64,000 bases of DNA from Protoeuglena noctilucae (taxonomy: Eukaryota). The notes beneath the pieces are model-generated. The model saw only the letters and a list, made by a program, of their open reading frames with translations, made no database searches and was not told where the DNA came from. Made by a program: the position numbers and the translations under genes. Numbering within the stretch: the first letter of the stretch is position 1; each line of letters begins with the position of its first letter. Shown one piece after another: positions 1-64,000 of the stretch. The stretch lies in assembly GCA_958009085.1 (NCBI GenBank), contig OY253689.1, positions 124,001-188,000 of the forward strand. Reading direction: 5' to 3'.

Positions 1-877
1 ACCGCCTCGTCGCCAACACTATAGCGGGACCCGACGAACTCTTCTGGCGCAACCGGGCCCTGCGATTCGTCTTGGCAGACCGTGACCGCACACGCACAGA
101 GAGGGACAGCACGGGTGCTATTGCCACCCAGGGCTCTGGGGTACCACCCAGGGGGGGACACGGCACCCTCGATACCGCTACCACGCAACCACCACCACCC
201 AACCACCTACCAGCTTCGTCATCTGTGTCACCCGCTGCGGCTCTGGCCCAGCGCAGGGCAGAGTCCGAGCGCCTGGCGAACCGGTGGCTGCCTGAAACGG
301 TGGCCCTGCCCGCCTCGCCCATGCAAGTCGCCATGTCGGTTGCCCACGACAGCACCGCACATGCATCCCACGTGACACCGAGCCACGCACGCCAACCGCC
401 ACCACACCCTACGTCCCTGCCTCCTCTACTGTGCTTGGATGTCCGTGACTGGGCCACGGTGCCTGTGTTCTTCAAAGCATCACATCAGCTGCAGGCCGCG
501 GCTCTCGGTGCCCACATCCAGGCCCTGGCATTGCGGCTGTCCACGCCCGCATGGGCCGACACCGTGGCGGCCAGGCTGGGGGTTGGTGCGGGCGGCCAGG
601 GGAGTGACGACCAGGTGAGGGAGGGCGGGGCATGCATGCGGGCTGTGGAGTTGTTACAAGGAGGTGATTCGCATCATGATGGGTGTTGGGTGTCATCTGG
701 GTCACCCACGTGATTATATTTACTGTACCTGCTATATCCACCTCTTCGCAGGACCTGGTCAATGAGATGGAGGACCTGGTGGCGTGGCTGCGGGTGGTGG
801 TGGGGTGCGCGGGGACGGGGCGGGGGGCGCCCCTCACGGCCGTGGTGCCCGTGGACACCGTCGATGTGGGGATATGA
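1..877 (+). CDS. 3' end of an unknown protein (truncated by window start)
   Basis: Open frame to CAG|GTGAGG donor at 615; acceptor at 751, then DLVNEMEDLVAWLRVVVG...DVGI and TGA at 875-877; TGTAA downstream. Confidence 0.5.
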
Positions 878-1007
878 TATATGATGAGGATTAGTGACTA
901 TTCTGTGAGTTGCTGTGGATGTGTGGGGCAGTGAGAGGGATGCAGAGTAGCAGGTGTTGATGCACGTTGGATAGTTGTATCTGGGTCTTAGCATTCCAGC
1001 AATTGCT

Positions 1008-1012
1008 TGTAA
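1008..1012 (+). promoter_or_regulatory. Chlorophyte-type polyadenylation signal TGTAA
   Basis: TGTAA about 130 nt after the TGA at 877, in AT-richer 3' sequence. Confidence 0.4.
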
Positions 1013-1136
1013 TTGGCAATCGTGTCTTTGCTTGATGCCCAATCCGTGATTCAAGCAGCACTAGCACTCTCGCTGCTTTCAGCTCCCACTGGCCGCCATG
1101 CACGATATGTCAACGATTGCACAATGCTGAGCACTA

Positions 1137-4100
1137 TTATGGCTGCACCAGGTACACCCGCTGCCCCTCCACCCGCACCAGCGCTGATTGCCTCAGCCCC
1201 TGCATGGCCGCCTCCTCGGCACCCGCGACCCCCTGCATGCCCTGCCGCCTGCGAGTGACAAGAGGTGAAAAGCGATTCATAGTTGCCATCAAGCAGCTCT
1301 GACATGGTGTGTGAGATTGTTACCGAGCAAGGCAGAGTATGGGTGACAGCAACCACCCGTCCCACACCTGAGTATCTTGGACACCAGTTTGTCCAGGCTG
1401 ACGTCCTCACGGCCGTGCGACCGCATCGCCGACGCAGCCACGGCGCCCCAGTCCACGCCCGTGGCATTTTGCACATGGTCCCCGCGATGGTCCTTGTGAC
1501 CATCCGCATGACCCTTGCTGTGCCCGTCACCACCATGAGTGTCCTTGTGACCATCGGCGTGACCGTTGCTGCCATCAGCCTCACTGACGGGTCGGCCGCT
1601 TTCAGCACCCGTGCCACCCCCATGCGTACTAGGCACGCGCACGTCCCCCTCCGCAGCACCAGCACCACCACCACTCACATCTCCCTCGCCACCCATATGC
1701 TGGTCCACCACCCCACCGCTCGCACCCAAACCCTCGGTCCCTTCCCTGCGCCTCTTGCTCTCATCCCCATCCTCTCCTTTCTTCCTATCCCCCTTATCCC
1801 TCTTCCGCTTCTTTTCCCTTTTTGCCCCATCCCCTACCTCTCCCCTCTCCCTTCCCTTCTTATCCCTTGCTCTATCCTTCTTGCCCCCCCTCTCAGCCCG
1901 ACCACCAGCCCCCTCTTCCCCTCCCACCTCCCCCGACACCCCCACCTGTTCCCCAACCACCCTGCCACCCTTATCCACCTTATCCCCTCCCTCTGCAGCC
2001 ATGACGCCCCTCCCACCCACCTCCTCGCCCTTCCTCGCTCTCTTGCCTTCTGACTCGTCCACCCCGTCACCCTTATTACCCCTATCGCCCTTATCCCTCT
2101 TATCACCCTTCCGTTTCTTGTCCTTCCTAGCAGCCTTCTTGCTATCCCCACCCTCTGCGCCCCCCTTCTCGCCCCCCACCCCCTGCCCATCCACCCCATC
2201 CCTCCCACCCTCATCACCATCACCATCCCCACCCCCCCCCTCCTCCCCCTCATCTCCCTCATCCCCCGCCCCCTGCCCCTCCCTCCCCTTCCCCCTCTCC
2301 TCCCTCCACTCCCTCTGCCACTCCTTCTCCGGCACTCGATGCCTTGTGACACGAACCCTCACCCCCCCGTTCGATGCACCACTGTGACCACCACCCGCAC
2401 CACTGCCACCCTTACTGTAACCACCACCATCGCTACCCTCACTGCCACCCTCGCTGTCCCCCTCACTGTTGTCCCCCTCGCTGTCACGAGGCCCCTCGCC
2501 CCCCACCATCACGTTGTCAATCTCCTTTGGCAAATGCTTTTCCATCAGATAGTCGACCATCTGAGCGAACTCCGCACGCCTCCGCACCCACAACGGCGCC
2601 GCGCCCTTCATGAGGCCCCAACGACGCCGGCACAGGGACCCTGAGGCAGGGGAGAGGAAGGGGATGAGGGTTAAGGATAAGGGAGGGAGGGTTGGCAAAT
2701 GACAGTAGTCTACTAGGAGGGTGGAGAGGGGAGGGTCAGCGAGTGTGTGCGGTCTCAAGCACCTCATGCCCCCTCCACCCATCACACATCAACATTCCCT
2801 CACCCGCCCTGCCCCCCACTCAACAACACTCAGTAACACTTCCTCACCCGCCCTCCCTGTCACGAGCTTGTCCCACTCCACTTGGAACTCGTACCTCCAC
2901 CCCTGCACCTGCACGCCCCCCCACAGCGCCCGCAGCAGCGACCGGTCCTCGTGGCCGCCCCCCCACAGGCCACGCTCTCGCATCGAGGGGGACACGTGGC
3001 CGTACCAACGCAGACTGGGGGGTGGAGAAGGGTGGGTGGGTGCTTGCGAGTGGTCATGCCAGGTACATTCGGTAGCATTACAGGGACGCTGGGAGTGGCG
3101 AGCGATTACCACACAGTTGCCCTGCCAACAAGACATTCCGTATACCTGCACTGCACTGCTACCATTGACGACTAGCAGCCCCATTAACCGTTCCACCCTC
3201 ACCGGCACTGTGACACGCCCCTGCCCCCCACCGCCTGCGCCACCACCACCCAATTGACGCCATCGCCTTTCGTGAAAGGGCGGCCCTCCCCGGCGGCCTC
3301 CATGTACTGCGAAAGGCACCAGCAGAGCGATGATTACAGTGGCTCAGGTGAGGCTGGCACAGCAAAGCAACATCTGCTCTCAAAGATTCCATCCACCGCC
3401 GGTCTGCCTGCACAACCACCCACAAACACCACCGCCACACTACCCCTCGCCTTCTCGACCGCCTGCTGCAGCCTCGCGTCCTCGTCCGCGTCCCACGCTC
3501 CCTTCCGCATCGCGTCCCCGCCCGCGATCTCCCGATGCCGGTACTTGCACGAGTCCGGGGGCCGCCCCAGCTCCGCGCCGATCGCCACCCACTTGGGCCC
3601 CCGCGCCGCCACCGCGGCACGCAGCGCCCGGTCGTCCTTGGTCGTCCAGGGCTTGCTGCGGGGTGCGCGATAGTTGGATTTTAGCACCCATATGCCGAGA
3701 ATCAGGACGCGGCGCGGCGGTTCTCGCGCGCGTGCGCGCTGCGCCCACCGGCCCTGGTCACGCTGGGCCATGCCCTGCGCCTTCTCGAGGAGCGAGCGCT
3801 GCCTGCGGTGCGGCATCGCGACGCTCAGGACCCACGTCAGGTCCTTCGACGGTCCCTTGGCCCGCCCCGGCCACAGCCACGACGTGTCGTCGCGGCTCAG
3901 GCCCTTGATCCCTGCACGAAGCAAAAGCGCAGCACACGGCCGCGTCGGCGCCGCCCGGGACCGACGGCGCTGGCAGCCGCCGATGCAGCCACGCATTTCT
4001 CACTCGCGTAGATGTCCAGCGCGCGCGACAGGAACCGCTCCTCGTCCTGCGTCCAAGAACCGAGCTTGAAGGCCGCGCTCTTGTCGCCCCTGTTGAACAG

Positions 4101-4259
4101 GCCCCGCTTGCGCCCCCGCGCGATGGCCTCGCGCATCAGGGACTCCAGCTGCGCGTCGCTCCTCCGCAGAATCTCCTCCGGCGGGGGCGGCGGGGCGTCC
4201 GAAGACGCGTCCGACGCGGACGAGCTCGCGCCCGAGCCGCTGTCGCTGCGGGCGCTCAT
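1137..4259 (-). CDS. Reb1/TTF1/DMTF1-like multi-Myb protein with K/G/E-rich linker and C-terminal LYAR-like winged-helix segment
   Basis: Spliced Myb repeats: KLGSWTQDEE, KPWTTKDDRAL...GPKWVAIGAELGRPPDSCKYRHR, KGAWDADEDARLQQAV...VNWVVVAQAVGGRGVSQCRLRWY, HEDRSLLRAL...VEWDKLV...CRRRWGLM...FAQMVDYL. Last exon ends LVRVEGQRVYLVQP-TAA (1137-1139). Confidence 0.8.
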
Positions 4260-4716
4260 GGCGGGGAGCTGGCTTCGCGTCCAGATGGCGATGGCATGCG
4301 CGCTTGCCGGGTTTGTGGGTGCTGACGTGCGCGTGCCAGGCGGGGGTGTACCTGCAAGTGGCATTTTTGGCTTTCCTGTCGTCGGGGCGGTGCTGCACTT
4401 GGTACCGCTGTGACGATTGCCTGGAGCCGCGGAGTGCTCGTTAGCTGCGTTAGAACGTCCGTCCGCCCAAGCGGCGGCTGCATCTGGGGAGCCCGTTTAC
4501 GGGCGCGTGGTGCGCGGACGAGCTTTGTTGCTTGCCTCATCGGCGTTGGAAGGGAGCGAAGGGTGCACATGCAGAGCCCAGGCTGCCCCGGGGGCGGCGG
4601 GTGGAGGCGGGGTGAGCGTGGTGGTGGGCGGGGCAGTCGCGAACAATTTCCGACGCGGATAGTTTGCTAGAGGGCAGCGTAGACAGCAAACTTAATGTTG
4701 CTTCTGCTGCATGCAG

Positions 4717-7700
4717 ATTCCGGACATAAAGGAGTTTTCAAAACTGAGGCCAATTCAGAACTGCAAGGACCTTTGGTTGTTGCTGAAGCAGGCACAGAGA
4801 GAGCATGCGGTAGAAGTCATGAACTTACTCAAGGTCGCGGAATACTACCTGAACGGAGCCTCGGGGTATCTTGTAACAACCGGCGACCAGGACCTCGGCG
4901 TCAGCTTCAACGCATCCCTCCGCACAGGGACAGTCCTCTTGCTGTCTGCCCTTGACCGTGAGGAGTTGCATGCGACTGTAGGTAAATCAGTTTTATTGGG
5001 CCTTGCTGACTCACCTGCTTTTATTTTTATTACAGGTAACAAAAACCGTCTTCTGTTAAGCTAAGAATCCGTCACGACATATTGTTTTAGCCTGTTTTGT
5101 TACGCTGCAACTTTCTATTTTTGCCCTCAGACCTGGCAGTCTTCTACCAGCGTCATTATACGACTGTTAATTCGGCTGACTACAAGGCCTTCGACGAGTG
5201 CGGAGATTTACTGCCCAAAGCGTCCAGCGAGCCCATGGTTCAGCTTCTGAGTACCATGCATGAGCACATCGAAAATGAGAACACTTGGTTTGCGGATTTC
5301 CGGACTTTCAGAGAAATCGTCCTGTACCTCAAACATGTTCGCCCGTTCCTGGGGTTGATTGGAGGAAGTCAAGGCGTGAGGGACGTCGTATGGGTAGACA
5401 CTTCGAACAACCCACCCAACCTTCCCTCCCGCCTCTTGTTCCACGATGTCGTGGTGGAGGTGAGCTGCAGCATGCGGTGCCCATGTCATCAAGCAAACGT
5501 GCGTTTTCTGGCTTGGGACTGTGACTGGTCGACTTCTGTTCCTGTTTTCAGGTCTACAAGTACGTGATGGTGGGCATGGAAAAGTTTGCCGAGATAAACG
5601 GAATCACCTACGTGCTAAAAAACTTGCAAGAGCAGGCCCGGACAGGCGCAAGGAGACATGCAGCGACAGGGAGCGGGGTGGGCGGGGGGGGGGGGGGGGT
5701 GCCTCCACTTCAACAGCGGGGGGCAAGGTTCCAACCTTATATTCGAGGGTAATGCCATGGTGGTCCTGGAGTCGTTCAAGCATGCAGGGGAAGTCCTGTG
5801 AAAGGCTGTGGAACAGCTGCCAGGCGGGAGTGAGCAGGACCTTTTTACGTTCTTATGCCCTGGCTTGCTGGCCCTGCACACCTCTCTTGACGGTGAGTTC
5901 TGTGCTGCGTTTTCCTTGACTGGCATACGCGGAAAAAATTGCATGTCACATGATTAATGTTATTGTTGTTATTGTTGTTGTTATTCTACTCTTCTTTTTA
6001 TTGTTTATTTGTTGATTGTTTATTGTTGTCCGTTTCCCATTTCCTCGCAGCTTTGGCATCATTCATCAATCAACGGGATTGTGCAGTGGTCATAACAGCT
6101 GCGAAGGAATTTCTGGAGATGTTGGGTATGCAGAACGCCTCACCGGAGCTGACTTTCGACGTGTACTTCAACAAGTACAACTTTACTGACCTGTACCTGG
6201 CCAAGCTCAAGGAGATAAAGCACCCGGTGCTGGGGTTCAGGTTGTACCAAACACTCAACGAGTGCGCCAACAATCTCAAGCATGGGCGTGCCAAGTTGGG
6301 CGACTTCAAAGTGCCGGAGGAAAGCGACGATTTGTTCGTCTACACGGACTTTTGGAGGAATGTCCAAGGCAACTCAAGACCCTTTGGCGTCTTCCATGAC
6401 TTGGTGAAGCCGGTAAGGATATTCAGGATATATGGTGGCAAGCCCTGAATTTCACTTTCACTTTCGATTTTTTTTTATTTCTTTTTCCTTTGCAGATGTA
6501 CGAGGGATGCCCGTGCGCAAGGCCGTGACAACATTTGCCGAAGTGTATGGTTTTCAGGGCCGACTCGATATGGTTATGCCCTTGCTGGAGAGCACGTTCG
6601 TAGAAGGAGGGGGCGGAGCAGGGGCAGGCGCAGTGGCAGGGGCAGTGGCAGTGGTAGTGGCGGGGGCAGTGGCAGGGGTAGTGGCAGGGGCAGGGGCAGT
6701 GGCAGGGGCGGCAGTGGCCGGGGCAGGGGCAGGGGCAGTGGCAGGGGCAATGGCGGGGGCAGTGGCAGGGGCAGGAGCAGTGGCAGGGGCAGGGGCAGTG
6801 GCAGGGGCAGGCGCAGGCGCAGGGGCAGGGGCAGTGGTAGGGGCAGTGGTAGGGGCAGGCGCAGGGGCAGGGGCAGTGGCAGGGGCAGTGTCAAGGGCAG
6901 GGGCAGTGGCAGGGGCAGTGGCAAGGGCAGGGGCAGGCACACGAAGGCGGGGCAGGGGGAGCAGGGCGCCAACTCGTGTAGAACCTTTGACCAATCATGC
7001 CGTGAGGGTTTTAACATCTTTTAGGACTGCAGGGGAGCATTTGCAAGAGGCAGTGGAAGCATTGCCAGGCGGCGATAAAATAAGGGTCCTTCAGTCTTTG
7101 ATCCCTGGTCTGCAGGGCCTGCACAACTCTCTGGACAGTAAGTCTAGTGCTTGACGCAAGGAGTACTTGGCCGTTGCGAGACTAATAATAAGGTGTTCTT
7201 CCCTCGCTTCCTCGCAGTTTTGGCGTTGTTCGTCCACCACCGCGACTGCAAAGTGGTTGGGGCTTTTGGAAGGAACTTTCTCCAAAGGATTGGTCTGCAG
7301 GAAGCCCCGGTGACGCCGACATCTACAAAAAAAAGCTTCAGTCAGTATGTCTTCACTGACACGTACCTGGTCAACCTCCAGAAGGTGGAGCACCCGGTTT
7401 TCAGTTCTAAAACGTACAAGGCGCTTGTTGAGTGCATCCAGGATCTCGAGAGAAATCCTTATAGCCTCGGCGACTTTAAGAGGCAGGAGGAACGCGGCCG
7501 GATGGATTTTTGGAAGATTCGTGCCACTGTGATCAGCCCGGACGTTACTGGAGTCTTCTGCGACATTGTGAAGCCGGTAAGCAAATTTGATTTTGACATC
7601 ATTCCTCGTCATGTAAGTAATATTGATGTAATTTGCATTGTTGTTTAAGACATGTAGGTTTCACCATAATTACCTTTCCTGTTCGCAGATGTACAATGCC

Positions 7701-7904
7701 GTTTACGATGCCATGGCCACGTTTGCCAAGGTGTACAACCTTCAAGGCAGACCCGATATAGAAATGCCCAGGTTGGATGAGAGAAACATCGCCCGGACTT
7801 TTGTTCGTCGGGGACGTGGTCGGCGGGTTTCTCAGGGGTTACGTCGATTGATCCTGGTGGTCGCCATTACCGGCGCAATTTCTGTGCTAAAATTAATTCG
7901 GTAA
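4717..7904 (+). pseudogene. Low-GC multi-exon gene with three tandem copies of an alpha-helical HEPN-like domain, apparently disrupted
   Basis: Exons 4717-4957, 5131-5459, 5552-5892, 6051-6412, 6496-7137, 7218-7576, 7689-~7900. The three repeats share intron positions and phases (LD|xLA phase 1; FxDxVxP/E|M/VY phase 0). In-frame TGA at 5799-5801 and frameshifts at ~5685-5750 and ~6502-6512. Start codon not located. Confidence 0.65.
6616..6938 (+). repeat. GCAGGG/GCAGTG hexamer array encoding an Ala/Gly/Val linker
   Basis: Imperfect 6-bp tandem repeat, in frame between domain copies 2 and 3. Confidence 0.9.
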
Positions 7905-8118
7905 GTATTATGATATACCAGCGGATGGAGCATGCAGATGTCCTGCAGCCAACTTTGTTTGGTAACAATGCGCTCCCAGGGGACGTGTCCTATGCACTTG
8001 GCCGACCTTTTGTTCATACCATGCCCACATGGTTTGCCCGCGGCACTGTCAGCCCTGCGCGTCTACGACCTCAGTATCATCCGCTGCAAGTACTGGTGTC
8101 TGCTAGCACGGGCTTACC

Positions 8119-8206
8119 TCACACAACGCCCCCATTATTAGACATCCCTTTACATCATAGTATCACGGGCTCACATCACACAACGCCCTTATTATTAAAC
8201 ATCCTC
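8119..8206. repeat. Short diverged direct duplication
   Basis: tcacacaacgcccccattattagacatccc and tcacacaacgcccttattattaaacatcct, about 57 bp apart. Confidence 0.7.
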
Positions 8207-8599
8207 TGCGCCATAGTCTTTGCCGTGCGCAGCATTAGCACCACCCGGCAGGCGCGGTCGCCAACGCCTGGCCCTAGCTTCATACGTGCTTTCCATGTTT
8301 GCGTGCATCGACCCTGCCATGTTAGCGCCGACCCAGCACCCTTGCTTGTTTGCATTTGTTGTGTGTTGTCTGCAACCACGGCGCCACACGTCTCTTTACG
8401 TCATGCCACGACTCACGGTTGCCGTCGATAAGAAGAGGAGGGAGGACTGGTTGGTAGGAGCCGGTCCATCATGGCTAGGCACCATTGAACCGCAGCTGCT
8501 GCGCAACCCAGCCTCGCAACCTCGCCACCAGTCCCCCGTCATCGCCATCTACCCCGCCCCTCAAGGGCCTCATCCCCTCTCCGCCACCCCTCCACTCCC

Positions 8600-8704
8600 T
8601 CACGCGTAGTTGCGCTCCGGCGAGGCGTCCCCGGGCGGCGGCGACCTGAAAGAACGACACCACAACACACCGTTACCACGCAGCCCCACGCAGCCCATGC
8701 TCAC

Positions 8705-8742
<38 letters not shown>

Positions 8743-10282
8743 CAAAGTCTCCTCCCCTCTCTTACCTCCTCGTCGGGCTGCCGTTGGCGTCCCCGCGGCC
8801 CGGGGAGTCCCGGCGCGGCGACAGGTCCCGGCGCGGCGAGTCGCGGCGCGGAGAGTAGTCCCGGCGGGGCGGGGAGCGGTCGCGCGGCGGCGAGTCACGG
8901 CGAGGGGAGTCCCGGCGCGGGGAGTAGTCCCGGCGGGGCGAGCGGTCGCGCGAGTAGCTCCTGCGAGCGAGGCAGAGGGGTGGGAGGGGCGGGTGAGCCG
9001 ACACGCGCATTCTGCCGCTCCTAGTGACCTCGGCCGGGATCCATCGCTCCGTCATTAAATGTCGACCTTCCGCCGCCCGGCCTGGGAGAAACGGGCCGGG
9101 CGCTGACCTGCGGTAGTAGCCGTAGCTGTCATAGGGGGAGCGTGACCGCAAGCGGTACCTCCGGTATCCTCGGCCGTCGCGCCTCGAGTCGTAGCCGCGG
9201 TCGCGGTAGCCGCCACGGTCGTAGCCGCGATCGTAGCCGCGATCGTAGCCGCGGTCACGGTAGCCGCCCCGGTCGTAGCCCCCGCCGCCCCCGTAGCCGC
9301 CGCCGCGGCCGGACATCATCCTGCGAGACTCAAGTGTGCATCGGGTTTACGATAGCCGAGCAGGCCGCCCGCACACACCGCACACATCCCCAACGCACCT
9401 GCGCATCTCCTCCGGCCTCTTGCGCTGCTCCTTCGCGAAGCACACCTCGAGCGTGCGGCCCATCATCTCATACCCGTTCATCGCTGCGAGCAAGGAGCCG
9501 CGGATCGGTCAGCGCCGCGCCGTACGCCCCACGGGTGGCAGCCTGCGCACGCGTGCATCCCCACGCACCGCGCTCCGCGTCCTCCGCGTCCCGGGGGTCG
9601 ATGAACTCCACGAACGAGAAGCCACGGGGGCGCCTGCGGCCAGAGCGGGCGGCGGCGGTGGCGCCCGGGACCGGGTGGCCTCGGCCAACCTCCACGAACT
9701 GTCTGCCCCCTCCCCGCGCCTCCCCCCGCCCCCTCACCGGCCGCTCGGGGCACCTAGAGACAGCAACAAGGTCTTGTTCTCGACCGCAGCAAAACGAACG
9801 CGTCAGGGCTTGCGCTCGGACCGGGGCGTGCTTGCGGCTCGAAAGGCCTGGGAGGGTCGGCCTCCGCCACAACCATGCACCCATCGGCTTGGGACGGCCT
9901 CGCTCCCCTAGCTGGTCTCGACAACACGACTGGCCACGTACCCGGACACCCGGAGCGCCCCTGGCGGCCACGGCGTCCTCCGGCTGGCACCCGATCGCTC
10001 GGCTCTCACCCCGTGTTGTGGTCCTTCGGAATGTAGACGTCCCGGATGTCTCCGTACTTCGAGAAGAGCTCGTGCAGGTCTTGCTGGCTGCGAGGGAGGG
10101 AGCCGGACTTTCGCTCGTCACCCGATGACCCGATGGCCTCCCCGTCGCGGCCGATCCCCGTCTCGTTTTCCGACGACGCACCTGGCCCGGTCGGGGACGT
10201 TCCTCACGAGCAGGGACACCCTCTTCCTGCCCCCCTCCCGGTCGCTGCGCTCATCCCGCTCGTACCGGTCCCGGTCGCTCAT
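8600..10282 (-). CDS. SC35-like (SCL subfamily) SR splicing factor, RRM + RS domain
   Basis: MSDRDRYER...VSLLVRNVPD, YGDIRDVYIPKD, PRGFSFVEFIDPRDAEDA, MNGYEMMGRTLEVCFAKEQRKRPEEMR; GYDR and SPRRD repeats; ends ERNYA-TGA. Confidence 0.9.
8706..8740. repeat. (CA)n microsatellite in the last intron of the SR gene
   Basis: About 17 perfect AC units. Confidence 0.95.
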
Positions 10283-10715
10283 CGTGGAGCCCTTACTCGC
10301 TCCCGCGCCGGCCAAAGGAGGCCCTGCTTTGTTCCTGGGCGAGTGCTAGGCCGCCCCTCGCAGACACTCGTGGAACTGGGACGAACGGCTCGAGGACGTG
10401 ATGAGGTATGTCTGTGTGGCGTGGGGGCGCGCGCATGGCGCCTGAAGTTGCCCAGGCGTGTGTGCATTGATCTGACAGGTCGGCGCGACGCCAGTCCTGG
10501 GGGCGCCTGGGCGGAAACGCGCTTGCCAGGGCCCGCTGGCGGCCAGAACCTGGACGCGTTTCGCATGCACGTACCTGGACAGTCGCTTCCTGCCGTAGAG
10601 AACCACGGAAACCACCTTTCTTTCCACGTCGTGCTCCCCGACACGCCCTGCCCTCCGTTCCCGCGAGCCCCGCGCGGGGTGACGCCGACCCCGGTGTTTG
10701 TTTTGCCGTCGCAAC

Positions 10716-11768
10716 ATGTCTCCCATCAACGTCCTGCACGTCGGGGTCCTCAACAACCGGGCACCGTTCACGGACCCGTTGAAATTCGCCGTTCGGTACG
10801 AATGCCTCCAGGACCTGCAGGACGGTGAGCCCGGGCGGGCGCCACGCCGCGCTCGCGTCCCTGGGCTTCCGTCACGATCCTTCCCGCCCCGCCCCCGATC
10901 CCGCCGCGTCCGCGCGGGCGGGTCACGTTGGGCAAGCGCCCAGGACGGCCTCGCGGGCTTGCACCCCGAAACGGCCCCGTCTCCGGCGACGCGCTGCGTG
11001 TGCATCGGCTCGACGCGCGTCCGCTCGCTGCTTCTGGGCCTTCGCAGGCGCCCCCTTCCTCGCGTTAGCCCCAGCGGGGTGCGTGCTGGGCCCCCGACCC
11101 CGCGCCGCGGCGCTCCCCGCAGACTTGGAATGGAAGGTCACGTACGTGGGGAGCGCAGAGTCCGACTCGTATGACCAGGAGCTCGAGTCGGTGCTTGTGG
11201 GGCCCGTGGTGGTGGGGACGTACGAGTTTGCCATGGAAGCCAGCGCGCCCGACCCCTCCAAGATACCGCCGGAGGACATCGTGGGCATCACGGTCGTCCT
11301 CGTCACGTGTTCGTATCGATCGCAGGAGTTCATCCGCGTCGGTGAGGCGCTGCGGGGCGGGGCGAATGGGATTGCAACTGCTTTCCCTGCGCCCGAGGCT
11401 GCTGCGCTTTAAGCGGCAATCGAGTGACAGCGATGCGTCATCATTCCGCAGGTTACTACGTGCGGGTGGAGTACGAGGATGAGCCGCTGCGGGAGAACCC
11501 GCCCGAGGTGCCCAAGGTCGACCGGTTGCTGCGGTGAGGTGCTGCGGCTGTTGTTCTTGCGTTTGCGCCTTGGCTGCGTCATGGATCAATGACCACGCGA
11601 CGCCCGTTCGCTGCGAACGCATCGCCAGGCGGCAGGCACGGGAGCGCATGACGAGCGTGCCCATCGACTGATTGCAGGCATGTGCTGGACGACCAGCCCC
11701 GGGTCACGCGCTTCCCCGTCGCGTTCGACGGTGCGGATGCGGCGGATGTCTCGATGGAGGCAGCATGA
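10716..11768 (+). CDS. ASF1: Histone chaperone ASF1
   Basis: [70 protein letters not shown]; 4 exons; TGA at 11766-11768. Confidence 0.97.
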
Positions 11769-12345
11769 TGAGGCCTAGCAGTTGGGGGAGCGGTGCAGTG
11801 GGGGGCAGAGAGTAGCATTTCAGACTAATTGCGGGGTTCACAGAAGGGCCTGACAGGGGGAGTTGCCGCCTGGGGCCCAGGTGGGAGCGGGGATGTCAGC
11901 TCCGCCCCCGCGGCCGTGCGCACGTCTCACGTCTCATGAGGATCGAAGTTTCACTTGCCCTGCGTCGCGTGCCGATGACTGTTGTGTCTAGCAGAGGGTT
12001 TACAGCCGCCTCTCGATGGCGGGCGTTGAATTCATGCTTTCGGAATTCAAATGTTCTGGCGCTAGACGGGCGACCTGGCGCGGGAGAGGGCTGTCGGACT
12101 CCGCTGCCCTCGACAGTCGCGGCATTCGCGTGAAATACGTCGTGGTAGCCCATCGCGCGACCTCCGCCGCCCGCCCGCGACTTCTCCCGCGCTCCCTGCC
12201 CCCTGCCCAGGGCGACCCGCTCGCGGCCGAGGGGCGCTCGGCATCCCGCGGTCGCGCCGTGGCCGGCTGCGGAGAGGTCCTCCCGCCGTAACACCGGGCC
12301 GGCACCGGCGGCGACGCGTCCCCCGGGCCTCCCGGGACGAGCGCC

Positions 12346-15144
12346 ATGGGCCTCGGGGATGAGGCCGCGGAGAACCTGGGGATGCAGGACCCAAACCTGG
12401 AGCGGTCGTTCCGGGGCCACAGGGGAGCAGTGCACTCGGTGTGCTTCAATCCGAGCATGAAGCAGCTCATTTCGGGTGCGTCGGGGCCTGCTCCGCGCCG
12501 CCCCCTCGCGCCCGCCCGCGCGCCCGCCGGGGACCCCGCGGCCGGTCCCGCGGCGCGCCGAGCGTCGCGGTTGCTTAACAAGCGCCCGTAACCGTTGCTG
12601 TCCTGCCCCAAACGCCTCCCCTGCGCCGGCGTTCGCAGGTGGCAAGGACAACATGGTCATGGTGTGGAATTTCAAACCCCAGATGCGGGCCTTCCGGTTC
12701 GCGGGCCACCGCGGCGCCGTCTACTCCGTCGCCTTCTCCCCGTCGCACGCGCTGCTCGCGTCCGGCTCCCAGGACTGCACCGTGCGCATTTGGCAGCCCA
12801 CGGTGGAGGGACGCTCCACCATCATCAAGGCAAGTCGCATGGTCATAGCTGGGGTTGTTTCTGCTGTGGAGCGCCCGGCTCATGGGCTTCCGCGTGCCTG
12901 GTAGCGATCCGGCGGGGCGGCGGCACCGCCAGGCTTGGCACGTCTCCGCACGTCACCCACCACCGCGCTCTTCTCTCCTCACCCCGCTCTCCCCGCTCAC
13001 CCTCTCACCCCCACCACCCCCCCCACCTCCCCCAGGCCCACAACGGCTCCGTGCGCTCCGTGTCCTTCGCCGCGGACGGCCGCTTCCTCCTCACCGCCTC
13101 GGACGACAAGACGGTCAAGATGTGGTCGCTGCCCAACCAGCGGTTCAAGGGGTCCTTCTCGGGGCACCTCAACTGGGTCCGGTCGGCGGAGTTCGCGCCG
13201 GATGGGAGGCTCGCGGTGTCGTGCGGGGATGACAAGGTGAGAGGGGGAGGGTGTTGAGTGTTGTTAAGAGGTGGGGTAGGCGTGTCCTGCAGGGACGACA
13301 AGGTGAGTGCGGTTGGGTGGAGAGGGGGTGTTAAGGTATGCCCCACAGAGGTGTCGGATGCGCTAAGGGGTGACACCAGTCACTCACCGTCACAACATCC
13401 ACACCAGCACCCCACCACACCCCTCACCCCTTTCCCCCCACCCAGACCGTCCGCTTATGGGACGTGGAGACGCGCAAGTGCGTCCACGTGTTCGAGGACA
13501 CCAACCACGCCGCCCTCGCCAGCGTGGCCTTCTCCCCCGACGGCACCTGCGTGGCTGCGGCCGGCATGGACCGGGACGTCAAGGTCTGGGACGTGAGGAC
13601 CAATTCGCTCATCCAGTACTACACGTCCCACTCACGCCCCGTCAACGAAGTGCGATTCCACCCCTCGGGGAACTTCCTGGTCTCGGCCAGCCAGGACGCG
13701 ACATTGAAGGTGGGTGACGGTGGGGTTTGGGTGGTGATGGTGAACTGTGTAGTGAATGTGTGGTGGTGATGGGGGGTAGTGTTGCAGTGTGTCTCGGCCA
13801 GCCAGGACGCCACGCTCAAGGTGGGAGGGTGATGAGTGTGACAGCGGTAGTGGTGATTTGTGTTTGGGACAGCGACAATGGTGGGGATTGGTGGTGTGTG
13901 TCGGCCAGCTTATTGGTACATTTCTCACCCCCAACTCAACTCAGGTCTGGGACCTGCGCGAGGGCCAGCTCATGTACACGCTGCACGCGCACGAGGGGTG
14001 CGTGAACGGCGTCGGGTTCTCCCCTGCCGGCGACTACTTCGCCTCCGCGGGCGTGGACGAGCAGGTCATGGTGTGGAAGACCAACTTCGATCGCAACTTG
14101 ACGAATTACGTCATGGCGGACGTGGAGAGGCACGGGGCGGGGGGGGAGCACAGGGAGGGGAGGGTGAGGGGGGTGGGGGCGGTGGGAATGGTAGTGGTGG
14201 GGAGGGTGAGGGGGGTTGATGAGGAGGGCGTTCCTTGCTGCCACATCCTCACGGACACATTGATACCACTACCATTACCACAATCACCCCCACCCTCACC
14301 ACTCACCCCACCACTCACCCCACCCACCCCCAACCCCCCTCAGGTGAAGGACGGCCCCCCGCCCGGCTTGGCCGCCGACGGCCGCCGCCGCGCCACCCCC
14401 CACGCCCCCTCCCTTTTCGACGCATCCGCTAAGAACGGTGATAACGCGGGCATGGGTGGGCACGAGGAGGGCGGCAGGGTGTTCGTGCAGGCGGGGATGC
14501 CGATGAATCTGGAGAACGTGCCGGAGGGGCTGGCGGTCACGCTGCAGCACATGTCGCAGCAGGTGAGATGGGGATGAGAGAGAGGGAGATGCGTGTTGAG
14601 TGGGTGTGGGTGTGACGCTGCAGCGCGTTCACCTTTCCCACACCAACCCCACCCACACCACCCCCCCTTCACCCCCAGGTGGACGTGCTCACGCAGAGCA
14701 TGGCCTGTTGAACCCTCGTCCATGCTTTCATTTTTTAATATCAACCCCACTCTCTTCACCCCTTGTCACCCCCAGGTGGACGTCCTCACACAGAGCATGG
14801 CGTGGATGGAGGCGCGGACGCAGCTCAACGAGGAGCACATCCGGGGACTGGAGGTGAAGCTCAACGCCATACTGGAGGCGCTGGGGGTGAAGACGGGGCA
14901 GGGGCAGGCCGTGGGGCAGATGGGTGGTGGGCAGATGGGGCAGGGGCAGGGTGGGCAGATGATGGGGCAGGGTGGTGGGCAGATGATGGGGCAAGGGCAG
15001 ATGGGGGTGATGCAGGGTGGTGGGCTGATGGGACAGGTGGTGGGGCAGGGTGGGCGTGGTGGTGTGGCGGCGGAGGGGGGTGCGTCGCTGCAGCTGGGAG
15101 TGGGCGGGGCGGGTGGGGTGGCGGGGGTGGCACCGGCGAAGTGA
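12346..15144 (+). CDS. POC1: Centriolar WD40 protein POC1
   Basis: DPNLERSFRGHRGAVHSVCFNPSMKQLISG; WD repeats (HLNWVRSA, VWDLREGQLMYTLHAH, QVMVWKTNFD); C-terminal Poc1 coiled coil TLQHMSQQVDVLTQSMAWMEARTQLNEE; GQM-rich tail. Confidence 0.95.
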
Positions 15145-15427
15145 GATGTGCTGCCGGGCTGGGCGCGATGGATGGGCATGTTGACGTTTCATGCATTTCG
15201 TCACCTACGCAACCTCGTTGAATCACTAACATCGCTGCCGTCGGCTTTCAGTAGCCGTGCCGTGCGTGCGTGCCAGGCACCGCCGCAAACAGCTGCTTCT
15301 GTCACTGACTCAGGCCTCCCGTGCTCTCTTCACACTTCGAAACTCAAAAGTCCTGCCCGTCTGGGTCAACACAGATTCAAAATGTACAACCACACCCAAA
15401 CCCCCACCCCCGCACACAAAGTCACCC

Positions 15428-18400
15428 TCACGCCGAGCTCGCCGCCTGCGCTTTGACCTTCCCCCCCTCCCCCGCTGTCGCCCTCCTCTCCACGGTCATC
15501 TTCAGCCCGTTGCGCGTGTGGATGGTGGCCCCCGTGGTCAGCCCCACCTCTTCAGGCGGAGTGGCCAAGGCGAAGCGGAAGCGACGCACCAGCATGGCCA
15601 GGCACACCGTGGCCTCGAACATGGCGAACTGCGAGGGGTGAATGGGGACTTGTATTGATTGAGATGTGCGCTCAAAAATGGCTAGGCACACGGTGGCCTC
15701 GGACATCGCAAACTGCGATGGGTTAGTGGGGGAGTGCGTTGGTTAAGATGTACATGCAAGCATGGCCAGGCACACGGTCGCCTCGAACATGCCTCTACCC
15801 ATGCACGTCGCATGACCTGTACAAACCGCTACCCCAGCACATGCCCTCGTATGTCGTTAACTACCCAGCACCGTGTCTCACCTGGTCCCCCACGCATTTG
15901 CGCATCCCCCCCCCGAACGGCAGGTAGGCGAAGTCCGCCATGGTCTCATTGGGGTAGAGGGCGCCGGGGGAGGCGTCGGGGTTGAAGCCGGACCACTGGG
16001 GGGGAACGGGGGATGTGGGAGTGAGGGAAGGGAAGGCGGAGAGGGGGAGTGGTGCAAGGGGTGGCGAGGGTGGGGCGGAGTGGGAGGGAAAGGCGTAGAG
16101 CAGCGAATGGGCCGCGACACACTCTATCCATCCTCCTCCTCTTCCCCCCTCTCACGATGTCTTCCTACCCCCCACACACCCCACGCAACCCCTCCCCTTG
16201 CACCACCCCAACACCCCCACCTTGTCCTTCCACTCCGGCCGCGGCTCACGGCGCTCGGTGAACCTCTCGGGCCGGAAGGTCGCGGGTTCGTCCCAGAGCA
16301 GCGGCGACCGGTGGAGATTCCACGTGGAGATGAAGACGTCGGCCCCCTTGTTCAATGGGACAGAGGGGAGGTCCGTCAGTCCTCCGGGCAGCTCCACGTC
16401 TTTCAGTGTGCGGCGGATGAGGAAGGGGGGCTGGGGGTACATGCGGAGGGACTGCGGGGGTGGAGGTGGGGTGTGAGGCATCCTCCGCCAGGCACGCCCC
16501 TCACTTAACCTGCTCCCACCCCCATCCTTCCCCTCTCCGCAACCCCCGTCACCTCAGCCAGGCACGCCCCTCACCATCCCCACCCTCACCCAACCCCTAC
16601 CTCCACCCCTCCCCCTCACCTCTGCCAGGCACGCCCGTGTGTAAGGCAGCGCCTTGATGTCGTCCAGCGTCGGCACGCGGTCCCCCAGCACCTCGTCGAT
16701 CTCCCGTTCGAGTCTGGCCAGCGCCTGGGGCGCCTGGGCCAGGCTGAAGAGCGTCCACGTGAGCACGGCAGCGGTCGTCTCGTGCCCGGCGATGAGCATC
16801 GTCATCAAATCGTCCCGCAACTGTTTATTCGAAATGTCCTCTCCCCGTGAATCGACCAGGAATCGCAGGAGTGAGGGGTCCTTGATTTTGCTGTAGTCGC
16901 GTGCTTGCAGGGCCTCCATGTCGTCCTCCTGTCGGGTCTCCTTGGCCTTGTCAATCAACTCGTCCAATGCCTGGAGTGGTATGAGGGCATGGGAGGGGTA
17001 ACGGTGGCATTGAGGGTAGCCATGAGGGTGGGGGTAGTGAGGGTGGCAGTGGGGGTGGCAGTGGGGGTGGCTGTGAGGGAGGCAGTGGCAGTGAGGGTGA
17101 GGTGCAAGCACGGACCCCACACAGTCGCCACCCACTCCCACTTTCTAAAGTGTCACCTTAGAAATCACCCCCATCTGTTCCTTGAACTTCCTCTGCCTCG
17201 GCACCACCAGGTCATTCCCGGGGATGTTCCAGTAGGGAATGTAGAAGGTCGAACGGTGCTCGGCCTCGCGGAGCACACCGTACACGGCCTGGGTGGGGTG
17301 ACAGGTGGTGGAGAGGTGGTGATGGGCAGGGCGGTAATGTTGAGTAGGGAGGTCTGGTGATGTGAGAAGCGATGTGAGAGTGGCAGGGGTGTAGAGGTGG
17401 TGACGGAGACAAAGTCGCAGCTGCAGTGAGTCCCATTGATAGATACCATGCCATTTTATAGTAAGTGATGGTACTATCTTATATCATAGCACCACAACTC
17501 CCTCGCCTTGATGACGGGCGACTCGGACGTGACGGACCCAAAGTCGTAGTTGAAGACCCCCAGTCCGATGATGTCCAGGGCCACGTTCAAAAACTCCGTC
17601 TCCATGTCAAGCACAGGCTTGCCGTCCTATGTTGGGTGGGAGGGGAGAACAGGGTGGGGGTGGAGGTGGTTGTGAGGATTAATTGCCCCCTGGGGGTGCA
17701 GAATGATGCAGCACTGCACAGCTCTAACCAAGGCGGCACATCAACCGGCACCGCAACGGCAAGACACAACAGCAGAAGCAGCACCGTATGAGCCATGCCT
17801 CACTCCCTTGCCCTCTCTAACCCCTTCTCATAACACTGTCTCAAACCCCATGCCACCCTCACCTTGCGCCCCAGCAGCCCCCCGACCTGCTTCCCGTCGA
17901 TGGCGTCCCCCAGCTTGGCCACGGTGCGCTCCGTGCACTGCCCGAACATCTGAATCATCGCATTCAGGTACGCCTTGTGGAAACCGGGGACGATGGCACG
18001 GCGGCGCACCTGCAGGATGCGGTGGATGGGATGGGATGGGTGGGTGACGCAGTGCACACACACCGGCAGCGAGGGGATCTCAACTCAAGTGGACCCCGAG
18101 GAACGGCAGATGGAGCAGCTCATACAAGAGGCAACTCGTATAATACTCGTAATCCCATTCCCATCATCTTCGACAGCCCTTCCTTCTCTCGCCTGCCACG
18201 TCTCGAGGTCGGCCGGGATGAGCCCCTTCCCCATGATGGCCTCGAGGATCTCGGCCAGCACGCCCTTGTCGAAGCTATAGGCCTCCTCGCGAAGAATGAA
18301 GCGAGCGATGACGGGGTCCGACACGATCAGGAACGCCTGCGGGGAGAAGGAGTTTGGTAGTGATGGGCACTGCATCTACTGCAGTGGCGCTCCCCACGCT

Positions 18401-18931
18401 TTCAACGAAAAACCGTCCTCCTCCCGCACATCTATACCTTGGGTCCGAAGGCCAGCTTGTAGACTCCGCCACTCTCGAGGTACCAGTCGTACAGCGGCGC
18501 GAAGAGAGGCCGCTCCCCATCCAGCACGGACACGTCCGCATCCACCGCAGGCACGTTCTCGCCGCCGAGGTTCGGCTGGAAGTAACCGGCCGACAGCTGC
18601 GTCACTATCCTCGAGAATCCGTCACGTAAGTCACCCTTGCCCTGCACGGCCGCGTAGACGGCCATCAGCGCCCCTGGGAGCGCGGAGACGGGCGGGCGTG
18701 GACCGCAGCGCCGCGCGGTGGCGATATTCTGCGCTCGCTGACGCGGCAACATGTTGCAAACAAGTAAGTTGTTACTATAGACGACGCACCCGGCGCGAAG
18801 AAGGCCGCGACGCCCGGGAGCCAGTCCGGCACGGCGCCCACGCTGGGCGGCCCACGGCGGACCGTGCCGGGGGCCGGGCGGCCATACCGCGAGGGCAGGG
18901 GACGTGCCAACGTTCCGGAGAAGCGCGTCAT
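15428..18931 (-). CDS. CYP97B: Cytochrome P450 CYP97B (plastid carotenoid-hydroxylase family)
   Basis: [69 protein letters not shown], heme motif [12 protein letters not shown]; transit-like N-terminus [15 protein letters not shown]. An extra upstream exon is possible. Confidence 0.93.
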
Positions 18932-19591
18932 CGAGGCCTGGGATGCGCGGCGAGCCCCCGCGCGGCACACATGGCCCCTGCGTGCCAAGGGACGCCTTAT
19001 CTGACTTCCCGGGAGCTCGAGTCCGCCGCGATGGGCGGCTTGTGTTCAGGAACGCGGTAATCGGGTGCGATATAGCCAATCGCTGGGCCGCGCCGTCCGC
19101 AGACGGGCCCTCGCGCGCACCTGCCCACCGCCGGGGACGCATGCGCGAGGAAGGTCCTCGGAGCCGCCGTGGCCGCGACGAAGTCACACATCTCCGGTCG
19201 GGACGAGGATGCCACGCTCCTAGCCGCCGCCGGCAAGGTCGCCTGCTCCGCGAGAAGCCAATGGGCTGCGACCGGGCGAGGCAGTCGGGTGCGCGCACAG
19301 GACGGAAGGCCGATGAACCGACAGTCGCAGCCGATGGTCTTGTTCCTGTCGGATTGTCACAGTGCAGAAAGGACCAGATGAAATCGTGGACGGCATTGTC
19401 GGCGTTTTCCTGCGGGGAGGGCACCGTGGTCGGTCCACCCTCCCCGCTCCTCGACACAGCATGGGCACGAGCGGCTTCTGCCCCTCTATCTGCACGTTCC
19501 ATAGAGCGGTAGCAAAGACCCGTGCTGCTTTCCTGGGCCCAGCTCTGGCCCTGGGCGTGTTGAAAACGTGCCGGGCCCTCATCGACTGCCG

Positions 19592-21924
19592 ATGTCCGCT
19601 CCCCGACAGGCCAAGAACGCTTTCGCGATCCTCGGGAAGAAGCGCCAGGCATCAGAGCCACGCTCCTCGCAGAAGCGGCCCAGCGCGGGGCCCAGCGCGG
19701 GGCCGCAGAGCCGTCTGGCCGCCTGCCCTATCTGCGGGGCCAGCGTCCATCATCTCTTGTTGGAGGACCACGTCGACTCTTGCCTAGGGTCCGCCGAGGG
19801 CCGGGGCGGCCCGAAGCGCATCAAGCGAGGGTCCGTCGAGTCGGTCGAGACAGCTCCCACCCAGGTCGTCCAGTCGGGCGGGGCCAGCGTCAGCGCCGGT
19901 CTCCGTGTGGACGCGGAGGAGCACGAGGGCACGCCCTGCGGCGGGGCGAGCACGTCCGGGGGCGCCTTCCAGGTCCTTTTGTCGAGCGAGCGCGCGCGAT
20001 GCACGCGGCAGTACTTCTACCTGGAGCGCACCGGGCAGGGGTGCTGGACGTGGCACTGGGGCAAGATGTCGCCCAACGCAGACCGGCCGCCCGACCTGCC
20101 CCCGCCCGCATGGTCCTCAGGCGAGGGGCTGCAGGGCTAGCTGTGCGTCATGCCTGCATGGTCATCGCTCCGTCTACTCTTGCCACTTCGTTTGCATCGA
20201 CCATCGCTCGCAGTAATGAGCCTGCGGAGTGTCTCCATGGTGCCCGTGCACGTGCCTGGGTCTGTGCTGCCCAAGGGTGCCAAGCACTCCTTGGTGTTGC
20301 TCACGAACATCCCGCCCCAGGCCGGTGGGGCTTGGGATGAGGAGACCCTGGGCGCTGCACACCCGCGAGGGGAGCCTAGGTACACGGGCTGGCCAGGCCT
20401 GCTCAAGTCCGCCCTGCAGAAGAATGTGCGCCTCTGCCGCGCCGATGCCGCAGGTGTGATGTGATGCGCGAGCCCTGGGTTGGGCACAGGGATGTGCGGA
20501 GCTGATACGCTTTCTAATCATGCCATGTGGCTGTACGCCCACTGCCCAACCCTCTGCTCTTCTCTCTTGCAGCGCGCGTGGCGCTCCATCTGATGGCCAT
20601 GGCACCCGAGGAGGCGCTGCGGCGGATCCCAGTCATTTGCGTCGAGGATGCCAGTGAGTACATGACGGACCGGAGCCATCCATATCATGCAATCATGACG
20701 CCTCACTACCGCCACTCGCAGCTGTCTTGCTAGCACGGTCCCCGCCCGTTGCCATTCACGCAGTCCTGCACCCGGCCATGGCACTCCTTGTGTGGCTAGC
20801 GGCGGCATGTGGCAAGGGACACCGTCTGGGATTCGCACACGCCGCCACGGTGGCGGAGATTGTGCACCAGGTACGACCCACAGCCATAGCCAGGTGTACG
20901 ACACCATGGACGCCTAGCGAGCAATTTCCTTCCATCTCCCGACACCTCCTATGCCCTCCATGCCCGCCCCCAGGTGGCCAGCGTGCCGTTGCGAGACGTG
21001 CTCGGCGCGTCTGAGGACGACGGAGCGCCAATGGATGACGAGGATCCAACTGACAGCAATGTCGCTGCAGGGAGCCAGCGGCGTGGGGAGCCAGGGCCAA
21101 CGACGGCGTCGACTACGATGGCAGAGGTCATGGCAAGCCACGAGGATCCCATGGCGAGGGCGGCCGTGGCTTCGGTGCTGCTCCGTGCGGTGCTCGGGGG
21201 CATGCGGGGGGACGTGGAGTTGCTGCATCAGTGTGCTGCTGCGTGGCATGCGAGGCTGCAGGGCCGGGGGGACCAGGCACGGCCCCCGGTCGCTCAGCCG
21301 CCTCCACCCGGGTGCATCTGCGTGGCGAGTGAGCTGGTGGATGGGGGCCCAGGGTCGGACGAGCTTGCCGGTGACAAGGCAGCGTGCGAAGTGTGGATGG
21401 GATTCCTAGCCAAGCTGCACGCGCAACAGGCGGGGCGCATGCGGGACCCGCGGTCGGGCGAGTGGGTGCAGTTGGACGTGGCGCGGCTCGGGCCCGTGCA
21501 GCCCGAGGATATCCCGGTCGCGGCCGTCGACTTCCACTGCTCAGACATCGTGGAGAGCCTGCTGGCCGACGAGGGCCTGGCGGGCGACGCGGTGCGCGAG
21601 GCGGCGCGGGCGGCGGTGGAGGCGGCCCCGGAGAGGTTGAAGAGCCCGGAGGAGGCCATACGTCGCGCCATGTGGCGGTTCAGCAGCAGCACCAACGCGA
21701 GGATGCCGATGTGGGAGCCGCCGTCCCCGGCCGGCGACGACGTCGCGTTGCAGCAGGCGAGCAGCTGCGCTTGGAGGTCCCGCTGCGCTGGACAGGCATG
21801 CCGCGGCTGCAGCACATCACGCTCGTGACGCCCGCAGGCCCTCGAGGTGCTGTGGAGCGTGGTGGGACCGCATGCGACCACCTGGGCGGAGTCGCTGATT
21901 GCCTCCAAGTTCGAGTCCTCCTAG
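19592..21924 (+). CDS. UBZ4/Rad18-type zinc-finger protein with MgsA/WRNIP1 C-terminal-like helical domain; no AAA+ domain seen
   Basis: CPICGASVHHLLLEDHVDSCL; LLKSALQKNVR...ALRRIPVICVEDA; AAVDFHCSD; last exon ends KFESS-TAG. Confidence 0.7.
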
Positions 21925-22321
21925 CCGCACCCCGTTTCGAGCATTGGATTGACTGTCCCGCGGGGGGCAGGGGCAAACCCGGCTGGCATGACGGACACGC
22001 CGCGTTGTGCACTGAAGCAGCAATGCGGCCGCGTCAGGCTCAGTCATTGGAATCGTGTCTACGTCCTTGCACTCCTGCGCCGTGAATTCTGCATCGGGCT
22101 TCTCGGCCCCCGAGAACCGTCAGCGAGCTCAGCGACAAGGGCCCTCTCGCCGTCAGCTAGGAATGTTGCAAATGTTACGCCCCTGACGGCGTGACAGCTT
22201 GCGCCTCGGGCCCGAGCGGCTCAGCGCACTCGACCCCGACTCTGCGCCTGCCCCGTGCGAGGGGCGCCGTGGGGAGAGAGGACCCGCGTGAGCTGACGCT
22301 GTGCCATAGAACGGGCCCGAC

Positions 22322-25300
22322 ATGGGCTGCAAGAACTCCAAGGTCGCGGTGGACGACCTTGGCACCTCGCAAGAGTGGGAGCGGGGCAGGAAAGAGAGGT
22401 GAGAGGGCGTTTGCGTGCATACGGCACATTCGCTGCCTCCCGCGACCCTGGCACATCCCTCCGTGCCCGTGGGCGACCGGGCAGGTCCTGCGCCGACGGC
22501 CGGGGCGGGGCTGAGATGTGCGCCGTTGGCGCGGCCTGCTGCGCGCCCGCCTGAGCGCCCGCCGCCCGGTCCCGCGCCTCCCGCAGGCCTGAACACATCC
22601 CAATTTCAAAAACGAAGAACGCGGTGCGCCCGACCAACGGGCACCACAAGGGCCACGCGGACGAGCACCGCATCCCTTCCGACGAGAAAGAGTCGCACCG
22701 GCTAGACGGCGTCGGAGACCCGAACGGTCTCGCGAAGCACGTCATCTTCGATTCGGAGGCGCTCCTCCCGGCCGTGCGTCCGACCGCGCCGGACGGCAAG
22801 GGCCCGCGCGGCATCCTCCCGCAGACCAAGCCCCCTCGGCCGACGGGCACAAGCAACCGGGCGTCCGCGGAGGACGGCCGTTCGCGCAGGAGCAGCGATG
22901 GGAACCGGTCCATTGAGGGCGTGGACCCCCGGCAGAAGTCCCGCGTCCGCTTTGCGGGCCCAGGCGGTGGGGCGGGCCCCTCTCGCCCGACGAGCGCGAC
23001 GGGCAGGCGGACGGGGGACGGCGACGCCCGTAACAAGACGATTGGAACGCTCACGAGCTGGCAGCTTATCGCCGCGGAGGTCATGCAGGACGTGAGGGGC
23101 ACGTGCGCGCATGCGTGGGCCGGTCCACATGCCCCCCGCCCGCGCTCTCCGCTCGGCCCGGCCCCGGCGCAAGCGCAGTCTGCGCATGTCACCCTGCTAC
23201 AGGTTGCTGACGGGACCACTTGCCGCTTGCGCTCGCAGATGGCGCGGGACGGCAACCCAGGGGGGGGCGCCCGGCGCAGCGCAGCGGGAGGGTCCGTGCA
23301 GTCCCGCGCGACCGGTCCCGGCGGCCCGCCGGCCCTCGGCATCGGGGCGTTTGCGTCCGGGGACAACCCGAGCAGCAACGACACGTCAGAGACGGCGATT
23401 CCGCCCGGGCGGCAGCTGCAGGGAGGGGGGCGCCCGCGTTCGCGGAGCAGCGCGGACGCGGAGGACGAGGACGAGGACCCGCAGGCCCGGAACGATATTT
23501 TCGCATCCATCAAGAAGATGCAGGTGAGGCCCGGGGCGCGCAGGGCGGCGTCGGTGGCCGCAAAGGTGGCGGAGCAGGTCGGCTGCAGTGCAGCATGGCG
23601 AGCCCCTCAGGTTGCGTCACGCGCGGTCCGTCCCGTCACGTCCTCCGCAGTGGAAGTCCTTTTCCGAGGAGTACGAGCTGGGCCGCACGATTGGCGCGGG
23701 AGCGTACGGCAAGGCGGTGGAGTGCACGCGGCGGTCGACCGGGGACCGTTTCGTGGTCAAGGTCGTGGACACGCGCGGCATGAGCCTCAAGAGCCGGCTC
23801 GAAGTGCGGAACGAAGTGCGCGTCCTCTCGCAGCTCTCCCACCCGAACATCGTCCAGGCGAGGGGGCTGCACACAGCGGGTCGTTCGCCTGCCGCCCTCT
23901 CTTTCTTGCCACCCTGCCCCGCACTTCACCGACCGCGTCCTCCTTCGATTCCCCGCAGTATATTGAGGCCTTTTTCGAGGACGGCACGCTGTACATTGTG
24001 ATGGAGCTGTGCGAGGAGGGCGACCTGACGTCCTTCATCAAGAAGCGCCGGGGCCACTTGCTCCCCGAGGACGACGTGATGCGCATCTTCGTGCAGATAT
24101 GCCTCGGCCTGGCGCACACGCACTCCGAGGGCGTGCTGCACCGCGACATGAAGCCCAGCAACATCCTGCTGTCCAAGGGCAGCATCGTAAAGCTGGCCGA
24201 CTTCGGCATCGCGCGCGTCATGTCCGGCAAAGAGAAGCTCGCCAAGACAGTCGTGGGAACGCCCTACTACCTCTCGCCCGAGATCTGCGAGGACCGCCCG
24301 TACGGCGTCAGTTCGGACATGTGGTCGCTGGGCTGCGTGCTCTACGAGCTCTGCGCCCTCAAGCGTCCATTCGAGGGCACCTCCTTCCCCTCCCTCATCG
24401 TCCGCATCCTCAACGGCAAGTACCCGCCGATCCCGTCCAGCTACTCGGAGGACCTCCACGGCGTCATTGAGGCGCTGCTGCAGAGGGACCCCGACGCGCG
24501 GCCGACGCTGGACGACATCCTGGTGAGGGTGGAGTGGATGGGGCGTGTTAGTGGTGTGAGGCACTTGTTTGGTTGCATAGGATGACTGGCCAGCCCTGGA
24601 TGAGATGACACCCTAGGCCTGGTTGGGGCAGGAGTGGATGGGGTGTACCGCTAGCGAAAGCGATCTCATCTCATCACCCCTCTCCCCATCCCCGCAGTCG
24701 CTGGAGTTCGTGAAGGAGCACCTGCAGACGTACGCCATGTACATCAAGTCCGTGGCACCCAAACGACTGTCCAGCTTCCGACGCACCCTCGAGCCCAGGC
24801 TGGGGGCGGCCACCTTTGACGTGAGTGCGGGGTGGCTGGAGCTATGGCACTCGGTGCTGCTGTATTGGCGACGGCAACGCGTGAGCTGCTGTTGTAGTGT
24901 TTTGGCGTCTTGTGAGATGCCACCCGCCCTGGCTTGTGTGCTTGCCATCTCACCAAGCTCTCGCACCTCACCACACTCTTGCACCTCACCCCACCACTAC
25001 TCTCACCCCCCTCTCGCTTCCCCACCCCTCCCCCCCAGTCCGACCAGGCGGGCCCTCGCCCCACCGACTCCGACAACGCCGACGGGGAGGGCGAAGGCGC
25101 GGACAACAACGCAGAGGGCGGCGAGGGAGGGGCAGGGGCCGAGTCGGTCTACGACCCCTACGGTGGCGCTAACAACAACAATGGGGCTCCCCGTGTGTCC
25201 CGCAAGTCTCGCCTGTCCATCGCGTCGACGGCGCACAAGGGCGGGGCGAGGAGCGCGTCGGAGGACGTGGATGGGGATGTGGATGGGGACGGGGCGGGGG

Positions 25301-27937
25301 ATGCGGACTCGCTGGATCTCAGCCGGACGAGGGACGCGCTCAAGCAGCTCGAGAACGACAGGCTGCTGGGGAGAGTGGCCAAGAGCAGGAAGCTGGCCAA
25401 CAAGGCGAGTGAAGGGGGGAGGGGTGGGGTGGATTTGACAACGTGCATGGGGTTGTCTGGGCCAGAAATGGTAGTGGTGTTGGCGGCATTGGTGTCACGA
25501 TGCCGTCCTGACTTGGCTGTTGTGGCTGTGATGGTTGCTATGGCTGTAACGCACTCATGATCCCACATCGCCCTCCCTAGGACCATCATGACATGAACCC
25601 CCCCCCTCTCTCCCTCACCCCCCAGGTCGAGTCGATGCGTCACCTGGCCCCCGCGATCCACGCCATGGACGAGCCATCCGCGTTGGAAGGCGGCATGCGC
25701 CGCCGCAACAGCTACACGGGGGGCGAGATGCGCAAGGTCGTGTCGCGGCACATCCACCGCGACAAGGTCCGCAGGCCGTCCCAGAGCTTCCTGGAGAGCT
25801 CCCAGGCCAGCTCGGCGGCCCAGTCGGGGATCCTGGCCAAGCCGCCCCCAAGGGCCGCGGCCGAGGCGGGGCAGGCGGCGCCGGTGCAGGAGCAGCGGGC
25901 GCCCTGGGACACCGCGCCGCAGTTCAAGAGCACGCAGGCGAGTCTGCAGAGAGGATGGGAGTGGGTGGGTATGTGCATGTGTGGGTGTGTTTACGTCGCA
26001 GTTCAAGAGCTGCATGGGTGCTTGTGTTGCAGTTCAAGCGAGCATGCAGTCGACACCCCCCAGACAGCAAGCGACACCCTTCACAACTCTCACCCCACCC
26101 TCCCATCCCTCCCCCCCAGGTCCCCCTGCAGCACAAGTCCTTCATCGAGTCCATGTCCTTCGGCAAGACGGCGTCCGAGGGAATCGTGGACGTCTCCAAT
26201 CTCCCTACCCCCGGCAACAAGGTCCCCTTGCACCGGGGCAACTCGCGACCGGGCATCCCCAGCAGCGCCGCCACCCCGGCGGGCGACAGTCACGGCAACT
26301 CGCGCGCGGTATCGAGGCGGTCGTCCGTCAACAGCCGGCAGGCGGGGACGGTGCTCAAGCAGGTCTCGACCTACCTGGCCCGGCCGTCGCAAAAGTACAT
26401 CTCGCGTGCCTCCATGGCAGCAGCCAACCACCTCGTGTCCCAGGCGTCGGGGAGCATGGGCAACTTGGTCGGAGCCACGCGCGCCCGCCCGCTCCCCGCC
26501 ATCGCCGGCGCGGCCAGCTTCCGCGCTTTGGGGCGGCCGCCGGTGCCGGCCCCCACCCCTCACGACGTGGGCCCCGGCGACCCCCGGCTGCGCGCGGTGG
26601 CCCGCATCGACAGCCGCATCGCCGCTGGGAGGATCTACGAGCGCGGGGATGACGCGGCGGTGTACGTGGACTTGGATGCCACGGGCACGCCGCGGGGGAA
26701 GGGGCCCTCGAGGACCAGCCACGGCGACGACGTGGGGTCGAACCGGGTGAGGGGAGGGAGGAGGGGGTGGCATGCGGTGCTATGAGTTGTGCGGGACTGA
26801 CCGGCTCTGTTTGCCAGCTGCAAACCCCACCACCCCTGCACCAGCACCCCCACCACCCCCATTACCCCCACCTTTCCCTTACCCTCCCCCCAGATGGCGA
26901 TCCTCTCGGCCCTGTCCGACGGCGGCGACGTGTCTCCCCTGGAAAGCATCGAGAAGCTCACCGTCACAGCCTTACAAGACCGCATACGCGAGGCCAAGGC
27001 CGAGTGCGCGCGGTACATCCCCATGCCACTCGTGGAGGCGGCGGTGGCGTACATCCGGGCCATCAACCCAGGCGAGAGTTACCGGGGAGCTGGGGAGGGG
27101 TGGGAGGCAGGGATGGAGTGCATTGGGGGCGAGGGGGATGGGGGCGAGCGTGCACAGTTGCGACCGGTCCCTGTGCCCCCCTGCAGCGTGGCCACGTCAT
27201 AACATATGACTCAATCTCTCTTTCAACCTCTCCCCAGGCGGCACCGTCACCTCCTCCAGCACCTCCACCTCATCCCCTCTGTCGCAACACTCACTCCATC
27301 TCTCTCTCTCCCACCCCCAGGCGGCACCGTCACCTCCTCCACCACCTCCAGCGCCCCCGCGGGCGGCTACAGCGACGACACGTTCCGGCGCATGGTGGGG
27401 GAGGACAACGTGGACAAGATATCCAACCTGGTGTACAAGGTTAGTTAGCAGTACTGAGTGCGTGTGTAAATGGTGGGGTGGATGAGATGTTGCACCGGTG
27501 TACTTAGTACACTACTAACCAGGCCCCCTCACTCGCACCCCCATGCACGGGCCGCCACCCCAGCTACCCCGGCTACCGAACATCCCCACTCACCCCGCCC
27601 TCCCCCCCAGATCTGCGTCTACCAAGAGAGCCTCGCCGAGGATCGAACCCGCGACCCCCCGCCGGCCCCGAGCGCCTCCTCCTCCGCCCGGTCCCTCACC
27701 GCCGGCATGCACAGCTCCGGCCGCTCCGCCGCCCAGTCCTTCACGTCGGGCCACCCCAGCGGGCCCAGCAAGGTGTCAAGCATCGCGAGCGAGGTCATTC
27801 CAGAGGATGAGGAGACCCCCACCTCGCGGGCCGCCCAGCACGCGGACCGGTTCCGAAGGGCGGTGACCACGGGCACGGCTGCGGCCGTGGCTGGCAGGGA
27901 CGCGGGGGCGGAGGACGGGTCGCGGGGGGACGGGTGA
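22322..27937 (+). CDS. NIMA-related (NEK) kinase with N-terminal MGC acylation motif and long extensions
   Basis: IGAGAYG, VVK, EVRVLSQLSHPNIVQ|YIEAF, HRDMKPSN, DFG, TVVGTPYYLSPEICEDRPY; first exon MGCKNSK splices in frame. Confidence 0.9.
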
Positions 27938-28814
27938 TGGAATGGGGAGTGAGGAGGGGACACTCGTGGTGGTGGCGATGGGGTTCAGAGGCCACATGAT
28001 CGCATCACGGTGGTTTCCCGCATGTCGCCCCACATGTCACCTTGTGGGATACGGGGACTTGTTCTGTGTTCTGTCGCACTAGGCTTCTTTCTCTCTAGGG
28101 TGTCGTGATAGAGGGCGCTGCACCCGTGGCTGGCTGCTGGTAGACAATACAATGCTGCACCACGTGTGCCACGATGCGCCCCACTGTCTGTGCCCCGTGC
28201 CTCTGTTTCCCTCCATAGCACACGAGGGGCCGCCCGGCGCGGCCACCAGCGCCCGCACCGGCGACGTGGACCCCATTTTCCGTCAATCCGGACAACCCTG
28301 TTGTCCCATGATCGCCCGCTCGCCCTTACTCGCCCCGCTTGCGTACGGACATAGTGACCAAACAACCCACCCGTGTTCCTGTACTTCTTTCGGCCCTCTT
28401 TTCGACGCATTCGTAGCATCGCGCCCCCTCGTTGTGACTGGCGCCTAGGCAGCCCCCTCCAGCACTAGCATGCGGCTACACCCGTGCCACCTCGGCCCGT
28501 GCCTTCATAGCTGCTGCGTGCCGCATATGCATACCCTCGCCCGCCGCACCGCTCGCGTGCTGTTGAAGAGCGCTGTCGGCTGTCGGGTGCGGGACGACCG
28601 GGTCTGCTTTGCTTTGGGTAGCACAAGCGTGGCAAAAGACGAGGGTACGGTTCAACAAGCGAGGGTCGGTGGCACATGCGTGGGATGAGCGGCCGGCAGG
28701 CGACGGGCGGCAGCTCCCCGGGGCGGACTGCCAGAAAACACAGACATGAGAGCCCTCCCGCGGGTGCCGCAAGCTCCGCGCGCGCGTGCCCAGGGCCGCT
28801 GACGTGCCCAGCGC

Positions 28815-29835
28815 TCACTCCACGTCCTCCGTCGAGATCTTCCCCTTGCCGGCCTGCGACGGGAGATCAGAAAATGGTTATTGCGTAGGTTCTGCAGCTC
28901 GCCGGGGGCAGCGGGGCCTGCGGCGGCGCATCGGGAGCGCAAAGGAGCGCGCAGCAGCCACGTGAGCACGCGTTCGCGGCGACTCTGACCTTGCGGCGCT
29001 CAATCAGGGCCTTGCGGTCCTTGTCCTCGTGAATCTTGGTGATCTGGACCTTGGAGGGGTCGATGCCGATGTTGACGGACGCCCCGTTCGCCTTCTCCCT
29101 TGCCAGGCGCTCGATGTGGATCACCCACTTCTTGCGGTAGACCTGCGGCAGGGCCGGACACGCCTCGGGTCGCGGGTTGACGCACGCCATGCGCCGGAGC
29201 GGGCGCGGGCCGGCCGGGCGACGCGGGCGCGCGGCGGCCGCGGGCTGGCTGCCGGGGCGCGGGCACGCCCCTCACCGCCGTGACCTTCCCCTGAATGGCA
29301 TCATCCCCCTGGGAGTGCGCCCCACGCACGACCTTGACCTCGTCGTCCTTGCGGATGGGGAGGCGCTTGACCCCGAGCTTGGCCCGCAGCTCCTTCGACA
29401 GCGGTGCCGACATGATGACCCGCCTTGCCGCCGAGTGGGCGGTGAAGTGAGCCTGCGGGTGACAGCGATACCTCCTCATCGCCACCTGCATCAGGAGAGG
29501 CTCGGGAGCCCCGGGGCCTCGGGCAGCGCGGGGAGAGAACCGATTTCCAGACCCGGGAAGCCAGCGAGGGGGAGCTACGCCATCAGAGGGTCAGAACAAG
29601 CTAAAATAGCGAACTGGCGCCACCGCCGGCCCTCGCTCCCCGCCATGCATGCGACGGCGGGGACCAGCGATGCCCGGGACCGCCGGGGAGGCAACCGGCC
29701 CGCCGCACCCGGCGGACGGCCCGCAAGATAACAAAGAAACCCCGGAGTCGCCCCGCAGTGCTCCCCGTCCACAGGAGCGGCGCGCACCTTCCGGCTCTTC
29801 CGCCGGGAAGACGACACGCTGGTCGAGTACTTCAT
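28815..29835 (-). CDS. RPL26: 60S ribosomal protein L26 (uL24)
   Basis: [39 protein letters not shown]...[13 protein letters not shown]...[12 protein letters not shown]...GIDPSKV...[12 protein letters not shown]; 4 exons. Confidence 0.98.
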
Positions 29836-30414
29836 CTCGGTTGGATCGAAGCGCGACCCGGAAAGGCAGGCGGGAGCGGGGGGCCGTCGCCCTTCCGATC
29901 CCTCGACCGGGTAGACCCCAGTTTCGTCGTCAGGGTCTGGCAAGAGCGGAGGCTCCCGTTTTCCCCGGATGCACGCTCCTCTGACGCGAAACCGACCCCT
30001 ATCCGCCCGGCTGGCTGCCTCGTCGCGATTGAATGGCCTGTCTCGGAGCTCAGCGTCCGCGTTCCTCCTCGCCGGTCTTTCGGCCGTCCTAGCATGCAGA
30101 ACTGGGCGCAGCAAGCTCGCACGCGGTACGAGAGCGAACTAGAGCTAGCAAGGATGGCATCGGGAGGGTATGACGGGAGGATAGCCCGCACCCCTGCTAT
30201 GGCCCGGCGCACGGTGCGGACCGAGGACGCCCCGAGCAAGACGACCCGGACGCAGGTGATGTGCGCGAACTTCTCTCGATACGGTGCAACGTCCGGTGTG
30301 CCATTGATGTGGACGACGCGCAGCGAGACTCGGGCAGCCCGTTGCACGAGCGTCGGGGGCCGCGCGCGGCGAAAAGGCGGGTGCGCTCGCAAGGACGAGG
30401 GCCACAGCAAGTGC

Positions 30415-31619
30415 ATGACACGCTCTCGGTACCGTCAAGGCTCGCAGGGGTCCCAGAAGATGGTGGTCGATCGGGACGAGTGGGAACGAAGGATGGACGG
30501 CGTCGCGCTTTCCAAGCAGGACCTCAACCGGCGAGTTCGCGGGGCTCGAATTGCGTCCAGTGATCCTAGTCCCTAAATCTTTGCCCGCGTCAGCGGAGGG
30601 CGACCAAGGACGCGAGCCAGCTCGCCCCTTGCCCTTGCAGGCTGGTTATGGACTTTTTGACGACGGAGGGGTACTACGACGCCGTTCAGGCGTTCCACAA
30701 GGAGAGCGGGACGCCCATTACGTCGTTGGACACGTCCATCCGAGGTGCGCGTCGCCGGGGAGGCGTCGCGCGGGCCGCAACGCGCGTGGACGGTGGACCG
30801 CGGTCCCGCGCCGCATCCCGAGCGTGCCGCCGCCCGCTGCCGCAGAGAGGAGCGACATTCGCGCGGCTTTGCAACGCGGTGACGTGGATACGGCCGTGGA
30901 CATCGCCAACGACGTGGACCCGGAGGTCCTCGAGTCACAGAAGGCGCTCTCCTTCCACCTCCAGCAGCAGCGGGTGCTGGAGATGATCCGGCAGGGACAA
31001 ATCGAGCAGGCGCTGGCGTACGCGCAGGTGCGGGAGGGGCATACGAGGTTGCCTCATGCCTCTGCGCCCGCAGGCCGTGCTGCCGCAGTGCAGCGCCACC
31101 GCTTTGACTGGCCGCGACACCCTGGTTATCCTGCCCTGCAGGAGTACCTGGCGCCGTGCGGGGAGGAGAACGCGGAATTCCTGGCGGAGTTAGAGCAGAC
31201 GATTGCATTGCTGGCGTTTGAGGACCAAGGCAACTCTCCCTTGGGTGGGCTGCTGGACGTGGCACAGAGGCAGAAGATCGCATCGGAGCTCAACGCGGCG
31301 CTACTGGCCGCGAGGGATCACGCGGGACAGGCGCGCCTGCCGTCCCTGGTGAGGGCACATGGGATGCGGACTTTGCAGCAAAGGCCGGCCATTTGAGGAG
31401 GGGCTGGGCTGGGCTGGGCTGTGCGGTATCAGTGACCTGCTGCTGAGGTAGCATTTAGGCCACACCGGGTGCTGAAAGTGACCCGCGCTGCACCTCGCCC
31501 CTCGCTTGCAGCTCAAGATGATGCTGTGGGCGCAGACGCAGCTGGCAGAGAAGGCCAGCTTTCCGCAGGTCAAGGACCTCAGCAAAGGCCTCCTAGCAGA
31601 CGACAAGGCGGGTGGTTGA
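30415..31619 (+). CDS. GID8: GID8/TWA1 LisH-CTLH-CRA subunit of the CTLH E3 ligase
   Basis: KQDLNR|LVMDFLTTEGY, FHLQQQRVLEMIR, EYLAPCGEENAEFLAELEQTIALLAF, QRQKIASELNAA, LKMMLWAQ. Start is 30415 or 30460. Confidence 0.93.
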
Positions 31620-32057
31620 GTGTCCGACCGGAGGCGCGGCGACAGGGCGGGGGCCGAACGCGGGAAGCCGGGCTTGTTTCCATGCCAGTGCTTTGGTGTC
31701 GGCACGTTCGCTTGTCTCTTAGCCGCCGTCCCCTCCGCGGATTGCCGCTGGATTCGCGCGCTCGATATCTTGTTGCCGGAGCATTGCGGGTCACGGACTC
31801 TCGCTTGAATCGGACTGCCTTGGCGAGCGACTGGTGTGCAATTTGTGTGCCACGGTGCGGGCCAAGTGGCCACTTTCCGCGTCGTGCGCAGTCCCCGCAT
31901 TGAGTCCAATCGCTGGGAACACATCGGTCGCGCGGGGGTCCCTTCCGGTCCCGCGGGCCGGCTGGGCAATGCTGCTCGGCGTGTTGACCGCTCCGTCCGC
32001 GCGGCAGAGCGCACGCATGCCGGACGCCGTCCGCGGTTACCGCGCTGACTTGTAGCC

Positions 32058-35000
32058 ATGATGCGGAAGCTGTGGCAGCGGGAGCTCGGCCTCATCGGGT
32101 CTCCCTCCGCCGAGGTGGGGAGTGTTGCTTGGCGTCGAGCCGCCGGGTTGGGAGCGCGCGCGCGAGCCGTCCTGCGATGCAACGCCCGCGCCTTGACTTC
32201 CCGGAGTCGACGATATAGTGTCGCGTCGTGCTCGCATCGCCCCAGCGCCCCCCGCGCGTCGCCCGCGCTGGGCCGGGGCATGCGCCGGCCCCTGCCACGT
32301 GCTGCCCCGCCCTGCGCAGCGTCGTGACGCCCGCGCCCCATCCCGCGCCGCCCTCCCCGCCCGCTCAGGTATACTTCCGCAGACGCGCGGCCGAGTCCCT
32401 GCGCGTGGACGGGCTCTGGGAGCTCGGGGACGCCCCGCAGGCCCTGCTGCAGTGCTTCTCGCCCTGTGGTCAGCACCTGGTCGGTGAGCCCCGCGCGCCC
32501 GTCGCTCCTCGCCCCGCTCAAACCTCCCCGCACCTCAAGTACATGTAAATGCTTATGGCGCGCCCCTCCGCGCTGCGCACAGGCGTCGCGATGGACGCAC
32601 AGGAGCTCCTGTGCTGGCGGGTCCATGGCAACACCTACGCCCTGCGCCCCGAGGACCCCGCGCCGGGCGATGCCGGCCCCGCAGCTGCGGAACTACTCTT
32701 TCATACATCCGCCTCCGCCTCTCCGCCGACCGCTCCGCCGCTCCACCGGCCCCTGACGGAGTCTCCTCGCCCTTCCAAGCGCCCCCGCACGCTCCTTCCG
32801 CCCCCGCCGTCGCTTCAGCACCTCGAGCCCAGCGCCTCCTCGGCCCCCGTGGCATTCTCGCGCTTCTTCCCTCCGCTCTGGGCCCTCCGCCTGCCCCACC
32901 CTGCGGAGTCGTACCTCCCAGACCTATGCCACTTCACGCCGGACGGCCGCTTCCTTCTCGTTGCGTCCGCCCCCGCCCCCGGCCCGCCCCCGTACCCGCT
33001 CTCTGCCCCACCGCCGACCCCGACGACCCTCCACGTCATGCGCATGCGTGACGGCGCCCGCACCCACCATCTCGAGGTCTTGGACGTCGCCCACCCGCTC
33101 AGCGGGAGAGGGGTCCAGGTGCGGCGCTGCGACTTGTATGTTGTGAGCGAGAAGCCTGCATGCGCCGTAGTATTGGCGCCACTCATTGGCTCGCCACGTC
33201 TGAGCTCATACCCTCTTTCCTTATCTCTTCTCCTCACCTGCTTCCTGTTTCCCGACACTACTGCAGGTCTTCGGTGACTTGGTGGCGGTCCTGACTGAGA
33301 GTCCCCACGACGCTACCGCTCACGTCTACCGCCTGTCTGCATGTGGCATGCTCGACGAGCTCTATCGCGTGGGCCGCGAGTGCCGCACGGATGACGAGGC
33401 GCAGCTGCAGGGACTGGCTGAGGACGAAGCCGCTGTTCAGCAGAGGATGCACGATTACATTGTGGGCAGGGGCGGGGGTGGGGGTGGGGGCGGGGGTGGG
33501 TCAACAACAGGGGGGGACCAAGGGGGGGTGTCTAACAACGCAGGAGGGGAGGCGGTGACTTCAGTGGGTGTGGCCAACTCTGGCAGTGGCGCTGGTGGTG
33601 GAGCTGGCGTGGCGCTGGGCGCTGGGGCTGACTCAGCGATCGCAAGGGCTGCGTCAGAGAGAGCGCAGGGGCAGGCGATGGGGCAGGGCGGTGCTGGGAT
33701 GGGTGCGACTGGCAGGGCGAGTGTGGGTGACAGGCCGCATGTAACTGGCAGGCCGAGTGTGGGTGACCGGTCCACTGCTGCAGACTCCCATACCACCCCC
33801 CTTCGTGGCTCTGCCTCTGCCTTACCAGGCCCCCACCCGCTGCTCCCCGGGCAGTCGGCGCTGATGGGGCCACACGGGATGGGACCATCGATGATATCAG
33901 AACCTATTGGTAGTAACAGTCTGATACCGGGAGTGGAGGGTGTGGAAGCGCGGGCGGCGTTGCCGGGAGAGCCGTCGTTTCGGCAGGAGGTGGTGCGGAA
34001 CGGGGTGGTGCGGGGCGCGGAGGGAAACCTGGCGGGGCTGGCCCAGAAACTGCTCACGTGGCTGGTGCAGTGGCATGCGGGGCAGGACTGGTGAGGGGTG
34101 GGTGGGAGTAGAGTAGAGTGGTTGTGGAGTGGTGCAGTGGCATGCGGGGCAGGACTGGTGAGGAATGGGTTGGTGGGTGGGAGTGGAGTGCTTGTTGAGT
34201 GGTGCAGTGGCACCTCATGTATTCACGTTTGTTACCACAAAGCTTCGTCACGCCCTGCCGCTGCACTGCTGTCCAATCTTATTACCACTCTGCCCATCAT
34301 TGACTTCCCTACAACCCTCGCCCCTCCCCCACCCCCGCAGCCTCCGCTGGGTCTTCCGCTGCTTCCCCGCCCTCTCCCGCCCCCGCATCCGCGCCGGCCA
34401 CTTCCTCTCCCGCACCCACTTGCTTCTCCTCATCGCATTCCCGGACCTGCCGCCCGCGCCCTCCCTCCCGAGACTGGCGCCCGCCGCGTCAGAGTCGTGC
34501 CAGTGCGCCGTGTCGGTCTATGCCCTGCCCGACGCCCGCGTCGAGATGGCGTCGTTCCTGCCGACGAAAGAACTCATGGCCAAGGTGAGGGGACGAAGGG
34601 GGGGTTGCACTGTGGGCGCAATGCCACGATGCTTGGGGTGCATGTGGGAAGTGATGGAGCAAGGCGGGGCGCCTGGGATTGGTGTGGGTCGCTGTGGTGT
34701 ATGGCCATGTCATGTCCTTGACTAGAACCTCACACCCCGTTCAGTCATTGCCACCCAAACTGCCACAGCTGTCACCACCACCCACCCCACACATGCTCAC
34801 CCCTCCCCACACGCCCCGTCCCCCGCCGCAGCTGCTGGAGTTCCCAGAGGTCTGGGGTTCGAGTCCCTCCGTGGCGTCCATTTGGGAGGCCGCCGCCCAG
34901 TCAGGCCCCGCCCTGCCCCTCTCCACCCCTCCCTGCGCCCGCACCCACCGCCTCTCCACCCCACCCCACCCACGCACCACACCATCGCCCAACAACAACA

Positions 35001-36941
35001 ACGCAACACCCCCCGCAACTCCCGGCCCGTTCTGCGATGCTTGCGCGGCGGTGGCGGCGGGGGCGGAGCCTGGGCGGGGCGGCTGCTGCTCTGCTGGGCT
35101 GGCGGGGGGGGTGTGCCCTGACAGTGGGGGTGGGGCATACCCTCACCCTAGTCAGAGAGATGAGACAGAGAGAGAGGCCCGGGGTTGCCAGGTGCCGGTG
35201 ACGGCCAAGGACCTCGCCCCAGCGTCCTGGCGCCGCTCGGCGTCCTTTTCGGGGAACCTGCAGGCGCTGGGGGCATTCGAACCCGCGCCGCGTGCCAGCG
35301 AGGCGGACGAAGGTTTTTCTTCTACCCCCCCGGGCCTGGAGGCGTCGCAGTGCCAGTGCCACAAGCACATGGTGTCGGAATTGCAAGAGCTGCTGCGGAG
35401 GGCCTTCAGGTGAGGGCGGTGGGGGTGGGGATTGGGGTGGGGGGTCATGTGGGGATCGTGTGGGTGTGGGTGTGAGAGGGTGTGTGTGAGGGTTGGGAGG
35501 GTGCGTGTGCGTATGGCAGCGTGTGAGTAGGGTTGACAGCAACGGTGGGGTGCGCAACCGTTGCCCTGCTCTCCCCCACCCACCCACTCATCTCCCTCTC
35601 CCTCTCCCCCCCAGTAATCGCGCCGCGCACCCCTCTCCTCTCCTGGACCCTTCTCTCTTCTCCTATGAAAGCCGCAAGCTGTCCCTCCTGCGCCCCACCC
35701 CACCCCCTGCCGACCCCACCCCTGTCGCCTTCGTCAGGGCCCATCGGTCCAAGCGACCAAAGCCAACAGTTGGCACTACTGGTAATACTAGTGCGATGCA
35801 CCACTCTCATCACTCTTGGGAAAGAGGGGTGGCTGGGGTAGCAAAGACGGGGTGGGTGGCTGGGGGAATGACAACGGGGGCGGTGGGGATGGGAGTGGCG
35901 AAGGTGGGGGTGGTGGGTGTGACGGGAGGGCTGGCGGGTGCGGGTGCGGGTGCGGGCGCGGGTGGTAGTGGCGGTGGTGGTGCAAGTGGATGGGGACGGC
36001 GTTTGCGGCGACCTTTGGGCATCCTGACGGGCCTTGCATGGCCGCCAAAGCAAGGGAATGATGGCAAGGGTGGGGGCCTGCAGGGGAGGGGTGTGCGGGG
36101 GAGTGGGGTGTGTGGGGACGGGAGCGGGAGTGGCAGGGGTGGGGATGCGGGTCAATGCAGTGGGCTGGCGGGGAGTGGGGATGGGCATGGTGGAACGACA
36201 CATGGGGTTGCAGTGAGGGATGTGGCTGGTCAAGGCAAGCTGGGCTATACGGATGGGGCAGTAGCGGGGTCATCCCACCCCCCACTACCACCAATAGCTG
36301 ACCATGCCAGGGGCCCGACCCATGCAAGAGCCCTACCCCCCAACCCACCCGACACGTCCATAAGCACATCAAATAGGCCACTTAATAGGCCCATGGGCAT
36401 CCCAGACAGGCCCGCGACTGCAGCAGAGGGGCGTGGGCGGCTGACGGGGATGCAAGTGGTGCGGGATGTGATGGGGGTTTGGGATTTCAGTCGGGGCGCA
36501 GGGGGTCACGTGGCGCCGCATTTCGCAGTGCCGACGCGGCCGTGGGTGCGGGAGGGGGTGCTGAGTGGTGGGGGTGGCGGTGTGGGTGGGTTGGGGGCAG
36601 GGGCTGGCGGGGGTGGTGCGGGTGCGGTGGCTGGGATAGGGGGGCAATCTGCGGTGGCGAGCGGGCCTGTGGCAGCGGGAGTGGGAGTGGGGACAGCTTC
36701 GCCAGCACTTACCACAGCAACCCCCGCTGCCCTCACAACAGTCACCCCTGCTGCCACCCCTGCCCCACCCGTCTCAACCACTGCCACCCCCCTACCCCCT
36801 CGCCCTGCATTGTCGTCTGCCCAGATCAAGCACCTCTTTCACCCCACGCTGCCACTGGTCGTCATGCAGTGCCTGGAGCCAGGCAAGCCCATACAGGCCA
36901 CGGTGGTGTGCCGGGGGGACGAGCAGGGGTGGTGGTTTTGA
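32058..36941 (+). CDS. DET1: Divergent DET1 (de-etiolated 1) homolog with large low-complexity insertions
   Basis: Ordered DET1-like motifs: RKLWQRE, CFSPCGQHLV, FSRFF, FTPDGRFLLVAS, GVQ|VFGDLVAVL, VGRECRTDDE, GLAQKLLTWL, SPLLDPSLFSYE, LFHPTLPL near the C-terminus. Confidence 0.72.
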
Positions 36942-37768
36942 TGGGGGTGCAACAGGGGTGATGGTTCTGATATTGAATGAACAACAGGGGTGGTGGTGCT
37001 GATATCCATGTCTGGTTTTCAGAAATGTGTACTGCTGCACCTTTTTCTGCTGCACTACAACACATGGTTTCGTCGGTGACATACCAGACTCTGCCGGAGC
37101 ACTGGGAATTTGGATTCCTGCCTGGTGCGATGCGGCTCGGGAAATTGTGCACCAGCAACGGCGGTCCTGGGACCCCGCTGCTGCGGGGAGGGCTGCGAAC
37201 ATGTCTCGGTTGACTCACGTGGCACAAAAGATGCTGCAGACGCGGGTAGGCTGGGGACTCCGCGCCCATGTCCCCGCGCACCTGCGACCTGTGGACAACA
37301 GAAGTGTGATGTTCCCGGCTGCTTCAGAGCCTCCCAGGCCACCCGTCATCCGTTTGGAACGCATGTGTGTCTCACGAGTTCTTGCACAAGTCCCGAGACC
37401 CGGGGGAAACCCTGCCTATGTGTTGGCCTCGGCCCTGCCACCTGCGCCGATCATCGCTGAGGCTGGCCCGCTGGCCAGCCAGAGCGTGCCTGCATACACC
37501 TCAGCCCTTCCAACCACCCTGCGCTGCAAGACTGCCCAGCGGCAGCCGCTATTCGGCGTAGCCCGACCCGCTCTTCCCGCCCTGTCAGGTCCGACCCCTG
37601 GACGCATTAAGTGTCCAAATTGCAACGTGTCGTTGCTTCAATGAGCCTTCATGTCCTGCCAGTGCAGGTTTCGCGCTCTGCCGGTCATCACGAGTCCAGA
37701 AGACAGCCCGACGCATTTGCCGGCGCAGGGTTGAGGACTTCGGGGACTCTCTTCAACGCGTAGCTGCC

Positions 37769-39365
37769 ATGAGCACGGCCGGCAAGGAGTGCCTGATCTG
37801 CAGCGAGCCGTTCACCGAGAGCGACGACCATGCGCCGCGCCGGCTGCCGTGCAGGCACATCGCGGGGCACCAATGCGTGGTGACGTGGCTGAGCACCATT
37901 CGCAACCGGGGGACGGCCGCGTTTCCGAGCCTGGTGCACGAGCCGCGCTGCTGGATGCGGTGTGAACCGACAGATGCCATGCGAGCGCTGCGGCCGGCCG
38001 GGGTCCCGGCAGAGCAGCTGACAGCCGAGACGCTGCGGTTGCGAGTGGAGGTGTTTGTGGCGGGGCTTCCGGTGGCGACTCGGCAGGAGGTGACGCGGCG
38101 GGCGGAGGAGTTCGAAGCGAGCGGGCGACTGGCGGGGACGCTGTCTCCGCTGGGGCCGAGGATCGGGCAGGGGAGGTACGGATTGGTGCACGAGGCAACG
38201 TGGACGACAGGGGGGGTCTGCGTCCCAGTAGCCGTCGAGGTGCTGTGGACGGGGGCGTCGGCCGAGGCATTGCGGCGGGCGCGGCGTGAGGCATCTATGG
38301 CAGCCCTGGTGTCGATGGCGTGCCCGGGCGCGGGTGTGTGCCGCGTGCACGGGCATGTGGAACGCGACGAGCAGGTGCTGCTGGTGATGGAGCGGTGCGA
38401 AGAGTCATTGGAGGAACGCGTGCGTGCGCGGGGCCCGCTGCCGGCCGACGAGTTGGAGGGCGCTGCGCGTAGCGTGTGCGCAGCGCTGTGTCAGATGCAC
38501 GAGCGAGGGCTGTTACACTGCGACGTCAAGCCGGCCAACATGCTAGTGCGCGGCGACGGGGGCGGTCGTGCTGGCGGACTTTGGAGCGACCAAGGTGCGG
38601 TGCGCTGCGATGAGCGGGCGCTGCAGCGGGCCCTCCGTGACACAATAATGCGGTTCGCTGGGTGTCGGTGGTTTTCGCAGGGTGCCCAGGCAATGATCAA
38701 CTCGACGCTCGAGCTCACCATGGGCTACGCCCCGACGGAGCAGATGGTGCGCGAGCCGGGGACCATGCCAGGTGCGGCCGAGGGTGCGCGTTGTGGCAAG
38801 TGATCTCCCTTGCGTGGGAGGGGAGGGGCGGACGCAATTCAACGTGGCTTGCACGGTATGCCGTAGACCCCAAGTGGGACGTGCATGCGCTGGGGGTCAG
38901 TCTGGCGCGGCTGGCCGTTGGGGACAGCCTGTTTGCGGGCATCAACCCCATGAGCGTGATCCTGGAAAGGCGGATGAAGCATCGAATCTTGGGCATGCTC
39001 CCGGCCTCCGTCCCAGACCAGATGCAGGAGGCCATCATAGGGGCGGTTGCGGAGCCAGAACAGCGACCGACGGCAGCAGACATGCTGGCGAGGTTGATGG
39101 GTCAAGAGGGGTTGGCAGAACTGGACTTTTGCGCGTGAGGGGCCCTGGGCACTATGGCTCGGTGAGCTCCGTGGCGTTCTCGCCGGACAGGCGGCGGGTG
39201 GCGAGCGGGTCGGAGGACGGGACGGTCAAGATCTGCGACTTAGAGACGGGACAGCTGGTGCGGAGTGTTGACGGGGTTGTCGGCCCCATTGAATCGATCG
39301 CCATCTCGATGGACGGTCGGAGACTGGTATTGGGGGGTTTTGGCTGGGCGTCCAACCCGATCTGA
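37769..39365 (+). pseudogene. Decayed KEG-like RING + protein kinase + WD40 gene
   Basis: CLIC...PCRH RING; IGQGRYG; VAVE instead of VAVK; HCDVKPAN; an extra G at 38558-38562 shifts LADFG out of frame; a second frameshift near 39120-39140 precedes the WD40 GHYGSVSSVAFSPDRRRVASGSEDGTVKICD. Confidence 0.65.
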
Positions 39366-39924
39366 CGAGCCAAGTGGCGTCATTGCTGGCGTTAAGAGGT
39401 AGTCGGTGAGTGTCTTAACGCTGCAAACCCTGGCACATGGCGACTGGTCTTGTCGTGCTTGGCAAATGCGCGAGCAGCCACGTTTACCCTTGCGCAACCG
39501 AGGCCATGCGCACTGCAGCTCTCACTGCTCGTCTGCAGATGGCACGGGTGAGGAGCAGGGGCTTGTAGGGCACGGCAGGACGAAGAGAGGGAGCGGGGAT
39601 GCAGGGCTGCTGAGATGCACGGGCAGAGAGGGATGCGAGAGTGGGGCGTGATGCGTGGCTAGCATTGGAGGCAGGGAAGGCCGACGACCTGTGGCAGCTG
39701 AGGATGCACCCTGGCCATCCTTTGAGTATCCGTCGCGTTTCCATTCATGTGTGGTTGGAATTAAGGATTACGAAAAGACAGTCACGGATTATGCTGGAAA
39801 GGACAAGAGAGATAAACGCTGGGAGGCGCTGCGCCGTGAGGCCTGCTACGACACCCCCGTCCGCAAGTCATGACATGAGACCCACTCTGCGGCCCCCCGA
39901 CGCATGCAACTGCGCTAGGAGAGC

Positions 39925-41295
39925 CTACACGCCGAGCGACTTGGCCCAACTTTCCACCTTCGCCATCACTTCGTCCAGGGTCGGGTAGTGCTCCGGCCAC
40001 CCATCCGGGCCCTCCTCCAGGCACTGATGCAGCACCTCCCGCAGTCCGGCCGGTACACGGTCCAAGTGCATGTGCTCGCGGGCGCGACCCTGGCTGCGCT
40101 CCCACTGCCGGTCCGGCATCGTCATGCTGCCGAAGGGAACGATGCCCGACGCCAGGTGCGCGAGCGTGGCAGCCATGCTGAAGAGGTCCCACCGGGGGTC
40201 TGCGCGCGGGCGGGGCGACCTTGGCGGACGTTGCAGGTTGCTGCAGGGCGCAGCAGTTGCTACAGTGCGCAGCAGCGCGGCTGCTGTGGCTGCACGAGAG
40301 CCCTGCCATGCACCCGCGCACCTGGCCGCATCCCCGGCTTGGCATTGAGCTGCGCATGAGAGGCGTACAGCTCGGTCGCAAAAAATGTGCTGGTGACCGT
40401 CAAGTTGCCGTCCTGGAGTACAGGAAAAGGGAGCGGCCTCGTCACTGTCAGGGCAAGACTGCCAAGAGCGCTGCGTGTGCCGAGCGACCCCAGCCGGCCT
40501 AAGAGTCACCTTCGACCCGCCAAAGTCCGCCAGGACCACGGTGCCGTCCGCACGCAAGAGGCAGTTCGCCGGCTTGATATCGCAGTGCATGACGCTGCAT
40601 CTGTGCAGCTGCCCCAGGCTGGCAAACAGGCCGAGTGCCAACCGCGCCAACTCCCTCTCCGGCAGCCCTCCGCTCCCCACCTCCCGCAGCCGCGCCAGCA
40701 GCGACTTCTGGCACAGCTCCATCACCAGGTAGAAGACATCGCGCAGGAACACCACGCCGTATGTCTTGCACACCAAGTCGCACTGCCGCGACACCCGCGT
40801 CGACAGAGCGCCCTCCTGGAAGGCTCTCCGGTGGTTGGGGTCGATGCGCAGCTCCTTGACGGCCACCGGCAACCGCTGGTCGCCCCACGTCAGAGTGGCC
40901 TCGCGGACCATTGCGGTGCCCTTCCCACTCAGTGCCCGGCCCAGCGGCGACAGCCACTCGTGCGGCAGAAAGACCGGCCTCCGGTCCATCATCCACGCCT
41001 GACGGACCGACACCGCAGGAACCTCCGCACGGAACGCCTCCGCGGCTTGCGCCCCGAGCTCACGCCAAAGGAACACGAGCCGCTCAAGCCGGTGCCCCGA
41101 CCAGCAGCGGGGGCAGTATGGCCCCGCGCCAGACGCTGCAACGGCGTCTATCACTTTGGGATCACCCAGCTCCGCCACCGCCTGTTGAATGACGGCAAAG
41201 ACGCACTTCTCGCAGGCCACGCATTGGCAAGGGAGCTGCCGCCCGCCCAGGGTTTCGTCGTAGGGGCTCTCGCATCGAATGCATGACAACGCCAT
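39925..41295 (-). CDS. KEG-like RING + protein kinase (intact, no C-terminal repeats)
   Basis: CIRC...LPCQCVACEKC...CPRC; VAVKEL; CDLVCKTYG...LVMELC; HCDIKPAN; LADFG. Two introns at the same positions as in the + strand paralog. Confidence 0.8.
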   Translation of the reverse strand: MALSCIRCESPYDETLGGRQLPCQCVACEKCVFAVIQQAVAELGDPKVIDAVAASGAGPYCPRCWSGHRLERLVFLWRELGAQAAEAFRAEVPAVSVRQAWMMDRRPVFLPHEWLSPLGRALSGKGTAMVREATLTWGDQRLPVAVKELRIDPNHRRAFQEGALSTRVSRQCDLVCKTYGVVFLRDVFYLVMELCQKSLLARLREVGSGGLPERELARLALGLFASLGQLHRCSVMHCDIKPANCLLRADGTVVLADFGGSKVTLRPAGVARHTQRSWQSCPDSDEAAPFSCTPGRQLDGHQHIFCDRAVRLSCAAQCQAGDAARCAGAWQGSRAATAAALLRTVATAAPCSNLQRPPRSPRPRADPRWDLFSMAATLAHLASGIVPFGSMTMPDRQWERSQGRAREHMHLDRVPAGLREVLHQCLEEGPDGWPEHYPTLDEVMAKVESWAKSLGV

Positions 41296-41540
41296 CGTTC
41301 CTGCACTTGCATGTGCGGGGAAGGCAAATCCGATGATAAACTCGCCAGTGCGAGGCGCAACGTGCACGGGCGTTTGCTTCCGCACCTGGAGCCCGATTTC
41401 ACAATGCCGCGGGCTCGCGGCGTGTCCGCCGCAGCGGGCATTTCGGCTCTATAGTATGGCGGGGCCACTTGGACGCGGCACGCCTGATAATCGCGGTGAC
41501 TGGCAAGTGTCAGAACTTCAACAGCAGTTTACGATTGTTT

Positions 41541-44385
41541 TCACGTGTCCTTCTTCCCCTCCCACCCGTCAATCTCTCCATCCTCAAGTGAATCGTCGTT
41601 CTCCTCATCCTCATCCTCTACCTCCACCTCGTGCCTGCCCGCCCCGGCCAGCCCCCTCCACCGCACCGGCCCCTCGCCACCCGTGACCCAATCGCGAAGC
41701 TCCACCACGTCCTCCTCCGGGTATTCCCCGCCCTCCTCCCTCGCAACCCCAGCTAGCGCCGCGTCCTGCGCCAGGCCCATCGCTGCGACCAAACCCGAAC
41801 ACTTCTCAGTTCGCCACCAAGTCTTCCCCAATGGCCCCACGACCCGGGACCTCCCTAGCGCCTCACCTGCGCTCATCGCCCGCAGGTCCGACAGCCGCGC
41901 GTCCCAGTCCTCCTCCTGCCCCGCCCACGGCTCGTCGCCCTCCACCGTCTCGTCAAACGTCTCAAAGCCCCCTCGGGTCCCAGGCAACACCTCGTCCTCA
42001 TAAGCCTGAGGCATGCGCTCCACCTCAGGCACCCCCAGGCCGCCCCCGGGCACGTCCATGCGGCCCATGTAGGCGTGGTCATGGAAGGGCAGCGTCTCTG
42101 CCGCACCGCTGCTGCCCTCATCGCGCCCCGACGCACTGCGGCGGGCAGACGGGGCCGGGGACCATGCAGTCGACGGAGCGGGCGAGAATCTTCGCACAAA
42201 CGCCTGCGTCGCGAGCCTCGGTCCCACCTGCTGCGCCCCACTGGGGGCGGCCCGGGTCGGACCCGCCCACTCGGCCCGCCCGATGTCGTGCCGCCCCTTT
42301 GCTGCCCGGCCCCGCCCCTGCGGCCGCCGCCCGCCCCCATGGACTGCATCATGCGCGCGAAGTCCTCCACCCCGATCCCGGACGGCTCGGTCGACGCGCC
42401 CCCGAATGCGCCTCGGTTGTTCATCCACATGTAGACGGCGACCATGATGCCGATCAAGATGAAGGGGTGCGCGACGCCCAGACCGACGCCCCCGCCGCCC
42501 AGCAGCGCCCCGAGAAACGTCGAGCCCCCCTCCACCGCACGGGGCGGCCGATGCGCGGGCGCCATACACGCAAACAGCGCCAGCGTGGAGCCACGCCCGT
42601 CCTCCCCGCGCAGCACCAGCGCCGCCGTCTGCGTCGGTCCGTCCGCGGCGGATCCCGTGACCCACAGGGGCCGCGACTCCGCGTCTCCCGGGATCAGCGA
42701 GTGGGTGGGCGCCGACACCATACGCCGCGCCTGGCCCAGAGAGGTGTCAGTGACGTTGAACGCCTGCACGACGCCGCCACCTGCGGAGTAGCGACCGGTG
42801 GGCCGACGTGAAACGGTGCAGGGGGATGCTGGGGCGCTTGCGACTCCCGACATTTGAAGAGGGTCGTGCTGTGGACGGTCCGCCTGCCACCCGCAACTGT
42901 GCTTCCATTATTACCCCGCAGCCATCCAGCAACAAGTCACCTGCGTCTCCGTCTCCTCCGACCAACAGGTAGTTGCGTAGCGCAGCGACGGCGCCCCCCG
43001 CACCCGCCCCGACCGCTGGAGTCGTCTGCACCACCGAGCAGGCCTTGAAGGCCTTGGTGCCGGCCATGTGCAGCGAAAGCACGGACCCGCTGTCCATGAG
43101 CACGTACGCGCGGTGGGGGTTGAGCGGGTCAAATGCGGACACGACTGCGAGGGGCGGGCGAGACTGAGGCTGGCAAAAGTTGCCGCAGCACGCGGGTAGG
43201 GCTGGTTGCGACTCGAGCGGTGGCTGCGGTGGCTTACCCGGGGACCCCGCGGGGTGGTTGCGGAGGCAGGGCAGCACGGCGGTGCGGAGGGACCGGATGT
43301 CGAGCACACTGACCCCTTCGCTCGTCACGCCCACCATCGTGTTCTCGAACGGGAGCATAGGGCCCGTCAGCGAGGTCCACGAGGGATGCGCGCGGTGCAT
43401 CCCTGCGCTCGTGTCGCGGCCAAAGGCGTCGCGCCCCGCCGCGACCCACGCAGCCACGGTGCCATTGCTGCAAGGCGCCGAGAGAGTAGGGAGACAATAT
43501 CAAGGAATTAGCAGAGCGAGACGTGCACTATAGCGATGCGCGCGGCAGTCAGGGCTCAGGCCTCACCGGAAGGCGGCAAAGATGCGGTACCGGAGGCTCG
43601 AGTTGGAGATGGGGGCGGCCACCAGGGCAGCGACGGGGGAGGCAGAGGGTGCGGGTGCGTCCGCGGGCGGGCGTTCCTTGGACACGGGCGCCGAGAGCTC
43701 TCGGAGGAAGGTGAGGGATGCGGAGACGAGGCTGGGGGGCAAAGCGTGTGCCGGGGTACCGCCATACATCGCCAAGTCGGGGACTGCCAGGTCCAGGGCG
43801 TAGACGGCCACGCGGCCGGACTGGAGGCCGATGATGAGCTCGACGGAGCGGATGGAGGCGTGTTGCGCGAGGGCTGTGATGGGGGCAGGTTTGCCGGGCT
43901 GGGCGTCCGCGCCCAGAGCGACGGTCGCCTCGCCCACGAGCATGCCCTCCGGCGTGAAGAGCATCAAGTTCCCGCATCGCGTGCCAACGGCAACGAGCAT
44001 CGGGGCCATGTTGGCGAGGGTCCAGCGCATGATCAGCTCACTCGTGCCGGGGCGGCGCTTGGGCACGTTCTGGTGCACAAAGTGCACCGCGGTGACCTCG
44101 CAAGGGATCTCAAGTAGCGCTGAGAGGCGAAAGTAATCCGTCCAAACTGGGACATCTCTGCACGGCGCACCAAGAGCGAGGAACCTTCGCGGCGCGGATT
44201 GCAGGTGCGCTCTGCGAGCGTGTAGCGGGATGTGAGGCGCGCGCACACCTGGCAACGGTGTACTTCTGGAAACCCACGCGCTTGTCGGCGCGGACCGATG
44301 CCAGCTCGCCGGCGGCTCCATGAAGGAGCGCCAAGCCCGCTCCGAGGAGCACGGCCAGCGCCGCGCATGCGAGCCTGATCTTCAT
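41541..44385 (-). CDS. Signal-peptide, single-pass membrane protein resembling the plant At1g75140 family (beta-rich lumenal domain, acidic cytosolic tail)
   Basis: N-terminal MKIRLACAALAVLLGAGLALL; WTDYFRLSALLEIPCEVTAV...LVAVGTRCGNLMLF; TM segment PFILIGIMVAVYMWM; acidic C-terminus. Confidence 0.6.
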
Positions 44386-44828
44386 TCGCCCCAGCGGTCA
44401 CTGACGGCGGAGTCGCAGATAGATCAATCGCCCACGAACATGCGCTGAGGGAATCCTGGCGCGTGATGGTGGGGCTCGAGGGCCCCACGGGTAAACACGC
44501 AAGTTCACTACGTTCCTGTGGCAGGTTAGACACGTACATGCAGAAGGCCCGACTGATGGCCCGTGTCACGTCCGAGTGCCGAAGTTCACACGCATCCGTT
44601 CCTGCGCCCGCAACTGTCGCGCTCTGGCGTTCGCGTTTCCGGGTACGGGGCGGGCCCCCCAGGAACGCATCGTGTTGTTTGCCCGCACACAAAGCCTAGG
44701 CACGACAGTGCGGTTGCCGAGCCACACGCAGTCTCCGAATCCCGTTTAGGTCGCCCCCAAACCAACACCCCGCTGGCCGTCGCGACAATCCTGGGCTGTT
44801 CCCACAAGCTCTGTCGAGTTCTAAGACC

Positions 44829-45718
44829 AGTGAGTCTCTGCTGCAATGTGCGTCATCTGACCAGACCGCCTGGGATGGTGCCGGCGCGGGCTTGAATGCG
44901 GGCTCGGTTATTTGGGTGCAGTGGCCGGCGAGGAGCTCCTGGAGAGGCTAGAGGCCTTCTTCTGTGACCCGGAGATCACTTCGTCTATCGGCGAGTTCTT
45001 CGCGGAGAGCCTGCCAGGCGAGCGACGAGCCAGCGGACGCAGCAGCGTTGACACGACGCCGGGCCTCGACGTGGCCGCGCTGCCGTCCTGTCTAAGGCCC
45101 CGAGATAACACCCACACCCCTTGACCTCAGACATCCGTTTCGTCGAGCCGGATGCCGAGCAGCCGATCGAGAACCACGTCTGTTTCCGTCGGTACTGCGG
45201 GATGATGGAGGCCCTGCTGGAGCGCTTCCTGAACGAGCAGGACGTCAGGCGAGCACGCGGACTGTGTATGCAGCGCGTGCCTTGTGCGGAAAGCGTGATG
45301 TGTGTGCATAGCGTCCCTTGTGCAGCATGTATGGAGAGTGTGCAGAGCACGCCACTGTCGCCAACAAAGCCGCTTCCTCTGCTCGCAGCGCCGAGGACCT
45401 TTTCGCGAGCTGCCGACTGGGCAAGGAGTCCGGCAGCGCGGCGTGGGCCACCTGCGTCGACTACCTCCTGGCAGCGGCTGATTATGGCGACTTCATGCAG
45501 CTGGCGTACGACCACCTCTGCCTGCGCAACTACGGTGAGACGCGTGTATGGCTGCTGTGTAATGTAACAGTCACATTGGCAACTGCAGTCAGCGCGGCCT
45601 CATACTACCCACCTCGGCCCTTGCTCGGCCCGCAGAGCCTACGGGGGACATGGGGCTGTGGGGCGAGGAGGCCAGCGCAGTGCAGGCACTTGGGGAGCTG
45701 GGCGTGGCAAACGACTAG
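44829..45718 (+). CDS. BART / ARL2-binding-domain protein
   Basis: LEAFFCDPEITSSIGEFF, EQPIENHVCFRRYCGMMEALLERFL, VDYLLAAADYGDFMQL; start codon apparently split A|TG by intron 44830-44921; TAG at 45716-45718. Confidence 0.8.
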
Positions 45719-45972
45719 ACGCCCGGTAGCTGGCAGAGACGCATCAGGTCGTGTCGCCGCAGCCATGGCAAAACCAGTGCAACAGGCCTTGCGTGTTCCA
45801 TATCGGGCCCTCTTAACTACAACTTCATGTGATTGAAACTCCACGCCTTTTCTTGACACTACATGCGCATCATGACCGCAAGCGACCCTCCTCACTCAAA
45901 GCAACCCCGCCGCCGGCCCTCAGCCCAGCCGACAACCCTACTGCAGCCCACTGCAACCTCACCCCCGCCCCG

Positions 45973-48900
45973 TCACTTGGCCCAGTCCTTCACGCGCCCC
46001 TCCTCCTCCGCCTGCGCGTCCAGCCCCAGCATGTCGTCCTGACTCATGTCGATGCTCAGCGCCAGGTCCAGCACCGCGCGCTGCTCGTCCCCCGTCCAGT
46101 GAAGCGGCTTCTCTTTCAGCTGCGATGAGGGACGAACGCAAAAACGATGGGTCAGAAGCAGCGGATGGAAATGACGCGTGGCAGTACAGTAGATCGGCAG
46201 GGGGTTGTACGGCAGGCGGTGATGGGTGCACAATGGTGCAACCCTTATCACCCCGAAGTCTCCCCACAGCCTGCACCCAACCGTATCACAACCCATCACC
46301 ACTCGCCTCGATCATAATGGCCTCGAGCCCCCGCAGCGTGACCAGCGTGTCCCCCGCGTGCAGCAGCACCGCCGCGGCCGTACGCAGGAGCATGGCACAG
46401 CTGCGCTCCTGCAGGACCACGTCGAGCACGCGTGCAGAGAAGCTCGGGGAGAAGGGGTTGCTGAAGGCGGTGAGGAGCCACTGGGAGGCGTAGAGAACTG
46501 AGGGGATGCCCGCGTCCTCTGCGGGGAGATGAACGGAGGGTTACGGATGGTCACAAAGGGGCGGGGAGGTGCGGTGTCGAGTGGAGGTTGGTGGAAGTTA
46601 GAAGTGATGCTGAGCTGAGGTCGTGTGCAGTGGGGAGTGGAAGTCACGAGTCGTGGTGAGACGTCGCACATGTCCGGCACGCAACACGCACCCCGCCGCT
46701 GCATCACTCGACACCCGCTGTCCCTAAACCCCTCACCCAGGTGCTGGATGACGTGGGGCGCGCGCTTGGCGACGAGGACGTCCATCCTTGCGAGGGTGAG
46801 CTTGAGCTCCTCGAAACCCGGCAGGAACAGCGCCCGCATATTGGCGCCCTTGGCGTCCATGATCTGACACAGGAGGTGGAAGGCGGCCTCCTCAGGCACG
46901 TACATGAGCAGGATGCCCGCACAGAAGGCCATGCCCTGGCAGTAGCCGACCTGGGGGGAGGGAGCGGCGTCGCGGGGCATCGCAAGGCGTGGTAGGGCAT
47001 CGCGAGATGTCGCAAGACGTGGAAATGCATTTGCAAGTCGACAGGCGACATCGTACCAACTCAACTCATGCCTCTCACCTCGAAATCGTGCACCGAGTAG
47101 GCCTTGAGCACGTTGAACAGCGCCTGCCTCCCCGTGGTCGCGGAGAAGTACGGGTGCTCCGGGAAGGTGCGGTGCAAATCCCTCTCAATCGCATCGTCCA
47201 CGTCCTCCAATCCAATGCTGCGAGTGGAGTGTATCAATGAGACTTGCCAATCCATCGGTTGCGGGCTCGGTGGGGCGTGGCGGGACGGCACTCCAAGACA
47301 AACCCACGCGGCGATCGCGACATGCACACTTCCCACGCTCACCTGATCTGCAGCAGCGTGCTGTACGTGCTCCCCTCGCGCGTGCCCTCGGGCGGCGGGA
47401 GCTTCACCCCAGCCATGCGATGCAGCAGCTCGTGGTGGGTCCACATTGGCCGGGGCGCACCCAGCAGACGCCCACCAGCGTCACCCCCCGCCAGCCGCGA
47501 CTTCTCCTGCAAGGCCTGGAGTGCAGGAAACGCCTTCGCGACAGACCCCGTGTCATGGCCCACGACCTCCCAGCCGTCTCCGGAATCGTCCACCCCCGGC
47601 CCTGCACCCACCCCCGCCGCCGCGCGCCCATGTGCCCCTCCGCCCTCCGCCCCGCCCAACAGCACGTTCAGCGCCAGGTCCCCCAGGTCCAAATGAGAGT
47701 CGCTTGTCCGCGGGGGATCCCCCACCGACGCCCCGTCGCTCGTGCTGGCCTCGTCGCCCGGCGTCCGCGCCCCGGTTTCTGGCGTCCTCGCTGTGCCGGA
47801 AATGCCGGCCCCCTTCGCGGGCGTCAGGCCCGTGCCGGCGCCCAACAGCAACTCCATTCTGCGGGTCACGGTAATAATGGCCGCTGTTCAGCGGACAGTA
47901 CACACATCAGCCCACCGCTCGCTCAGCCTATCGCATCCCCCAGCCACGCACCCGAGCTCCCGGGACATGTCTGTCCTCGTTGTCCCCTTCGACGCGAGGC
48001 GCTCCATAGCCTGGCGCATCCCGACCGGCGTCAGCCCCGTCCCAGCCCCATCATCACCCCCAGCCCCCTCGGCCGCCCCCGCCCCATCGCCACCCCCCGA
48101 TCCACCTGCCCCCCCGTCCCTCTGCCACTCCCCAGCCACGTCCAGCAACGTCGGCTCTTTCTGCCACTCCCCCTCCACATCCAAAAGGTTCGCCGGGGAC
48201 CGAGGAGCCCCCCCATCCCCCGCATCCCCAGTCTTTGCTTCACCCGGCCCGGCCGCACCCGGCGCGCCACCCGCGCCGCCCTCGCCACCCGGCTCGGCCG
48301 CGTCCCTCTGCTCCGGCTCCGTGAACACGAGCCGCTCGAAGGCCTTATCTTCTATCAGAGCGAGCCACAAGCGTAAGCGCATCTCTTGCGGGGCGTCCTC
48401 GAATAACTGCGCGGCCACCTGCACATCCACAGGATGCTCCTGCAGGGACAACAACTCAGTGGAATGAATGACGGCGGTGCTCTGAGGTAACTGCCGACCT
48501 GCACGGGGCACTGCAAGCGCATTCGGTGTCATCCCTGTATGGCTGCTCCCTAATCACCTTGCTCTCTTCGATGGCGGCGCGGATGCGCTCCTCCCTCAGG
48601 CGGGCCTGAATGCGAGCCAGGGCGTGGCGCAGAGCCGAGGCTCCCTTGTTGGTCAGGGCCGCTGCCGAGGCCACACCGTCTTGCGCCTGCTTCATGCCAG
48701 TGTGGAGCGTCCTGCGCGCAAGCGAGCGTCACCGGCGTCATCCAGACCGCGCGCGACGCCTGCCGAGAGGGCAGCTCCCGCCTGGCCAGCAGGGGCTCCT
48801 CACTTGGACAGCGCTTGCGCCCCCTTGCGGCGCAAGACGGGGTCCTTCATCATCTCCCCGACGCTCTCGGCGCCGCGACCGATGGCCCCGCCGATCAGCC

Positions 48901-49250
48901 CGGCCGCCCCCCGCAGCCTCTGCGGGTGCGGGGAGGGCTTGGTTTGCCACGCCGCAATGTGGGCCGCCCTGGGCTGTCCCGCAGGCCTGGGCTCGCCAGG
49001 CACCGGGCGACGCGCCGCGCGCATGGGTTCGCACAGACATCTAGTCCCCGTACAGGGGCTCATGGCTGCCGCGCACCATCGCGAGGCCCATGAAGTTGGA
49101 CGTCCGCGCGGCGCGAATGTTGCCCGAGTCGAGCGACGCATCGCTGACGCCCGCGCTGTCCCGCTGCTGCTCCTCCTCATCGTCATTGTCCGCCGTGTCG
49201 GGCTCATACGACTCGGACACTAAGCGATGGTGGCGCCGGCCCCCAAGCAT
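45973..49250 (-). CDS. TBC-domain Rab GTPase-activating protein (EVI5/GYP5-like)
   Basis: IERDLHRTFP (Arg finger), LFNVLKAYS, VGYCQGM (Gln finger), LYASQWLLTAF; long disordered insertion after RLRLWLAL. Start approximate. Confidence 0.9.
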
Positions 49251-49775
49251 GGCCCCGTAACAGCACAGCTAGGCGCAGAGAGCGACGGGTCTGGGACGAG
49301 GCCCGGGACGAAAATCACTTCCAGACGCGAATCGACGTAACCTGCGATGGGTCCGCGCCCCGGTTTCCCCTCCCATCCGCGGGATTGCGCGGGGAAGGGG
49401 GCAGGGAAACGAAACGAGCTCGGCGGGCGCTCGCGGGCTGAAATGGCGAGACACGTCAATGCCAGCCACGTTTTAGTCAGTGACGTCGAGCGAACGCGGC
49501 CAAACCGCTCATCGCACGGCGACGAGGGTTTTGGGCGGTCATACCAAAAGGCAGTTGATTTCAGCGGGCCTCAAGTCCCATCCCAGCCTATCACCCGCTA
49601 TTCCCTATGTCTCGGGAGCGCTGTCGCGAGTTCTATCGCTGACCATATCAGTATTTTTGCATAAATAAACTTGTTCCTCTCCGCCCTGCAAAGTTGGCCC
49701 CTCCCATAGCAGTGTTGTAGCAAAAGCGCTATTCCTTGGCCGACTGCGGCCATGGAGCGCGGCAAGTAAGCCATC

Positions 49776-52700
49776 ATGGTGGAACGTGGGCGACTCGTGC
49801 TGCTGCTCGCCGCGGCTCTCCTGCTCCTTGCGGGCCGGGCCGCGGCCAAGCAAACGAGGAGGCGCCAGGGTGAGAACGGCAGGGGCCGGCGCGTGCGAGG
49901 AAGCGCGCTTGCGGCTTCTGGTCCCCAATGGGTGCACAGATGCGGCAACATGCACAGGGGACGCGCGGCACGGGGCTCCTCGCGCAGTGCGGCAGTCGCT
50001 GTTCCACCAGGTCGGTCAGAGATTGCCGGTTCACGGATATGCGGGGCCCCTGACCTCTCGCGCAGGGAGCACCGGTGCCGGGGAAGGTCATCAGTGCATC
50101 CACGACACCGTCGTGACCCCGCTCTTAACCGGGCTCGTGGGACAGTATGCAAATGTGTCGGACGAAACGCACGTGCACGCGGCAGAGTTGCTCACGGAAG
50201 CGCTCGAGCAGGAGGTGCGGACCCACGCTGCGTGGCTCATGCTTCCGTGGCGCATGCGTCGCGCCTGCCCTTCTTCGACTCTCCCCACCCCCACTATCCC
50301 TCCCAGGCGCATGTCCGGCGACTCGCAGCGGCGCCCATTCGCATCCACCTCGACTACTCGGACATCGACGCAAGCAGTGAGCGAGGGCATTCGTGCGCAC
50401 GTCCCTCTGCTAATCCCGCGCGCCCCCGGGACGCAAACACGCGCTGGTTTTCGCTTCCCCGCAGCTGTCCTGACGTCGCGGGAGAAGCAGCTCATCAAAG
50501 AGAAGCTCATGCCCACGGCCGCGGCATACATCCAGGCAAACGTCCGCGTCAAGAACCCAGTGTCGGGGAAGCTGTTCCTGCCCCGCCTCTGCGCGACGCA
50601 GTGGACGGGCGTCAACATCTGCCAGCAACTGCGGGACGTCGGCTGGTGGTGCGTCGCGTGCCAGAGCCCTGGGGCTGTTGCGACGGCAGTGGCCCCTCAA
50701 CCATCCGCGCCCGTTTGCATACCTTCCTCAATTGCTGGTGTGCCGGATGCGACGTCTGCTGAAGAGCTCGCTCAGTACACGCCCCTCGCCCGCAGCTTCA
50801 CGACGCCCCACAACGCGGACTACTTTGGGGCGGGCCAGTACTGTCCCGACTCTCCGGGTGTGTGCGTCAACTCCAGCTCGGGGACCGGGGTACAGGACGC
50901 GGACCTCATCATCTACGTCACGGCACAGGTGAGGCCTGGCCGGGCTACGCTGGCCCTGCGACCCCGTGCACTGGCCCAGCACCCTGTTGATTGGCATCAG
51001 TCTCAGTCCCAGTCTCACCCACCTTATTAAGACGCATAGTGCAGTCGGTGCTGCAGTGAAAGCATAGCAACTGCGTCGCCCTCCCCGGTCCCACGCCTGC
51101 AGGCTCAGGCGTGCGCGGATCAGACAGACACGGGCTGCGTGCAGAAGGTGGCGACGTGCGAGGGCACGACGGAGGCCTTCGCTGCGGCCTGCGTGCTGGA
51201 CGCGGCCGGGACGTACGGCGCGCCGGACCGCCCGCTGGCCGGGGTGGTCAACTTCTGTTCTGGGAGGCTATCCATGGAGGACGCCGACTTTGGCATCCAG
51301 CTCGACACGGCCGTGCACGAGATGATGCACGCGCTGGGCTTCTCCTCGTCCCTCTACCCGCTCTGGCAGAAGCTGGACGGCACGGGGTCGTGGGGCACGG
51401 CGAGCGGCGGCACGGCGAACGTGCTCTCGGTCGACGCCACGACCGGGCTCACCTACATGGTCAGCGACACGGTCAAGTCGGTGGCCCGGGCGCAGGCCAA
51501 CTGTCCGACGCTCACGGGGGCGCTAATGGAGAACGATGGCGGGACGGCGACCGCCCTGACGCATTGGGAGGCGCGCGCGTACGACAACGAGCTCATGATC
51601 GGGCAGGGCGACTCGGACCGGTTCATCCTAAGCGACCTCACTCTGGCGCTCCTGACTGACACGGGGTGGTACACGACCGTGGAGCAGCGCGCGCTGCCGT
51701 TCGGGCGGTTCGCGGGCACGACGTCCCAGGGGTGCGACTTCGACACGGCCAGCTGCCAGAGCCAGCTGTCCTTCCCAAGCCCGCCGCGGTCCACGTTCAG
51801 CAACACGCAGCCCTTCTGCCACCGCGAGGAGCCCAGCAAGGCCCAGGACACGACGGCCCAATGCACCTGGGACTACCGCGCCCTGGGCCTGTGCACGGGC
51901 ACGCCGCTCAACACGGAGGCGAGCGGGTGCACCCTCACGGTGCCCTACCGCACAGACGTGTGCTACGAGGCCGTGCCATCGCGGCTGGCACTCAAGGCCA
52001 AGGCGAGTGGCGTTGTCATGGCGACGCAGGCCACACCGCTTGCTTCCCTATGTTGTCCCACGTACTCACCATATACTCCCACCTCGTTCACCCTTGCAGG
52101 ACATGGGCCTCCCCAGCTACGACTCCCTAGGGGAGTACCAGGGCGCGTGGTCCCGGTGCATCCCGCAGGACCCGCAGACGAGCATCATGTACAACACCAT
52201 GGCCATCAAGCCGGCGGGCGCGGGGTGCTACCGCGTCGAGTGCATCTCGGGGGAGCTCTGGGTCACGGTCCTCAAGGCCAAGTTCAAATGCCCCACGGGG
52301 CAGTACGTCGACCTGGCCACAGCCACGGCGGGGTCCGCCACGCCCTTCAGCTCCGGGAGGCTCGGCCCGTGTCCGGACAACACCTACCTCTGCGAGGCCC
52401 TCGTCTGCCCCAACGACTGCAACGGCAACGGCTCGTGCTGGCTGGGGGCCTGCTCGTGCTACACGGGCTGGGATGGGTCGGACTGCTCGCAGGCGGTGGA
52501 CAGCGCCATGACGACGCTGATGTTCGACAGCCAGCCGCAGCCGCCGCCGCCGGGCTCGGCGCCGCCCCCGCCGCCTTCGCCGCCCCCGCCCCCGCCCCCG
52601 CCCCCCGTTATCGCGGAGAACCTCGACCTCGTCATGGAGTTCGACCTCTCGGCCGACGCCGCCGCCCTCTTCCTCACCTACGACGCCTTCACGGGCTCCC

Positions 52701-53293
52701 ACACCCTGGCGGCCTTCTCGGCCGACCTGCAGGAGCGGGCGTCGGCCGCCATGCGCGTCCCGCTGCAGCACATGTACGTCGAGTCGATTCAGGTGCTCTA
52801 CACCAAGGCCACGGACGGGGATCCGTACGCGGGCGTGCAGGGCCACCCGGCGTGCCAGCAGGCCCGGTACGCCACGTCGACGAGCGACCTGGGCGGCGGG
52901 GACGCCTCGCGCGTCCTGCGCGTCCGCACGCGCGCGAGCTACGTGGTGCCGGATCCCACCGCCGCGCTCATGGCGGATATCGAGACCATCCGGGACGCGG
53001 TGCTGGACGATCCCCTGTCCGTCTTCGCCTCGGACCACTCCATCTTCGCCAAAGTGTCGTCGGCCACCATGTACAACTGCCAGGTCCTGGTGAGAAGCAG
53101 GGTCGGATTGACTGCTGCCGGGACTGTGCGGAGCCTGCGGTGCCTGCCCTGCGCTGCCCTCCCCCCTCACTGGCCTCGCACGTTCTCGTCTTTGCAGAGC
53201 GGAGGGGCGACGTCGGCGGCCCACGTGGGCCGCGCCGCCCTGAGCACCGTCATCATGGCCATCGTGGCGGTGATGGCTGCAGCTGCACTTTGA
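49776..53293 (+). CDS. Leishmanolysin/GP63-like M8 metalloprotease with EGF-like module, Pro-rich linker and hydrophobic C-terminus
   Basis: Signal peptide; PIRIHLDY; DADLIIYVT; RPLAGVVNFC; HEMMHALGF (from 51316); THWE, NELM, LTLALLTDTGWY; CPNDCNGNGSC; SP/P-rich run; GPI-like tail. Confidence 0.92.
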
Positions 53294-53797
53294 GTAGGCG
53301 CAGCTTGCACTTCCTCTGCGCTCACGCCTAGTTTGACCTGACAGCCACGAGCCGCTCTGAGCGTTTGGCTGGATAAACGGCCCGCGGGCCAAGCCGATGG
53401 CGCCGTTCGTGATGAAATGTAGCTCGTTTGAAAGCAGTAGGTAGCTGCGACCGTGATCGGCGAGGTTTCGTCGGCCGTAAAACCCGATCTTTTCGCTGGG
53501 CCCTCCGCACACCGCGTGCGTCTCCTCACAGCGTCTTTAAAGCAATAGTGACCGGCAGGACTGTGCATTTCGACCAAGCGTGTACGCGTGGAGAGCCGGG
53601 TGCGAAGAGACGTTGGGGATGGGGCGTTCGGGTGGACCACGCGCTGCTTCATCCAAACCGTCGATTCTCAAACGGTCAAGACGCGCGGCGGATTTCGAGA
53701 GAGTCCCTCACTCCCCCTTTCGCAGGCCAAGTCTTTCCCGGCCCCCTACCCTCCTACTCGGCCGGCCAGCGGCGGCCTGCGCCCGGTCTGCGCGGAG

Positions 53798-56700
53798 ATG
53801 TTTCGTCGCAGGAGCTCCCTGGCCAGGGGTTTGGCCAAGCGCGACCCTCTCCAGGCTCTCATGGAGCTGCTGCAGGTAAGGCGCTGCTGCTGATCGGCGC
53901 TTGCCGCTCCGGGCCTCTGTGACGCACACCGGCATTAAATTATTGTGCTGCATGTGTTGTGCAATGACACAGCGCATGAAGGTGGATGATAGCGATGCTT
54001 GAGACCCTCACCCAAACCGCACCGCACCACGCACCCGTCGCAGGACATGAAGAAGGAGAGCTGTTACCTCAACGTCGGGCAGTTCACGGACGTGGTCTTT
54101 GAGGACTCGAGCCCGGCCTATGATGTGTATTCCGCGCGCTGCACCCTCACCGCGGGCCTCGTTGCCCTCAAGTGTTACCGGTGGGCCTCAATCGGCAGCA
54201 TCCCGGAGTCGCCGCTGGCCGAAATCCTGCACGTGAAAAAGTGCGCCAAGAAGTTCGGCGTCTTGGGGCAGCTGGGGCTGCTGGAGGAGTCCAAAGACGT
54301 CGTGCTCGTCTCCCATCCGCTCGGCGTGTGCCGGATGGGGCAGGCCATTGCAGCCCGGGGTCCCTTCACGTGAGCAGGAGGCGGTGCTGGTGCAGCAGCC
54401 ATGACCGACACGCGCCCCCGAAGCACAGCACCAAACTGTGCTGTGGGCGTCGGACGCAGGGACGAGGGATTCGTGGTGGAGCGAATCGTGAAGCCGCTGG
54501 CGACGACGCTGGCGCAGATGCACGCGGACGGCATCGTGCACTGCAACGTCGTCCCGCAGAACGTTGCTTACAAGCCCTGCGAACACTGCAGTGAGGAGGA
54601 GGGAGCCCACCTGGTTGGAGCCCCCCGACACCCTGCCAACCGCAACCCCGACCAACACACGCCTCATCTCGCTTTCCATCGCAGTCCTCATGAACCTGGA
54701 GTGCTCCGTTTGCTCGGACCCCGCCTGCCTTTGCTCCACCTTCCCGCCCTTCCAAGTCACCACCGCTGCCGTCACCTACACCCCGCCCGAGCTGGCCAGG
54801 GTCATGCTGGCTTCCTTGCGGGAGCGACCGGCCACACGGGGATCCTACACCATGTCTCGCTTGCGCCGGGTCATGACCAAGGCTTTCAGTCGCACCCGCA
54901 CGGCCAGCCGCGGCGCGGGGCCGGGTGCCGCCACGTCTAGTCTCCGGTCGCGCGTCACCCCGGCCGTCGACGTGTGGCAGCTGGGGTGCCTGGTGTACGA
55001 GCTGCTCGTGGGCACGACGCCGATCGACATGAACGAGGACTTCTTCGCGGAGCTCATGGACGATGGGGGGCAAGCGAGGGGACAGGTGCGGCTGTGGTGA
55101 CTTGAGAGGGTGGCATGGTTGCTGGGCGTGTGGGGTGCCTGCTGGGGTGCGTGTAGTGCGTGCGTACTGAGATGACATCCGCGACTGGCCTTTTGCTTTC
55201 GCAGAAGCGGAGAAAGTCCGGGTCGCTGAGCGACAGACACGCCGAGGTCCTTCCCTTCGGTGAGCAATGAGGCTGCACATGGAGTCTAAGTGCGCCTTAG
55301 AAGCCACACAGGCATGGTGTCTTGTCGTCACCACTGATGCAATGGTCCTTGTCTTGAATCCTGACTAATACATTGACTGCACCGCAGACCCCGAGTCGAC
55401 GCTCATGTTTGGGAGCATCTCGTACCCCGCCACGCTGTCGCCGTTAGCTGTGGACTGCATTAAGCGGTGCCTGGTGCTGGAGCCGGGGGACCGAGCCACG
55501 ATGACAGAGCTGCTCAGGCACCCCTGGATGGCCACCAAGGAGCAGGTCGACGAATCAGAGGACATGGTGAGTGACTGAGGCAGGGTTGGTGCATGCCACG
55601 GGTGTCGCATCAGGCGTGGGGGTGAAGGAGGCAAATGGGCGTCAGATTGTAGCAGAGCGAGCAGCAGAGCATAAGGGTAGACTTTGACTTGTTTGATGTG
55701 CAGCCAGGCGATGGGACGATGTCGATGATGAAGGCCATGCATCGGGGCTCTTGCCAGCCCACCACGCTCACGGTCTGCTGCCGTCTCTTCCATGATCAGA
55801 GCGCCCGATCCAACCACGGGAGTCGTCCCCCGCAGATCCTCGCCGTCGCCGAGATGCTCTCGGGCCTCACGGCGCCTGTTGCTGGCACCACCGAGGCGGT
55901 TTCCGCCGACGTCTCTGGCACGGCCCAGGGCGACACGGCGGAGGTGCCCCAGGAGCGCAAGACCACGGGAGAGATGCTGCGCAAGGGCCGGCGGCCGTCG
56001 GTCGAGCTGCTGGCCAGAGAGGTCCGGTCCCACAACGCGGATGACGCCGGGGCCCGCCAGGCGGTGGGGGCGGTGGCGGCGGTGCTGGAGACGGAGGTGG
56101 CGCCCCCGGTCAATACCCAGGGTCCGCTGGCGAAGCTCGCAAGGGACCACGCCCGGCGCACGTCCCTCCGCAGCGCCCAGGCAAGCGACGGGGAGCGCTG
56201 GGAGAGGCGTGGGGCGCTGTTGTGCAACACTGTTTGCACCAACGACTAGCAGAGAAGGCATGCTCCTTATCATAGATGTAATCACCGCCTCTTTGTCGCA
56301 CTCTCTCGCAGTTCCTCAGCTCTCTGGAGGACAGCAAGGCCCCCCCGCTGTCGCCAGGGATGCGCGTGTCGCTGGCGCGCGGCCCCGCTGGGGGCGCCCG
56401 GCCCTCGGTGCAGCTCCCGCGCCCGTCGGTGCAGCTCCCGCGTGTCTCAGTGAACGACCGGGGCAGTGCGCTGGAGTCGCAGACATCCGTTTCCGCCCTC
56501 GGGTCGCTCCTCCGCACGACCAGCAAACGTGCTATGCGGGTCGAGCAGATGAAGGGACGCATGAACTTCAAAAGTGAGTGAATGACTGAAGCTATGCATG
56601 TTGCGATGTGGCGATCGCGGCGGGGCGCCCTTGCAAGCAGCGGCCTGTCGCACGGGCCTGTATTGTGCTCTGGGAGTGTAACCTTGGGTCGCACCTCCGC

Positions 56701-59470
56701 AGACCGCATCGATGAGGTCTTGGAGAGGGCGCTGCAGGTCCCGTCCTCGACAACATCGGCCAGCAGCGAAGGCCCGGGCTCACCCAGGCGCAGGGCCCTT
56801 ATGCTTTCGAAGGGGCCTGCTGTGGCCGCATCCAGGCCCAGGTGGGGTTTGTGCTCGGGTTGTTACTGCACTGTCACTGCGCTGCGGGCATGCAGCACAA
56901 CGCAAGCCGCACAACGCGTCACATTCCATGCTTCAAGGCTAAACATCTCAATCTCAGGGCACGGCTCGCAAACCTGCATTACCCATCCAACTCCACTCTG
57001 CCCCGCCTTCCATGCAGGTCATCACTCGTCCCAGACACGCCGCGCGTGCCGTCTGCCTTCGGGCCCGCCCCCGCTCCCACGCCCACGACATCCACCGCAC
57101 CCATGCCAGCGCTCGTCAAGCGCGCGGACGGGTCCGGCGACGGGGACGCTCGGCAAGAAGGCGCGACGGTGGAGATGTACAGTGGCGATGCTAACGACAG
57201 CCTGCCAGTTGCGGCGGTCGCAGCTGCGGCAAAGGACGCGGCTCACGTCCCTGCGTTGGCCTGGGGGCCGACTGCAGCTGCAGTGGCGGGCGGTGACCCG
57301 CCCAGTGCAGTCGGGTCCAACCCCGCCGTCGCTGCCGGGACGGAGGGAGACGCGCGTGCTCTGGGTGGGTTGGGAGTCACCAAGGCCGCGACCGGTGCGG
57401 GTGTGAGTGCGAGCCAGGGCGGCGCTCCTTCATTGGTCGCCGGGGATGGAGCGCCCCAGTCAGACACCCCGGCCCTGGCCGGACAGAACGGGTCGCGCGC
57501 TGATGACGCCGACCTGGTGGTGGCGCTGGGGCCCGAGGACGTGCAGCGTGGCAGCATCGACGTGCCGCGGGGGGCGCGTGCTGTGCAGGACGCATCAGCA
57601 CAGTTGCCGTATGCCGCGAGACAAGAGGCGCCTCACGGGGCACCTCAGATGGCGCAGGTCGCCCACAGGAAGTCTGTCGAGGTGTTGCCCGAGGTGAAGC
57701 GCAGCGGAATGGCGAGCGTGAGAGTGCTCCGGACGCCGAAGAAAGACACCCCCACAACGGACGATGGGGTGCTTCCGACTGACTCAGCACGTGGGGTGCG
57801 TGCTTCGACGGAGGGCCGGTCCCTGGCTACGCTTGCCAGGGACAGCGCCGGGAAGGCCAGCAACCGTCGGGTGGGCTCCGTCCAGCCCCAGCGGGAGAGC
57901 GGCACGGAGCGGGCTGCCACGGACTCGATGCGCGGCGTGCGGTTCTCGACCGATTATGGAGCTCCAGCGCAGCGGCAGCCGTCGACGAGCGCCGGCGCAG
58001 GCGCTGGGCTGTTCGACCTGCAGAGGAACTTGCTCTCTCCGGCACGCAAGAGCGGCCTCGAGAGCCGGAAAAGCGCACTGGAGAGCCGGAAGAGCGGACT
58101 GGAGAGCCGCAAGAGCGGGATGGGCAGCACGGAGGGGTCTGACCGTGATGCGAAGGCCAAGGGACTGTCCGGGATCATCGGTGCTATATTCCGGCGGGGC
58201 AGCGCATCAGCTGCGGTCGTGCCCATGCGTTCGGGTCTGAGCGTCACGCAGAGCGCGCACGGGAACACCGTTACGCCTGCCAAGGGCAGGTGAGGGGAAC
58301 AGGGCGCAAGCGGGGCTGGTGATGACTTGCGAGAGTGCTAGCGTGGAGGGGTTTGTGAGGCTTCCATGGGTAGGACGCGTGGCAGGTGGCGCAGGCATAG
58401 GCCCTTGTGTGCTTGTACGAAAGACACAGCTGCTTGTGTCGTGTCCCGCAGCCGCTCCAGGCGCCCATCGGAGGCCTCTGCAATGTCTGAGAGGGAGGGT
58501 GGCGCCTCGCCGGCCCTCTTCAGGCCCGGGACTGCCGGCAGCAGGAACCGGGCCGGTCCCAGCCGCAAGGCCCATTTCGCAGGGGCAGGTGCGCATGTGG
58601 GGCATTGGCGTCACTTGCGTGCTATCTGTCTCTCTTGCGCTTGCCCGGAGAGTCCCAACATGTCATTCGCATACTCACAACGCTGATGGCGCTCATGGCT
58701 GCCTTGGTTGGTCCGTGACCTGCCTCTCTTGCTTGGTGACCCCCGCAGGTGACGATGGCGACAGCGGGGCGCGGGCAGACGGCCAGGGCAAGCCCTCCGT
58801 GCCGGCCAGCAAGTCCTTCCACGAGCTGGCGGTGGAGATGGAGACCCGCAAGTCCAGGTGAGGGGCTGCTTAGCGGCGGACACAGGCATGGCACACGAAA
58901 GCGCCTCGCGCCAGCCGACCACATGCACAGCCACCCACGCCTATCCACGCCTCTCATCGCTCAATCTTGGCAACATAGATGTATTCTCTCTCGCGCTTAA
59001 TGGTTTCATCAGCATTCATGGGCCGTGGACTGCCAATGTGCTTTGCGTGCCGTACTCGCAGGCCCAACCTGGGGCACGTCTCGGCCGCCGTCAGTCGAGT
59101 GGACGTGATGAACAAACTGGTGCACGAGGTGAGTGGATTTGAGCCCACATCTCTTGGTCACACGTCACACGCATGCAAGGAGCGTTGAGTGTTGCATGGA
59201 TACCCCAGGCGTCCATGCCTCGACTCTTGCCACGCTGCAGCTAGGCTCCATTTGCACTTGCCACAGCTGTGTTTGTCGTGTGACCACCCCAGCCCCTTGT
59301 CTTAAACGCAGGGTTACAGCGCGCCCAAATCGACGCAGGCGGGGCGCCGTGACAGGGCCCAGAGCCTCGTCATGGGGGGCACCCGGCTGCCGAGGCGACC
59401 CATGGATTCAGAGCTCGTCCTCACCGGGCCGACCCTCCCCCTTGGCGCCGAGCTCCTTCTCTCGCAGTGA
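53798..59470 (+). CDS. Aurora/CAMK-like pseudokinase with very long disordered C-terminus
   Basis: VALKCY, HCNVVPQN (for HRDxKPEN), MNLE (for DFG), YTPPEL, PAVDVWQLGCLVYELLVGTTP, DCIKRCLVLEPGDRATMTELLRHPW. Start uncertain (possibly ~53619); TGA at 59468-59470. Confidence 0.7.
58045..58122 (+). repeat. 21-bp coding tandem repeat (RKSGLES, about 3.7 copies)
   Basis: Directly visible in the pseudokinase tail. Confidence 0.9.
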
Positions 59471-60805
59471 TCAGTCATCGCAGGCGGACTGGCGGCGGCA
59501 GTCCAACTGGCGTTTCGCCGTCAGGCCCCACAAGGCGCACTCGCCAGCGCGATTGTCTGTCCCCTGTTAGAGATGATACTGGGAGGGGAGCAGCCCCTCG
59601 TATAACAGCTGCAGCGGCCACGCCTGGCACAGCGTCGGCGTTTCGTCTGTTCCCTTGGCACGCTCACTTTTCGTTGTGTTTCTTGATCCAGGCCACCTTG
59701 TCACTCTCGCTCCCACGCTGGGCAGAGCCTAGTGCACCACCCGTTTCCTCACCACCGCTCCTCTCCACACCCGATCGGATCTCAACAGCGCCACCTGGGC
59801 CACGCTGCTGTGCAAGGTTGTCACATCTCCGCAGTGCATCGGGACCATGCCTGCTGTGCATGGCTGCCGTCAAAGGCAGATCGTAGGAGCACTGTATGTA
59901 TCCTTGCTGGAACAAAGGCCTGTAGGACCACCCGGTCCCCTATTTGCTTTGTATGGTCCATAAGTCCACCTGCTTGCTTGTCTGCGTTGTGAGGCCCGCG
60001 CTTGTGTGTGCATCGTCAGTCACCCCCGCGTCGAGCGCAGCTCGTCAGCCAACTCCTCGCTGTTCGCAATCTTTGCAGATGCTCTCCACGCTGCTTGCTC
60101 ATTTGTGTGAGTTCCAGCGCCGTCTTTTTTCGACCTGTTCTGTCTACTCGGTTCGCCCCTGCTGTCTCCTGGGTTTGTTTGACCTACAGGCGTTGCTCAG
60201 ATTTGGCAGCTACCTTTCTTGTCCGCAACAGGGCAGCAATTCCCTTGCGGTGTCCCTGTCAGTCGTGTCACCATTGCTCCGTTGAAACACCGGTGCTAAA
60301 GTTCGGTTGAACAACAACCCACCAGGCTGAGATGGCAGTCATGGACCACGCTGCCAAAGGGAACGCCCTCGACGGGTGGATTGTCGATCGGAAAACAAAG
60401 GGCGGCTGCGTGCGCGCAGCCAAACAATGGTGCGGTGAGGTCACGTGAGGCTGCTACACTTACAATGCAAGCTTGGGGCAGATGACAGATGGCCTCTAGC
60501 TCGTGGTGCTATGGGGACAACTGCAGAATCGGGCCGTTTGCGCTTGCGTAACTGCCAAACCGGGTTGACCTGGGGCTGCGTGCGCGGTCACAGCGAGTGC
60601 ACCGCGGATGGAACCCGCCCCTGCCACGCGACATGGACGAGGGGAAAACTTGCGTCACGGGAATCGAGGCTCAGAGGCTTGGGAAGACCTGCGGCATCGT
60701 CAACCTCGGCATGATGACTACGGCAGAGCGCGCGCGCGTGCCGGGAGAGAGTCTGACGCTCAAGCAACCCGGCGTGGTGTGGACGGGGCGGGCGGTGTGA
60801 GGGCA

Positions 60806-60810
60806 TTACA
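60806..60810 (-). promoter_or_regulatory. TGTAA polyadenylation signal for the NACHT gene
   Basis: ttaca on the + strand, about 80 nt past the TAA at 60889. Confidence 0.45.
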
Positions 60811-60888
60811 AGGGACTTTAAAGTCAGGCGGGTAGCACCCGTGGGCATCACGAGGCCATGCAGGGTCGTCTGGCAGGTGGCGTGGTAA

Positions 60889-63800
60889 TTACGAGGCCAT
60901 GACGTCCGGGAGTGCGGCGATCCAGTGCAGGGCGTGGTCGGCAACCAGCCGCGAGTTGAAGATGAACGCCACGCCGCCGTCTGCCATCGCGTGCGCCCGC
61001 ACGGCCGGGCTGAGGGCGCCCATGCACTGGCGCAGTAGGGTTTCTGGCACCCCGGTGCCCTGCACGTGCGGAGGGGAACAGGCGCCCCGTCTGAGGGGAC
61101 AGAGAAGGGCCCACAGGTGAGCGTGGCGACCATCGATAGCATTATAGATAGAACCATGGATAGAACCATAAGAGAGTCATGGCGGGCAAGGACACTGCCT
61201 GTGTTTGTGACGGTAATCAAAGCTTAGCATGACAAAACTGCTCCAAACTTTTAAACGTTCGGCTAAGCTGATTGCCACCTCACCGTGGGACGCCTGGATG
61301 AGTTTGGGAAGCACGCGGCTCTCCACAATGGCCCATGCCGCGGGGTCCAGTCTCTCCTGCGCCTTCTTGTACGCCCAGTCCAGCAACCCATGGGGCCCGC
61401 TCGGGAGGTCGTCAAACGAACCGCGCCACCCGCATCTGCGACGAGATATACCACGGTGATGAGAGAAATGTCATGGGCACCTGACAGGCGTTTGTTAGGA
61501 CGAGGCTGCCCATCTCACAAGCCCCTCTACCAGTTAGCTATCCCTCCTTCGCCCTTACACTACCACTGACGCCTTCCCCACTCACCGTAGTAACGTCCCC
61601 AGAAACGCGTAGCTGCCCCCTGTGGCCTTGGCCATGCGCTGCGCCTCCTGGTCCCTCCGCTCCGCTGCGCCCGCGTCCGACAGCCACGATCGGGACAGCG
61701 GCGCCGAGCTCGTCACGAGCATGTCGCACGCCGCAGCGATGTCCCGGGCGTCTCTGCTCGCTTCGTGGGCGATGAAGGTGGCGTTCGAGGACTGCGGGAG
61801 AAGGGGGTGGCAACGGCGCCACTCCGCTGTGTGTGACGGGCAGCATTGCATTACGTCACAAAACGCTATGAGAGGACGCGTCAGCAGGGTACATCCGAGG
61901 GCTGCCTGAGGCGTCCGCCATCACTGGCCCTCAATCCCTCATCTCACCTTGAGCGCTGCAGAGACCCCTTCAGTCGGCCTGGCGGTTACCACCAGCGTGA
62001 GCCACGCGGGGCCTTGAGAGAGCCCCGATATAAGCTCCTCGGCCACGGCGGGGTGCAGGGCATCAAAGCCATCCAGGATCACCACAGCGGGGCGGTCCGA
62101 TCGCGAAACGACCCCGGTCAGCCCACTGTCGCGCCTGCGAGCATTGGACGTGCCAACAGCGCTCTTGACGAGGTTCTATGGTACAATTACTACATGTTGT
62201 CGTGTCATGAAGCAAGAATAGCACCGTGATTGGTCCACCGAGCCCATGCAAGGCAACCAGTGACGAGCTGTCTGCGACGCAGCCATTGGTTGGGTGCACA
62301 AACAAAACGTCTCTCTCACCGGTCCGCTGGAAGCGCCCCTGACTCGGGCCCCGCCTCAGCCGCCGCTTCTTGGAAGGAATCTGCCGCCCACCGCGCCTCC
62401 ATGGCGTGCAGCGGACCCAGCACCAGCTTCTGCATCGTCTTGCGCATCAGCGCCACGTCTGGCAAGTCCTCCAGGGAGGCCCGGCGCGCCAGGGTCGACC
62501 TGCACGACATGGCGAGATGAGGGTGATTTGGTCAGCCTGAGCGTTTTAGAGCCAGAGCGTCACATGAGTCGGCGGCGCCCTCCTTGAACCCACTCGCCCC
62601 CACTCACCCCAACAGCGTCTGCCATCTCTCACCCTCATCCCCCGTCACCCACTCACCCCGGCAGTGTCTGCCATCGCTCACCCTCATCCTAGTGACCCAC
62701 TCACCCCAGCGGCGCTTCCTTGGCCCACTTGCGCCGAATGGACCCCATGGACGCCGGACCCGACGACCCGTTCCTCTTCCCATTCATCACCACCGCATCC
62801 ATCGACCGCCGCGCGGAGCTCTTGGACCGTGATTCCTTTTCCCGGGCCACAGTGGATGGCTCTGGCCCCGCAACCCCCGTCAGCCTTCGCCCGTCCGTCC
62901 CCACCCCCCGCGTCTCGTCGATGCTGTCCTGATTCCAGCTGCGGGAGCCACGGTGGGGGCCCGGGGCGGCGTCCTTCTTGTCCCCGCGGGACGAAGCCAG
63001 GCCCTGCGGAGGGTGCGAACATCAGGTATAGGACGGGTGGACAGGTGCTCTTGGTTAGTGGTGACATCCCTTGCGGGAGCATGGTGGGACGGCGGCAGGG
63101 CGACCTTGCAGACGTTATGATATCAACGTCTGGGTCTGTGGCATTGGGACTTCGTGACGAGAGAGCAGGTTGCATCGCAGTGCGCCTCACCAGTGCGCGT
63201 GACACGGACGACAGGCCCCGGATGATGCCCCGCATGAAGCTGCTGCCCTTGCTGGCGGTCGTCTGCGTCAGGCTCAGCTCCCGCGCGCCCTGGAGCACCT
63301 CGGCGCAGACGTCGCGGTCGCGACACGCCAGTTGCAGCGCCAGACGCTCCACGACCGTGCGCCAGTCGGCCCCGCGCCCGGTCGGCGACGACACGGACGC
63401 CAGAATGCGGCCCCCGAAGGCCCCCCGCTGCTCCAAGGAGCTCGCAAGCACGGACTTCCCCGTGCCGGTCCCCGCCAGGTACGCCACCACGCGCGCCGCG
63501 TGGCCCGGCGCGACCTTGGGCCCCACCGCGCTCTCTAGCTCCCGCTCGAGCGCAGCCATGGTGCCGTCCAGCCTCTGCATGGCCACCTGGCACCGCTCCC
63601 CGAAGCCGTCCCCGCACAGCACCCCGTGCAGCTGCCTTAGCTGCGCCATGTGCTTGGACCGTAAGCTGTGGGCGGCCTGCAAGTCACGGGCCCACGTTGT
63701 TTGGTGAACAAAGGCATTCACCAAACATGAAGCCAGGCACGATGAGCTGTGAACAAGCAGCGACGTGTTGACCGCACAGGCAGTGAAAGCCACTCGTCGT

Positions 63801-64000
63801 GAAACGCACCCTGACGCGGTCGCGGGCCTCTGGCGTCAGACTGGACGCCGTCCGCGCGTCGACCCCAAACTCGGCAGCCAGGCACGCCAGGAGCTCTCCG
63901 ATCGAGTCCGGCGGCGACAGGCGGTGGCGCGTGTAGATGCGGCAGCACGCCGCGTGCAACGCCAGCAGGGCGGGGGCCGTCACCCCCAATGACGCGTGCC
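60889..64000 (-). CDS. NACHT/STAND-type P-loop NTPase, 3' part (5' end beyond the window)
   Basis: Walker A YLAGTGTGKS; VVERLALQLA; Walker B VVILDGFD; LVVTARP; MAKATGGSYAFL; DDLPSG...WAY; exons join in phase; TAA at 60889-60891. Confidence 0.78.
62600..62710 (-). repeat. About 48-bp tandem repeat carrying repeated GTGAGT donors in a NACHT intron
   Basis: cactcacccc...gccatc..tcaccctcatcc repeated about 2.5 times. Confidence 0.8.

Follow-up and report, generated by a model that had tools for sequence, protein, structure and literature searches.

In our judgement, the locus described here is probably an orphan nuclear gene, restricted to one lineage, in a marine eukaryote with a GC-rich genome: an intron-bearing module of about 190 amino acids has been duplicated in tandem, the gene is transcribed, and its long reading frame is broken around the middle unit. 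It lies in a window of 64 kb, the whole stretch of DNA that was analysed.

A spliced nuclear gene in a low-GC island

The locus is transcribed from the plus strand and accurately spliced in natural populations. Contigs from marine metatranscriptomes revealed seven introns, all of the GT..AG type (Table 1). All seven joints are present in the RNA set X8, two of them also in the RNA set X10, and none in the DNA runs X5 and X1; the introns are thus removed in RNA and kept in DNA, as expected for a nuclear gene. Since the seven introns are confirmed in RNA contigs, we conclude that the locus is an expressed nuclear gene. The sequences of the culture-derived and the metagenome contigs are identical. 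Six introns use the junctions that had been predicted: 5459|5552, 5892|6051, 6412|6496, 7137|7218 and 7576|7689 were recovered, and the first exon does begin at 4717, whereas the donor proposed for unit 1 at 4958 was replaced by 4982 in the RNA, which results in ...LSALDREELHATV-D-LAVF in place of LSALD|HLAVF. Unit 3 intron a was retained in one X10 contig (record 6, unspliced over 7008-7234), and no splicing occurs at the GTAAGT overlapping the unit 3 stop in the one contig that covers it (X10 record 7, unbroken over 7688-8400). The contig cover leaves out 5668-5709 and 6606-6949, which were skipped as repeats; as these contain the G16 tract and the GGGGCA repeat, the contigs cannot place units 1 to 3 on one transcript.

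Table 1. Exons and introns of the locus, with the basis of each assignment (positions in the 64-kb window)
Feature	Position	Length and type	Strand	Basis
5' leader exon	4420..4611	extends upstream to 4420 or beyond	+	X8 record 11, from 4420 on, with 4610/4611 spliced to 4716/4717
Leader intron	4612..4716	105 nt, GT..AG	+	joint 4610->4716, cut +1, one X8 RNA contig, no DNA run
Unit 1 exon 1	4717..4981		+	first in-frame ATG past leader splicing is 4819
Unit 1 intron a	4982..5130	149 nt, phase 1	+	joint 4979->5129, cut +2, X8; homology-predicted donor 4958 unseen in RNA
Unit 1 exon 2, core, IVLYLKH and LLFHDVVVE	5131..5459		+	sequence, RNA contigs
Unit 1 intron b	5460..5551	92 nt, phase 0	+	joint 5457->5550, cut +2, X8; alignment over junction
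Exon: unit 1 C-terminus, G16, unit 2 N-terminus	5552..5892		+	sequence, X8 record 12, X5 and X1 DNA contigs
Unit 2 intron a	5893..6050	158 nt, phase 1, 35% GC	+	joint 5891->6050, X8
Unit 2 exon 2, core, ECANNLKH and VFHDLVKP	6051..6412		+	sequence, RNA contigs
Unit 2 intron b	6413..6495	83 nt, phase 0	+	joint 6411->6495, X8 and X10
Exon: unit 2 C-terminal helix, GGGGCA repeat, unit 3 N-terminus	6496..7137		+	sequence, RNA contigs
Unit 3 intron a	7138..7217	80 nt, phase 1	+	joint 7137->7218, X8 (side 30)
Unit 3 exon 2, core, ECIQDLERN and VFCDIVKP	7218..7576		+	sequence, RNA contigs
Unit 3 intron b	7577..7688	112 nt, phase 0, 33% GC	+	joint 7575->7688, X8 and X10
Unit 3 exon 3: C-terminal helix, Arg-rich stretch, hydrophobic anchor, stop TAA 7902-7904	7689..7904		+	hydropathy, RNA contig

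According to the GC profile, the gene occupies an island of about 3.8 kb with about 50% GC in a eukaryotic window of 65% GC. The five 1-kb windows with the lowest GC content of the entire 64 kb are all inside the island (0.49-0.53, mean of all windows 0.654, sd 0.043), which places it about 3.5 sd under the mean. Exons have 51-58% and introns 33-53% GC, as compared to a window mean of 65.4%, and the GC3 of the locus is 59-71% vs 74-84% in five neighbouring exons, a comparison that omits the mis-phased row 3900-4260. A first-pass annotation made from the sequence had proposed an intron-containing, low-GC gene with exons and introns that are AT-richer than their neighbours, and the RNA contigs and the GC and GC3 profiles confirm this. 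The flanks carry ordinary nuclear genes (Myb, ASF1, WD40, P450, kinases, RPL26, CTLH, RabGAP). At the edges of the island, neither inverted or direct repeats nor terminal inverted repeats or target-site duplications were found, and the idea of mobile-element borders was rejected.

Relationship of the three units

The island holds three collinear units of about 190 amino acids that had been described as homologous, and this holds for units 2 and 3 over all three exons. The spliced units 2 and 3 share 44% identity over 202 amino acids (E 9e-51), with significant matches in exon 1 (tblastn, 1.5e-6 to 7e-11), exon 2 (BLASTP, E 7e-27) and exon 3 (tblastn, 1e-5 to 8e-5), and their DNA is 74-79% identical through the splice sites, in register, at a spacing of 1164-1170 nt. 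Unit 1 is much more distant from the other units (BLASTP E 0.03-0.07). Its homology could be established only for the C-terminal part of about 75 residues: hhalign of unit 1 against a profile of units 2 and 3 gave a score of 27.7 for unit-1 residues 142-217, across the shared phase-0 intron, as compared to 13.9±1.9 for shuffled sequences, of which 0 of 100 scored as high. For the N-terminal half of unit 1 the similarity is not significant, with 87 and 297 of 1000 shuffles matching the observed local score. The quoted peptide strings on which the three units had been recognized are all present in the DNA at or adjoining the places given for them, with ANNLKH at 6266-6283. Further copies of the unit were not found within the window by tblastn with nine exon pieces.

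The introns are informative as to the history of the units. A phase-0 intron before (V/M)Y is common to all three, unit 1 intron b occupying the same homologous position as 6413-6495 and 7577-7688. Units 2 and 3 both have a phase-1 intron after the S-L-D codon, and unit 1 has an unused candidate donor at the same place. Introns at homologous positions of the units are older than the duplications, in agreement with the earlier proposal that they were gained before the triplication. Judging by their frames, the units could once have formed a single open reading frame, joined through Gly/Ala-rich linkers. Between units 2 and 3, nonsynonymous differences are less frequent than synonymous ones (Nei-Gojobori, pN 0.359 vs pS 0.588), an estimate that is rough at this divergence.

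Repetitive linkers and a C-terminal anchor

Both junctions between units carry simple repeats. A G16 homopolymer (5684-5699, length as assembled) lies exactly between units 1 and 2; a tract of G15 or G18 would bring unit 1 into the frame of unit 2, and the TGA downstream would stop the fused frame. Units 2 and 3 are separated by a GGGGCA microsatellite of about 55 copies (6610-6937) that would encode a linker rich in Gly, Ala and Val. At the other end of unit 3, the hydrophobic tail LILVVAITGAISVLKLI (7848-7898) ends one residue short of the C-terminus and is flanked by Arg/Lys. Its Kyte-Doolittle mean over 17 residues reaches 2.56 at residues 230-246 of the 247 residues of unit 3, as compared to maxima of 1.2 in unit 1 and 1.37 in unit 2, and nothing in the N-terminal part of unit 3 is as hydrophobic. 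By hydropathy, this is the only predicted transmembrane segment, and it falls in the last 30 or so residues of the chain; the membrane anchor that had been suggested as a possibility is thus supported at the level of hydropathy. Like tail-anchored membrane proteins, the locus has one strongly hydrophobic C-terminal segment with basic flanks; that class, however, is defined by topology and its members are not homologous, and here tail anchoring is suggested by the hydropathy of a predicted 401-aa open reading frame.

The long reading frame is interrupted around unit 2

The assumption of one contiguous protein with three domains can be excluded for the present sequence. The frame of unit 1 ends at a TAA (5750-5752, as assembled). 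Unit 2 contains an in-frame TGA (5799-5801), and its C-terminal helix is shifted by a length difference of 5 nt relative to unit 3, so that the frame stops at 6526-6528. Both lesions of unit 2 are real: the TGA and the region 6496-6528 agree in RNA contigs and in DNA of two sources, with no other letters and no gaps. No other letters were seen in 5710/5730-5891 in X8 record 12 and the X5 and X1 DNA contigs, and neither other letters nor gaps in 6495-6605 in the RNA contigs. Although its amino acid divergence from unit 3 amounts to 56%, unit 2 has acquired just a single stop and a single frameshift, suggesting that the lesions are recent. Two ways of rescuing the frame were considered and rejected. 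The TGA is no candidate for selenocysteine, as there is no SECIS element (Rfam, 4000-9500), no Cys nearby, and a Gln at this position in unit 3; the Rfam scan of 4000-9500 gave four matches to unrelated families (E 0.15-0.6). An alternative acceptor that would mend the frame of unit 2 was not seen in frame near 6496-6507 by inspection, and both RNA contigs use 6496.

Two long open reading frames are left. One encodes unit 1 with 230 amino acids from the ATG at 4819, or 266 amino acids if the leader intron is retained. The other has 401 codons, is opened by the ATG at 6507, and comprises the Gly/Ala linker, unit 3 and the C-terminal membrane anchor. The 257 codons of this frame outside the repeat remained open in 0 of 5000 composition-preserving shuffles, and we infer coding constraint on units 1 and 3. 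Translation from the locus is doubtful, to judge from the arrangement of start codons: in the spliced mRNA, the AUG that comes first (4569) lies in another frame and starts an upstream frame of 93 codons that ends at 4955, splicing of the leader removes the in-frame ATG at 4711, and 24 AUGs precede the ATG at 6507 in the mRNA.

The units are probably not HEPN domains

The first-pass annotation had assigned the units to the HEPN RNases on the basis of an N-terminal S-L-D-x-L-A helix plus an (R/N)x2-6(K)H motif, and this assignment found no support. In PMC3710099, the HEPN domain is described as an up-down core of four helices with Rx4-6H at the end of helix 3, where a polar residue follows the R; helix 2 often contributes an acidic residue, and Cthe_2314 is listed as bacterial with a conserved motif (Table 1 there). 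With the unspliced exon pieces as queries, neither Pfam nor PADLOC returned any family at E<=10 for any of the eight pieces, and in NCBIfam two of the eight matched unrelated enzyme models far under the cut-off (E 0.013 and 3.1) and none matched a HEPN model. In the three spliced units, R.{4,6}H did not match in any shared alignment column: the matches are confined to the C-terminal linker in unit 1, RPFGVFH in unit 2 and two N-terminal sites in unit 3, and by our own estimate roughly one chance match per unit is expected. In units 1 and 2, V-L-Y and A-N-N, respectively, come before the aligned L-K-H, with V or A instead of arginine 4-6 residues before the K-H, and unit 3 has L-E-R at this position. 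An aligned Ex3[KR], the form that the conserved acidic residue of helix 2 often takes in HEPN domains, is likewise missing, since E...[KR] has no match in unit 1 and its matches in units 2 and 3 fall at sites that do not align; the one Glu that is invariant in the exon-2 alignment, six residues before K-H/E-R, has no K/R partner.

In HEPN domains, an insert lies between helices 2 and 3 of the four-helix bundle. AlphaFold2 models of exon-2 pieces from alignments of three sequences predict an all-helical core exon at low confidence (mean pLDDT 39.1 and 49.6). A Foldseek search of the better model (pLDDT 49.6) against the PDB gave no match at E<=0.001 and 41 at E<=10, which are generic helical proteins, none of them labelled HEPN, and too unspecific to weigh for or against a HEPN fold. 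In the ESM Atlas, exon 2 of unit 2 is closest to a 'selenium binding protein' cluster (0.85), with a cluster of DUF4145, a family that we take to be HEPN-related, at rank 29 (cosine 0.82), and exon 2 of unit 3 retrieved RelE/ParE-like clusters (0.85-0.87). We did not use these matches as support, as the two queries disagree and all scores are under the 0.9 line of the tool, with 85-118 of 256 features in common. A literature search for HEPN proteins in Micromonas yielded no related account.

Search for homologues

The module has no detectable relative in the libraries that we searched. A profile of the three exon-2 pieces found no homologue beyond the own DNA among 1.84 billion protein representatives; of three matches at E<=0.001, two are open reading frames called on this DNA and one is a repetitive protein of 856 amino acids (E 6e-4). 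Word-indexed searches returned no match or the own open reading frame alone. None of 578 pattern matches in metagenome contigs and none of 261 in viral contigs was confirmed, PHROGs gave matches only at E>=0.05, and the best match among PDB sequences was PsaF (E 0.43). These homology searches used exon-2 pieces as queries, and the libraries hold few eukaryotic genomes as spliced proteins. A metagenome locus retrieved with exon 2 of unit 3 (L001) was rejected as a chance match of the word GDFKRQEE in an 837-aa open reading frame with low-complexity runs; by eye, this frame looks like a FERM or kindlin-type protein. The horizontal acquisition that had been proposed lacks positive evidence, as we found neither a bacterial, viral or other homologue nor a donor.

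Discussion

In the reading that we favour, an intron-containing module of about 190 amino acids, predicted to be alpha-helical, was duplicated in tandem. Unit 1 would have split off first and units 2 and 3 later, and the modules would have been joined by Gly-rich linkers that are encoded by G16 and (GGGGCA)~55, two repeats prone to slippage. A putative tail-anchor transmembrane helix would terminate the last module. The ancestral long frame would now be interrupted around the middle unit. Its possible products would be a soluble unit-1 protein of 230 (ATG 4819) or 266 amino acids and a 401-aa protein in which unit 3, carried on a flexible Gly/Ala spacer, would sit on the cytosolic side of a membrane. 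The second product would require that ribosomes get as far as the ATG at 6507 or that transcription starts internally. As a working guess, which we prefer to a HEPN nuclease, the module may serve for binding or as a scaffold in a membrane-associated protein that evolves fast and possibly takes part in conflict.

Among the alternatives, we regard it as rather unlikely that the locus as a whole is decaying, as a pseudogene that perhaps has a foreign source and from which RNA is made and spliced with no functional protein resulting. The TGA and the frameshift of unit 2, the stop between units 1 and 2, the absence of homologues from the libraries searched and the unfavourable start codons, with the annotated-looking ATG spliced out, a 93-codon frame upstream and 24 AUGs before the 401-codon frame, would all fit such a relic. 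However, the 401- and 230-codon frames are intact, no shuffle kept the 257 codons open, pN falls short of pS in the comparison of unit 2 with unit 3, all seven introns still have functional splice sites, and the culture-derived and metagenome contigs are identical. That the island was inserted recently by a virus or mobile element that belongs to the host lineage and has yet to be sampled, with the low GC content as the signature of the donor, appears improbable to us. The GC deviation and the lower GC3 would be accounted for, as would the ordinary housekeeping-type genes on both sides and the failure to find a relative in any library. Yet the seven spliceosomal introns have host-type GT..AG sites and the units have diverged from each other to 44% and about 20% identity, and therefore the locus has been resident, or intron-bearing, for a long time; moreover, the clean edges of the island and the viral-contig and PHROGs results argue against an insertion.

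The original proposal of a horizontally acquired HEPN RNase that gained introns and was triplicated, and whose domains would pair inside a single membrane-anchored chain to serve as a toxin or as a nuclease in defence, is very improbable. It could draw on the atypical GC content, the predicted all-helical core, the DUF4145 cluster (well under 0.9) and the His residues of L-K-H and F-H-D in units 1 and 2, and tandem copies would permit intramolecular pairing. HEPN RNases, including the Cthe_2314 family, are indeed small helical modules that work in pairs, cleave RNA independently of metal, occur in tandem or duplicated arrangements and are often tied to conflict systems, and two of the three units have a short His-containing motif. 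In contrast to these enzymes, no unit has an R at a distance of 4-6 residues ahead of the aligned His, this His is itself missing from unit 3, no HEPN profile matches, and the unit is longer, with about 190 amino acids and some eight predicted helices. The second ESM Atlas query, which led to unrelated RelE/ParE-like clusters, the lack of bacterial or viral relatives in the searches run and the fact that the three units are out of one common frame also speak against it. Thus, a HEPN toxin or defence label would be an annotation without evidence. We give scarcely any credence to the boldest idea, that a single lineage of marine picoeukaryotes has a new fold or family of its own, obtained from an unsampled source, and that slippage of G16 and (GGGGCA)n would switch between a soluble product with one unit and an anchored product with several, making the locus a eukaryotic contingency locus, possibly in virus-host conflict. 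In contingency loci, which are mainly bacterial, coding homopolymers or microsatellites switch reading frames. The locus resembles them in the G16 between units 1 and 2 and the 55-copy hexanucleotide repeat between units 2 and 3; unlike in these loci, no length variation was seen, both repeats being outside the contig cover, and the TGA past the G16 would still stop a fused frame.

An orphan gene of the kind that we favour has parallels in the Mamiellales. These small marine green algae carry lineage-specific genes in low-GC 'outlier' regions, and the locus shares with such genes the low GC content, introns that are short and AT-rich, a scarcity or lack of homologues, and field expression. Their outlier regions, however, are of chromosome scale, whereas here an island of 3.8 kb lies in a gene neighbourhood of normal GC content. 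The newness of the locus lies only in the absence of a known family and does not extend to a mechanism. It is one among many protist orphan genes, and its chief value is a well documented, RNA-verified exon structure. If units 1 and 3 are translated, they would represent a module that has no detectable relative among 1.84 billion representatives and that an abundant small eukaryote expresses in the sea, and the locus would be a clean case of a compositionally foreign, intron-bearing gene being born, duplicated and broken.

A spliced and transcribed gene in a low-GC island

The locus, a gene of three tandem units at about 4420-7904, is present whole or in part in 13 public runs from four studies, four of the 13 being recorded as marine metatranscriptomes. 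Contigs were mapped over 4200-8400 from four runs: X8 and X10 (marine RNA), X5 (DNA of a marine metagenome) and X1 (DNA recorded under the organism's name). Such assembled contigs are evidence of presence and of junctions, not of transcript ends, strand or expression level. Seven GT..AG joints were found in the RNA contigs and none in the DNA contigs (Table), and their orientation indicates transcription from the forward strand. The splice model of the first-pass annotation agrees with six of the seven, including the exon start at 4717, and has to be corrected at the unit 1 donor, which is 4982 and not 4958; both donors are in phase 1, and the use of 4982 adds eight residues (REELHATV). The TAA at 7902-7904 can be taken as the stop since the GTAAGT overlapping it is unspliced in an X10 contig (7688-8400). 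On a separate RNA contig that begins at 7902, X8 depth rises from about 12 to 63. GC content is still low (0.52-0.56) over 7902-8450, a 44-nt direct repeat lies at 8104-8147 and 8161-8204 (86% identity), and neither a convincing open reading frame nor a Pfam match was found in this stretch, which could be a 3' UTR, a convergent transcript or a small non-coding RNA.

Features of the locus and its neighbourhood
Feature	Position	Strand	Remarks
Intron	4612-4716	+	RNA contig joint
Intron	4982-5130	+	RNA contig joint
Intron	5460-5551	+	RNA contig joint
Intron	5893-6050	+	RNA contig joint
Intron	6413-6495	+	RNA contig joint, also in X10
Intron	7138-7217	+	RNA contig joint; unspliced in one X10 contig
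Intron	7577-7688	+	RNA contig joint, also in X10
Upstream ORF	ATG 4569-4955	+	93 codons, out of frame
Unit 1 ORF	ATG 4819-5752	+	230 codons
Unit 3 ORF	ATG 6507-7904	+	401 codons: unit 2 tail, linker, unit 3, anchor
Myb-domain gene	3337-4260	-	Divergent from the locus; Pfam E 8e-10
Nearer neighbours			ASF1, WD40, cytochrome P450
Farther neighbours			Protein kinases, RPL26, CTLH, RabGAP-TBC, leishmanolysin-like peptidase

The GC profile of the window bears out the atypical composition that had been noticed earlier: GC is 65.4% overall and drops to 47-57% over about 4.65-8.45 kb, and this island contains the five 1-kb windows that are lowest in GC in the 64 kb (0.49-0.53 against a mean of 0.654, sd 0.043). 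Exons of the locus have 51-58% GC and introns 33-53%, and GC3 is 59-71% as compared to 74-84% in five neighbouring exons, a comparison made without the mis-phased 3900-4260 row. Ordinary eukaryotic nuclear genes surround the island. The ATG of the Myb gene at about 4260 lies some 160 nt from the first base of the RNA contig (4420), and the two genes may share a bidirectional promoter. Further out, strand asymmetry is extreme across some 1 kb (1500-2500), where GC skew lies between -0.6 and -0.8 and AT skew reaches -0.45, and points to a C/T-rich low-complexity tract; a (CA)20 repeat followed by GC-rich tandem repeats with periods of 15-69 nt occupies 8702-8952, just beyond the island.

Three units of unequal kinship

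All peptide strings quoted in the first-pass annotation are found in the DNA; its claim of three homologous units holds throughout for units 2 and 3, and in unit 1 for residues 142-217. The central exons of units 2 and 3 match at E 7e-27 (BLASTP), their first and third exons at 1.5e-6 to 7e-11 and 1e-5 to 8e-5 (tblastn), and after splicing 202 residues of the two units align at 44% identity (E 9e-51). At the DNA level, stretches of 39-63 nt with 74-79% identity are in register and take in the first-intron acceptor and the second-intron donor. Judged by these alignments, units 2 and 3 are homologous over their full length, and unit 1 is far more diverged, with pairwise E-values of 0.03-0.07. 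A profile of units 2 and 3 aligned by hhalign with residues 142-217 of unit 1 scores 27.7, which none of 100 shuffles attained (13.9±1.9); this alignment crosses a common phase-0 intron (FHDVVVE|VY in unit 1, F[HC]D[LI]VKP|MY in the others). For the N-terminal half of unit 1, local scores were equalled by 87 and 297 of 1000 shuffles, and its likeness to the other units (HAVEVMNLL versus HAVRVLTSF) is one seen by eye. No additional copy was found in the 64-kb window by tblastn with exon pieces. The X1 contig across unit 2 (5710-6605) has a mean word depth of 226 as compared to 111 and 93 in the flanking contigs, and three X5 contigs across this region are even (14-15.6); the excess may reflect high-copy repeat words at contig ends or an additional unit 2 copy in the strain.

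An interrupted frame

The unit 1 frame terminates at a TAA (5750-5752) soon after a G16 tract (5684-5699); with G15 or G18 it would be continuous with the frame of unit 2. The tract is absent from the contig mapping, and its length of 16 is that of the assembly. There are two lesions in unit 2. One is a TGA in frame (5799-5801) at a position that is CAA (Gln) in unit 3; the other is a length of 23 nt after the second intron as compared to 18 in unit 3, so that the five extra nucleotides shift the frame to a stop at 6526-6528. Its C-terminal helix (KAVTTFAEVYGFQG...) carries on in the unit 3 frame. At both lesions, RNA contigs and DNA contigs from two sources have no other letters and no gaps; they are not assembly errors. 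Selenocysteine at the TGA is unlikely, as an Rfam scan returned four weak unrelated matches and no SECIS element, and there is no alternative in-frame acceptor near 6496 that could mend the frame. The G16 tract and about 55 GGGGCA repeats (6610-6937), both outside contig coverage, lie within coding exons precisely at the two inter-unit linkers; the repeats encode the Gly/Ala/Val linker of the 401-codon frame. At 17046-17091, 46 nt match the GGGGCA repeat at 78% identity.

Is the locus then a transcribed relic without function? The start codons would fit this idea: the ATG at 4569 is out of frame, the in-frame ATG at 4711 falls within the leader intron, and 24 AUGs precede the ATG at 6507 in the spliced mRNA, the 401-codon frame lying far 3' on a transcript that also holds units 1 and 2. 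However, the 257 non-repeat codons of that frame were open in none of 5000 shuffles, pN between units 2 and 3 (0.359) is below pS (0.588), unit 2, although its amino-acid sequence has diverged by 56% from that of unit 3, has just two lesions, and every splice site still works. We regard a non-functional relic as rather unlikely, and lean with modest confidence towards a once-continuous three-module protein that was interrupted fairly recently. The ancestral protein would have comprised the three modules, whose frames are still in line across the Gly-rich linkers; the unit 1 product would still be made and the unit 3 product possibly as well.

Identity and origin

The locus had been proposed to be a horizontally acquired HEPN RNase gene. 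As described by Anantharaman et al. 2013 (PMC3710099), HEPN domains are built on a four-helix up-down core in which helices 2 and 3 are separated by an insert. Helix 3 ends in an Rx4-6H motif whose arginine is followed by a polar residue, and helix 2 often bears an acidic residue; Table 1 of that paper gives Cthe_2314 as a bacterial family in which the motif is conserved. The three spliced units have no Rx4-6H in a common column. Units 1 and 2 have an L-K-H that had been read as the signature; it has no arginine 4-6 residues upstream and is L-E-R in unit 3. In the core region the pattern matches once, at RPFGVFH of the broken unit 2, at a roughly estimated chance expectation of about one match per unit. 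No Pfam or PADLOC model matched any of the eight exon pieces at E<=10, NCBIfam gave two unrelated enzymes (E 0.013 and 3.1), and the PDB sequence search returned only E>=0.43. Models of exon-2 pieces have mean pLDDT of 39.1 and 49.6, and Foldseek with the latter, low-confidence model found nothing at E<=0.001; two ESM Atlas look-ups (exon 2 of units 2 and 3) were mutually discordant and both below 0.9. None of these results supports a HEPN RNase, and we consider it highly improbable.

When a profile built from the three core exons was run against 1.84 billion representative proteins, it retrieved two ORF calls, both on this DNA and in singleton clusters on 14 and 18 contigs, and one spurious repetitive protein. 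Pattern scans confirmed 0 of 578 candidates in metagenome contigs and 0 of 261 in viral contigs; exon pieces were the queries in every homology and family search, and the libraries are sparse in spliced eukaryotic proteins. One metagenome locus was a chance match (L001, 430-2943), an unrelated 837-aa eukaryotic ORF with Asn/Gly/His-rich runs. Since no relative appeared in the profile or pattern searches, horizontal transfer is a reading of the GC anomaly alone. The seven host-type introns and the deep divergence among the units argue for long residence, as does the absence of element borders at the island. No support was found for the labels HEPN, toxin or horizontal transfer; the locus is a real, expressed and RNA-verified orphan of P. 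noctilucae, with three tandem copies of an uncharacterised module and a predicted tail anchor, and it is partly broken.

Follow-up and report, generated by a model that had tools for sequence, protein, structure and literature searches.

Tandem repeats across exon-intron junctions in a 64,000-nucleotide stretch of Protoeuglena noctilucae DNA

The DNA analysed here is a stretch of 64,000 nucleotides from Protoeuglena noctilucae, called the window in the following; all positions refer to it. Its forward strand carries a WD40-repeat gene at 12346..15145, the frame and splice sites of which were read from the sequence. The exons were placed at 12346-12475, 12639-12829, 13036-13236, 13446-13709, 13945-14163, 14344-14562 and 14776-15145, the donor at 14163 being the least certain of these boundaries, and the translation is open after splicing. 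The product shares 85% identity over 210 codons with that of a relative, L002. The original prediction had labelled the gene POC1. Protein and PDB searches supported a WD40 propeller protein but did not confirm the name itself: in the search with exon 4, long multi-WD40 proteins crowded out any gene name, and the PDB search yielded generic WD40 matches only. We refer to the gene as POC1-like.

Three introns of this gene had been predicted to contain a copy of the adjacent exon edge together with its splice site, and re-reading confirmed the coordinates and letters of these copies, which we call echoes (a), (b) and (c). The donor-side array (a) (13216..13356, forward strand) scored 18.5 in an anchored search with a null maximum of 9.5. 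Here the real edge at 13216-13236 recurs at an offset of 66 as the echo at 13282-13302, gtgag follows each copy, and a partial third copy is seen as GTGTCG at 13351. The two copies differ at 3 of 21 nucleotides, two of them third codon positions; the remaining one is a first position, where GGG (Gly) of the real edge is replaced by AGG (Arg) in the echo. The donor-side array (b) (13680..13909, forward strand; score 19.0, null maximum 10.0) pairs the real edge 13680-13709 with an echo at 13791-13820, with a period of 111 and gtggg after each copy; a partial third copy, GTGTCGGCCAGC, lies at 13898-13909 (period 107). All 4 differences in 30 nucleotides are silent, TTG/CTC being a Leu-Leu pair. 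RNA record 7 of run X11 represents the real version of (b), matching 13444-13707 with 0 other letters. In the acceptor-side array (c) (14662..14802, forward strand; score 29.0, null maximum 10.5), the echo at 14662-14705 lies upstream of the real copy at 14759-14802, with a period of 97. Apart from exon letters, 17 nucleotides of pyrimidine tract and AG are duplicated. The exon parts, 14776-14802 in the real copy and 14679-14705 in the echo, show 3 differences in 27 nucleotides, at third positions only. With these scores, all three echoes are far beyond chance. The intron parts of the units can be aligned in (c) (z 4.8; 48 matches, 18 mismatches, 8 gap columns); those in (a) and (b) cannot (z 0.6 and 0.9). 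A fourth intron of the gene, 14164-14343, is also affected by a donor-side repeat (14157..14216, forward strand; score 15.5, null maximum 10.0), in which GGGGAGG, followed across the junction by GTGAGGGGGGT, recurs 42 nucleotides downstream. Because it is G-rich and of low complexity, this repeat was omitted from the codon tally given below.

The neighbouring gene, on the reverse strand, encodes a P450 whose best named matches are chlorophyte CYP97B proteins (76-78% identity). Its last intron (15629-15881) holds an acceptor-side array with a period of 84 (15590..15796, reverse strand; score 22.5, null maximum 8.0), in which 15628 is the real exon start, 15712 the position of echo E2 and 15790 the first position of E1, an echo that is truncated; TRF reports 2.3 copies with 78% matches and 0 indels. 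A donor-side array in the P450 intron 16452-16619 (16483..16636, reverse strand; score 20.0, null maximum 15.0) repeats the real edge, GGGCGTGCCTGGCAGAG followed by gtgagg, 67 and 137 nucleotides inside the intron, and one third-position site reads GCA, GCT and GCG in the three copies. Two GC-AG introns of a further gene on the forward strand, G3, are affected as well. On the donor side of intron 25938-26119 (25918..26047; score 14.5, null maximum 9.5), the exon-end piece CGCAGTTCAAGAGC recurs exactly 79 nucleotides downstream, and a second copy about 30 nucleotides beyond carries a 2-nucleotide insertion and a second-position mismatch. On the acceptor side of intron 27072-27320 (27232..27350; score 27.5, null maximum 11.0), the echo at 27232-27267 and the real copy at 27315-27350 (period 83) show a single difference, at a second codon position (ACC/AGC). 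The donor-side array of intron 34091-34340 (34063..34212, forward strand; score 30.0, null maximum 9.5; TRF period 67, 2.2 copies) contains an exact duplicate of 34 nucleotides (28 of exon plus gtgagg) at +67, and 13 nucleotides again at +137. Finally, at the start of intron 62500-62704, the 3' end of which was placed by eye only, the donor GGG plus GTGAGTGGG occurs three times with a period of 49 (62603..62705, reverse strand; score 13.0, null maximum 10.0); its units align with 41 matches, 7 mismatches and 2 gap columns, and only 3-5 nucleotides are exon-derived.

Altogether, the anchored search found echoes at 11 of 50 splice junctions examined, all scoring higher than any of the mismatched-query controls. 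They affect 10 of 25 introns in at least five genes, so that the recurrent junction-spanning duplication proposed originally is upheld. When RNA-defined introns alone were considered, 2 of 13 contained echoes. When the whole window was scanned for local direct repeats, 27 segments emerged, as compared to 0 and 1 in two local shuffles. Arrays of like kind were also seen in unrelated plankton genes (L060, L074). Most arrays have the form R-U-R-U-R, with two units and a partial third; this applies to (a) and (b), to the array at 34 kb and to the two in the P450 gene. Periods span 42-111 nucleotides, and as 5 of 12 are multiples of three, such lengths are not preferred. The copied exon edge comprises only 12-42 nucleotides, after which similarity ends abruptly, and besides (c) the intron parts of the units align in the 34-kb, 62-kb and P450 acceptor arrays. 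Mutually exclusive or tandemly duplicated exons were considered and rejected, since such an edge is not a whole exon with both sites and its use leads to stops.

The introns are non-coding, 163-253 nucleotides long, with a G-rich start and then a C-rich end, and tandem repeats are generally plentiful in them. Hairpins between the G-rich starts and C-rich ends were tried as a common feature and dropped: when three introns were folded, their z values relative to shuffles were -0.57, +1.87 and -3.93, an inconsistent signal. A GGGGCA microsatellite at 6610-6937 dominates the donor-motif pair scan of the window.

Taken together, the echoes are real, and they are probably short tandem duplications that straddle exon-intron junctions in the manner of a minisatellite, with one unit in use and the others lying idle. 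The working junction would be in the first unit on the donor side and in the last unit on the acceptor side; the remaining units would be surplus exon edges inside the intron, most of them with an intact pseudo splice site. Judging from the form of the arrays, they may have originated in the same local duplication process that fills these introns with short tandem repeats, be it slippage during replication, unequal exchange or a template switch from one short direct repeat to another. Echoes would be found at exon edges because only those duplications survive that leave one correct junction.

The structure has a precedent in human F7 (Borensztajn et al. 2006, PMC1557585). Intron 7 (IVS7) of this gene contains a 37-bp VNTR minisatellite arranged head-to-tail, the first element of which lies across the exon-intron boundary; splicing takes place at the donor furthest upstream, while the near-identical pseudo-donors are silent. 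The window arrays are likewise head-to-tail (offsets 66, 111/107, 97, 67/70 and 83), and their terminal unit spans the boundary and repeats the splice site. F7 represents one locus, whereas 11 of 50 junctions are concerned here, the acceptor side included, and the algal arrays have only about 2.2 copies, with units diverged in a codon-like pattern. Given this precedent, the suggestion that the echoes represent an undescribed mode of intron evolution was too strong for the structure. If the structure holds, tandem repeats of this junction-spanning kind, for which the human F7 curiosity has so far been the one known case, are a frequent feature of at least one marine green alga and occur in unrelated plankton too, with a bearing on the growth of short introns and on the origin and tolerance of cryptic splice sites.

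The sequence differences between echoes and real edges call for a separate explanation. It had been argued that silent-only differences are not expected under neutral decay of the intronic copy. This is overstated, since the functional copy is free to change only silently, and a third-position share of at least about 46% would result even if the echo decays freely (0.46-0.6, the upper end including mutation bias). Still, the observed share is higher than that, with third codon positions accounting for 19 of the 23 differences (P = 1.7e-4 for p0 = 0.44, 1.3e-3 for 0.5 and 0.019 for 0.6), in a small tally of 12 partly non-independent comparisons whose counts shift with the placement of fuzzy block ends. 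Much of the silent skew would thus follow from the freedom of the working copy, and the POC1-like gene appears to go beyond it: to judge by their letters, its echoes resemble coding sequence that stayed intact and changed under the constraint of coding. A literature search, which was not exhaustive, turned up no account of exon-edge echoes whose differences are all silent. L002 is uninformative for polarising the changes, because its silent sites are near saturation relative to the window (39/171 third positions differ; GC3 0.94 and 1.00).

As the cause of the excess in the POC1-like gene, we regard decay combined with chance or mutation bias as a reasonable possibility and capture from a diverged functional haplotype as an only slightly less likely one, with other causes accounting for the remainder. 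The former reading, for the arrays in general, is that of plain duplication in place, after which the echo decays freely and the excess is made up of the expected half, a mutation bias at G/C sites and small-sample chance; we consider it quite possible, though short of probable. The third positions here are all G or C, and with an expected share of 0.6 the P value of 0.019 for the whole window becomes 0.12 for POC1 and 0.03 for P450. The young arrays (27.2 kb and the second echo at 25.9 kb) have only non-third changes and an indel, the P450 echoes show changes from G/C to A/T (TTT, CTA, ATT, CTT, GCT), and in L060 about 4 third-position differences face 5 non-third ones in a by-eye reading. 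The failure of the intron parts of (a) and (b) to align requires just about 35% divergence plus indels in low-complexity sequence.

Against plain decay stands the spectrum of changes. Of the 19 third-position differences, 10 are swaps between G and C, whereas among the 46 differences that separate the intron parts of these units there are 3 such swaps (Fisher P = 9e-5); relative to a mixed expectation of 0.34, P is 0.07 overall and 0.047 for POC1 alone. Moreover, non-third changes are scarcer than the intron parts predict (1 observed vs about 7.7 expected from half of the intron-part divergence, P = 0.004). In POC1, 9/30 third positions of the echoes differ, similar to the level between window and L002, and yet just 2/60 non-third positions do. 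These data suggest that simple decay is an incomplete account, most clearly for POC1. We also considered that gene conversion makes the copies evolve in concert, whether or not selection acts against transfer from echo to exon, and discarded this by reasoning: it gives no silent excess unless the product of Ne and conversion rate is far above what the divergence permits.

The original prediction offered three mechanisms: recurrent duplication with turnover of the functional copy, capture from divergent alleles, and alternative micro-exon use. Of these, capture would fit the POC1 pattern best. Each older array would then join a unit of one haplotype to the matching unit of a long-diverged functional haplotype, by out-of-register crossover or template switching in repair, and the intron parts would differ as allelic introns do. 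Echo and real edge would differ silently from the start because the donor haplotype was functional, and only junction-duplicating misalignments would survive because junction-deleting ones are lost. For the arrays as a whole, we hold this to be possible but somewhat unlikely. In its favour, the comparison of echo with real edge resembles that of two coding sequences: G/C swaps account for 6/9 third-position differences in POC1 and for 29/39 between window and L002 orthologues, as opposed to the few in the intron parts, and every one of the 26 POC1 echo codons ends in G or C. Third-position divergence over all comparisons (19/93) is near the level of the intron parts (15/48 and 18/66), with just 4/185 at non-third positions. 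The diverged arrays are also clustered at 13.2-16.6 kb in two adjacent genes, and arrays elsewhere have 0 third-position differences.

The P450 arrays fit capture less well. Their echoes contain A/T-ending, decay-like changes, their spectrum (4/10 G/C swaps) agrees with plain decay, and the GCA/GCT/GCG site would require three donors or subsequent changes; repeated out-of-register joins also lack a demonstrated mechanism. In addition, the donor haplotype was not found in the contigs. The dominant natural genotype equals the window over 10.5 kb, and the depth table holds no second haplotype at equal depth. An open reading frame running through E2 into the real P450 exon, 84 nucleotides of it intron-derived, was unchanged on 8 + 14 public contigs; as one single version is present on all 22, present-day diversity must be very low. 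When we used this read-through frame to look for variant lineages of the P450 echo in public contigs, only the window's own sequence was retrieved. Metagenome contigs with 90-95% likeness (139/281) had been a candidate for a sister lineage or second haplotype and were rejected: they accumulate over conserved genes and a 12-nucleotide repeat (17036-17093), and are absent from several bins.

In its specific form, we put capture forward only tentatively: echoes (a) to (c) of POC1, and perhaps the P450 arrays, would be exon edges of a second haplotype, functional and long diverged, that were joined out of register in one or a few events of inter-homologue repair or template switching. If so, the echoes would be a fossil record of past hybridisation or of a vanished divergent haplotype, visible only because junction-duplicating misjoins are harmless and junction-deleting ones lethal. 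Should codon-like divergence hold true genome-wide, each echo would preserve in datable form how an exon edge looked in another functional copy. It would then be possible to test directly for hybridisation or haplotype loss in the past of an ocean alga that is nearly clonal today, and there would be a new route for building intron sequence.

Recent intron gain or sliding is a further explanation; the echoes would then be its scars, such as target-site or repair duplications made at intron birth. The relative L002 has no introns at (a), 14164 and (c), its intron near (b) sits 15 nucleotides upstream, and the two introns that it shares with the window are echo-free. The repeat CCCAGGCG is found at either border of intron 27072-27320; this 8-nucleotide direct repeat largely overlaps the splice-site consensus. 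However, an echo copies a pre-existing junction and does not have the position on either side of the intron that is expected of a target-site duplication, and both echo-bearing P450 introns are shared with another relative, P0002 (80% identity; read-through). We consider this origin unlikely. Local tandem duplication with splice signals at exon edges, near intron pairs such as the introns of window and L002 at (b), and absence of the echo-bearing POC1 introns from the nearest relative all recall the intron gain by tandem duplication of an AG-GT exon segment and the intron sliding treated by Lehmann et al. 2010 (PMC2891723). In that model, the new intron is itself duplicated exon sequence; it begins with the GT of the first copy, ends with the AG of the second and is located between the two, whereas the window introns are not made of exon sequence and the alga duplicates an existing junction, the copy being inside the intron.

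Introner elements occur in Micromonas and other algae. The window resembles such genomes in that it is from a marine green alga, has many lineage-specific introns and includes one intron with an 8-nucleotide border repeat. Unlike introners, its 25 introns have no common sequence, and the echoes copy the local exon and not a mobile element. An all-against-all blastn of the 25 introns, which would have revealed an introner-like family, gave only 9 matches of 16-56 nucleotides in low-complexity G- or C-rich sequence.

It is also conceivable that selection keeps the echoes, as alternative sites or micro-exons, as decoys for regulated unproductive splicing or as splicing enhancers. In most cases the pseudo-site has stayed intact, as with gtgagt in (a), gtggga in (b) and cacccccag in (c). 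Splicing to the upstream P450 acceptor would insert 28 open codons, and P0002 (80% protein identity) has a tandem array of its own in the same P450 intron. Nevertheless, the alternative micro-exon use proposed originally must be regarded as unlikely. The donor of echo (a), if used, leads to TGA at 13255-13257, that of (b) to an in-frame stop codon, and the acceptor of (c) to ...VDVLTQSMAC with a stop as the next codon; the single exception is a 33-nucleotide piece of (b) between cag and gtggga, which is open and in frame. At all visible joints, RNA contigs bypass the echoes: among the joints listed, these are the two G3 introns, where 25934>26117 skips both echoes and 27066>27316 the single one, each in 3/3 RNA runs, and minor isoforms could escape such contigs. 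The echo sites thus appear idle in the main transcripts, which for the POC1-like gene is based on the stop codons and one RNA contig. Furthermore, the echo copies are mutually different, a codon-like pattern is unexpected for an RNA-binding or decoy element, and periods show no preference for multiples of three. Maintenance by selection is therefore quite improbable. Tandem arrays examined by Zhuo et al. in 2007 are reportedly a source of human alternatively spliced introns in which the extra sites are used; those arrays likewise carry splice sites, but the extra sites of the alga are apparently unused. For gene prediction, an echo is a perfect-looking false splice site.

That two haplotypes or strains were joined in tandem by the assembly, an alternative raised originally, is extremely improbable: the silent-site pattern resembles allelic differences and nothing else is in favour, while identical arrays are present in independent contigs (at the level of contigs, not of raw or long reads) and an intron, not the upstream exon, precedes each echo. 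Logan contigs are assembled from 31-letter words. As real edge and echo in (a) to (c) nowhere agree over as many as 31 consecutive nucleotides, the joins within these arrays should exist in the reads themselves. Contigs from another study's metagenome are identical to the window across 6 of 9 arrays, the 34-kb and 62-kb arrays lying outside the compared stretch and the P450 donor array being bridged solely by two overlapping contigs. They come from run X5, a marine metagenome whose study and sample are distinct from those of the best holders X1-X4, and they match 13024-14320, 14316-15050 and 15115-16597 letter for letter, with 0 other letters and 0 gaps.

All three pairs of exon edge and intronic copy that the original prediction had placed in the POC1-like WD40-repeat gene (12346-15145, plus strand) were confirmed by reading the sequence. 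In array (a), 13216-13236 and 13282-13302 differ at 3 of 21 nt, in (b) 13680-13709 and 13791-13820 at 4 of 30 nt, and in (c), where the intronic copy ("echo") lies upstream of the working edge, 14776-14802 and 14679-14705 at 3 of 27 nt. As predicted, each echo also includes the splice signal. With a position-blind scan, the window gave 27 segments of local repeat, against 0 and 1 for two shuffled versions. Contigs, rather than reads, show the echoes to be real DNA; among the runs is one (X5, a marine metagenome) that might conceivably have contributed to the assembly. X5 contigs cover 13024-14320, 14316-15050, 15115-16597 and 17043-27622 with 0 other letters and 0 gaps; for this run a single variant is listed, an insertion of one base at 14310 on one contig. 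X5 contigs are made from 31-letter words. As no stretch of identity between an echo and its real edge is that long in (a)-(c), the joins should exist in reads. An open reading frame running from an echo of the neighbouring P450 gene (CYP97B, minus strand) across 42 intron nucleotides to the real exon is recorded without change on 8 + 14 public contigs.

For an anchored search, in which each exon edge with its splice signal was aligned to its own intron, 25 introns were defined, 10 by reading the POC1-like and P450 genes, 13 from RNA joints and 2 by eye; edges of the other 24 introns served as controls. Every control was outscored at 11 of the 50 junctions, eight of them donors and three acceptors, which lie in 10 of the 25 introns; echoes thus also occur at junctions outside the POC1-like gene. 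The presence of echoes was the reason for including some introns, which makes the set an enriched one; of the 13 RNA-defined introns alone, two have them. The start of the last P450 exon has two echoes with a period of 84 (intron 15629-15881), and the P450 donor edge at the intron 16452-16619 has two with periods of 67 and 70. Further arrays are found at 25.9, 27.2, 34.1 and 62.6 kb. The form R-U-R-U-R, two units with a partial third copy, is seen in five arrays ((a), (b), the two of the P450 gene and the one at 34 kb) and is the outcome given by duplication between short direct repeats. Small tandem repeats are abundant in the introns generally, and no introner-like family common to the 25 introns was found. 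When the same type of scan was run on 80 metagenome loci retrieved by means of POC1 exon 4, comparable echoes of exon edge plus donor were found inside introns of WD40 homologues from two unrelated organisms, both on plankton contigs (GC 0.48 and 0.58). At locus L060 (likewise L059 and L061), ...SASDDKTVK/gt is echoed twice at 388-642, and at L074, ...GGADN/gt is echoed once at 758-909; the L074 echo departs from its exon in ATC/ATT and in AGT/TCC, the latter a three-letter Ser-to-Ser switch.

Joints 25934>26117 and 27066>27316, found on RNA contigs in 3 of 3 metatranscriptome runs, bypass the echoes of both introns, which are GC-AG introns. At (b) in the POC1-like gene, none of whose joints is among the 15 listed, one RNA contig (run X11, record 7) spans 13444-13707 with the real version. 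In (a) and (b), splicing at the echo donor leads to a stop codon, as does splicing at the echo acceptor in (c); the only elements that would be in frame if used are the 33-nt piece of (b) and, with 28 codons, the upstream acceptor of the P450. The array structure is well supported, with pseudo-sites that are probably silent in the main transcripts. In the human F7 intron-7 minisatellite (PMC1557585), whose first element straddles the boundary between exon and intron, the pseudo-donors are functional yet silent because the most upstream site is picked; the donor-side echoes are structurally identical in kind. Models in which introns arise by tandem duplication or slide (PMC2891723) are related, but there the intron itself consists of exon copies.

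Comparison with L002, the nearest relative found (85% protein identity over 210 codons), suggested that echoes are scars of intron gain. L002 lacks the window introns at 13237 (a), 14164 and 14563 (c), and its intron near (b) is shifted, whereas the first two POC1 introns are common to both and echo-free. However, both echo-bearing P450 introns also occur in P0002, a relative of 80% identity, so the link to intron gain is not general. The P0002 read-through frame has its own fourfold repeat of 10 residues in one of them: around residues 120-190, read-through across the intron after ...CLAE is open, with four tandem MCSPARLPSH-like units resembling the adjoining exon start in another frame. The near intron pair at (b) is 13710-13944 in the window, after ...ACATTGAAG, and 2305-2432 in L002, 15 nt upstream, after ...TCCCAG.

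The differences were tallied over 278 sites in 12 comparisons of an echo with its real edge or with another echo; the second echo at 25.9 kb, with its mismatch at a second position and its insertion of 2 nt, was left out. They amount to 2/90 at first, 2/95 at second and 19/93 at third codon positions. Almost exclusively silent differences had been regarded as unexpected under neutral decay. The third-position excess remains, but that null was too strict: because the working copy changes only silently, a freely decaying echo would still show ~46% third-position differences, perhaps 60% given a higher mutation rate of G/C sites. For the excess, P = 1.7e-4 at a share of 0.44, 1.3e-3 at 0.5 and 0.019 at 0.6; more generous block ends would add an estimated ~4 third-position and 5 other differences and weaken the skew. 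Two more tests agree with the skew. G/C swaps make up 10 of the 19 third-position differences versus 3 of 46 in the intron parts of the units (Fisher P = 9e-5), and 29 of 39 between window and L002 coding sequences. Non-third changes in three arrays number 1 versus ~7.7 expected from half of the intron-part divergence (P = 0.004).

Plain duplication followed by decay suffices for the P450 and the young arrays; the P450 swaps (4/10) fit its mixed expectation. The POC1 swaps (6/9) are coding-like. All 26 of 26 POC1 echo codons end in G or C, 9/30 third positions differ from the real edge, comparable to 39/171 between window and L002, and non-third changes are only 2/60. The POC1 echoes look like intact coding sequence diverged under coding constraint. 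All three signals, and the clustering of diverged arrays within 13.2-16.6 kb, would be accounted for if a unit had been captured from a diverged functional haplotype through an out-of-register join. Nothing was seen of a donor haplotype, however, and diversity today is very low, with metagenome identity over 10.5 kb and a single version on 22 contigs; we consider such a capture possible but less likely than not. Twenty-three differences from a single window are too few to decide between the readings. Conversion between echo and exon would, by reasoning, give no such asymmetry, and translation of the echoes is implausible given the gene structure.

The 25 introns (12476-62704) are strongly asymmetric, with means of 47% G and 19% C in the first third and 18% G and 47% C in the last. 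Folds of three introns were not consistently stabler than shuffles (z = -0.57, +1.87, -3.93). Five of the 25, an unusually high share, have GC-AG borders (12830-13035, 25405-25625, 25938-26119, 27072-27320, 30531-30640); RNA joints back four of them. The third and fourth are those whose RNA joints skip the echoes, and the fourth has identical 8 nt (CCCAGGCG) at both borders (27067-27074 and 27316-27323), so its joint can be placed at 9 positions; the pair could be a target-site-like duplication or simply splice-site consensus.

The window is eukaryotic, with ~65% G+C and GTGAG-type donors, and the best named relatives of the CYP97B P450 next to the POC1-like gene are from chlorophyte green algae (76-78% identity). 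The region 12000-17500 is complete in four runs of one labelled organism, 94-97% present in two marine metagenome runs of another study and partly present in marine metatranscriptomes. Metagenome depth leaps to 256, versus ~14 elsewhere, at 17036-17093, with many loose ends. A P450 intron there has ~4.4 copies of the 12-nt repeat AGTGGGGGTGGC, which draws many foreign contigs; it is a shared low-complexity motif, and a copy-number signal was rejected. The window (19.6-20.0 kb) and L002 (3498-3720) are syntenic in that a gene with a C2HC-type motif (window: CPICGASVHHLLLEDHVDSC) comes after the WD40 gene, with the P450 gene inserted between them on the opposite strand in the window. Other short tandem duplications lie off splice junctions at 1490-1571 (minus strand), 9189-9308 and 8107-8204; the periods are 51 for a GHADGHKD-like coding repeat, 54 for a coding repeat rich in Gly/Arg/Tyr/Asp and 57 for a non-coding, AT-richer one. 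A GGGGCA hexamer array of ~55 copies at 6610-6937 lies in a stretch (4001-8000) with a G+C of 0.54-0.57 versus ~0.66 elsewhere.
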